Shown: one piece after another, positions 1 through 42,125 of the stretch
Numbering within the stretch: position 1 is the stretch's first letter
Layout of the letters: every line of letters starts with the position of its first letter
Source: an uncultured Alphaproteobacteria bacterium
Lineage (GTDB): Bacteria > Pseudomonadota > Alphaproteobacteria > Methylaequorales > Methylaequoraceae
NCBI GenBank assembly: GCA_964473045.1
Contig: CAYYMX010000001.1
Span: 1-42,125 of the forward strand
Direction: 5' to 3'
Length of the DNA: 42,125 bases
Translations under genes and position numbers: made by a program
The notes under the pieces: model-generated
Told to the model about the DNA's origin: nothing
What the model saw: only the letters and a program-made list of their open reading frames with translations
The model's database searches: none

Positions 1-22
1 AAAAATGTCTTGAAAAAAAAAT

Positions 23-757
23 ATGGAAAAAAAAATAAGATTAGGAATTAATATAGATCATGTAGCAACTTTAAGAAATGCTAGAAATGAAGATTTCCCC
101 AACCTTATTGATATTGTTAAAATACTAAAAAAATCAAAAGTTGACAGTGTCACTGTTCATCTTAGAGAAGATAGAAGACATATAAAAGATAAGGATGTTA
201 TTGAAATAAAGAAAAAGAATATTTTACCCTTAAATTTAGAAATGGCTGCAACAAAGGAGATGAAAGAAATTTGTATACGCCAGAAACCTTTTGCATGCTG
301 TATTGTTCCTGAGAGAAGAGAAGAATTAACAACTGAAGGAGGTTTGGATGCAAAAGGTCAAAAAAATTTTCTTGGAAACTTTTTACCTGCAATTTTAGAG
401 CGTGGAATTAGAGCATCGCTATTTATTGATCCTGATGTTCAGCAGATCAAAACTGCCAAAGAACTTGGTGTAAATGCTGTGGAATTACATACAGGAAAAT
501 ATGCACGATTATTTAAAGAAGGTAGATTCAAAGGTGAATTACGAAAAATATTATCGGCTGCTAAAGTTTGTTCTGATTTAGGATTAGAATGTCACGCTGG
601 CCATGGACTTAATTTTTTAAATGTGACAAATATTTCCTCAATCCCAGAAATTTCAGAACTCAATATTGGACATTTTCTTATTGCTAATTCAATAATCTTT
701 GGACTTGAAGAAACATTAAAAAGATTAGTGAAAATGGTTAATTATTCTGGTAAGTAA
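23..757 (+). CDS. pdxJ: pyridoxine 5'-phosphate synthase
   Basis: 244-aa ORF. LGINIDHVATLRNAR and HLREDRRHI motifs near the N-terminus and HAGHGLN near the C-terminus are typical of PdxJ. Confidence 0.93.
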   Translation: MEKKIRLGINIDHVATLRNARNEDFPNLIDIVKILKKSKVDSVTVHLREDRRHIKDKDVIEIKKKNILPLNLEMAATKEMKEICIRQKPFACCIVPERREELTTEGGLDAKGQKNFLGNFLPAILERGIRASLFIDPDVQQIKTAKELGVNAVELHTGKYARLFKEGRFKGELRKILSAAKVCSDLGLECHAGHGLNFLNVTNISSIPEISELNIGHFLIANSIIFGLEETLKRLVKMVNYSGK

Positions 758-813
758 TAATAATACACTTTTAATCTAAGATTTTTATTTATTTTTTTTT
801 AAATGTTTTTTTT

Positions 814-830
814 AAAAAAAAAAAAAAAAA
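814..830 (+). repeat. A17 homopolymer (preceded by T8 at 806-813) in the 5' end/leader of lepB
   Basis: Counted directly: 17 consecutive A, the longest homopolymer in the window. It lies between the only upstream ATG (803) and the lepB reading frame. Confidence 0.95.
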
Positions 831-846
831 GTTTAAAGGTAATTTT

Positions 847-1545
847 TTGTCACTATTCTATGCTATTCTTGCCGCTCTTATCTTAAGAAGTTTTTTTTAT
901 GAACCTTTTAGTATTCCATCAGGGTCAATGTACCCTAATCTGTTAGTTGGTGACTATTTATTTGTTTCCAAGCATTCGTATGGTTTTTCAAAACATTCTT
1001 TTCCATTTAGTTTCCCTTTAGTACCAGGTAGAATTTTTTATAAAAAACCTGAAAGAGGTGATGTGGTTGTTTTTAAAACTCCAGAAGATAATAGGACAGA
1101 TTATATTAAAAGATTGATAGGTCTTCCTGGTGATAAAATTAAGATGATCTCTAATGCAATATATATTAATGATCAAAAAATTAATAGAGTTTTTATGATG
1201 AATGAGAAGTATAAAGATTTTGATGTTGAAGTTTTCCAAGAAATTTTACCAAGTGGCAAAAGCTACAATGTTTTTGAATATAAAAAAAGTATCATGAATA
1301 TTACAAATGACTTTAAAGAGATAATTGTTCCGGATGGTAGTTTTTTTGTATTGGGTGATAACAGAGATAATTCTCAAGATAGCAGGTTTATTGGTCCAAT
1401 ACCGAAACTAAATTTTGTAGGTAGAGCTGAGGTGGTCTTTATTTCTTTTGATACTAAGATTGGTAGTTTTCTTAAATTTTGGACGTGGTTTCCAGCTCTC
1501 AGAAAAAATAGATTTTGGGTAAGTTTATTACCTGATGAAAAATAA
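847..1545 (+). CDS. lepB: signal peptidase I
   Basis: SIPSGSMYPNL (catalytic Ser box), RGDVVVFK, YIKRLIGLPGD (Lys box) and GDNRDNSQDSRF box. The TTG start at 847 leaves almost no N-region before the TM helix, so the true start is probably upstream (see finding). Confidence 0.9.
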   Translation: MSLFYAILAALILRSFFYEPFSIPSGSMYPNLLVGDYLFVSKHSYGFSKHSFPFSFPLVPGRIFYKKPERGDVVVFKTPEDNRTDYIKRLIGLPGDKIKMISNAIYINDQKINRVFMMNEKYKDFDVEVFQEILPSGKSYNVFEYKKSIMNITNDFKEIIVPDGSFFVLGDNRDNSQDSRFIGPIPKLNFVGRAEVVFISFDTKIGSFLKFWTWFPALRKNRFWVSLLPDEK

Positions 1546-1556
1546 TAATTGTTTTT

Positions 1557-2222
1557 ATGAGTGAAAATTTACTTTTAATGGAAAAAATTAATTATTCTTT
1601 CGATAATAAATTGTTGTTGGAGATTGCATTGACTCATCCAAGTTACAATTTAATTTCTAAAAAAGAAAACTATGAGAGACTTGAGTTTCTTGGTGATAGA
1701 GTTCTTGGATTAGTTATTTCTGAGAAGCTTTTTAAAAAATTTTATAATGAGTCTGAGGGTGAACTTGCTAAAAGATTTTCTTATCTAGTTTGTAAACAAA
1801 CATTATTAAATGTTGCAAAAGATTTGCAGATTGAAAGGTTTTTAAAAATACATGAAGATTTTAATGGTTTGGCAAATGATTCTATCATTGCCAATTCTCT
1901 TGAAGCATTGATTGGTGCGGTGTATTTGGACTCTAACTTAACCAAAACATCTGAGATTATTTTAAATCTTTGGGAAAAATATATTAAAAAACATACATAT
2001 CCTCCACTTGATCCAAAATCTCAACTTCAAGAATGGTGCTTAAAAAATAATAAAACATTACCTACGTACAATGTTTTAAATAAAGATGGACCTGATCACA
2101 AACCAACTTTTACAGTTGAAGTTGTTTTGCCAGAGGGTTTTTCTGAGTATGCAAATGGGAGAAGCAAACAAGAAGCTGAGATTAATGCTGCAAAAAAATT
2201 AATCGAGAAAATAGTTGAGTAA
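1557..2222 (+). CDS. rnc: ribonuclease III
   Basis: RNase III signature ERLEFLGDRVLGL, a second acidic motif NSLEALIGAVYLD and a C-terminal dsRNA-binding domain (DGPDHKPTFTVEV...GRSKQEAEINAAKK). Confidence 0.94.
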   Translation: MSENLLLMEKINYSFDNKLLLEIALTHPSYNLISKKENYERLEFLGDRVLGLVISEKLFKKFYNESEGELAKRFSYLVCKQTLLNVAKDLQIERFLKIHEDFNGLANDSIIANSLEALIGAVYLDSNLTKTSEIILNLWEKYIKKHTYPPLDPKSQLQEWCLKNNKTLPTYNVLNKDGPDHKPTFTVEVVLPEGFSEYANGRSKQEAEINAAKKLIEKIVE

Positions 2223-3066
2223 AAAAAGATGTGGAATAATTTCTTTAACTGGTTTTTCAAATGCAGGAAAATCTACATTAATAAACAGATTAATTAATAA
2301 AAAAGTTTCGATTGTTTCCTCAAAAGTTCAGACCACTAGAAATGAAATTAGAGGAATTATAAATTATGATTGTGCCCAGTATATCTTTATTGATACGCCA
2401 GGCATTATTAAGAATCCTAAAAAAATTAAAGAGAGTCATTATTTAAATCCCAAGGATTTTAATCAAATTGATATAAACCTATTTATTTTTGACTCGTCAA
2501 AAGAAAAATTACCTAGAGATATTAAAGCAATAAATGAAACTCTTGCAAATTTTAAAAATAATATTTTGGTTTTAAATAAGATTGATTTAATTCCAAAAAA
2601 AGAGTTGCTTAGTATTTCAATGAAAATGAATGATTCCTTTAAATTTTCTGAAACATTTATGATTTCAGGAAAAAAAAATCTGGGGATAATCTTCTTATTA
2701 AAAAAAATTAAAGACTATTTACCAGAAAAAAAATGGATATATAAAACTTCTTCATTTACAGATAAGAATTTAGAATTTCAGATTTCCGAAATTACAAGGG
2801 AGAAAGTATTTCAACTTATAAATCAGGAGTTGCCATATGAACTTAAAATAGTTTCGTCCATTAAAAGAATAAGTGGTAATATTAAAATCTTTCAAAGTAT
2901 TGTTATCTTTAAAGAATCTCATAAAGCTATAATTATTGGAAAAAATGGTAGTAAAATTAAGCAGATTGGGATGAGAGCGCGTGTTGATATAGAAAAAATA
3001 TTTAAAAAAAAGATTTATCTAGATTTAGTTGTTGTTGTTAAAAGAAGTATAAAGAGTCTTGAATAA
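2215..3066 (+). CDS. era: GTPase Era
   Basis: P-loop GFSNAGKSTL, DTPG, NKID, and a C-terminal KH domain (IIGKNGSKIKQIG). The TTG start overlaps the rnc stop by 8 nt. The rnc-era-recO order is conserved. Confidence 0.92.
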   Translation: MSKKRCGIISLTGFSNAGKSTLINRLINKKVSIVSSKVQTTRNEIRGIINYDCAQYIFIDTPGIIKNPKKIKESHYLNPKDFNQIDINLFIFDSSKEKLPRDIKAINETLANFKNNILVLNKIDLIPKKELLSISMKMNDSFKFSETFMISGKKNLGIIFLLKKIKDYLPEKKWIYKTSSFTDKNLEFQISEITREKVFQLINQELPYELKIVSSIKRISGNIKIFQSIVIFKESHKAIIIGKNGSKIKQIGMRARVDIEKIFKKKIYLDLVVVVKRSIKSLE

Positions 3067-3767
3067 TGAAAGTTTCTGACCATGGTTTTTTTTTAGCAAG
3101 TAGAAACTATAGTGAAAAAACTAAAATTATTCATGTTTTCTCCAAAGAGAATGGTGTTGTCAAGGGTTTAACTAGGCAAAAGAAAAATTTATATTTAATA
3201 AACCTTGATCGAATGCATTTTATTTGGAAATGTAAAGATAGGAATGGACTGGGTTTCATAACGTTTGAAGTGCAAAAATCTTCTTACAGTGATAGTCAAG
3301 ATTATATCAAAACACTTATTAAGGCTTCAGCATCTGAATTATGCTTGAAATTTTTACCAATTTGGCAAAAGAATGAGGAGATTTTTGAAGATTTAGAAGA
3401 TCTAATAATCTTTTTTGAAAAATTAGACTCGTTATCTATATTGTCCAAATATATTTTTTGGGAAATGAATTTTTTAAGAAACTTAGGTTACGGACTAAAT
3501 CTTAATAAATGTTCGGTAACAGGAGAACCAAATGCTCACTTTTTGTCTCCAAGATCTGGTAATGCAGTTTGCTATGAGGTAGGAAAAAAATATGAAAATA
3601 AATTATTTAAAATACCTAATTTTTTGTTAAATAACTGTTCTGTTATCAACAAAAACGAACTAGCTGAAGCTTTGAAAATTTCAGGGTATTTTTTTTACAA
3701 AATTTTAAATGACAAAAAGTTAAAATTGATTTTTAGAGATCAAATACTAAAAAAATTAAGTGACTAA
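3066..3767 (+). CDS. recO: DNA repair protein RecO
   Basis: 233-aa ORF directly after era (TAATG overlap). N-terminal OB-fold-like segment (GFFLASRNYSEKTKIIHVFSKENGVVKG) and a Cys-containing middle region, with conserved synteny. The sequence is divergent. Confidence 0.78.
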   Translation: MKVSDHGFFLASRNYSEKTKIIHVFSKENGVVKGLTRQKKNLYLINLDRMHFIWKCKDRNGLGFITFEVQKSSYSDSQDYIKTLIKASASELCLKFLPIWQKNEEIFEDLEDLIIFFEKLDSLSILSKYIFWEMNFLRNLGYGLNLNKCSVTGEPNAHFLSPRSGNAVCYEVGKKYENKLFKIPNFLLNNCSVINKNELAEALKISGYFFYKILNDKKLKLIFRDQILKKLSD

Positions 3768-4487
3768 ATCATTCTTAATAGTCCACTTTCCATCAAAAAA
3801 AAACTCTACGCTATTGAAAGTTATTTTGTAGTCCATTTTAGTTGAATTTTTAACCCAATACCCAAGGTAAAGATAAGGCAATTCTTTTTTCTTAAGATTT
3901 TCTAGCAATCTCAAGATTAAATTTTTACCAAGTCCAAAATTTTTATAATCAGGATCATAGAAACTGTAAACAGCAGAATAACCATCTTCAAGAACATCTA
4001 CCAGTATTGATCCATACAAAACATTCCAACTGTCAAAAAGATCAAAAACCAACTGTTTACATGATTTATTGTATAAAAAATTTTCAAATTCTTTTTTTCT
4101 CATTTTATGCATTTGTCCATCCAAATGCCTTGCTTTAGAATATTTTTTAAATAAATTAAATCTTTTATTAACAAATTTCTTCTCTTCTTGTCTAAACTTT
4201 AAACCTTTATTCAAATTCAAATTTCTTTTACTGCTTTTGGTGAATTTAAAATTCATCACATTGATTCTTGATGAAATACATGATGAGCATTTTTCACATA
4301 TTGGTATATACATGTGGTCCAGATTTCTTCTAAAACCATTTCTAGTTAATTCACTAATCAGTAAATTGTCATTTGAAGAATTATTTAAATCTATATAAAG
4401 TCTTTTTTCAATATTGCCTTTTATATATGAACATGGAAATCCAAAAGATCTTTTAAAAGTAATTTTAGTATTTTTGTAAATATCCAA
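3756..4487 (-). CDS. bpt: arginyl/leucyl-tRNA--protein transferase family (ATE/Bpt, aspartate/glutamate leucyltransferase)
   Basis: 243 aa. N-terminal Cys cluster (CEKCSSCISSR), GFRR, and C-terminal SAVYSFYDPD...LGYWV motifs characteristic of bacterial Bpt/ATE proteins. Confidence 0.8.
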   Translation of the reverse strand: MDIYKNTKITFKRSFGFPCSYIKGNIEKRLYIDLNNSSNDNLLISELTRNGFRRNLDHMYIPICEKCSSCISSRINVMNFKFTKSSKRNLNLNKGLKFRQEEKKFVNKRFNLFKKYSKARHLDGQMHKMRKKEFENFLYNKSCKQLVFDLFDSWNVLYGSILVDVLEDGYSAVYSFYDPDYKNFGLGKNLILRLLENLKKKELPYLYLGYWVKNSTKMDYKITFNSVEFFFDGKWTIKNDLVT

Positions 4488-4488
4488 A

Positions 4489-5847
4489 TCAAGTCAACGC
4501 TAGAAGTTGAATGTCAGCAACATTAGTATTAGTTCCATTTATTATGACAAGTGATTCAATTTTTTGCAAGACGTTGTAGGAGTTATTATTTTTTAATTCA
4601 TTAGATAAGTTTATTTTTTTTCTTTTAATTTGATCCAATGAATCATTATTAATTATTGCTCCTGCGGCATTCGTTGGGCCATCACGACCATCTGTGCCTG
4701 CAGATAATATTGTGAATTGAAGTGATGGAATTTCCTTTTTTACTTTTCTTAGAAACTGTAAAGCAAACTCTTGATTTCTTCCACCTTTTCCTTCCCCGGT
4801 AATTTTAACAGTTGTTTCACCTCCAGAGATTAAAATTATTGGTTTTTTAAATTTATTTTTTTTTAGATTATCAACAAAAATTTTGGCTAAGTCTATAACA
4901 GTTTCATCCACATTGGTAATCCAAATTTTGGATCTAATTTTATTCTTGTCGCAGAATTCTTTTAAATTTTTTAGGCATAGATAATTACTTCCAATGAGGG
5001 TGTTTTTAGAAATTTTAAATATACTATCGTTTTTTTTTGGTGTCTCAAGTTTAGGGTCAGTTAATCCTTTTTGAAAAAAAAACCTATTCTTTTCCGAAAT
5101 CTTTTTCCAAATCTTTCGTTTTATTAAAATTCTTTTTACATCTGCAAAAGTAGTTTTGTCTGGGACTGTGATACCACTTGCAATTGAACTTAAATCATCA
5201 CCTATAACATCTGAAAGAATAAAACTATGAACTTTAGATGGGTTGCAAATTTTCACTAGATTTCCACCTTTAATCTGTGATATGTGTTTTCTTACAGTAT
5301 TAATTTCTGAAATATTTGCTCCTGATTTGAGAAGTAATTCATTTATTTTGATTTTTTGTTTTAGTGTGAATTGTTTTACTGGCAAAGGTAACATTGCCGA
5401 TCCTCCACCAGAAATAAAAACTAAAACTAAATCATTTATTGTAGATCTTTTAAGATATTTTACTATATATTTTGAGGCCTTTAATCCATTTTGGTTTGGT
5501 ATTGGATGCCCTGAAACAAAACAATTAAATCCTTCAACTTTTTTGAAGTTTTCTTTATTTACAACAACAACACCATTTTCTATTTTGCACTTAGATTTTG
5601 ACAAAATTTTTTTAATTGTTTCTGCCATGTCAACTGCAGCTTTTCCTACACAAATTGTGTATATTCTTTCAATATTCTGGTAAGTACATTTTTCTGAAGA
5701 ATCTTTTACCGTAATACAGTTTTTATTAACACTAATAAAGTTTTTAAGAATATTTCTTGGTTGTACTCTTGAAATGCCATAATTGAAAATTCGAAGGAGT
5801 AGTTTATTTAAATTTTTTTTTTTCCCTTCAACCCTAATAGAGTTCAT
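4489..5847 (-). CDS. glycerate 2-kinase (DUF4147/MOFRL family, often annotated hydroxypyruvate reductase TtuD)
   Basis: 452 aa. GKAA, SGHPIP, ISGGGSA, ISGGETTV and GKGGRNQEF...SAGTDGRDGPT motifs of the MOFRL glycerate kinase family. Confidence 0.82.
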   Translation of the reverse strand: MNSIRVEGKKKNLNKLLLRIFNYGISRVQPRNILKNFISVNKNCITVKDSSEKCTYQNIERIYTICVGKAAVDMAETIKKILSKSKCKIENGVVVVNKENFKKVEGFNCFVSGHPIPNQNGLKASKYIVKYLKRSTINDLVLVFISGGGSAMLPLPVKQFTLKQKIKINELLLKSGANISEINTVRKHISQIKGGNLVKICNPSKVHSFILSDVIGDDLSSIASGITVPDKTTFADVKRILIKRKIWKKISEKNRFFFQKGLTDPKLETPKKNDSIFKISKNTLIGSNYLCLKNLKEFCDKNKIRSKIWITNVDETVIDLAKIFVDNLKKNKFKKPIILISGGETTVKITGEGKGGRNQEFALQFLRKVKKEIPSLQFTILSAGTDGRDGPTNAAGAIINNDSLDQIKRKKINLSNELKNNNSYNVLQKIESLVIINGTNTNVADIQLLALT

Positions 5848-5854
5848 TGCAAAA

Positions 5855-6826
5855 TTACACTACCCTATCTCGTGGTTCCTTATTATCAAAAAAAGCACAT
5901 ATATTTTCAAATACTCTCATTCCCATCGCTGTTCTTGTTTCTTCGGTAGCACTTCCAAGGTGTGGGAGCAAAAACACATTTTTTAACTCTAGAAGTTTTG
6001 AATTAACTTTTGGTTCCGCTTCATAGACATCAAGTCCAGCTCCTTTAATGATTTTTTCTTCAAGAACTTTAACTAAATCATCTTCAACCACAATGTCACC
6101 TCTGGCTGTATTGATAAGATATGCCGTTTTTTTCATTGCAGATAAGTTTTTGTAATTCATTAAACCTTGAGTTTCCTGAGTTGATGGGCAATGCAATGAG
6201 ACAAAGTCAGCCTCAGAAAGAAGATCTTCGATATTTTTACAAGCTTTTGCTTTAAATTTACTAACCACTTCTTGATTGTCAAAATAAGGATCAAAAAAAA
6301 TTATTTTCATACCAAAGCCGAAATGGGATTTTTGAGCCATTGCTTGGGCAATTCTCCCCATGCCCACCAAACCAAGAGTTTTTCCAGTAACTTTTGTTCC
6401 CATCATATGGGTAGGCCTCCAACCAGTCCATTCCTTCTTTCTGACATGGTATTCTCCTTCAGACCCTCTTCTAGACACTCCCAACATTAGAAGCATTGCA
6501 ATGTCAGCAGTGCAATCTGTAAGAACTTCTGGAGTATTTGTAACAACAATATTTTTTGATTTAGCAGACTCAATATCGATATTATTAAAACCTACTCCAA
6601 AGTTTCCAATAATTTTAACTTTTCTATCTGAACATGAAATAATATTTTGATTTATTTTATCGGTAACTGTTGGCAGCAAAGCATCATACTCTTGCATTGC
6701 TTTAACAAGTTCTTCTTCAGTTAAGGGTTTGTCCTCATTATTTAGAGTTGTTTGAAAATTTTCTTTTAGCCTTTCTTCAACGGAATCAGGCCATTTTCTT
6801 GTTACTAATATTTTATAATTTTGCAT
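5855..6826 (-). CDS. D-isomer-specific 2-hydroxyacid dehydrogenase (glyoxylate/hydroxypyruvate reductase)
   Basis: 323 aa. NAD fold GLVGMGRIAQAMA, catalytic-region motifs INTARG and PHLGSAT. Confidence 0.87.
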   Translation of the reverse strand: MQNYKILVTRKWPDSVEERLKENFQTTLNNEDKPLTEEELVKAMQEYDALLPTVTDKINQNIISCSDRKVKIIGNFGVGFNNIDIESAKSKNIVVTNTPEVLTDCTADIAMLLMLGVSRRGSEGEYHVRKKEWTGWRPTHMMGTKVTGKTLGLVGMGRIAQAMAQKSHFGFGMKIIFFDPYFDNQEVVSKFKAKACKNIEDLLSEADFVSLHCPSTQETQGLMNYKNLSAMKKTAYLINTARGDIVVEDDLVKVLEEKIIKGAGLDVYEAEPKVNSKLLELKNVFLLPHLGSATEETRTAMGMRVFENICAFFDNKEPRDRVV

Positions 6827-6832
6827 TTTCTT

Positions 6833-8014
6833 CTATAAAGTTTTTCTCCAATATTCAGAAGCTGCTGCAATTCCACTACCCGGTTTAACTGAAAACCCAC
6901 AGTCAATCATTGCCATTTCTGCACCTGAAATTGCTGCTGCTACTTGGAGTTCATTTAAATCACCTAAATGCCCAATCCTAAAAACTTTTCCTGCCACTTT
7001 TGTTAATCCCGCACCAAGTGAAAGGTGATACTTTTGGAATGCCGTGGATATAACTTCTTTTGCATCTTTGTTTTCGGGAACAACGATGGCAGTCACAGTA
7101 TCGGAATGCCAATATTTATCTTTGGCACACAAATCTAATTTCCAACCTTCAATCACAGCCTTTCGAACTCCTTCAGCAATTCTGTTATGTCTTTTGAAAA
7201 CATTTTCTAACCCTTCTTCGAAAATCATATTACATGACTCTTGAAGTGCTCTAAGCATTGGTATTTGGGGAGTATAAGGGAAATAACCATCCTTATTTGT
7301 TGCTATTTGATCCTCCCATGAAAAATAACATCTTTTCAATTTTGCAGAACTGTGAGCCTCAAGGGCTTTTTGACTAACACACATAATTGCCATGCCTGAT
7401 GGTAACATAAATCCTTTCTGAGAGCCTGATATTGCACAATCAACTCCCCATTCGTCCATTTTAAAATCAATTGAAGCAATAGAACTAACTCCATCAACAA
7501 AAAGGAGGGCAGGGTGACTGGCAGAATCAATTGCATCTCTGATATCCTTTACATGAGATGTAACTCCTGTAGCTGTTTCATTTTGAGTTACACATACAAC
7601 TTTGATTTCTTTGTTAGTATCTGCCTTGAGAATTTTTTCAACATCTTCTGGTGGTGTTCCAGTTCCCCATTCTCTATCAATTATCTGAGTGTTTAAGCCT
7701 AATCTTTCAAACATGTCTGCCCATAAATGGCTAAATTGCCCATATCTATAAATCAAAACTTTTTCATTTGGAGACATGGTACTTGTAATTGCTGACTCCC
7801 ATGCACCAGTGCCTGACCCTGGGAATAAAAAAACTTGTCCTTTCTCTGATTTAAAGACTTTTTTAACGTCTTTATAAAGAGGAATAGTGAGTTCAGGTAT
7901 TTCTGGGTTTCTTTGGTCTTCAGATGAAATATGCATTGCATTTAAAATTCTTTCTGGAATATTAGTTGGGCCTGGAATAAAAATATGAAATCTTCCTGGA
8001 TGTTTTCGTGCCAT
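6833..8014 (-). CDS. class V aminotransferase, serine--glyoxylate / alanine--glyoxylate aminotransferase type
   Basis: 393 aa. IPGPTNIP N-terminus, PLP-lysine context SGSQKGFMLPSG, C-terminal FRIGHLG. AGGAG RBS 7 nt upstream on the minus strand. Confidence 0.86.
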   Translation of the reverse strand: MARKHPGRFHIFIPGPTNIPERILNAMHISSEDQRNPEIPELTIPLYKDVKKVFKSEKGQVFLFPGSGTGAWESAITSTMSPNEKVLIYRYGQFSHLWADMFERLGLNTQIIDREWGTGTPPEDVEKILKADTNKEIKVVCVTQNETATGVTSHVKDIRDAIDSASHPALLFVDGVSSIASIDFKMDEWGVDCAISGSQKGFMLPSGMAIMCVSQKALEAHSSAKLKRCYFSWEDQIATNKDGYFPYTPQIPMLRALQESCNMIFEEGLENVFKRHNRIAEGVRKAVIEGWKLDLCAKDKYWHSDTVTAIVVPENKDAKEVISTAFQKYHLSLGAGLTKVAGKVFRIGHLGDLNELQVAAAISGAEMAMIDCGFSVKPGSGIAAASEYWRKTL

Positions 8015-8089
8015 TTGAATCTCCTAATTTGTTATGCGGTAGGTTATTTTTTAATCTTATAACACTCAAAAATCAAGTTTATTATTAGA

Positions 8090-9091
8090 TTATTTCAATA
8101 GTAGATTTACCGCTTCTTTGGAGAAGTATGAGAAAATTAGATCAGCTCCAGACCTTTTAATGCATGCTAAACTCTCAAGAATAATCTTATCATAATCAAA
8201 GATTTTTTTTTCTGCAGTATTTTTAATCATCGAATATTCCCCACTAACTTGAAATGCAGCAATTGGAACCAAACAATTATCTTTTAGATCTCTGACAATA
8301 TCTAGATAATATCCCGCAGGTTTTACCATAACAATGTCTGCACCTTCATGAATATCTTCGAGAGATTCTTTTATTGATTCTCTTCTGTTTCTGTAATCTA
8401 TTTGATAAGTTTTTTTATTTGATTTTCTTAATTTTTTTTGGCTTCCAAGTGCATCTCTAAACGGAGAATAAAAATTAGAACAAAATTTTGAACTGTAAGA
8501 TAATATGCAGGTATCAAAGAATCCATTTTTTTCCAAACTTTCTCGAATGATTTTAATTCTCCCATCCATCATATCGCTAGGTGCTATAACTTTACATCCA
8601 TTATGTACAAAATTTAAAGACATTTTTTCTAAAATCTTTATAGTTCGGTCATTCTCAATTTTTCCTTTGGAATTTGTTATACCATCATGTCCAGTTTCGG
8701 TGTATGCATCAAGTGCAACATCGCAAATTGTAATTAAATCAGGAAACTCTTTACTTATTTTCTTCAAAAGTCTACAAACTAAGTTGTTTTCGTTATAACT
8801 CTCGCAAGCATCATGGGTTTTTTTTTCATCTGGTATCTTTGGAAATAATGAAATAGCCTTTATCCCAAGTTTACTAATCTCACCCAATTCATGTATTAAC
8901 TCGGATTCAGAAAATCTCCTTATCCCAGGCATTTTTTTAATTAAAGCTTCATCATTTTTTTCTCTAACAAAATAAGGCATTACCAAATCATCGATTTTTA
9001 AAAAACTTTCGGCAACAAGGTCTCTTAAAGATTTTGAGCTTCTCAACCTTCTCCCTCTATGAAAGGGATAACCTCTAGAATTGAATTGCAT
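8090..9091 (-). CDS. hemB: porphobilinogen synthase (delta-aminolevulinate dehydratase)
   Basis: 333 aa. RRLR N-terminus, APSDMMDGR, active-site Lys context IVMVKPA, FQVSGEY. Confidence 0.94.
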   Translation of the reverse strand: MQFNSRGYPFHRGRRLRSSKSLRDLVAESFLKIDDLVMPYFVREKNDEALIKKMPGIRRFSESELIHELGEISKLGIKAISLFPKIPDEKKTHDACESYNENNLVCRLLKKISKEFPDLITICDVALDAYTETGHDGITNSKGKIENDRTIKILEKMSLNFVHNGCKVIAPSDMMDGRIKIIRESLEKNGFFDTCILSYSSKFCSNFYSPFRDALGSQKKLRKSNKKTYQIDYRNRRESIKESLEDIHEGADIVMVKPAGYYLDIVRDLKDNCLVPIAAFQVSGEYSMIKNTAEKKIFDYDKIILESLACIKRSGADLIFSYFSKEAVNLLLK

Positions 9092-9094
9092 GGT

Positions 9095-10372
9095 CTAGGA
9101 CTTTTCTAGTGCCTGTTCCAAATCTTCAAGTATATCATCAATATGTTCAATTCCTACAGAAAGCCGAATATATCCCGGCGTAACACCCGTAGCTAACTTT
9201 TCATCTTCAGATAGTTGAGAATGTGTTGTTGAAGATGGATGAATTGCTAGAGATCTAGAATCACCGATGTTGGCAACATGATAAAAAATTTTCAAATTAT
9301 TTATAAATTTCTTACCAGCTTCTTCTCCAGCCTTTAACTCAAAACCTACTAAAGCACCAAAACCCTTTTTGAGATATTTTTTTGCCCTATCAAGTTGTTG
9401 ACCTTTCATCAAACCTGGAAATATAACTTTTTCAACCTTTTGATGTTTATTGAGAAAATCTGCAACTTTTTTTGCATTTTCACAATGTCTTTGCATTCTT
9501 AAAGGAAGCGTTTCGAGACCTTGTATAAATGTAAATGCATTAAATGGGCTCATTGATGAACCGAGATCTCGTAATAAAGTTACTCTTGCTTTTAAAATAT
9601 ATGCAATTGGTCCTAAGGGTTTTGCTGCTTGAGACCATACTGCACCGTGATAACTAGGGTCAGGAGAATTTAACATCTTGAACCTATCCCCAGCCGCTTC
9701 CCAATCAAAATTGCCTCCATCTACAATCATTCCTCCAATTGAAAGTCCATGACCACCTATATATTTTGTGGTGGAATATACTACAATGTGGGCACCATCA
9801 GAAATTGGCTTAGAAATGCAGGGTGCTGCAGTGTTATCCATTATCAGTGGAATGCTATTTTTTTTACCTATTTCAGCTATTTCGCTAACTGGAAAAACCT
9901 CTAATTTTGGATTAGGAAGAGTTTCAGCATAAATACATCTTGTTTTTTCATCTATTGCATTTTGAAATTGTTCGGGTTTAGCAGGGTCAACAAATCTGCA
10001 CTCAATTCCCATATCTTTTAGTGTGTTTGAAAATAAATTCCAAGTTCCTCCGTAAAGGTCAGTTGAACTTATGAAATTATCGCCAGAGTGACAGATATTT
10101 TGTATGGAGAATGCAGAAGCAGCTTGCCCAGAACTTAACGCCAGAGCAGCAACTCCACCCTCTAATGTAGCAATACGTTCCTCTAGAACGGCATTGGTTG
10201 GGTTCATAATTCTTGTGTAAATATTACCTAATTCTTGGAGAGAAAAAAGCTTTGAAGCATGTTCAGTATTATTAAATTGGTATGATGTGGTTTGATAGAT
10301 AGGAACAGCTACAGATGTAGTTGTTTCATCTCTTCTGTGTCCTGCATGTAAAACTATTGTTTCTTCTTTCAT
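9095..10372 (-). CDS. metY: O-acetylhomoserine sulfhydrylase (aminocarboxypropyltransferase)
   Basis: 425 aa. Cys/Met-metabolism PLP family, NPTNAVLEERIA, PLP-Lys motif STTKYIGGHG, C-terminal IRLSVGIE. Confidence 0.91.
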   Translation of the reverse strand: MKEETIVLHAGHRRDETTTSVAVPIYQTTSYQFNNTEHASKLFSLQELGNIYTRIMNPTNAVLEERIATLEGGVAALALSSGQAASAFSIQNICHSGDNFISSTDLYGGTWNLFSNTLKDMGIECRFVDPAKPEQFQNAIDEKTRCIYAETLPNPKLEVFPVSEIAEIGKKNSIPLIMDNTAAPCISKPISDGAHIVVYSTTKYIGGHGLSIGGMIVDGGNFDWEAAGDRFKMLNSPDPSYHGAVWSQAAKPLGPIAYILKARVTLLRDLGSSMSPFNAFTFIQGLETLPLRMQRHCENAKKVADFLNKHQKVEKVIFPGLMKGQQLDRAKKYLKKGFGALVGFELKAGEEAGKKFINNLKIFYHVANIGDSRSLAIHPSSTTHSQLSEDEKLATGVTPGYIRLSVGIEHIDDILEDLEQALEKS

Positions 10373-10416
10373 TAATTTCCTTCATTATGTTATCCATTAG
10401 ATATTAATATAATATA

Positions 10417-11586
10417 GTGAAAAAATTAAATAAAAATAAAAAAATTATTAGAAAGATGATTTCTGTTAATTACAGGTCAAGAACAAAAAAAAAAAATAAA
10501 GATAAGATTCTCTATAAAAACAAAGAATTATATAATATCAGTAGTAATGATTATTTAGGTTTATCCAAGAACAAGAAACTTATAAAATCTTCAAAAAAAT
10601 GGATGGAATACTTTGGAACCAGTCTTTCCTCCTCTAGAATGATTTCAGGAAATATTGAAAAGATTCAAGAGATTGAAAGTCAAATAAGTGACTTTTCTCT
10701 AAATCAAAAAACTTTGATTATGGGAAGTGGGTTTCAATCCAATGCAACTTTAATTCCTGCAATCACAGGAAACTCATTAGGTAAGAGAAAAAAAACACAA
10801 ATTTTTTCTGACAAGCTAAATCATGCGAGTATCAATTATGGTTGTTACATTACTAATCAAAAGATTGATAGATATTTTCATCTTGATTTAAATAATTTAG
10901 AATATTTATTAAAGAAAAGTCCTAAAAATATTCAGAAAATTATTATTTCAGAAACTGTTTTTAGTATGGATGGAGATATTTTGGATATAGATGGAATCAG
11001 GTTTTTAGCAAAAAAGTATAACTGTTTTTTGTATCTAGATGAAGCTCACTCACTTGGTGTCTTTGGAAATAATGGTTTTGGTTTAGCTTCTAACAATAAA
11101 AAAATTGAAAATGAAATTATTGTTGGAACTTTTGGAAAGGCTTTTGGGTCTTATGGTTCTTTTGTTTCATGTTCCAAAGAAAATTCCGAGAAAATCATTA
11201 ACTATTGTAGTGGACTTATCTATTCAACCGTTTTACCTCCTGCAGTTTTAGGTTCCATTAGTGCAGCTGTCGAAATAATGCCCAATCTTCAAAAAACAAG
11301 AAAAAAAGTAATTGAAAAATCAAAATTTTTGTTAAAAGAACTAGAAAAAATCGGAATTGATACAGGAAAATCTGATTCCCAAATAATTCTCTTAATTTTA
11401 AAAGATCATAGGACCTGTAATAATTTAAGGGATTATCTTTATGCGAATGGCTTTTTTGTAAAAGTTATAAAATCTCCAACTGTTCCCGTTGGTAAAGAGC
11501 GAATTAGACTTTCTTTGACTGCCACTCTTAACAAAAATACTATTAAAAACCTTGTCAATCTAATTATTAAATTCAAGAAAAAATGA
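10417..11586 (+). CDS. bioF: 8-amino-7-oxononanoate synthase
   Basis: SSNDYLGLS motif, DEAHSLG, PLP-Lys context GTFGKAFGS, RIRLSLTA. First gene of a bio operon. Start is GTG 10417 or ATG 10456. Confidence 0.88.
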   Translation: MKKLNKNKKIIRKMISVNYRSRTKKKNKDKILYKNKELYNISSNDYLGLSKNKKLIKSSKKWMEYFGTSLSSSRMISGNIEKIQEIESQISDFSLNQKTLIMGSGFQSNATLIPAITGNSLGKRKKTQIFSDKLNHASINYGCYITNQKIDRYFHLDLNNLEYLLKKSPKNIQKIIISETVFSMDGDILDIDGIRFLAKKYNCFLYLDEAHSLGVFGNNGFGLASNNKKIENEIIVGTFGKAFGSYGSFVSCSKENSEKIINYCSGLIYSTVLPPAVLGSISAAVEIMPNLQKTRKKVIEKSKFLLKELEKIGIDTGKSDSQIILLILKDHRTCNNLRDYLYANGFFVKVIKSPTVPVGKERIRLSLTATLNKNTIKNLVNLIIKFKKK

Positions 11587-12275
11587 AATTCAACTTCTTT
11601 TTCGTTCATGGGTGGGGTTTTGATTCTAGTTTTTGGGGTTTAGTAGGGAATGTCATAAAGGAAAAAAAATATTTCAATTCACTTCAATACATTAATCTTG
11701 GTTTTATTAACAAAAAAGATTTTCCAAAAAAAACTCAATCACAAAACAGTGTTTTTATCGTTCATTCTTATGGATTGAACTGGTTCTTAAAAAAAAAGAT
11801 AAAATGTAGAGTATTGATAATTTTTTTTGCAGCACCTAATTTTGTGCGATTCCAAAAAAATCCATTTTTAAAAAAAAGACTCTTAAATCAAATGATAGAA
11901 AGATTTCATCAATATCCTGAAGAGGTTATTACTAATTTTTATAAAAACTCAGGGTTAAAGACTAAATTAAAAAATAATTTTAAAAAAGTTAACTATAGAA
12001 ACCTTTTAAATGCTCTTGATGAACTGTTAAATGATGATTTGCAGGTAGAATTTGATGATTTAGATTGTAATATTTTTTCTGTTTTTTCATTGAAAGATAG
12101 AATCTTCAAACCATCATTGGATAGGATAAAAGAACTAAAATGTAAAAAACATACTATTAAGTTATTAGATGTAAATAATCATGCTATGCCTAGGATTGAA
12201 CCAAAAAAAACCTTTGATCTAATTGATGGTTTTCTTAGGTCTCTTGAAAGAAAAGATTGTGAAAAAAAAAATTGA
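11583..12275 (+). CDS. alpha/beta-hydrolase, putative pimeloyl-ACP methyl ester esterase (BioH-like)
   Basis: 230 aa. FVHGWGFDSSFW oxyanion-region motif as in BioH, candidate Ser in VHSYG, candidate Asp (SLKDRIF) and His (NNHAMP). Sits between bioF and bioC with ATGA overlap. The call rests on position and weak motifs. Confidence 0.55.
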   Translation: MKFNFFFVHGWGFDSSFWGLVGNVIKEKKYFNSLQYINLGFINKKDFPKKTQSQNSVFIVHSYGLNWFLKKKIKCRVLIIFFAAPNFVRFQKNPFLKKRLLNQMIERFHQYPEEVITNFYKNSGLKTKLKNNFKKVNYRNLLNALDELLNDDLQVEFDDLDCNIFSVFSLKDRIFKPSLDRIKELKCKKHTIKLLDVNNHAMPRIEPKKTFDLIDGFLRSLERKDCEKKN

Positions 12276-13011
12276 AAAATCTTTTGATAAAGGAGCAAAT
12301 TCATACGATAAATATTCGATGATTCAAAAAAGCATTTCAGGCTACCTTGAGCTGATGCTTGAAAAATTTTTAAAACAAAAAAACCTAAAAAAAGAAATCT
12401 CTGGATTAGAGCTAGGATGTGGTACAGGTGATTTTTCAATCAAACTCATAAAGAAAATTAATTTTGAAAAGATTCACTTAATAGATATTTCAAAAGAAAT
12501 GATTGGAATAGCCAAGAAAAAGATCAAATTTAAAAATGTTTCATTTCAATATATGGATTTTGATAAGTATAAAGATTTCAGGAAATTTGATTTTATTTTT
12601 TCAAACATGTCCTTACACTGGTCTGAAGATTTTTATAAATTGTTAAAATTTATATTAAATGAAATGCCAAAAAAATCTTTTTTTCTTTGTTCATTTTTAA
12701 ACTCTTCAAGTTTTAACTATTTCAAAAAAATAGAAAAATATGAGGGGGAAATTTTTTTTAATAATTTTCCTAACATGAAAAAAATAAACAAAATTATTAA
12801 TTCTGAAAATCTTTTTATTTACCAAAAGGAAATTTCATTAAAACGAAAATTTAAAAATCCCATGGATTTTTTTGGTTATTTAAAAAGAATTGGTGCAAAT
12901 GCTAAGTTAAAAAAAAATAAAAGTAATTTATTTTTTTTAAGAAAATTTAATAATGAATTTATAATAAATTTTGATGTTAGTTGTATCATTGTAGAAAAGT
13001 TAGAAGATTAA
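12259..13011 (+). CDS. bioC: malonyl-ACP O-methyltransferase
   Basis: N-terminal SFDKGANSYDKYSMIQK and SAM motif LELGCGTGDFS. Start chosen as GTG 12259. The track ORF begins at 12223, but that extension overlaps the upstream gene. Confidence 0.8.
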   Translation: MKKKIEKSFDKGANSYDKYSMIQKSISGYLELMLEKFLKQKNLKKEISGLELGCGTGDFSIKLIKKINFEKIHLIDISKEMIGIAKKKIKFKNVSFQYMDFDKYKDFRKFDFIFSNMSLHWSEDFYKLLKFILNEMPKKSFFLCSFLNSSSFNYFKKIEKYEGEIFFNNFPNMKKINKIINSENLFIYQKEISLKRKFKNPMDFFGYLKRIGANAKLKKNKSNLFFLRKFNNEFIINFDVSCIIVEKLED

Positions 13012-13649
13012 TGAAAAAAGGTTTTTTTATTTCTGGAACAGACACCAATGTTGGAAAAACAATTCTTTCTGCAATATTGGTTAACAAATTAAATGCAATT
13101 TATTGGAAACCGATTCAGTGTGGATTAAACAAATTTGGTGAAAAAGACTCTGATGTAATAAAAAAACTTTGCATGAAAAAGTTTATAATTAGTGAAAAGT
13201 TTTTTTTAAAGGCTCCTTTAAGCCCAAATATAGCTTCTAAAATGCAAAACATAAAAATTTTAAAAAAAGATTTTATTGATTTTAGAAAAAAAAAATTTTC
13301 AAAACAATTAATTGTTGAGGGTGCAGGTGGACTTCAGGTTCCTATCAACAATAATTTTTTTGTAAGTGACTTAGCTAAATTTTTGAATTTACCAGTCATA
13401 TTAGTCTGTCGAACTAAACTAGGCACAATAAATCATACTTTAATGTCTTTGGAGATTTTAAAAAAAAAAAAAATTAATTTTTATGGTTTGGTTTTTGTTG
13501 GAAAAAGTCAACCACATACAATTAAAACAATTAAAGAATTTGGTGAAAAAATTTTAAAAAAAAAAATTAAAATTGTTGCTCTGTTGCCAAATTTTAAAGA
13601 TATAGATAAGAAAAAAGTTAGTTATTACTCTGAAAAAATTAAATTGTAA
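13011..13649 (+). CDS. bioD: dethiobiotin synthase
   Basis: MKKGFFISGTDTNVGKT P-loop at ATG 13011 (TAATG overlap with bioC), EGAGG motif. Confidence 0.9.
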   Translation: MKKGFFISGTDTNVGKTILSAILVNKLNAIYWKPIQCGLNKFGEKDSDVIKKLCMKKFIISEKFFLKAPLSPNIASKMQNIKILKKDFIDFRKKKFSKQLIVEGAGGLQVPINNNFFVSDLAKFLNLPVILVCRTKLGTINHTLMSLEILKKKKINFYGLVFVGKSQPHTIKTIKEFGEKILKKKIKIVALLPNFKDIDKKKVSYYSEKIKL

Positions 13650-14960
13650 ATGAAGAAAAAATTATTGAAATCTGACAAAAATTTTATTTGGCATCCTTTT
13701 ACCAAGATTAAAAATGAAATTAATCCCATTTTAATTTCTGAAGCAAATAATGAAATTTTAATTGATGTAGATGGTAAAGAGTATGTTGATCTAATTTCTT
13801 CATGGTGGGTAAACATCCATGGTCATTGTAGAAAAGAAATTATAGAAAAGATTTGTTATCAATCTAAAAAATTAGAACAAGTTCTTTTTGCTGGTTTTAC
13901 TCATGAGCCAGCAATTCAACTTGCTGAAAAATTAACAAATATACTCCCCAAAAAACTAAATAAAGTGTTTTATTCTGATAATGGTTCAACTGCGGTGGAA
14001 ATAGCATTAAAGGTTGCAATTCAATACTGGTTTAATAAAGGGAAAAAAAAGATAAAATTTGTCGCTTTTGAAGGTGGCTATCATGGGGATACATTCGGAG
14101 CTATGTCAGTTGGATTTTCATCTGGATTCTATAAACCTTTTAAAGATTTTGTTAGGCAATCTACTTTTCTTACATTTCCAGAATATTGGAAGGGTAACAA
14201 TGAAATTGATAAAAATGAGAAAACTGCGTTAGTAGAGATTGAAAAAATCTTAGATAAAAATCATAATGAAATAGCTGCTGTAATAATTGAACCTTTAGTT
14301 CAGGGTGCTTCAGGAATGAAAATTTGTAGAAAAGAATTTTTAGAAAAAGTTGTGAGAAAATTTAAATCTGCTGGGATTATAGTGATTTTTGATGAAGTTT
14401 TAACTGGTTTTGGTAGGACTGGTAAAATGTTTGCAATGGATTTTCTAGATGTTAAACCTGATATTCTTTGCTTGGCTAAATCATTAACGGGAGGTTGTCT
14501 TCCTCTTGCCGCAACTGTTTTTGATGAAAAGATTTATCAGGCTTTTCTTGATTCTGATATTGAGAAAGCTTTTCTTCACGGGCATTCATATACAGCAAAC
14601 CCAGTTTCATGTGCAGCAGCAATAAAATCATTAGAATTATTTGAAACAGAAAATACTTTAAAAAAAATTGGTACTATATCTAGTATTCATAAACAATGTT
14701 TGGAATATTTGTCAAAAGAATTAAATATTTCCAGAACCAGATCTCTGGGGGATATTGCAGCTTTTGATATAAATAGTTTTGAAAATGATTATGGTTCGAA
14801 GAAAAGCGAACTGTTAAAAAAAGAATTTTTAAATAATGGACTTTTACTTAGACCAATTGGTAACACAATTTATCTAATGCCACCTTATTGCATTAAAAAA
14901 GAGCAATTACAAAGTTGCTATATGAAAATTTCTAAAATTTTAAAACAGTTCCAAAATTAA
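13650..14960 (+). CDS. bioA: adenosylmethionine-8-amino-7-oxononanoate aminotransferase
   Basis: 436 aa. WHPFT, class III aminotransferase, DEVLTGFGRTGKMFA, PLP-Lys context CLAKSLTGG. Confidence 0.92.
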   Translation: MKKKLLKSDKNFIWHPFTKIKNEINPILISEANNEILIDVDGKEYVDLISSWWVNIHGHCRKEIIEKICYQSKKLEQVLFAGFTHEPAIQLAEKLTNILPKKLNKVFYSDNGSTAVEIALKVAIQYWFNKGKKKIKFVAFEGGYHGDTFGAMSVGFSSGFYKPFKDFVRQSTFLTFPEYWKGNNEIDKNEKTALVEIEKILDKNHNEIAAVIIEPLVQGASGMKICRKEFLEKVVRKFKSAGIIVIFDEVLTGFGRTGKMFAMDFLDVKPDILCLAKSLTGGCLPLAATVFDEKIYQAFLDSDIEKAFLHGHSYTANPVSCAAAIKSLELFETENTLKKIGTISSIHKQCLEYLSKELNISRTRSLGDIAAFDINSFENDYGSKKSELLKKEFLNNGLLLRPIGNTIYLMPPYCIKKEQLQSCYMKISKILKQFQN

Positions 14961-15000
14961 ATATTTTTTTTGTGCATCAATTTATGTTATTTAATAAACA

Positions 15001-16419
15001 ATGTTAAATACTATTGATAATAAAATTGATTTATTCCTAAAACCTTATTTAGATTCAATAACCAGTTTTGTTTTTGGAAGTTTTTCTTTTTTTAATAATC
15101 AAATTCCCTACATTGTATTGTGGCTAGTTTTTGCTAGTTTATTTTTTACACTATATTTCAAGTTTGTGAATATTAGGTTTTTTAGGAGAGCACTTAATGT
15201 TGCTTTTGGTAAGTATGATAATCCTAATCATCCAGGAGAAATAACTCATTTCCAATCTTTTACAGCAGCAATGTCAGGGACAATTGGTCTAGGAAATATT
15301 GCTGGAGTTGCAGTTGCAATTTCAATAGGAGGCCCAGGTGCAATGTTTTGGATGATAGTAACAGCATTTTTTGGGATGACTTTGAAATTTGTTGAAGTTA
15401 GTTTGGGGCATAAGTATAGAGTTTTTCATCCAGATGGTACAGTTTCTGGAGGTGCTATAAGATATCTCTCGGTTGGACTAAGTGAAACAGGTTTTCCATT
15501 ATTAGGAAAAGTCTTAGCAATTATTTTTGCAGTATGTTGTATTGGTGGTTCATTTGGCGGAGGGAATATGTTCCAAGCAAACCAAGCATTTCAACAAATT
15601 GTTGAGGCTACTGGTGGTATTAATAGTCCGTTTTACAATAAAGGTTGGGTTGGTGGACTTCTTTTTGCTTCACTTGTTGGGTTTATAATAATTGGTGGTA
15701 TTAAGTCTATTGGTAAAGTTACTGAAAAACTTGTGCCATTGATGGCAATACTTTACGTAATTTCTTGTTTAATAATAATTTTTTCAAACTTTCAACTAAT
15801 ACCCGAGACTTTCATGAAAATTTTCGTAAGCGCTTTTAGTTTAGATGCAACAACTGGTGGAATTCTTGGTGCTATGATTGCTGGTGTCAAAAGAGCAGTT
15901 TTTTCAAATGAATCAGGAATAGGTTCGGCGCCATTAGCCTATGCTCCAGCAAAAAGTGATAACCATCTAAATACAGGGTTTATGTCATTATTGTCACCAT
16001 TTGTTGACACTATTATTATCTGTTCGATGACAGCTTTAGTTATCATTATTACTGGAGTTTATGATGGTAATAATGAAATTCAAGGTGTTGAATTAACTTC
16101 TAGAGCATTTGAATCTGTTTTTAGTTGGTTTCCTTTAGTTTTAGCGCTTGCGATTACCCTTTTTGCAATTTCAACTTTGATAACTTGGTCCTATTATGGT
16201 TTGAGATGTTGGACCTATTTATTTGGTATGAGTAATATAAGTAAATATTCGTTTAAAATAATTTTTTTAATGTTTACAATTGTTGGGACTTCAATGAATC
16301 TTGGAAGCGTAATAAATTTTTCAGACTCAATGATCTTTGCAATGTCGGTTCCTAATATTATTGGATTATTTTTTTTGGCACCAATTTTACTAAAGGATTT
16401 AAAAAAATTAGATAAGTGA
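15001..16419 (+). CDS. sodium:alanine (amino acid carrier) symporter family protein
   Basis: 472 aa, polytopic. AGCS family motifs SFTAAMSGTIGLGNIAGVAVAISIGGPGAMFWM and FSNESGIGSAP. Confidence 0.88.
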   Translation: MLNTIDNKIDLFLKPYLDSITSFVFGSFSFFNNQIPYIVLWLVFASLFFTLYFKFVNIRFFRRALNVAFGKYDNPNHPGEITHFQSFTAAMSGTIGLGNIAGVAVAISIGGPGAMFWMIVTAFFGMTLKFVEVSLGHKYRVFHPDGTVSGGAIRYLSVGLSETGFPLLGKVLAIIFAVCCIGGSFGGGNMFQANQAFQQIVEATGGINSPFYNKGWVGGLLFASLVGFIIIGGIKSIGKVTEKLVPLMAILYVISCLIIIFSNFQLIPETFMKIFVSAFSLDATTGGILGAMIAGVKRAVFSNESGIGSAPLAYAPAKSDNHLNTGFMSLLSPFVDTIIICSMTALVIIITGVYDGNNEIQGVELTSRAFESVFSWFPLVLALAITLFAISTLITWSYYGLRCWTYLFGMSNISKYSFKIIFLMFTIVGTSMNLGSVINFSDSMIFAMSVPNIIGLFFLAPILLKDLKKLDK

Positions 16420-16420
16420 T

Positions 16421-16858
16421 ATGAAGAAAGTTTTTATTGCCTGCGACCATGCTGGTTTTGAATTAAAAAAAAGTTTGATTAAGAATTTTACAAGTAAATA
16501 TGAATTTTTTGATTTAGGTTGCAATAGTTCCGTTTCAGTTGACTATCCAGACTTTGCTCATGAATTGTGCAAAAAAATTTTTCAAGAGAAGTCAAAGTTT
16601 GGTGTTTTAATTTGCGGAAGTGGTATAGGAATGTCAATGGTTGCAAATAAATACTCAAATATAAGAGCAGCTTTGTGTTGTAATGAGAATATGGCTAGAT
16701 TGGCACGCTTACATAATAATGCTAATATTCTTGTTTTAGGTTCAAGGTTGATTTCTAGTGAGGAAGCAATTAAATGTTTTAATATGTTTTTCAATACGAA
16801 TTTTGAAGGTGGAAGACACCAGGGTAGACTTGATAAATTTTATAATGTAAAACAGTAA
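16421..16858 (+). CDS. rpiB: ribose-5-phosphate isomerase B
   Basis: 145 aa. ACDHAGFELK, ICGSGIGMSMVANK, RLARLHNNANILVLG. Confidence 0.9.
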   Translation: MKKVFIACDHAGFELKKSLIKNFTSKYEFFDLGCNSSVSVDYPDFAHELCKKIFQEKSKFGVLICGSGIGMSMVANKYSNIRAALCCNENMARLARLHNNANILVLGSRLISSEEAIKCFNMFFNTNFEGGRHQGRLDKFYNVKQ

Positions 16859-16880
16859 TTGTATTGTTTAGGGAGAAATT

Positions 16881-18164
16881 ATGACAGAACAAGCTTTTTT
16901 TCAGAGTGGTTTAACTCAAACAGATCCTGCTATATTAAAAGCTATTGAGAGTGAATTTCATAGACAAAATGACCAAATTGAATTAATTGCATCAGAGAAC
17001 ATTGTGTCCAAAGCGGTTTTAGAAGCACAGGGTACAATTTTGACAAATAAATATGCTGAAGGTTATTCTGGAAAGAGATATTATGGTGGTTGCGAGCATG
17101 TTGATGTAGTTGAGGATTTGTGTATAGAAAGAATTAAAAAATTATTTAATGCGAAATTTGCAAATGTACAAGTTCACTCAGGATCACAAGCTAATCAGGC
17201 AGTTTTTTTAGCTTTGCTAAAGCCTGGAGATACTATTATGGGTATGTCGTTGGCTGCCGGGGGACACCTAACCCATGGAGCACCACCAAATGAGTCTGGC
17301 AAATGGTTTAATGCTTTACAGTATGGAGTGAGAAAAGAAGATGCTTTAATAGATTTTGATGAAGTAGAAAAGCTTGCTTTAGAAAATAAACCTAAACTTA
17401 TTATTGCTGGAGGTTCTGCTTATCCAAGAATAATTGATTTTAAAAAATTTAGAGATATTGCTGATAAAGTCGGAGCTATTTTTCTTGTTGATATGGCACA
17501 TTTTGCTGGTTTAGTAGCTACTGGATTTCATCCTAATCCCCTAGACTATGCAGATGTAGTGACATCAACTACTCATAAAACCCTTAGAGGTCCTAGAGGT
17601 GGGATAGTTTTGACCAACAACTCTGACAATGCAAAAAAAATTAATTCTGCTGTTTTTCCTGGGCTCCAAGGAGGCCCTTTAATGCATGTGATTTGTGCTA
17701 AGGCTGTTGCTTTTGGAGAAGCTTTAACACCTGAATTTAAAAAATATATTCAATCCGTTGTTGAAAATGCCAAAACGCTGGGTGAGGTGATGATTGATAG
17801 AGGGCTTGAAGTAGTTTCTGGTGGAACTGATACTCACCTAGTCTTAGTCGATTTAAGACCAAAAAAAATAACGGGAAAAGCGGCTGAGAAATCACTCGAA
17901 AACGCTGGAATTACATGCAATAAGAATGGAGTTCCTTTCGATCCTGAGAGTCCATTTGTTACTTCTGGGATCAGACTAGGTTCTCCAGCAGGTACTAGTA
18001 GAGGATTTGGTGTAGAAGAGTTTAGAACCATTGGAAATTTAATTGGGGATGTGCTGGATGGTCTTTCTAAAAATCCTGAAAATAACTCCTCCATTGAAAA
18101 TGATGTTAAAAGTAAAGTTAAATCGCTTTGTACTGGCTTTCCTATATATGGTTCTGTAATTTAA
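16881..18164 (+). CDS. glyA: serine hydroxymethyltransferase
   Basis: 427 aa. [27 protein letters not shown]-Lys motif [23 protein letters not shown] upstream. Confidence 0.97.
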
Positions 18165-18179
18165 ACTGAAGGGTGTGAT

Positions 18180-18641
18180 ATGCGTTGCCCATTTTGTGGA
18201 CACAATGGAACTGATGTCAAGGATTCGAGACCTTCTGATGATAACAGCTCCATAAGGAGAAGGAGAATGTGTCCAGCTTGTGCAGCAAGATTTACTACAT
18301 TTGAAAGGGTTCAGCTTCGAGAATTAATGGTTATAAAGAAAGATGATACTAGAACTGTTTTTGATAGAGAAAAGTTAGTAAGGTCAATAAGTATTTCCTG
18401 TAGAAAAAGACCTGTAAAACCTGAACAAATAGAGTTGGTAGTAAATAGTATTCAAAGAAGATTGGAAAGTTCAGGGGAAACAGAAATTCCAACAAAAGTT
18501 ATTGGAGAACTAGTTATGGATGCCCTAAAAGAACTTGATAGAGTTGCCTATCTTAGATTTGCTTCAGTTTATAAAGATTTTCAAGAAACCGATGATTTTA
18601 GAAAATTTATTGATAAAAACATAAATTTAAAAAATGATTAG
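18180..18641 (+). CDS. nrdR: transcriptional repressor NrdR
   Basis: MRCPFCGH...[12 protein letters not shown] zinc ribbon plus an ATP-cone domain. Confidence 0.95.
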
Positions 18642-18644
18642 TAG

Positions 18645-19775
18645 GTGGAGTTTGATTTCAAATATATTCGTTTAGCTATATTTTTAGCGAGAAAAATTGT
18701 TGGTACCACATTTCCTAACCCAGCTGTTTTTTCTTTAGTAGTTGAATCAAACAAAGAATTAAAAGATCACAAAATAATTAATTTTGGGTATACCGCAATA
18801 ACTGGAAGACCACATGCTGAATCTTATGCATTAAAAGGTTTGAATTTCAAAAGTAAAAAAATTTATACTCTTTATTCGACTTTGGAGCCTTGTTGTCATG
18901 AAGGTAGGTCAGAATCTTGTGTTGACAAAATTTTAAGATCTAAAATAGATAGAGTTGTTTTTTCAATTCTTGATCCTGATCCAAGGGTAAATGGCAAGGG
19001 CATGAAAATTTTAAAAAAAAATGGGATAAAAGTTATTTCAGGTTTGTTGAAAAATGAAGCATTCAAATTGTACGAAGGATATTTTTTTAATAGAATACTT
19101 AAAAGACCAAAAGTGATCTTAAAATTGGCTAGCTCATTAGATGGGAAAATTTCTTTTAGAAAAGGTCAAAAGAGTAAAATAACAAATAATATGAGTGGTA
19201 CTTTTTTACATATTCTTAGATCAGAGGTTGATGCAATTTTAGTTGGGTCTAATACAGTTAGAGTAGATGATTGTATATTGAGTTCTAGGATTGAAAATTT
19301 AATAAATTTTTCACCTATAAGAATTGTTTTGAATAAAAATTTGGATTTAAATCTAAATTTAAGAGTTTTTAAAAATTGCAAAAAAACTAGAACAATTATT
19401 TTTTCTCAAGAAGTTAGTCAGAAAAAGATTAACTTATATAAAAAGAAGAATGTAGAAATTATTTCTCTAAAAAAAGACAAATATCATCTTAAATATATTT
19501 TACAAAAAATTGCTAAGCTTGGTATTAGTGACCTTTTGATTGAAGGTGGTGCAAAAATTTTTAGTTCTTTTATTAAAAACAACTTTTATGATCAAGTTTT
19601 AATTTTTAGAAGCAATTTTTTTGTTGGTCCTAGTGGAAAAGAATTACTTGATAATAAAGAACCATTTAATTTCCCAAAAAAAAAGTTTGTATTAAAAAAG
19701 ATGACAACTTTCAAAAATGATCAACTTGAAGTTTTTAATAATTCTAACCAAAATGATTCTTTCTTGGAGTATTGA
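18645..19775 (+). CDS. ribD: bifunctional riboflavin biosynthesis deaminase/reductase
   Basis: Deaminase zinc motifs HAE and LEPCCHEGRSESC. C-terminal reductase domain (KLASSLDGKI, EGGAKIFSSF). GTG start. Confidence 0.92.
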   Translation: MEFDFKYIRLAIFLARKIVGTTFPNPAVFSLVVESNKELKDHKIINFGYTAITGRPHAESYALKGLNFKSKKIYTLYSTLEPCCHEGRSESCVDKILRSKIDRVVFSILDPDPRVNGKGMKILKKNGIKVISGLLKNEAFKLYEGYFFNRILKRPKVILKLASSLDGKISFRKGQKSKITNNMSGTFLHILRSEVDAILVGSNTVRVDDCILSSRIENLINFSPIRIVLNKNLDLNLNLRVFKNCKKTRTIIFSQEVSQKKINLYKKKNVEIISLKKDKYHLKYILQKIAKLGISDLLIEGGAKIFSSFIKNNFYDQVLIFRSNFFVGPSGKELLDNKEPFNFPKKKFVLKKMTTFKNDQLEVFNNSNQNDSFLEY

Positions 19776-19777
19776 AT

Positions 19778-20353
19778 ATGTTTTCTGGCATAATTCAAAC
19801 CATTGGTAAAATTAAAAAAATTGATAGAAAAAATAAAATATTAATTGTTAATTCTAATTTTAAAAATTTGTCATTAGGCGAATCAATTAGTTGTTCAGGT
19901 ATTTGTTTGACAATCAGTAAGATTCAAAAAGATTGTTTTTTTTGTAATGTATCTACTGAAACCATTGATAAAACAAATCTAATATCTAAAAGAGTTGGAA
20001 ATGAATTAAACCTTGAGAGATCACTTAAAATGAATGACCCAATAAGTGGTCATTTAGTTTTTGGTCATGTCGACGGCACCTCAATAGTTAATGATGTTAA
20101 CTATGTTGGTGATTCTTGGGTAATATCTTTCAGTGCAAAAAAAAAAATAACTAAATTTTTAATTTCAAAATGCTCAATTTCGCTTGATGGAATTTCTTTA
20201 ACTGTTAATGGAGTTAATGAGGAAGGTTTTGATGTGACTATAATCCCTCATACTTGGAAAAATACAACTTTGAAAAATGTTAAGATAGGAAGTGCTTTGA
20301 ATACTGAAATTGATATGTTAGCTAGATATACTTTTAGAGCTTTAAAAAAATGA
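19778..20353 (+). CDS. ribE: riboflavin synthase alpha chain
   Basis: MFSGIIQ N-terminus and internal duplication (SCSGICLT / SISLDGISLTV). ATG 19778 preferred over TTG 19772. Confidence 0.92.
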   Translation: MFSGIIQTIGKIKKIDRKNKILIVNSNFKNLSLGESISCSGICLTISKIQKDCFFCNVSTETIDKTNLISKRVGNELNLERSLKMNDPISGHLVFGHVDGTSIVNDVNYVGDSWVISFSAKKKITKFLISKCSISLDGISLTVNGVNEEGFDVTIIPHTWKNTTLKNVKIGSALNTEIDMLARYTFRALKK

Positions 20354-21423
20354 AAACTTTTTTGTCACCAATAAATAAAATTTTAAAAGACCTTTCTAGT
20401 GGGAAGATGGTTGTAATTGTTGACGATGAGAATAGGGAAAATGAAGGAGACCTTATATTTTGTGCTGAAAATGTTTCTGCGGAAAAAATTAATTTCATGG
20501 CTAAATATGCAAGAGGATTAATATGCCTTGCCTTAGATAAAAGAAGGGTAGAAAAACTTAATTTAAAGTTAATGTCCGAAAGTAATCAAAGCAGACATAA
20601 AACAGCATTTACTATTTCTATTGAGTCCAAATCAGGTGTTACCACGGGTATAAGTGCAAAAGATAGAGCTAAAACAATAAAAGTAGCAGTTTCATCAAAA
20701 GCAAGGCCATCCGACATTGTTAGTCCAGGGCATATTTTTCCGCTTCTTGCAAAAGATGGAGGTGTTCTAGCTAGAGCAGGACATACAGAAGCTGCTGTTG
20801 ATTTATCGAGATTAGCTTTAGCCAAACCATTTGGAGTGATTTGTGAAATCATGAATGATGATGGAACAATGGCAAGATATGATGATTTGGTAAAATTTTG
20901 CAAAAAGCACAAATTAAAAATGTCATCAATAAAAGATTTGATAGAACACAGATTAAAAAAAGAAAAATTTGTAAAATGCATAAAATCAGACAATATTGTT
21001 TTGGGAAAGTCTAAGAAATTTAGGATACATATTTATAAAAACCTGATTGATGATACTGAACATTTGGCACTTGTTAAAGGAAAGATTTACAAAAATAAAG
21101 TTACTTATGTTAGAGTTCACAGCATAAATTTTTTTTCAGATCTGTTAGACGCTCATAATAGAGATCTTGAAAAAGCAATTGATATGATTTCAAAATTAGA
21201 TAGGGGAGTGATTGTTTTAATAAGGAACCCTAAAAAAGAATTGAAAAAGAGAGAGAACATTAAACTTAGAAAAAATATTATTCTTAAAGAATATGGAGTT
21301 GGTGCACAAATCCTTGTTGATTTAGGTGTCAAAAAAATAACTTTGTTGACGAAAACTTCTAAAAATATAATTGGGATTGATGGATTTGGTTTGCAAATAT
21401 TGGGAATAAAAAAGTTTATATGA
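20350..21423 (+). CDS. ribB: 3,4-dihydroxy-2-butanone-4-phosphate synthase fused to a degenerate GTP cyclohydrolase II-like domain (RibBA/RibBX type)
   Basis: The N-terminal half has RibB motifs ([23 protein letters not shown]). The C-terminal half aligns to RibA (VRVHS..., [14 protein letters not shown]) but lacks the Cys zinc ligands. Confidence 0.9.
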
Positions 21424-21833
21424 AAAAAAGTAATTTATTAATAATAATTTCAAATTTTTATCCTGAAATTTCTGACAATTTACTAATGGGTTGTGAAAAA
21501 GTTTTGAAGGAAGAAAGTTTCTCCTATGAAAAAGTTTCTGTTGATGGATCTTTGGAAATTCCTTTTATACTTCAAAAATTTAAAGATAGGTATGAAGGTT
21601 TTGTGATTTTGGGTTGTATAATAAAGGGTGAAACAGATCATTATAATGTTGTAAAAGACATTACTTTTAATCAGATTTATAAACTTGCATACGAAAACAA
21701 ATTACCTCTTGGTTCTGCATTGTTAACCGTTGATAATTATGATCAAGCCCTCCAAAGATCGAAAGTTAATGGGAAAAACCTTGGTTCTAAAGCTGCAAAA
21801 GTTTGCATAAATTTAATAAAATTAATGAAATGA
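21420..21833 (+). CDS. ribH: 6,7-dimethyl-8-ribityllumazine synthase
   Basis: 137 aa. VDGSLEIP, ILGCIIKGETDHYNVV motif (canonical GxVIRGxTxHF-like). Operon position after ribBA. Confidence 0.9.
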   Translation: MKKSNLLIIISNFYPEISDNLLMGCEKVLKEESFSYEKVSVDGSLEIPFILQKFKDRYEGFVILGCIIKGETDHYNVVKDITFNQIYKLAYENKLPLGSALLTVDNYDQALQRSKVNGKNLGSKAAKVCINLIKLMK

Positions 21834-22291
21834 GAAAAAATCTAACACGTAAATCTCTAGGCAGATATGTTGCTGTCCAGGCAATATATAATTTACTTTG
21901 TCTGAAATCAAGTAAGGATGAAATTCTTAGTCATTTTTTATCAGAAAGAGACTTTAAATTAGAATTAGACTTTGGGTTCTACATAAAAAATAGAAATTTT
22001 GATAAAATTTTTTTTACTAATATTGTTAATGCATATGATGTCAGATGTGATTTTATTGAAAAACTAATAGTTGAGAACTTAGATAAAAAGTGGACCTTAA
22101 TGAGAATACCTATTGTTCTAAGTGCCATTCTTAAAGTCGCTGTTTCTGAAATGATAATATCCCCCAAAACATCTATTGGGGTATTGGCAACTGAATACAT
22201 ATTTTTAACGGAGTCATTTTTTTCTAAAAAAGAAAGTTCCTTTGTAAATGCTATATTGCAAAAAATTTATTTAATTCTAAAAAATGAATAA
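21830..22291 (+). CDS. nusB: transcription antitermination factor NusB
   Basis: ATG 21830 (ATGA overlap with the ribH stop). RKSLGRYVAVQAIY N-terminus and conserved ribH-nusB-thiL order. Confidence 0.85.
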   Translation: MRKNLTRKSLGRYVAVQAIYNLLCLKSSKDEILSHFLSERDFKLELDFGFYIKNRNFDKIFFTNIVNAYDVRCDFIEKLIVENLDKKWTLMRIPIVLSAILKVAVSEMIISPKTSIGVLATEYIFLTESFFSKKESSFVNAILQKIYLILKNE

Positions 22292-22294
22292 TTG

Positions 22295-23257
22295 ATGACA
22301 AATAAAAATAAAGAATTTGAATTGATAAAAAAGTTTTTTTTGCCATTAGCTAAAAATCAAGAATCTTTAAACTTGTCAAACGATGCTGCAATAATAAAAT
22401 TAGAAAAACAAAATTTAGTTGTTTCAACTGATATGATTATAGAAGGTCAGCATTTTGAAAAAAAAACTGACCCAACTCTAATAGCTAAAAAACTTCTTAG
22501 AGTGAATTTGTCTGATTTAGCTGCAATGGGTGCTAAACCTTATGGATATCTTTTAAATCTTGCCATTCCACCAAAGAATTTAAACTTTTGGTTAAATAAA
22601 TTTACTCAAGGTTTAAAAGAGGACCAAAAAGAATTTGGTCTGAGTCTGTTTGGGGGAGATCTATGTAGGTCCTCAAAAATACACTTATCAGCAACAATTT
22701 TCGGCAAAGTTAAGGAAAAAGTTCACAAAATTAATTCAGCAAAAAAAGGTTCAGAGATTTTTGTTTCTGGGTATATAGGTGATGCGTCCATAGCCCATAG
22801 TTTTTCCAAGAAAAACCTTAAACTTAAACAAAACTTTAAAAATTATTTTTTGAAAAGGCTTTTGATTCCTGAGCCAAAGATTAAATTGGGTTTAAAACTT
22901 CTAAATTTTGCTGAATTTTGTACAGATTTGTCTGATGGTTTAATTGGAGACTTAGAAAAAGTTTGTGATTCATCTGGATTGTGCGCAAATATTTTTTTTG
23001 ATCAAATTCCTTTGTCAAATGCTACGAAAGAAATATTAAAAAGATTTGGTAATAGAAAAAAAATTTGGGAAACTATTTTGTGTGGTGGTGATGATTATGA
23101 ATTGATTTTTTCTTTAGATCCAATTAGTTCTAAAAAATTAAAAAAAGAAATTAAAATTTATAATATTGGTTTCTTTTCTGAAGGTAGGGGAGTTAAAATT
23201 TTTGATTATAATAAAAGATTGATAAACTTCAGAAAAGATGGTTTTAGCCATTTTTAA
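22295..23257 (+). CDS. thiL: thiamine-monophosphate kinase
   Basis: EFELIKKFF, DDAAII, STDMIIEGQHF, NLSDLAAMGAKP, TDLSDGL, GGDDYEL motifs of the AIR-synthase-related ThiL family. Confidence 0.9.
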   Translation: MTNKNKEFELIKKFFLPLAKNQESLNLSNDAAIIKLEKQNLVVSTDMIIEGQHFEKKTDPTLIAKKLLRVNLSDLAAMGAKPYGYLLNLAIPPKNLNFWLNKFTQGLKEDQKEFGLSLFGGDLCRSSKIHLSATIFGKVKEKVHKINSAKKGSEIFVSGYIGDASIAHSFSKKNLKLKQNFKNYFLKRLLIPEPKIKLGLKLLNFAEFCTDLSDGLIGDLEKVCDSSGLCANIFFDQIPLSNATKEILKRFGNRKKIWETILCGGDDYELIFSLDPISSKKLKKEIKIYNIGFFSEGRGVKIFDYNKRLINFRKDGFSHF

Positions 23258-23316
23258 TTTTTGATTGAACAAGTATACTGGTATGATATAGAATCCTATT
23301 ATAGTTTGGCCCTCAT

Positions 23317-25413
23317 ATGATTATAGAATTTTTAATTGTATTTATCTGTTCAATTTTATCACTAGTTTATGGTGTTATAGCTGTTAAACAAATACTTTCA
23401 GCACCTCAAGGTTCTGAGAAAATGATAGAGATTTCAGCTGCTATCCAAGAAGGAGCTCAAGCATATTTGAATAGGCAGTATATTACAATCGCAATTGTTG
23501 GAATTTTGATTGCCTCTCTATTGTACGTAGTTTTTAGTAGCCAATATGTAGCAATTGGTTTTATAATTGGTGCTTTTTTATCAGGTTTAGCAGGTTATAT
23601 TGGAATGTTTGTTTCAGTTCGAGCTAATGTAAGAACTACACAAGCTGCAACTGAAGGGCTTCAACAAGCACTTGATATTTCCTTTAAATCAGGTGCTATA
23701 ACAGGCTTTTTTGTTGTAGGGTTTGGTTTGTTAGGTTTGATTGTTTATTACTGGTTTTTATGCAACGAATTCGGAATCCTTGGTGGAAGAGAAATAATTG
23801 AACCGATGGTTGCTCTTAGCTTTGGTGCCTCCTTGATATCAATTTTTGCGAGACTTGGTGGTGGAATTTTTACAAAGGGAGCTGATGTAGGTGCTGATCT
23901 GGTTGGAAAGATAGAAGCTGGGATTCCTGAAGATGATCCTAGAAACCCTGCCGTTATTGCAGATAATGTTGGTGACAATGTTGGTGATTGTGCCGGCATG
24001 GCAGCTGATCTTTTTGAAACTTATGCAGTGACTATTGTTGGTACTATGGTTTTAGGTCTAATTCTTTTTACCGGAGTAGATCAACAAATATTTATGATGT
24101 TTCCACTCTTGATTGCCGGTCTGTGTATTGTATCCTCTTTAATAGGTAGTTTTTATGTAAAGCTTGGTGATTCTGATGATATTATGTGGGCTCTATACAA
24201 GGGGCTAGGAATTACTGGAATTATATCAGTAATCTTGATTTTTTTTCTTATTCATCTCTATATAGGAATAGATCAAGTAATTATAAACAATGATTTATTT
24301 ATTGAATCTTTTTCTGGTATTGATCTCTTCTACTGTTCAGTAATTGGTCTATCTGTTACTGGTTTACTAGTGTGGATTACGGAATACTATACTAGTACAA
24401 AGTTTGCTCCAGTTAAGTCTGTAGCAGATTCTTCACAGTCTGGACATGCTACCAATATAATTCAAGGTCTAGCAGTTTCAATGCAATCAACGACTTTACC
24501 AACTATTGTGATTATTCTTGGAATTATTTTTTCATACAAGTTTGCAGGTTTATATGGCATCTCCATTGCGGCTACAACAATGCTTGCTCTTGCAGGTATG
24601 ATTGTGGCGCTAGATGCGTATGGTCCAGTGACTGATAATGCAGGAGGTATTGCAGAAATGGCAAATTTACCTAGTGAAGTTAGAAAGACAACAGATGCTC
24701 TTGATGCAGTTGGCAATACAACGAAAGCTGTGACTAAGGGTTATGCAATAGGTTCTGCTGGACTTGCTTCACTTGTTCTTTTTGGAGCTTATACCCAAGA
24801 TCTAAAATATTATTTTCCACATTTGGATGTTAAATTCTCTCTTGAGGATCCTTTTGTTGTTATAGGACTATTGATTGGCGGAATGCTTCCTTATCTTTTT
24901 GGTTCAATGGGTATGACAGCTGTTGGGAAGACAGCACAGAAGATTGTCAATGAAGTAAGGCGTCAATTTAGAGAAAACAAGGGTATAATGACAGGAAGTT
25001 CAAAACCAGAGTATGGAAAAGCGGTTGATATTTTAACAAAAGGAGCAATTAATGCTATGATTATGCCTTCTTTGTTACCAGTCTTGGCTCCTTTTGCTAC
25101 TTACTTTATAATATTATTAATTACAGGTGATTCTGCTTCTGCATTTACCACTCTTGGAGCTATGCTTTTAGGAACAATTGTAACAGGATTGTTTGTGGCA
25201 ATTTCTATGACTTCTGGCGGAGGAGCTTGGGATAATGCAAAAAAATACATCGAGGACGGAAATTATGGCGGAAAGAATTCTGATGCTCATAAAGCTGCGG
25301 TTACGGGCGACACAGTTGGAGATCCGTATAAAGATACTGCTGGTCCAGCTATAAATCCTATGATAAAAATCGTGAATATTGTTTCAATTTTATTATTGGC
25401 TATATTATCCTAA
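23317..25413 (+). CDS. hppA: membrane-bound proton-translocating pyrophosphatase, K+-independent type
   Basis: 698 aa, about 16 TM helices. [56 protein letters not shown] (Lys/Thr signature of the K+-independent subfamily), [12 protein letters not shown]. Confidence 0.96.
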
Positions 25414-25414
25414 T

Positions 25415-25882
25415 TTAGTCATCTGCTCTTCCACTACCTATAATAGGACCTCCTCTTCTCATGCCTGGAACCCCAATATTCCCTAAGATTTGTTTGAATA
25501 TATTTGGCTTGCGGCTAATAGCTTTTGTTTCAAGCGAAGACATATCAAAATTTTCTGTTTGGTTTTTATCGTAGTAGTATATTTTTTTAAGAATGTTAGA
25601 TTTGTCAAATTTTAATTCAACAACAATTTGTTCTTTTAGGTTTGGTTTTAGAAATGCAACCTTTGTATTGACTGATCCAAAGTAATAAAAAGAGTTGTCT
25701 CCTAGGGTTCCTTTAAAAGATGGATCACCCAAAATTTTCGAAACAGATGATTTGTCGTCTTTTCCAACTTTTAATATTGAGAAAATATCTGGATCTGGCA
25801 AATTTCCGTGAATCATTTTTTTGTTTATACAAGAACTTAAAAAAGATATCATTAGTGTGAAAGAAATTAGTCTTAAAAACAT
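25415..25882 (-). CDS. bamE: outer membrane protein assembly factor BamE (SmpA/OmlA lipoprotein)
   Basis: Start moved to the internal ATG at 25882 (MFLRLISFTLMISFLSSC lipobox). GNLPDP...KVGKDDKSSVSKILGDPS matches the BamE fold signature. Confidence 0.72.
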   Translation of the reverse strand: MFLRLISFTLMISFLSSCINKKMIHGNLPDPDIFSILKVGKDDKSSVSKILGDPSFKGTLGDNSFYYFGSVNTKVAFLKPNLKEQIVVELKFDKSNILKKIYYYDKNQTENFDMSSLETKAISRKPNIFKQILGNIGVPGMRRGGPIIGSGRADD

Positions 25883-25894
25883 ATCATTTAAAAA

Positions 25895-26401
25895 TTGAAT
25901 AAAAAATTTATAGATAATATTTACACAAAAATTTCGGATCAATCAAAAAAAACATTTTTTTTTGAAAAAATACTTGTTCCTAAAACTTTTAAAGCAAGGT
26001 TGGAATTATTTGAATTAAATCTAATTTTAATACTTTGGTATGCAAAAAAAAACAAACTAGACATGTTTTTTTCAGAAAGTTTACTAAGGAAGTTTATTAA
26101 AGATCTTGAAAATGCAATTAGAGAAATGGGAGTTTCTGATTTGTCAGTTGGAAAAAATATAAAAATTTTGATCGAGAATTTTTATGGTAGACTTTCTTCA
26201 TATACTAGTTCATTTGAAAACTCTAAAAATAGGTTGGAGTTTATAAAAAAGATTGTTTCAAGAAATTTTAATTCTAGTAATCTAAATTATGAAAAGTTAG
26301 CAGAATATGTAGATTTAAACATTCTGCATTTGATTGATCTTAAAACTTCAGATTTTTTTGAGCTGAAATTTGAATATTTAGATAATTACACCAAAAAATA
26401 A
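25895..26401 (+). CDS. ubiquinol-cytochrome c chaperone (Cbp3/UQCC-like) domain protein
   Basis: 168 aa. FKARLELFELNLILILW...LRKFIKDLENAIREMGVSDLSVGKNIK resembles the Ubiq_cyt_C_chap domain. It lies upstream of rpmF, as usual in alphaproteobacteria. Confidence 0.6.
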   Translation: MNKKFIDNIYTKISDQSKKTFFFEKILVPKTFKARLELFELNLILILWYAKKNKLDMFFSESLLRKFIKDLENAIREMGVSDLSVGKNIKILIENFYGRLSSYTSSFENSKNRLEFIKKIVSRNFNSSNLNYEKLAEYVDLNILHLIDLKTSDFFELKFEYLDNYTKK

Positions 26402-26468
26402 ATTTTAAAAAATCATTGTTATTTTTTTGTTTTTTTTGTAAAAGTCATTATTTACAAAGGAATCTTTA

Positions 26469-26681
26469 ATGGCTGTACCGAAAAGAAAAATTTCCCCTTC
26501 TAAAAGAAATATGCGACGTTCTCATGATCGTTTGGTAGGAAGAAACTTAGTTGAATGCCAGAATTGTGGAGAGTTTAAGTTAAGCCATCAAATCTGTCAG
26601 TCATGTGGATACTACAAAAAGAAAGAGGTAATCCAAATGGTTGATACAGATGAAGAAACAGAACAAGATTCAGAAGACTAG
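26469..26681 (+). CDS. rpmF: 50S ribosomal protein L32
   Basis: [20 protein letters not shown]-terminus, CxxC...CxxC zinc ribbon. Has an unusual acidic C-terminal tail. Confidence 0.94.
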
Positions 26682-26699
26682 TTTTTTGGGAATAAAGTT

Positions 26700-27701
26700 T
26701 TGACAAAAATAGTTCTTGCCATTGATATTATGGGTGGTGATTTTGGCCCTGGTACAACGATAGAAGGTGTGGTTATGGCTTCAGAATTATTCCCTCATGT
26801 AAAGTTTAAACTTTTTGGAGACAAAAAAGTCGCTGAAATTGAGTTAAAAAAAAATAAAAACTTTACTAATTATGAACTAGTTCACACAGAAGAGAAAATT
26901 GAATCTGGTGATGAACCTGTTAGCGCACTTAGAAAACTTAAAAAATCTAGTATGAGACTCGGGTTAAATGATGTGGCATCAGGTGATTGCCATGGATTTG
27001 TTTCTGCTGGAAATACTGGTGCATTAATGGCCATATCAAAATTTGTGCTTAAGACAATAGAGGGAGTAAGTAGACCTGCCATAGCGGGTTTGATGCCTAC
27101 TTTAAAAGGTCAAACAGTTGTTTTGGATCTAGGAGCAAATATAGAGTGTTCTAATGACAATCTAGTTCAATTTGCTTTAATGGGTGATATTTTTTCACAA
27201 CTTGTTTTGGGAGTAAAAAAGCCAAGGATTGGATTGTTAAATGTTGGTTCAGAACAAATTAAAGGGAATTTAGTTGTAAAGCAAACCTTTGATGATCTAA
27301 ATCAAATCCCTTCTAAAATAAATTTTTTTGGTTTTATAGAAGGTAATGATATAAATAAAGGGATTGTAGATGTGGTGGTAACGGATGGATTTTCAGGTAA
27401 TATAGCGCTTAAAACAGCAGAGGGAGTAGCCGAACTTATTTTTACATTCCTTAAAAACGCATACAAAAGTTCTATGTTGTCAAGAGTTGGATATTTACTG
27501 TCAAAACCAGCATTAAATAGATTTAAAACTAGAATTGATCCTCGAAAATATAATGGAGCGGTTTTATTAGGTTTAAATGGAATAGTTGTTAAAAGTCATG
27601 GTGGAACTGATGCTTTTGGTTTCTCTAATGCTGTAAGTGTCGCTGTTTCTCTTATTGAGAACTCTTACATTGACGAAATAAAGAAAAAATTGAATTTTTA
27701 A
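26700..27701 (+). CDS. plsX: phosphate acyltransferase PlsX
   Basis: IAIDIMGGDFGP, VSAGNTGALMA, DGFSGNIALKTAEG, VKSHGGTD. TTG start. Confidence 0.95.
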   Translation: MTKIVLAIDIMGGDFGPGTTIEGVVMASELFPHVKFKLFGDKKVAEIELKKNKNFTNYELVHTEEKIESGDEPVSALRKLKKSSMRLGLNDVASGDCHGFVSAGNTGALMAISKFVLKTIEGVSRPAIAGLMPTLKGQTVVLDLGANIECSNDNLVQFALMGDIFSQLVLGVKKPRIGLLNVGSEQIKGNLVVKQTFDDLNQIPSKINFFGFIEGNDINKGIVDVVVTDGFSGNIALKTAEGVAELIFTFLKNAYKSSMLSRVGYLLSKPALNRFKTRIDPRKYNGAVLLGLNGIVVKSHGGTDAFGFSNAVSVAVSLIENSYIDEIKKKLNF

Positions 27702-27721
27702 AGAATTTTTGGAGAAAAAAT

Positions 27722-28678
27722 ATGATTCATTCTAGAATTATTGGATATGGCCATTTTCTCCCAAAAAAAGTTGTAAAAAACAATGATCTGAAAAAGCTAG
27801 TTGATACCTCTGACGAGTGGATATATTCAAGAACTGGTATTAAGCAAAGGCATATAGCTAACAAGAAAGAATTAACTTCTGATTTGGCAATAAGAGCAGC
27901 AGAGAATGCTTTTCAATATGGAAATGTTGATCCAAAAAAAATCGATTATATTATTATGGCTACAACAACTCCAGACGAAACATTTCCATCAACAGCCACA
28001 AAAATTCAGCACCATTTCAAAATAAATAATATCCCATCATTTGATATTCAGGCGGTTTGTTCAGGCTTTATTTATTCTATTCAAGTTGCTGACTCATTAA
28101 TAAAATCAGAAAAAGCTAAGAACATTTTGGTTATAGGAGCAGAGACATTATCTAAAATAGTTGATTGGAAAGATAGGAGAACATGTGTTTTATTTGGGGA
28201 TGGAGCCGGCGCTATTATATTGTCATCAGATAAAAAAAAGGCTGGTGTGTTGTCAACAAAATTATATTCAGATGGATCTTGGCATGATAGCCTTTTTGCT
28301 GATGGTGGGCCATCAAAAAACCAGTTAGTTGGGAAGATTAGAATGAATGGACAAGATATTTTTAAGCAAGCTGTTAACAAGTTGGCTGATGCTACACTTA
28401 AAGGCCTTGAAGAATGCAACCTTAAAGTGAAAAATATAGACTGGTTTATTCCACACCAAGCTAATCAGAGGATAATATTAGGTACTGCAAAAAAAATTGG
28501 GATTGATCTAAAAAAAACAATTAGTACTGTAGAATATCATGCTAATACTTCGGCAGCATCTATTCCATTAGCCTTGTCAAGTTCAATTGAATCTGGGCTT
28601 GTTAAAAAGAATGATATTGTTGCCTTGTGTGCTATAGGTGGAGGGCTTACTTGGGGAAGTTGTATTTTAAAAATTTGA
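27722..28678 (+). CDS. fabH: 3-oxoacyl-ACP synthase III
   Basis: Active-site AVCSGFIY (Cys), HQANQRI (His), HANTSAASIPLAL (Asn), GGGLTWG. Confidence 0.95.
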   Translation: MIHSRIIGYGHFLPKKVVKNNDLKKLVDTSDEWIYSRTGIKQRHIANKKELTSDLAIRAAENAFQYGNVDPKKIDYIIMATTTPDETFPSTATKIQHHFKINNIPSFDIQAVCSGFIYSIQVADSLIKSEKAKNILVIGAETLSKIVDWKDRRTCVLFGDGAGAIILSSDKKKAGVLSTKLYSDGSWHDSLFADGGPSKNQLVGKIRMNGQDIFKQAVNKLADATLKGLEECNLKVKNIDWFIPHQANQRIILGTAKKIGIDLKKTISTVEYHANTSAASIPLALSSSIESGLVKKNDIVALCAIGGGLTWGSCILKI

Positions 28679-28694
28679 ACTATATAATTGTGCT

Positions 28695-29006
28695 ATGGAA
28701 AATAAAGTGTTAACCAAAGCACTAATAGTAAGTCAATTAAATGAGAACATTGGTCTTTCTAAAAGTGATTGCCAGATTTTTTTTGAGTATTTTATTCAAA
28801 TTATTGCCAACGAATTAAAAAACCATGAGTCGGTTAAAATTGTAAATTTTGGAGTTTTTAGTATAAGAAAAAAAAACTCTAGAATTGGAAGAAATCCAAG
28901 AACCAAAAAAGAAGTAGTTATTTCAAAGAGAACAGTTGTAAAGTTTAAAGCCTCAACTACTTTAACAAATTTAATTAATTCAAATAAAATCAATGAAAAG
29001 TTCTAG
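28695..29006 (+). CDS. ihfA: integration host factor subunit alpha
   Basis: 103 aa HU/IHF fold. NFGVFSIRKKNSRIGRNPRTKKEVVISKRTVVKFKAS arm motif. Confidence 0.9.
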   Translation: MENKVLTKALIVSQLNENIGLSKSDCQIFFEYFIQIIANELKNHESVKIVNFGVFSIRKKNSRIGRNPRTKKEVVISKRTVVKFKASTTLTNLINSNKINEKF

Positions 29007-29313
29007 TGCTCTCAAAACTATTGGAGAAGTTTCAAAAGTTTTAGAAGTCCCAGTTTACGTTGTCAGATTTTGGGAGAAAAAATTTAAAAATATTTCTCCC
29101 ATAAAGAAGTCTAGAGGGATGAGGTATTTTGATCAAAAGCAAATTTTATTACTAATGGAGATTAAAAATCTTTTGTATACAAAAAAATATTCTATTGAGG
29201 GAGCTAAGAAAGTTTTGTCAGAAAAAAATATCTCATTAGATATGACTAAGGTTGAATTAATTAGTGAACTTGAAAATTTAAAAGGTGAGATTGAAAAATA
29301 TTTACAATATTAA
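28993..29313 (+). CDS. small MerR-family HTH transcriptional regulator
   Basis: 106 aa. IGEVSKVLEVPVYVVRFWEKKF HTH motif plus a coiled-coil tail. The ihfA-merR-tRNA-Pro order is conserved in alphaproteobacteria. Confidence 0.75.
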   Translation: MKSSSALKTIGEVSKVLEVPVYVVRFWEKKFKNISPIKKSRGMRYFDQKQILLLMEIKNLLYTKKYSIEGAKKVLSEKNISLDMTKVELISELENLKGEIEKYLQY

Positions 29314-29314
29314 T

Positions 29315-29391
29315 CGGGGCGTAGCGCAGTTTGGTAGCGCGTCCGTCTGGGGGGCGGGAGGTCGCTGGTTCAAATCCAGTCGTCCCGACCA
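29315..29391 (+). tRNA. tRNA-Pro (anticodon GGG)
   Basis: Folded by hand. 7-bp acceptor (CGGGGCG/CGTCCCG), D-arm GCGC/GCGC, anticodon stem TCCGT/GCGGG, loop CTGGGGG, T-arm GCTGG-TTCAAAT-CCAGT, encoded CCA. Confidence 0.93.
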
Positions 29392-29402
29392 AAAAGATAC
29401 TA

Positions 29403-29720
29403 ATGGCTGGTTCAATTAAATTGTATTATACTACTTGCGGCAAAATTGTTGATGCCAGAAAATTAGCAAAGAAGCTTCTTGAATCAAAATCTGCTGTTTG
29501 TGTTAATATTATTGGGGATATTGAAAGTCATTTTTTAGACAAGAAAAAAGTTAGTTGTTCAAATGAAGTTGTGTTGATAATAAAGTCAAATTTAGAAAAA
29601 AAAAAAATAAAAAAAATTATTTAATTAAAAAATGATTATGATATTCCGTTCATAATTGAAGTCAAAACTGATAGTGCAAATAAAAAATATTTAAACTGGG
29701 CTTTAGAAGTTATGAAATAA
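29403..29720 (+). pseudogene. cutA: divalent-cation tolerance protein CutA interrupted by an in-frame TAA (29622-29624)
   Basis: ATG 29403. The N-terminal part (LYYTTCGKIVDARKLAKKLLESKSAVCVNII...EVVLIIKS) and the same-frame continuation after the TAA (LKNDYDIPFIIEVKTDSANKKYLNWALEVMK) together align to full-length CutA, about 105 aa. Confidence 0.8.
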
Positions 29721-29779
29721 AGTTTTTTGTTCTGTTGACACTTTTTGTTTTTGAGTTATTTTTCATTGGATTGTTGATT

Positions 29780-30241
29780 ATGTTAACGTATAGTTTAAAG
29801 AAAAAAGATATAAAAAAAAAATGGTTTTTAATTGATGCTGATGGTTTAGTTCTAGGCAGATTGGCATCTAGGATTTCTTATATTTTGAGAGGAAAACATA
29901 AAACTATTTTTACCCCACACCTTGACTGTGGCGACAACGTAATAGTTGTAAATGCTGAGAAGGTTAGGTTAACTGGAAACAAGTCAAAAAAAAAAAAATA
30001 CTATAAGCATACAGGATACCCAGGTGGTTTAAAAGAATCTGATTTTGAAAATATCATAAATGGGAAAGATCCTGGCTTTATTATTAGGAAAGCAGTTCAA
30101 AGAATGCTAAGTTCAAACGCTTTGTCAGAAAAACAATTAAGTAATCTTAGGGTTTTTTCTGGTATTAAGCATGGTATGGATGCACAAAAGCCAGAAGTAT
30201 ATGATTTTGGATCATTTAATAGGAAAAATAAACTTAGTTAG
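29780..30241 (+). CDS. rplM: 50S ribosomal protein L13
   Basis: Start at internal ATG 29780. KKWFLIDADGLVLGRLAS and YYKHTGYPGG motifs. Confidence 0.95.
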   Translation: MLTYSLKKKDIKKKWFLIDADGLVLGRLASRISYILRGKHKTIFTPHLDCGDNVIVVNAEKVRLTGNKSKKKKYYKHTGYPGGLKESDFENIINGKDPGFIIRKAVQRMLSSNALSEKQLSNLRVFSGIKHGMDAQKPEVYDFGSFNRKNKLS

Positions 30242-30244
30242 ATT

Positions 30245-30706
30245 ATGAATAAAGAAGTTAATCCACCAGAATTATCTGAGCCAATTCTTGAGAGTGATGC
30301 AAAGCCTAAATTGGATAAACTTGGAAGGGCTTATGCAACTGGTAGAAGAAAAACATCAGTATCAAGAGTCTGGTTAAAACAAGGCTCAGGAAAAATAATT
30401 GTTAATGGTAAGTCTAGCGACAAATACTTTACTAGAAAAATCTTAAATACTATTCTTGAAGAACCACTAAATAAAACAGATAGGTTATCAGAAGTTGAAA
30501 TCTTTTCTACTGTTTCTGGAGGAGGATTGTCAGGGCAAGCGGGTGCGCTGAGACATGGTATTAGCAGGGCTCTTGTGAACTTTGAACCTACACTAAGAAA
30601 GAAATTGAAAAAACTTGGTTTTCTTACTCGTGATGCTAGAAATGTTGAAAGAAAAAAATTCGGAAAGCATAAGGCAAGACGAAGTCCTCAATTTTCGAAA
30701 AGATAA
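30245..30706 (+). CDS. rpsI: 30S ribosomal protein S9
   Basis: [34 protein letters not shown]-terminal [18 protein letters not shown]. Confidence 0.96.
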
Positions 30707-30709
30707 TAA

Positions 30710-31726
30710 ATGTCTCTTAATGTTTGTATTTTTGGAGTGTCTGGTTATACGGGCTCAAAGTTGTTATATCTCCTTAGTAAGCATAGAAAAGTAAATATTA
30801 AAGGGGTGTTTGGGAAAAAATCAATAAATTATAGTCTTCCAGACCTTTTTCCAAATATTGACAATCTACCAAATATTAAGATTACTAATTACAAAGATTT
30901 TAATTTTGATAGTATCGATATTGTTTTTAGCTGTTTGCCACATGGTAAATTTCAAGAAGAAGTTTTTTTAAAATTGGATAAAAAATTGTCAGTAATAGAT
31001 TTGTCTGGTGATTTTAGGCTACAGAATATATCTGAATATGAGAATTGGTATAATTTAACTCATAAATCAAAAAAATATTTAAAGAGTTTTATTTATGGTT
31101 TAACTGAAATTTATAAAAAAGACATTTTAAAAGCAAAGTATGTTTCAAACCCTGGATGTTATCCTACATCAATATTAATTCCTCTTATTCCTCTTTTAAA
31201 GAGTAAAGTTCTTGGCGATGGTCATGTAGTAATTGATTCTAAATCTGGGGTAAGTGGTGCAGGAAAAAAACCTAAAGTTCAAAATTTATTTGCTGAAATA
31301 AGTGAAAATTTTTTTTCATATGGAGTTTCTAAACATAGACATTATCCAGAGATATGCCAGGAAATTAAAAAATATAATGACAAGGTTTCACTTACATTTA
31401 CTCCTCATTTATTGCCTTTGATTTCTGGTCTTCAGTCTACAATTTATATTGATAAGAAAAATTTTGATAAAAATGATTTAAAACAAATTCTTAAAAAGTT
31501 TTATAAAGGCGAACAGTTTGTCAAGTTGTATAGTGATAATAGAATACCAGAAATTAGAGAAGTTAAAAATACTAATGATATAGCAATTCAAATTTTGAAT
31601 GATTATTCCAAAAAAAAGATAATTATTATAAGTTGCATTGATAATCTCATTAAAGGAGCTGCGGGACAAGCTGTACAAAATATGAACCTAATGTTTGGAT
31701 TTAATGAATCAGAATCATTAATATGA
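30710..31726 (+). CDS. argC: N-acetyl-gamma-glutamyl-phosphate reductase
   Basis: GVSGYTGSKLL NAD motif, active-site SNPGCYPTS, C-terminal DNLIKGAAGQAVQNMNLMFG. Confidence 0.93.
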   Translation: MSLNVCIFGVSGYTGSKLLYLLSKHRKVNIKGVFGKKSINYSLPDLFPNIDNLPNIKITNYKDFNFDSIDIVFSCLPHGKFQEEVFLKLDKKLSVIDLSGDFRLQNISEYENWYNLTHKSKKYLKSFIYGLTEIYKKDILKAKYVSNPGCYPTSILIPLIPLLKSKVLGDGHVVIDSKSGVSGAGKKPKVQNLFAEISENFFSYGVSKHRHYPEICQEIKKYNDKVSLTFTPHLLPLISGLQSTIYIDKKNFDKNDLKQILKKFYKGEQFVKLYSDNRIPEIREVKNTNDIAIQILNDYSKKKIIIISCIDNLIKGAAGQAVQNMNLMFGFNESESLI

Positions 31727-31738
31727 TTGGGTGCAGTT

Positions 31739-32287
31739 ATGAATTTAAATAACAGTTTTATTCCTTATAAGAACAAAAAACCTAAAATAAATAAAGATGT
31801 TTTTATTGCTCAGGGTGTTAGAATAATAGGTGATGTTGAAATCGCTTCCGGAAGTAGTGTTTGGTACAATTGTGTTTTGAGAGGAGACGTTAACTATATT
31901 AAAATTGGGGAAAATACTAATATTCAAGATGGAACTATTATTCATGTTTCTTCACATGGGTTTTCTGCAACAGGTGCCAAAGGAGCACCAACTAAATTAG
32001 GAAACAATGTTACTGTTGGTCATAATGCCACAATACATGCATGTGAAATTGGAGATTTTGCATTGGTGGGTATGGGTTCTACAATTTTAGATAGAGCCAT
32101 AATAGAAGAAATGGCTTTGATTGCTGCTGGATCAGTAATTACTCCAGGCACTTTGGTCCAAAAAAAAGAACTATGGGCAGGTAATCCAGCAAAATTTATA
32201 AGAAGACTTTCTGTAAAAGAGGAAAAATTACTTATTAATACCCCAAAAGTATACTTTAAGTTGGCAGCTGAATTTTTAAAAAAATAG
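31739..32287 (+). CDS. gamma-class carbonic anhydrase-like left-handed beta-helix (hexapeptide repeat) protein
   Basis: VWYNCVLRGDVNYIKIGENTNIQDGTIIH...VTVGHNATIHACEIGD contains the three conserved His positions of the YrdA/PaaY family. ATG 31739 preferred over TTG 31727. Confidence 0.85.
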   Translation: MNLNNSFIPYKNKKPKINKDVFIAQGVRIIGDVEIASGSSVWYNCVLRGDVNYIKIGENTNIQDGTIIHVSSHGFSATGAKGAPTKLGNNVTVGHNATIHACEIGDFALVGMGSTILDRAIIEEMALIAAGSVITPGTLVQKKELWAGNPAKFIRRLSVKEEKLLINTPKVYFKLAAEFLKK

Positions 32288-32339
32288 TTTTAGATTTTTC
32301 TTTTAAAATTATTAATGTCAAGTTAGAATCTTTATTGCT

Positions 32340-33119
32340 ATGAAAGAAAAGAAAAATACATATATTAGAGTTTTGTTTACGGCGTTTTTTTTATATTCTT
32401 GTGAGACGATCTCTGATGTCACAGACTATGTTTCATCTGGTTTTTCAAGTGATGAAAATGAGAATGTAGAAATAGTTACACAAGATGATGGTGTGCTTGA
32501 TTCTGACTCAGAAAACATTGAACCTGAAAAAAAAGAAGTTCAAGATACTGAAGAAAAGCCTGAAAAAACTGAAACTAAAACTAAGAATGGAAATAAAAAT
32601 AACTTAGAAACCACTGACGAAAAACTTTCACCGACTCCTCAACAAGAATATGAAAGTGCATTAATTTCAGAAAATTCTGAAGAAAATGTTGTGCAAAAAA
32701 AGCCAACTAAAAAGAAATCTACTATAAATTTTGAAGCTGTTCCACTTAGCCTTGACAATAAAATTCAGTATAGGATAGCTACAATAGCATTTGGTTCTGG
32801 CTCGAGTTCTGTAAACTCTCTAGGATTAAGAAAAATCAAAAAAATTGTTGAAATAGCAAAAAAGAGGAATGCCAGAGTTAAGATTGTTGGACATGCTAGT
32901 AGCAGAACCAAAGATATGACGATTTTAGAGCATAAGCTGGTAAATTTTAGAATTTCTGACCAAAGAGCGCAATCAGTTGCCAGGGTCTTTATTCAAAATA
33001 AGTTTCCTAGTGAGAGATTGATTGCAGAAGCTGTATCAGATGCAAAACCATTGTTTCAAGAAAATATGCCTGCCGGAACTACTGCAAATCAAAGAACTGA
33101 GATATTTTTAATTTATTAA
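32340..33119 (+). CDS. OmpA-family peptidoglycan-associated lipoprotein with a low-complexity acidic linker
   Basis: Lipobox FFLYSC. A linker of about 110 aa rich in E/K/T/D. C-terminal OmpA_C-like domain (FGSGSSSV...IVGHASS...ISDQRAQSVARVF...NQRTEIFL). Confidence 0.8.
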   Translation: MKEKKNTYIRVLFTAFFLYSCETISDVTDYVSSGFSSDENENVEIVTQDDGVLDSDSENIEPEKKEVQDTEEKPEKTETKTKNGNKNNLETTDEKLSPTPQQEYESALISENSEENVVQKKPTKKKSTINFEAVPLSLDNKIQYRIATIAFGSGSSSVNSLGLRKIKKIVEIAKKRNARVKIVGHASSRTKDMTILEHKLVNFRISDQRAQSVARVFIQNKFPSERLIAEAVSDAKPLFQENMPAGTTANQRTEIFLIY

Positions 33120-33123
33120 CCCT

Positions 33124-34413
33124 GTGCCCAAAAATTTTTTAAAGATTGCCATTGCTGGCATTGGAACGGTTGGTAGTGGACTTCTAAAACTGTTAAAAAA
33201 AAATAACTTTAGAGTAAAGACTAATATAAAAATAAATATTTCAGCTATAGCGTCTAGAAGGAAAATAAACTTTAAAGGTCCAATATATAAAAGAACAAGG
33301 TTTTTTTCGGATGCAAATAAATTAATGGAATTTGACGATTATGACGTGTTGATAGAATTAATTGGTGGACAAGATGGGGTTGCGAAAAAAATTGTTTTTG
33401 ATGCTTTAAAAAAAAAAAAACATGTGGTAACTGCTAATAAAGCTTTGGTTTCAAAATATTGGGATGAATTAAAAATACTGTCAAAAAAAAACAATTGTTT
33501 TATTAAATATGAGGCTGCTGTCGCTGGAGGAGTTCCAATTTTAACTGTAATTGAAGATTTTCTAATCTCTAATAAGATAAAAAAAGTTTATGGAATATTA
33601 AACGGGACTTCAAATTTTATTTTAACTAAAATGCTAGCTAATAATCAAAAATTTGAGAAAATTTTATCTGAAGCACAAAAACTAGGATATGCTGAATCAG
33701 ATCCAAGCTTTGATATTGATGGAACTGATACAGCCCAAAAACTTTCAATATTATCTTCTCTATCATTTAATATAAATTCCAATATTAAATACATTTATAA
33801 AGAAGGTATTCAATGTATTAATCTTTTGGATTTAAAATATGCTGAATCTTTGGGTTATAAATTAAAACTTTTAGGGATAACTGAAAAAAAAAAAAACAAA
33901 GTAATGAGTTTTGTTTACCCTTGTTTGGTTGAAAAAAAATCAGAAATTTCTAATGTGGATGGAGTTTTTAATGGAGTTGTTGTGGAGTCTGATTATTGTA
34001 AAAAAATTTTTTTTCAAGGAGAAGGTGCTGGTGCATTGCCAACAGCAACTTCAGTTTTAAGTGATATTTTAAGCATTAATAGATTGAAAAGCCTGTGTCC
34101 AATCGAAGAGAATATACAAAAAATAACTTTTTTTAAGATTGAAGAAAGGGTTGGTAGTTATTATTTAAGGTTTACTACTGTTGACAAACCTGGGGTCATT
34201 TCAGGAATTTCAAATGAGTTTAAAAAATATAATATTTCTATGAAATCAATGTTACAAAAAGATCCACACTCTAATGATTTTAAATATGCAACAATTGTTG
34301 TTACAACTCATAATTGTGAAGAAAAAGATATGATGAATGCTCTAAGAAAAATTAATTCACAAAAATTTGTTTTGAAAAAAACTGTGTATATAAGAATTGA
34401 AAAATTTATATGA
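33124..34413 (+). CDS. hom: homoserine dehydrogenase
   Basis: IAGIGTVGSG NAD fold, VTANKALV, YEAAVAGGVPI, GILNGTSNFILT, LGYAESDPSFDIDG, C-terminal ACT domain. GTG start. Confidence 0.93.
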   Translation: MPKNFLKIAIAGIGTVGSGLLKLLKKNNFRVKTNIKINISAIASRRKINFKGPIYKRTRFFSDANKLMEFDDYDVLIELIGGQDGVAKKIVFDALKKKKHVVTANKALVSKYWDELKILSKKNNCFIKYEAAVAGGVPILTVIEDFLISNKIKKVYGILNGTSNFILTKMLANNQKFEKILSEAQKLGYAESDPSFDIDGTDTAQKLSILSSLSFNINSNIKYIYKEGIQCINLLDLKYAESLGYKLKLLGITEKKKNKVMSFVYPCLVEKKSEISNVDGVFNGVVVESDYCKKIFFQGEGAGALPTATSVLSDILSINRLKSLCPIEENIQKITFFKIEERVGSYYLRFTTVDKPGVISGISNEFKKYNISMKSMLQKDPHSNDFKYATIVVTTHNCEEKDMMNALRKINSQKFVLKKTVYIRIEKFI

Positions 34414-35601
34414 TTGAAATTGTGTCTGGTATTTTTTTTCCAATTAGTGGAGTAGCGTATTTGTAAAATAAGTTTGTTACATTGTTTTCCTTTCTATTAA
34501 AAAAACTATCAGGCATTTTTTTTGTTTTACCTGCAATATCTGATAATTTGTTAATTTGAAATTTAATTTTATAATTAACTTCAAAATCTTTTCTTTCTGT
34601 AATTCCAGTTGAAAATGAAATTTTTTTTAAATTGGAGAATTGCACAGACTTTTGCCCAATTTCAAAGGCCTCTTTTTGGTCAATTTCAGAAACCGTTCCA
34701 AGAAAACTTCTTTGAGGGTACCCAAGAGTATCTGCTCTGACTCTTGAAATATTAAGTTTTTTCTTTATTTGATTTGACAAATAATCACCCAGAAATCCCG
34801 AGCCAGATAATTGTATATTTCCATGGGCATCAAACTCATTATTCTTCTTCAATTTCTCAGAAATTAGACTTTTATTTTTATCTTGGATCCCTTCAGAAAT
34901 AGCAATAATGCATCTACCATATTTTTTATAGTTTTCTAGAATTTTCTTTAAAAAATCATCCAATGAGAATGGCGTTTCAGGTATAAAGATTAGATGAGGT
35001 CCATCACTTTTTTTTTTTTTTTTAAAAGAGATGTTGCGGCTGTTAAGAAACCAGCATGTCTTCCCATGACTATGCCTAAATAAACTCCGGGTAAAGATTT
35101 GACATCAAAATTTATCCCTGCAAAAAGTAATGCTACATATTTAGCAGCTGAACCGAATCCTGGTGTGTGATCATTTAAAACTAAATCATTATCAATTGTT
35201 TTTGGAACATGGATGCATTGTAGTTTATAATTATATTTTTTAGAATAATTAGAAATAATATTCAGACTGTCAGAAGAATCATTGCCTCCAATATAATAGA
35301 ACTTACTTATTTTTTTTTTTCTTAGAACTTTAAGAACTTCTAAACAATATTTTGTGTCAGGTTTGTCTCTTGTTGACCCAAGAGCAGCTCCTGGAGTGTT
35401 TTGCAACTTTTTAAGTGTATCATTTGACAATCTATTTAGATTTTTGAATTTAGAATTTATTATTCCGTTAACTCCATTTATAGCTCCAATAATTAAAGAT
35501 TTATTTTTTTTTTCTTCTTGAATGATGCCAACTAGTGATTGGTTGATAACATTTGTAGGCCCACCGCCTTGAGCTATTAATATATTATTATTGCTAGACA
35601 T
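34406..35601 (-). pseudogene. pfp: phosphofructokinase (PfkA family, PPi-dependent signature) split by a frameshift in an A16 tract
   Basis: The N-terminal ORF (35601 down to 34990) has AQGGGPTNVIN, IGGNDS, VPKTIDNDL and VMGRHAG. The C-terminal ORF (34963-34406) has ISEGI and TLGYPQRSF. Reading through the tract with one extra A gives LKKKKKSDGPHLIFIPETPFSLDDF, joining both halves. Confidence 0.87.
35008..35023 (-). repeat. A16 (T16 on the plus strand) homopolymer at the pfp frameshift site
   Basis: Counted directly: 16 consecutive T on the plus strand, the second-longest homopolymer in the window. Confidence 0.95.
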
Positions 35602-35623
35602 GAAATTATGGTAAATTTTAATT

Positions 35624-37396
35624 ATGCAGATTAAAACTAAATCACCAGAAGAACAATTAAAAAAAAAATTAAAGTCCAAGCTTTTCTCTATGAAAGGTGC
35701 CTTTTGGGAAGAAAGAGAGTTAAACTCTTTTCAGAAGAGTCAACTCATAAAAACGTTTAATCTCACGAATATTTTTGCAAATTTATTAACTTCCAGAGGA
35801 GTAAATGTTGAAACTTATAAAAGTTTTTTGTCACCAAAGCTTAAAGATTTATTTCCTGATCCAAGCCAGATGGATCAAATGGATTCGGCAACTAAAAAAA
35901 TTGTAGAATTTATTTCAAAAAAAAAAAAAATAGGAATCTTTGGTGATTATGATGTTGATGGAATTACTTCTACAGCATTGGTAGGAAATTATCTTAAAGA
36001 TGTTGGAGCAGAGTTTGAATTTTATATTCCTGATAGAATTAATGAGGGATATGGTCCAAACGTTGATGCATTAAGAAAACTTAAAAAAAAATCTTGTGAA
36101 TTGCTTCTTACTCTTGATTGCGGAACAACATCCAATTCCATTATTGATCAAATCACAAAAGAAAACATTGAAGTAATCATTGTAGATCATCATCAAGAAG
36201 GAGAGACTCTTCCTAATGCACTGTCAATAATAAACCCAAATAAAAAAAAAGATAAATCAAATCTTGTAAATTTATCAGCCGTCGGTGTTGTTTTTTTTCT
36301 TTTGGTTTCTGTAAATAGAGAGCTAAAAAAAATAAAAGATTTTAAAGATAAAGTTCCTAATATGCTGAAATATTTAGATTTAGTTGCACTAGGGACAATT
36401 TGTGATGTGGTAAAGTTAGACTTTATTAATAGGGCATTTGTTAAGCAAGGTTTAAAAGTTTTTAATCAGTCAAAAAACTTAGGGATTAATTCTCTCATAA
36501 AATTCGCTGGGATAGATGGGGAAATTGATGAATATCATTTAGGCTATCGAATAGGACCAAAAATAAATGCAGGTGGAAGAATTGGCAATTCATCTTTGGG
36601 AGCTAAGCTTTTGCTCACTGATAATAAAAATCTTAGTGATGTAATTGCTTCTAAACTTGAGGAATACAACAATATTAGAAAGACTATTGAAAAAAAGGTT
36701 GAAAATGATGCCATCTATAAAATTGATCAAAAAAATACTGGAATAATTTGTGTTAACTCTTGCGATTGGCACCAAGGAATAATAGGTATTGTTGCTAGTA
36801 AACTTACTGAAAAGTTTTTAAGGCCGTCAATTGTAATTTCTGAATCTGAAGAATTATGTAAGGCATCCTGTCGGTCGATTTCTAAATTTAACATAGGTCA
36901 ATTAATTTTTGATGCTATTGAGGAAGGCTTAATTCATTCTGGGGGAGGGCATTTTATGGCTGGTGGATTTTCAATTCAAAAATCAAAAATTAAAGATTTT
37001 AAAGAATATATTAAAGATAAATTTGATAAAAAAAATTTTGAAACAGTTAAGTTTTATGATTGTGAGATAAAACTTTCTTCAATTCACAAAGAATTTTATT
37101 CAGATATAAAAAAGCTTTCACCATTTGGACCAGGAAATCCAAGGCCTAGATTTTTAATTAAAAACTGTTTTGTTAGATTTCCAAGATTGGTTGGAAATAA
37201 TCATTTTTCATGTTTAATTGAAGATTTCTTTGGTAATAGGTTAAAAGGAATTTTTTTTGGAGCTTATGATACAAGTTTAGGTCCAAAACTTGAAAAAAAT
37301 AATAAGGAAATCGATCTTGTTGCAACAATTAAACTTAATAATTGGAATGGCGAGGAAAATATTGAAATCCAGATAGAGGATGTAATTAATTTTTAA
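35624..37396 (+). CDS. recJ: single-stranded-DNA-specific exonuclease RecJ
   Basis: DHH motifs IGIFGDYDVDGITS, LDCGT, VDHH. DHHA1 GGGHFMAGG. Start is ATG 35624 or ATG 35690; the latter gives a more realistic divergent spacer to pfp. Confidence 0.92.
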   Translation: MQIKTKSPEEQLKKKLKSKLFSMKGAFWEERELNSFQKSQLIKTFNLTNIFANLLTSRGVNVETYKSFLSPKLKDLFPDPSQMDQMDSATKKIVEFISKKKKIGIFGDYDVDGITSTALVGNYLKDVGAEFEFYIPDRINEGYGPNVDALRKLKKKSCELLLTLDCGTTSNSIIDQITKENIEVIIVDHHQEGETLPNALSIINPNKKKDKSNLVNLSAVGVVFFLLVSVNRELKKIKDFKDKVPNMLKYLDLVALGTICDVVKLDFINRAFVKQGLKVFNQSKNLGINSLIKFAGIDGEIDEYHLGYRIGPKINAGGRIGNSSLGAKLLLTDNKNLSDVIASKLEEYNNIRKTIEKKVENDAIYKIDQKNTGIICVNSCDWHQGIIGIVASKLTEKFLRPSIVISESEELCKASCRSISKFNIGQLIFDAIEEGLIHSGGGHFMAGGFSIQKSKIKDFKEYIKDKFDKKNFETVKFYDCEIKLSSIHKEFYSDIKKLSPFGPGNPRPRFLIKNCFVRFPRLVGNNHFSCLIEDFFGNRLKGIFFGAYDTSLGPKLEKNNKEIDLVATIKLNNWNGEENIEIQIEDVINF

Positions 37397-37737
37397 TCCA
37401 GTATTCTCATCTGTGAGTAGTAAATTCTGCAATCCTTACCATCTGTGCTAACCAAACAATCTAGATATTCATTCAGTCTAGCGTTTGAACAACCAGCTTC
37501 TTTATAGAGTGATATTCCATGGAAATTATTTTTAAATTTTTTTTTGAATTGTAAAAGTTTACTTTTCTTTTTGTCTGGAATGTTTGAGAATTTTTTTTTA
37601 ATTTCAAGTATGGCTTGTTCATATGGAAAAATTATTTCGTATCCTCTAATTTGACATAATTTGTTGTCCGATTCTTTCGATGAGGTTTCATTCAAAGAAA
37701 TTAAAAAGAAAAGAAAAATAAATACAAAAAGATTCAT
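37393..37737 (-). CDS. hypothetical small secreted protein (4 Cys)
   Basis: 114-aa ORF with a clear N-terminal signal peptide (MNLFVFIFLFFLISLNETSS). No motif I recognise. The convergent stop overlaps the recJ stop by 4 nt. Confidence 0.45.
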   Translation of the reverse strand: MNLFVFIFLFFLISLNETSSKESDNKLCQIRGYEIIFPYEQAILEIKKKFSNIPDKKKSKLLQFKKKFKNNFHGISLYKEAGCSNARLNEYLDCLVSTDGKDCRIYYSQMRILD

Positions 37738-37801
37738 AAATTTATAATTTACTAAAATTTAAAAAAGTTATATATAGAATAAAAATAAATTCAAGTTTTT
37801 T

Positions 37802-37877
37802 GTCCCCTTCGTCTAGTGGTTCAGGACACCGCCCTTTCACGGCGGCAACACGGGTTCGAATCCCGTAGGGGACGCCA
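37802..37877 (+). tRNA. tRNA-Glu (anticodon TTC)
   Basis: Folded by hand. Acceptor GTCCCCT/AGGGGAC, anticodon stem CCGCC/GGCGG with loop CTTTCAC, T-arm ACGGG-TTCGAAT-CCCGT, encoded CCA. Confidence 0.93.
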
Positions 37878-37967
37878 TATCAACGTTTGCACTAATTAAT
37901 GATTGAAAATGATAAATTATGCGTTTATATTACACATATAAATTGAACAATACATGAGGGGTTAATT

Positions 37968-38393
37968 ATGAAAAAATTATTCATAGTCATATTTGCTTTT
38001 TTCTTTGTAACTAGTGCCTATTCTGCTGATGCACAAATAGAAATGTTAAATAAACGTGATGATGGTGCAAGGATGGTTTATAGCAAAGAAGTTGTAAAGA
38101 TTGATACAGGACAATCTATAGAATGGGTTGCTAAAGATAAAGGCCATAATGTTGAAATGATAGCAGGTCCAGATGGATCTACTTTGCCTAAGAAAAGTAA
38201 ATTAAGTAAAAACTTTTCTATGACTTTCGATAAGCCTGGAATTTACATATATAAATGCACTCCACATGTAGGGCTTGGAATGATTGGTATAGTAGTTGTA
38301 GGTGGGGATTCATCCAATAAAGACGCTATTTCAAAAGTAAAACTTTCTGGGAAAGCTAAGAAAAAAAGAGACAAACTACTATCAGGAGTGTAA
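37968..38393 (+). CDS. pseudoazurin (type 1 blue copper protein)
   Basis: Signal peptide ending SAYSA. Mature region IEMLNK...DKGHNVE...YIYKCTPHVGLGMIGIVVVG gives the His/Cys/His/Met copper ligand pattern and aligns closely with classical pseudoazurins. Confidence 0.9.
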   Translation: MKKLFIVIFAFFFVTSAYSADAQIEMLNKRDDGARMVYSKEVVKIDTGQSIEWVAKDKGHNVEMIAGPDGSTLPKKSKLSKNFSMTFDKPGIYIYKCTPHVGLGMIGIVVVGGDSSNKDAISKVKLSGKAKKKRDKLLSGV

Positions 38394-38406
38394 AGAGTTT
38401 TTATTT

Positions 38407-38793
38407 TTAATGGGATTTTAAATCTTTCTTTATATCTTCGTGGTCACCTACCACGATATGCCTCTTGCTTTTTGTAACGTATTTTTCTAGTAAGGGTATT
38501 AATATAAGTGGTAGGGAGCCACCAAGCACAATTCCAAAAACCATAGGTCTTAGATGTGGGTCTAAAAGACTAGCGATTAGGTCAGCAATGACATGAGAAA
38601 AAGCAGCTCCAAAAATTCCTGCAATATATCCTTTAGAAACAAATTTTAATAACCTATTTATACTTATGCCTGTGTAAAAACCGATTATTGTTATAAATAC
38701 GTGAATAAATCCAAAAATAAAGCCGCGTAAATTTATGGAACTATCAAAGTATTGTTGGAGTAAATGTTCCATAATGTTATTAATAATGAACAT
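38407..38793 (-). CDS. hypothetical integral membrane protein (3-4 TM helices)
   Basis: 128-aa ORF with hydrophobic segments (GFIFGFIHVFITIIGFY, GYIAGIFGAAFSHVIADLIASLL, MVFGIVLGGSLPLILIPLL). No family recognised. Confidence 0.45.
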   Translation of the reverse strand: MFIINNIMEHLLQQYFDSSINLRGFIFGFIHVFITIIGFYTGISINRLLKFVSKGYIAGIFGAAFSHVIADLIASLLDPHLRPMVFGIVLGGSLPLILIPLLEKYVTKSKRHIVVGDHEDIKKDLKSH

Positions 38794-38804
38794 TTTTAAA
38801 AATA

Positions 38805-39776
38805 ATGAAAGCTATAATTTTAAAAAAGAATGGTGGAACAGAAGTTTTAGAATTAAAGGAAATTCAATTAAACAAGCCAAAAAAAAATGAAGTTTTAATT
38901 GAACATGTTGCGATAGGTTTAAACTATATAGATGTATATCATAGAACAGGTATCTATCCTGTAGACTTGCCTTCTGGTATAGGACTTGAAGCCTCTGGAA
39001 TTATTAGGGAGGTTGGCTCTGATGTTAGAAAATTTTTCGTAGGTGATAAAGTAGCTTATGCTGCAGCGCCTTTGGGATCATATGCTACGCATAGGTTATA
39101 TCCAGCTAAAAATATTGTAAAGATTCCTAATAATATAGATTTAGATATAGCCGCATGTATAATGACAAAAGGTTTGACATCTTTTTATCTTCTACATAAA
39201 ACATATCCAGTTTCATCAGGCGAAAGTATTTTATTTCATGCTGCTGCTGGTGGTATTGGCCAAGTTTTTTGTCAGTGGGCAAAGAGTCTTGGCTGTAAAG
39301 TTTTTGGAACAGTTGGCAGTGATGAAAAAATTAAATTGGCAAAAAAATATGGATGTAGTGAGGTTATAAACTATACCAAGGAAGATTTTTCAAAAAGAAT
39401 TTTGGAAATAACTGATGGAAGAGGGGTTTCCGTAGTTTTCGATGGTGTAGGAAAATCAACTTTTGAAAAATCAATCAAATGTCTACAAACTAGAGGAATG
39501 ATGGTTTCTTTTGGTAATTCTTCTGGAGTAATTGCTCCAATAAATGTATTTAAAACTTTACAACCAAAAGGACTTTTTTTTACTAGACCTTCAATGGCTC
39601 AGTACTTAAGAAATAGTAAAGAACTAAAAGAGGCTTCGGACATTTTGTTTAAAAAAATACAATTACGTAAGATAATAATAGAAATTTTTAAAAAATACTC
39701 TTTAAACGATGCAGCTAAAGCTCATCAAGATTTAGAAGGTAGGATTATTACTGGTCCAGCCATTCTTAAGCCCTAG
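38805..39776 (+). CDS. qor: NADPH:quinone oxidoreductase (zeta-crystallin-type medium-chain dehydrogenase/reductase)
   Basis: 323 aa. GLNYIDVYHRTGIYP, AAAGGIGQVFCQWAK nucleotide-binding motif. No zinc-ligand Cys cluster. Confidence 0.88.
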   Translation: MKAIILKKNGGTEVLELKEIQLNKPKKNEVLIEHVAIGLNYIDVYHRTGIYPVDLPSGIGLEASGIIREVGSDVRKFFVGDKVAYAAAPLGSYATHRLYPAKNIVKIPNNIDLDIAACIMTKGLTSFYLLHKTYPVSSGESILFHAAAGGIGQVFCQWAKSLGCKVFGTVGSDEKIKLAKKYGCSEVINYTKEDFSKRILEITDGRGVSVVFDGVGKSTFEKSIKCLQTRGMMVSFGNSSGVIAPINVFKTLQPKGLFFTRPSMAQYLRNSKELKEASDILFKKIQLRKIIIEIFKKYSLNDAAKAHQDLEGRIITGPAILKP

Positions 39777-39813
39777 ATTAGAGATTGATTTTTTTGTTTA
39801 AAATATATTTAGA

Positions 39814-39869
39814 CTTGACTTATTAATAATGATTATTATTAATAAGTTAATGATAATGATTATCATACT
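39814..39869 (+). promoter_or_regulatory. candidate promoter (-35 TTGACT at 39814-39819) overlapped by two tandem Fur boxes
   Basis: 39850-39864 TGATAATGATTATCA is a perfect 7-1-7 inverted repeat (TGATAAT-N-ATTATCA). 39851-39869 matches the 19-bp consensus GATAATGATAATCATTATC at 16/19, and 39824-39842 matches at 14/19. Both lie within 65 nt of the receptor start codon. Confidence 0.72.
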
Positions 39870-39888
39870 CAAGTACAAGATGAATAAG

Positions 39889-42075
39889 AATGAATATGTT
39901 AAGAATTAAATCCAAATTTAAAAAATCAAGGTTGGTACCTCAATATACCCGTGAAATGTCATGGTTAACATTTCTTTCAGTTTTTGTTTTTGGCACGAGT
40001 ACAGTTTCACAAGATAATGTTTATGTTTCACCTGATGTTAATGTATTTGATTCACCATACCTAGAGTTTGAGATACCTGGTTCTGGTGATTATATACCTA
40101 AAGAGGACATTACAAAATATAATTTCCAAAACATTAATGATATTTTAAGAAATACCCCTGGGGTATATACCAGAGAAGAAGGTGGTTTTGGTTTGTTTCC
40201 TAACATAAGTTTAAGAGGTGTAAGTACCTTAAGGTCTGCAAAAGTGACTATGATGGAAGATGGAATCAATATAGCTCCTGCACCATATTCTGCTCCAGAT
40301 GCCTATTATTCTCCTTTAGCTGCAAAGATGAACGCAATTGAAATTTTAAAAGGGAGCAGTCAATTTAGATACGGCCCTCACACTACAGGTGGGGTAATAA
40401 ACTATGTAACTTCTCCAATCAATTTTGGAACGAGATATAATGGAAATGTATCTTACGGATCATTTAATGACAAAACCATTCATCATACTGGCAATTGGGG
40501 TATCAGTGGACGTGTTGGTGCTTTTGGAATTCTAGGTGATGTTTATTATAGAGAAAATGATGGTACTAAAGATTTTAATGGTTCAGTGGATTCAGACGGA
40601 GCTGGAAATTCCCATCATTATGGGAGTGACGACGCTGGTGGGATGTTGCAATTCTCTCCAATGGTTAAACTATTATGGCAACTTCCCACCACAAATAATA
40701 TAACTTTAGAACTAAAAGGCTCTTGGAATTCATTAGACTACAATGAAGGTTATACTGGATTAACTCAGACAGACTTTGATGCTGATCCTCACAAAAGATA
40801 TGTTGCCGGACAGTTAGATAATATGAATTCTAATGCATACTCTTATTATGCCAAAGTTCATGCAGATATTACGAGTAATATTGATAATAATACAACATTT
40901 TATTTTAACAAATTTACAAGAGATTGGTTTAAATTGGATAAGGTAAACAATGTATCATTACAAAATATTGTTTCAAAAGCTTATGGAACTGCTGCAAATC
41001 TGACATGTTTAAAAGGTGAATCTGCATGTGATATTAAGTACAAGTCTAATAACAGAAAGTATTACGCTTACGGTGTTATGAATCAAACCAATTTTGATTT
41101 TAATACAGATTGGGCTGGTGTTGAAATGGATCATGATATGACATTTGGTTTCAAGTATCATTATGATAAAATTAATAGAGATCAGTACACAATTACTTAT
41201 GCACAAGCTATTGGAGGAAGCTTGTCAAACGGTAGAACAGCTTTTGATGCTGATAGAAACCAAAGAACGGAAGGGTACGCTTTCTATTTAACAGACTCAG
41301 CTAAGATTGATAAATGGTCCTTCTCGCTTGGTGGCAGGTACGAGTATATGGAGCAATTCTATAGAAATAAGTCAGACGTTTATGACAAAGAAGAAATCTA
41401 TGCTTTTGTTTCTGGCGGAGGATTAGTATATGATTTTAGTCCTGGAGTTTTTACAAATAATGATGATCTAGATTTATTTGCTGGTGTTTACAAAGGTTTT
41501 TCTGTTCCTGGACCGAGTTCTGGAGTTGATAAATCTGAAGCTGCTCTTAACCAGGAAAAAAGTTTAGCAAAAGAATTAGGTATAAGATACTCTACCCCAA
41601 CAATTGGCTTATCTTTGGTTGGTTTTCACACAGAGTTTGATGATTTTATTGTTATAGATAATAGTAATGCTGGTGGTGCTCCTGATAATGGTGGTAAGAT
41701 CAATTCTAAAGGTCTTGAATTTGGAGGTAAATATACTCCCGATAATTTCCGACCATTTAATGGAAATATAAGTTTTTATACAAATTATACATACACGTGT
41801 GCTACTTTGGATGGAGCTGCTACAACTGACGATTCAGAATCAATGTTTGCCGGAGGAAGAGACGGTTCCAATGTACCATACATTCCTGAGCACGTCTTAT
41901 CATTTGGGGCCGACTATGATTATGATAAATTTAGTTTTGGTATTAATATGACTTACCACTCTGAAACTTATGGAACTGCAGAAGAAACTGAAACTGAGGA
42001 GTCGCTTAAAAGTGCTAACGCTAGAGCGGGGAGAATAGATGATGCTTTTCTTCTAAATTTTACTGGTGGATATAA
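39889..42075 (+). CDS. TonB-dependent outer membrane receptor (iron-regulated; FecA-like by plug motifs), possibly frameshifted near its 3' end
   Basis: Not in the supplied track. Hand translation of frame 1 from ATG 39889 is open for 728 codons to TAA 42073-42075. Signal peptide (MSWLTFLSVFVFGTSTVSQ). Plug motifs: NINDILRNTPGVYTREEGGFG, ISLRGVS, VTMMEDGINIAPAPYSAPDAYYSP, IEILKGSSQFRYGPHTTGGVINYVT. Barrel-like Y/G/N-rich strands follow. Confidence 0.88.
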
Positions 42076-42125
42076 AATCAATGAAAATGTATATTTAAGT
42101 TCAAGAAATTTGTATAGAATTAATA

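Follow-up and report, generated by a model that had tools for sequence, protein, structure and literature searches.

Our analysis of the 3' end of the window (the whole stretch of 42,125 nucleotides that was analysed) shows that it carries nearly all of a gene for a TonB-dependent outer-membrane receptor, and we think it probable that this receptor is a Fur-repressed transporter of the FecA-like (ferric-chelate) class, 771–773 amino acids (AAs) long, in a host that belongs to the TMED127/Methylaequorales. The members of this order have recently been recognised as major methanol oxidisers of the open ocean. One genomic study of TMED127 deals with their uptake of lanthanides (lut genes) and not with iron acquisition (PMC12542740). 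Many of them carry an FecA-like receptor preceded by Fur boxes, and they probably use organically bound iron in spite of a genome of only about 1.5 Mb.

The plus-strand frame is open from an ATG at 39890 to the last base of the window, 42125, a run of 745 codons without a stop. Stops make up about 8% of random codons at about 30% G+C, and an open run of this length has a calculated chance probability of p ~1e-27. The first-pass annotation had rightly pointed to a long ORF here that is missing from the ORF track, which lists only short ORFs after position 39776, including an antisense one of 65 AAs at 41009–41206. Its coordinates need correction, since the frame that begins at its start position, 39889, is full of stops, and its 728 stop-free codons become 745. 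The gene is missing from the track because ORFs that run off a source end are not listed, and the practical lesson is that real genes at window edges are hidden when such tracks omit end-truncated ORFs. The same gene is complete in four independent public contigs, from independent metagenomes and assemblies (99.9% DNA identity), where the 2.3-kb frame is unbroken and encodes a protein of 771 or 773 AAs that ends in ...ATANF; the second in-frame ATG, at 39896, is the start chosen by public gene callers. The window follows these four contigs through 42088 and diverges beyond, and its last 37 nt match none of them, so the final 12 or so codons lie outside the real protein. No second copy of this tail was found in the window or in the relatives' loci that were compared; it is either an artefact of the contig's end or a junction with unrelated sequence, and the frame stays open through it by chance. 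The G+C content of the gene (0.33–0.35) lies inside the range of the window, which has about 30% G+C overall and is packed densely with housekeeping genes, and there is no compositional anomaly. The features of the gene and of its product are as follows:

39890..42088, plus strand: TonB-dependent receptor gene, 5' 95% of the CDS (alternative start 39896; from translation, Pfam and the orthologous contigs)
39890..40009, plus strand: predicted signal peptide, AAs 1–40 (read from the translation; Lys/Arg-rich N-region, hydrophobic WLTFLSVFVFG, possible cleavage between TVS and QD)
40031..40048, plus strand: candidate TonB box PDVNVF, AAs 48–53 (family consensus PDVxIF in an alignment of 44 sequences)
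40070..40396, plus strand: Plug domain, AAs 61–169 (Pfam PF07715; 63.7 bits, cut-off 23.9)
40745..42088, plus strand: beta-barrel domain, extent of the Pfam match (PF00593; 127.7 bits, cut-off 27)
42089..42125, no strand: non-native 37-nt tail

Both Pfam families that the first-pass annotation had named as a check thus score above their gathering cut-offs, and its call of a TonB-dependent receptor is borne out by the predicted structure as well. The AlphaFold2 model (pLDDT 84.2, pTM 0.85) has a plug, folded with high confidence, inside a barrel of 22 long strands that cover AAs ~178–770 of the full-length protein. AAs 1–40 are disordered and of low confidence, and the candidate TonB box, assigned by its resemblance to boxes of the DTITV/DALTV type, follows the signal peptide and precedes the plug, within the part of the N-terminus that the model shows as disordered. 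The C-terminal residue of the full-length copies is Phe, the aromatic end that is expected for outer-membrane insertion. The gene is under purifying selection: dN/dS is 0.045 in the one orthologue pair in which dS is unsaturated, and 0.09–0.32 in other pairs in which it is saturated. Judged by its domains and predicted fold, this protein is a real and quite ordinary TonB-dependent outer-membrane transporter.

The closest known counterpart in both sequence and structure is E. coli FecA, which transports ferric dicitrate across the outer membrane (1KMO, 1KMP and 1PO3; NF041676). FecA is the best match in sequence searches of the PDB (E 1.4e-33) and NCBIfam, followed by siderophore and haem receptor subfamilies, and it heads the Foldseek matches of the model (1kmp/1po3/1kmo, E 1.8e-38, TM 0.88, rmsd 3.5 Å), followed by FoxA, PiuA, PqqU, Fiu and FhuA, with TM values to solved receptors of 0.74–0.88. 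The two proteins share the plug within a 22-strand barrel and dependence on TonB, and FecA is iron-regulated by Fur while the receptor gene has Fur boxes (below). They differ in that sequence identity is only about 20%, in that the receptor has no STN match (its plug begins at about AA 60, with none of the N-terminal signalling extension of FecA), and in that its locus lacks the fecIR and fecBCDE neighbours. Its scores against the FecA equivalog NF041676 (124.7–128.2 bits) fall far under the cut-off of 1100, and with the signalling domain absent as well we rejected orthology with FecA. Given these differences the citrate ligand cannot be transferred from FecA to this receptor.

The region between the upstream quinone reductase gene and the receptor gene contains the following elements:

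39815..39820, plus strand: sigma-70-like −35 hexamer TTGACT (putative, read from the sequence)
39824..39838, no strand: weaker upstream Fur-like 7-1-7 palindrome TAATAATGATTATTA, two mismatches to the consensus
39851..39865, no strand: perfect 7-1-7 Fur box TGATAATGATTATCA, 25 nt upstream of the ATG at 39890

Apart from the perfect box, nothing in the window matches the Fur consensus TGATAATnATTATCA exactly; with up to two mismatches there are five matches where 1.02 are expected, numbers that should be read with the caveat that Fur-family boxes are AT-rich and the host genome has 30% G+C. Boxes with no more than one mismatch lie within 160 bp upstream of the receptor in all eight independent orthologue loci, at a density of 10.9 per kb upstream of receptors versus 0.016 per kb elsewhere in the same loci (about 690-fold), and another six loci of the order (~135 kb) have none. 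In the orthologous promoters at loci L005, L008, L010 and L012 the sequence TTGAC(T/A) recurs between the Fur boxes or adjoining them, and a consensus promoter scan gave moderate matches only. The same 15-bp 7-1-7 motif marks the iron-uptake genes of SAR11, another group with small AT-rich genomes, where it serves as operator of the Fe3+ ABC transporter and FTR1 (Hogle et al. 2016, PMC4771312); the SAR11 targets are inner-membrane and periplasmic systems with no outer-membrane receptor among them, whereas here, in a different order, the target is a TonB-dependent receptor. For one TMED127 single-cell genome a fur gene is listed together with its transcription (PMC12542740, Table S5). The receptor gene has conserved Fur-type operators, to which Fur itself presumably binds, and is a predicted member of the Fur regulon. 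The gene of the FUR family that adjoins the receptor in L012 was considered as additional support for iron regulation and dropped, because it is Zur-like and is paired with a ZnuD-like receptor and a different operator. Rfam searches found two tRNAs as their only matches, with no riboswitch or leader RNA 5' of the receptor gene, and a scan for terminator-like sites gave none in its vicinity.

These observations fit a simple scheme. When iron is plentiful, Fe2+-Fur would occupy the two 7-1-7 boxes, which overlap and follow the promoter, and block transcription. When it is scarce the receptor would be made, exported by way of its predicted signal peptide and placed by BAM in the outer membrane, its 22 strands forming a barrel that the N-terminal plug closes. 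There it would bind a small ferric chelate; TonB, acting on the PDVNVF box, would rearrange the plug and let the ligand into the periplasm, where an inner-membrane iron system would take over. We infer that the ligand is iron with citrate or another small chelator, and that the host genome supplies a TonB partner and a route from periplasm to cytoplasm. The first-pass annotation held that the sequence does not reveal the substrate. This is right for the exact substrate; the conserved Fur boxes nonetheless point to iron.

Import of something other than iron is an alternative that we consider unlikely. The ligand would then be a lanthanide chelate for the XoxF methanol dehydrogenase, a tungsten or molybdenum complex for a tungsten-dependent formate dehydrogenase, or another metallophore, and the Fur-like boxes would reflect cross-regulation or a different regulator of the Fur family. 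The methylotrophy of TMED127 depends on lanthanides, and the route by which they scavenge these metals is described as incomplete (PMC12542740); non-iron receptors, PqqU and OprC among them, are also found in the second-best class of structural neighbours. The top structural and sequence neighbours, however, are ferric-chelate receptors. The lanthanide receptor LutH of Methylorubrum extorquens (MexAM1_META1p1785) is also a TonB-dependent receptor for a scarce metal and has a homologue in the same order (AG-892-F10.CDS.109), but a published table and description set this homologue apart as a separate gene of 836 AAs in the methylotrophy island, with no Fur boxes reported, and on that ground we set aside the identification of our receptor as LutH as improbable. 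Several TMED127 genomes do have neighbours that suggest other metals. In some, an orphan TupA-like binding protein (tungstate type; 229 bits, cut-off 400) comes after the receptor and a small ORF (below), and in several these two adjoin a ZnuD-like receptor and a regulator that is Zur-like, so that the local context is a "metal island" of a general kind rather than an iron locus in particular. No TupA-like gene adjoins the receptor in the window's own lineage. The ZnuD-like receptor is likewise TonB-dependent, likewise controlled through a Fur-family palindrome and located in the same flexible island; it differs in belonging to another receptor subfamily, in being far better conserved between L005 and L012 (85% identity versus 57% for the receptor studied here), and in that its promoter, shared with the zur-like gene, has a different, Zur-type palindrome, TGTTATAATATAACA. 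The operator of our receptor is an exact Fur consensus, and the two operators are therefore distinct. An iron chelate remains our preferred ligand.

The receptor gene lies in a variable segment between recJ and msrA, whose left edge is a conserved tRNA gene. The features to the left of the receptor gene are:

37802..37877, plus strand: tRNA-Glu(UUC) (ARAGORN, Rfam; present also in the syntenic loci L001, L010, L015 and L016)
37968..38393, plus strand: pseudoazurin-like copper protein (Pfam, NCBIfam)
38407..38793, minus strand: conserved membrane protein of 121/128 AAs (Pfam/NCBIfam scans and comparison of the site across relatives)
38805..39776, plus strand: NADPH:quinone reductase (Pfam, NCBIfam)

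Comparison of this site across relatives shows that the copper protein and the quinone reductase occur between the tRNA and the receptor only in the window's lineage, where the neighbours of the receptor are the quinone reductase and msrA. Elsewhere in the order the receptor is found at differing flexible sites (beside tRNA-Glu or the tmRNA, and at other places) or is absent, and it belongs to the flexible genome. An accessory trait, as it had been called, is therefore apt in the weaker sense that it is patchy and variably placed within its order, while the stronger sense, a trait atypical for SAR11, falls with the host assignment (below). The receptor is usually paired with a conserved protein of 109–115 AAs that has an invariant His43, a CPxC motif and a C-terminal His, and the two make up a small cassette. 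This Cys/His protein has no meaningful match in Pfam, NCBIfam, the PDB or PHROGs, and is an uncharacterised family that deserves a look. It is tempting, if speculative, to regard the pair as an undescribed two-gene, Fur-controlled cassette for metal scavenging that moves between flexible sites in the ocean's dominant lanthanide-dependent methylotrophs, in which the small protein might act as a partner of a new type, such as a factor for metal release or regulation, and in which the divergent receptor alleles (57% identity, with flanks at 76–93%) might reflect differing chelate specificities or phage pressure; we regard this as possible but doubtful.

A search for tonB, exbB and exbD and for a cognate binding protein or ABC system, as the first-pass annotation had suggested, came back empty on both counts in the sequence covered here. 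None of the three genes was found in the window (Pfam scans of 38 ORFs, a set that excludes seven ORFs of 97–338 AAs at 27722–31726) or in the 10 kb upstream and 10 kb downstream of it (62 kb in total), and no periplasmic binding protein or ABC system adjoins the receptor gene. In L010/L011, by contrast, tonB adjoins the receptor, and it is at the same site in L013, L014, L017 and L018; between the small ORF and msrA the window's lineage has only about 100 bp where relatives have tonB and a second receptor. The companion ORF is moreover frameshifted in all four assemblies of the window's species, so the cassette could be decaying. On these grounds the receptor might be a leftover that no longer works as a transporter in this lineage, perhaps persisting as a surface protein or phage receptor. 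We judge this improbable. The receptor frame is intact in all four independent metagenomes, both Fur boxes are kept, and dN/dS between the window's lineage and its orthologues is 0.13–0.25 (dS saturated). In most other genomes, too, the receptor is not adjacent to tonB, so adjacency is not required, and since the order has a lutH-type receptor it should have a TonB system as well. A working, probably Fur-controlled transporter remains the better description of this gene's product.

The first-pass annotation had guessed a genome of the SAR11 type, and had remarked that cultured genomes of this kind are usually described as lacking TonB-dependent transporters. On the second point the literature agrees: SAR11 are reported to be without TonB-dependent receptors and organic-iron uptake (PMC3400609; PMC4771312), and an atlas of 542 SAR11 genomes does not mention TonB. 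Had the host been a member of SAR11 (Pelagibacterales), the receptor would have been an atypical trait breaking this rule, and would have contradicted the well-established picture of iron use in the most abundant bacterium of the oceans; with a host outside SAR11 this contradiction falls away. In TMED127/Methylaequorales, by contrast, TonB-dependent receptors are known, the lutH homologue being an example. The low G+C content and dense housekeeping genes would suit SAR11, but the reading is largely refuted and we give it very little credence, because the markers compared and the evidence for TMED127 (below) point elsewhere. The RpoB encoded on the window's contig belongs to a closed clade (77–87% identity), followed by Rhodospirillales at 66–67%, with no Pelagibacter among the best 120 matches although SAR11 is abundant in the database. 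The RecJ searches are likewise without Pelagibacter, and their nearest named matches are MAGs labelled "Rickettsiales bacterium" or "MarineAlpha8". We also considered an identity with HIMB59/AEGEAN-169, on account of pfk and the low G+C, but it found no support: TonB goes unmentioned in the papers on these groups, and the SAG names are absent from the supplements of the second HIMB59 paper.

Marker identities, collinearity and gene content together place the host, by an indirect link, in TMED127/Methylaequorales, as an uncultured, streamlined marine methylotroph. The receptor orthologue loci L005 and L008 are from single-cell genomes that GTDB assigns to o__TMED127 and whose 16S is assigned to the S25-593 group. 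Over more than 20 kb the backbone of the window is collinear with a contig of TMED127 (L012/L017, which are one contig of 874 kb), whose flanking proteins are 76–93% identical to those of L005. Contigs of the clade reach 1.55 Mb, and genomes of the order are about 1.5 Mb with about 30% G+C. Finally, the window contains serine-cycle genes for glycerate kinase, a dehydrogenase of the hydroxypyruvate reductase type, a class-V aminotransferase and glyA, a cluster that is consistent with the described metabolism of TMED127.

On translation, the frame beginning at nucleotide 39889, where the first-pass annotation had placed the start of the TonB-dependent receptor gene at the window's 3' end, is littered with stops; the ATG itself lies one base further on, at 39890, and another follows in the same frame at 39896 (local sequence ...aagaATGAATATGTTAAGA...). 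From 39890 the plus strand is open for 745 codons, not the 728 counted earlier, to the window's last base. At about 30% G+C a random codon is a stop in roughly 8% of cases, and on that basis we calculate the chance of such an open run as about 1e-27. The ORF is indeed missing from the ORF listing, which gives only ORFs of 50–65 aa after 39776; the full explanation is that the listing omits frames running off an end. A public full-length copy (P0001, 771 aa, 99% identical) begins at the second ATG. The receptor region is present at 99.9% DNA identity on four independent contigs from the window's species, all of which match the window to base 42088 and thereafter diverge from it, so the last 37 nt (42089–42125, absent from these contigs and from all other compared sequence) are non-native and the last ~12 open codons spurious. 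The likely source of this tail is an assembly artefact at the contig end, or a junction. The full protein runs about 40 residues further and has the C-terminus ...AWVKATANF.

The protein belongs to the TonB-dependent transporter superfamily. The plug and β-barrel that had been read from the sequence are both recognized by Pfam above the gathering scores (Plug, aa 61–169, 63.7 bits; TonB_dep_Rec_b-barrel, aa 286–734, 127.7 bits), a signal peptide can be read at the N-terminus, and PDVNVF, which follows it at the TonB-box position, is a plausible candidate TonB box (alignment consensus PDVxIF). E. coli FecA is the top match in a PDB sequence search (E 1.4e-33). The AlphaFold2 model (from a 44-sequence alignment; mean pLDDT 84.2, pTM 0.85) has a disordered N-terminus (aa 1–59), a plug and 22 long strands, and Foldseek against the PDB again places FecA first (E 1.8e-38, target TM 0.88, 20% identity), followed by FoxA, PiuA, PqqU, Fiu and FhuA. 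The best NCBIfam model is the FecA equivalog, with the generic siderophore and haem/transferrin receptor subfamilies next, all below cut-off. We reject FecA orthology, since the score is 125–128 bits against a cut-off of 1100, a Pfam search finds no N-terminal signalling domain, and no fecIR or fecBCDE genes were found near the receptor. Nor is it the LutH homologue of its order (below), which is a separate 836-aa gene. The receptor is predicted to act like the ferric-chelate gate of FecA and FhuA, under Fur control. Judged by codon comparisons, its orthologues are under purifying selection (dN/dS 0.045 in the sole unsaturated pair; 0.09–0.32 in other pairs).

Interest in the receptor had come from a guess that the host is a SAR11-type bacterium, made because the window is housekeeping DNA at ~30% G+C, and this angle fails. 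The best RecJ matches beyond the window's own species are only 61–62% identical, and those that are named are MAGs labelled 'MarineAlpha8', 'Rickettsiales bacterium' or 'Alphaproteobacteria bacterium'. RpoB, from the same contig, falls in a closed group of ~70 clusters at 77–87% identity, beyond which identity drops abruptly to 66–67% with Rhodospirillales such as Niveispirillum and Azospirillum; there is no Pelagibacter among the best 120 RpoB matches listed. In a genome scan, orthologues of the receptor turned up in four single-cell genomes from GORG, two of which, AG-404-M02 and AG-901-J22, are GTDB o__TMED127, with 16S assigned to Rickettsiales S25-593 and assemblies of 1.27–1.41 Mb at 29.7–29.8% G+C (PMC12416821 supplement). 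An 874-kb contig ties these genomes to the window: at one of its loci (L012) the receptor-flanking proteins are 76–93% identical to those of AG-901-J22, and at a second, containing recJ (L017), its gene order follows the window's for >20 kb: cytochrome chaperone, plsX, fabH, HU, MerR, CutA, L13, S9, argC, OmpA-like, hom, pfk, recJ ... msrA ... secE-nusG. TMED127, proposed as 'Methylaequorales', has genomes of ~1.5 Mb and once carried the NCBI label 'Rickettsiales' (Glass et al., PMC12542740). The following genes of the window look like a fit to the serine cycle and to the methylotrophy described for this order:

4489–8014, minus strand: glycerate kinase (DUF4147/MOFRL), hydroxypyruvate-reductase-type D-2-hydroxyacid dehydrogenase and class-V aminotransferase in a row
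16881–18164, plus strand: glyA

From these markers, single-cell orthologues, collinearity and serine-cycle genes, we conclude that the window very probably belongs to TMED127.

The intergenic region ahead of the receptor is 113 bp long and contains two predicted operators:

39824–39838: 7-1-7 palindrome with two mismatches, adjoining TTGACT, a -35-like hexamer
39851–39865: predicted Fur box, exact match to the classical 15-bp operator TGATAATGATTATCA

At ≤2 mismatches the pattern has 5 matches in the whole window against 1.0 expected; comparison across loci is the stronger evidence. All eight independent orthologue loci, which lie in several different genomic contexts and encode proteins 50–74% identical to one another (97% for the pair L005/L006), carry between one and three boxes, each with ≤1 mismatch, in the 160 bp preceding the receptor. 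Their density there is 10.9 per kb versus 0.016 per kb elsewhere in the same loci, and six further loci of the order (~135 kb) have none. The same 7-1-7 motif defined SAR11 iron-uptake genes (Hogle et al., PMC4771312), and Table S5 of PMC12542740 lists a fur gene, with transcription, for a TMED127 single-cell genome. A perfect palindrome of another kind, TGTTATAATATAACA, occupies the shared promoter of a Zur-like regulator and a ZnuD-like TonB-dependent receptor in AG-901-J22 (L005:14418–14432) and the 874-kb contig (L012:12893–12907); as read from its sequence it is of the Zur type and clearly unlike the receptor's boxes. With two distinct palindromes in the same genomes, the organism appears to separate two Fur-family operators, and the receptor bears the predicted iron type. 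A receptor with such predicted Fur-type regulation is new for this newly recognized, ecologically important methylotroph order, for which one genomic paper (PMC12542740) covers lanthanide uptake and does not describe iron acquisition. The sole other near-consensus site in the window, TGATAATTATGATCA (21731–21745, one mismatch), lies within the lumazine synthase coding region and is probably a chance match. In the receptor promoter of another orthologue locus (L009:~9880–9960), a 21-bp unit, TTGCAATTAATTATTAATAAC, is repeated three times in tandem downstream of a one-mismatch Fur box.

The receptor lies between recJ/tRNA-Glu (37802–37877) and msrA, an interval whose content varies across the order:

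Window's species: pseudoazurin, conserved 121-aa membrane protein, quinone reductase, receptor, frameshifted small ORF
L010/L011: MICAH-domain gene, conserved 120-aa membrane protein, receptor, small ORF, tonB, second receptor
L013, L014, L017, L018: tonB and second receptor
L015, L016: neither receptor

In L013 and L014 the first receptor may lie to the left of tonB, beyond the compared locus; it is absent from the interval in L017 and L018. The receptor is at another site in AG-901-J22, AG-914-I17, AG-404-M02 and the 874-kb contig, beside the Zur-like/ZnuD-like pair in all of these except AG-404-M02, and 5–7 kb from a permuted tmRNA gene in AG-404-M02 and the 874-kb contig; L007 and L009 show yet other contexts. 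This places the receptor in the order's flexible genome, and its behaviour as a mobile cassette is also new. It had been proposed as an atypical accessory trait; accessory it is, but it is not unusual within its order. Between AG-901-J22 (L005) and L012 the receptors (~9900–12300 in both) are only 57% identical within flanks of much higher identity, the second receptor is 85% identical, and the position of the Fur-box receptor relative to the small ORF differs, a pattern suggestive of allele replacement, or of diversifying pressure on a surface protein. After tRNA-Glu (37802–39776), the pseudoazurin-like copper protein and NADPH:quinone reductase are found at this site only in the window's lineage; the 120/121-aa membrane protein is kept in most syntenic relatives examined and was not called in L017/L018.

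Genes accompanying the receptor or related to metal uptake in the compared loci are as follows:

Small ORF: L001:12289–12646 (just past the window end), L005:12366–12692, L006:11982–12308, L008:12434–12772, L009:12383–12721, L010:12383–12727, L012:8215–8541
tonB and second receptor (666–676 aa), recJ-msrA site of relatives: L010:12749–15460, L013:121–2833, L014:123–2819, L017:11889–14626
FTR1-type iron permease with ABC transporter permease and ATPase: L019:1–2252, on the 136-kb contig 8–10 kb before the window starts
Orphan TupA-like (tungstate-type) periplasmic binding protein after the small ORF: L005:12833–13651, L008:12986–13804 (224–229 bits, below the cut-off of 400)

The cassette could be decaying in the window's species, which has only ~100 bp where relatives carry tonB and the second receptor, a small ORF frameshifted in four of four assemblies (it can be read through only with a +1 shift or with an A7 run shortened by one A), and no tonB or exbBD detected by Pfam in the window (minus seven ORFs at 27722–31726) or in the 10 kb on either side. 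Decay is improbable, however: in four metagenomes neither the receptor frame nor either operator is disrupted, and most orthologues are likewise not adjacent to tonB. The second receptor shows only Plug in Pfam in most copies, its similarity to BtuB is weak, and the tonB/second-receptor pair lacks an upstream Fur box at ≤1 mismatch. A weak Fur-like site, CGATAATTATTATTA (two mismatches), lies ahead of the FTR1 gene. The TupA-like gene is adjoined by no permease or ATPase gene in L005 or L008; it is of note because TMED127 is said to use a tungsten-dependent formate dehydrogenase.

The small ORF, conserved at 109–115 aa directly 3' of the receptor in most genomes, encodes a new, uncharacterised Cys/His partner protein. 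Searches of Pfam, NCBIfam, PDB and PHROGs gave no match for it, and among its invariant positions are His43, Tyr46, a CPxC motif and a His at the C-terminus. In L012 the ORF stands apart from the receptor, with two Fur boxes of its own (7935, 7941). Finally, the phosphofructokinase gene (34406–35679, minus strand) reads as two ORFs in the window and L001 and as one intact 397-aa gene in L002, both loci being of the window's species; the copies differ only in the length of a poly-T run (~35000–35012; ~13–16 nt, with 2–3 more T in the window), which points to a homopolymer error or slippage.
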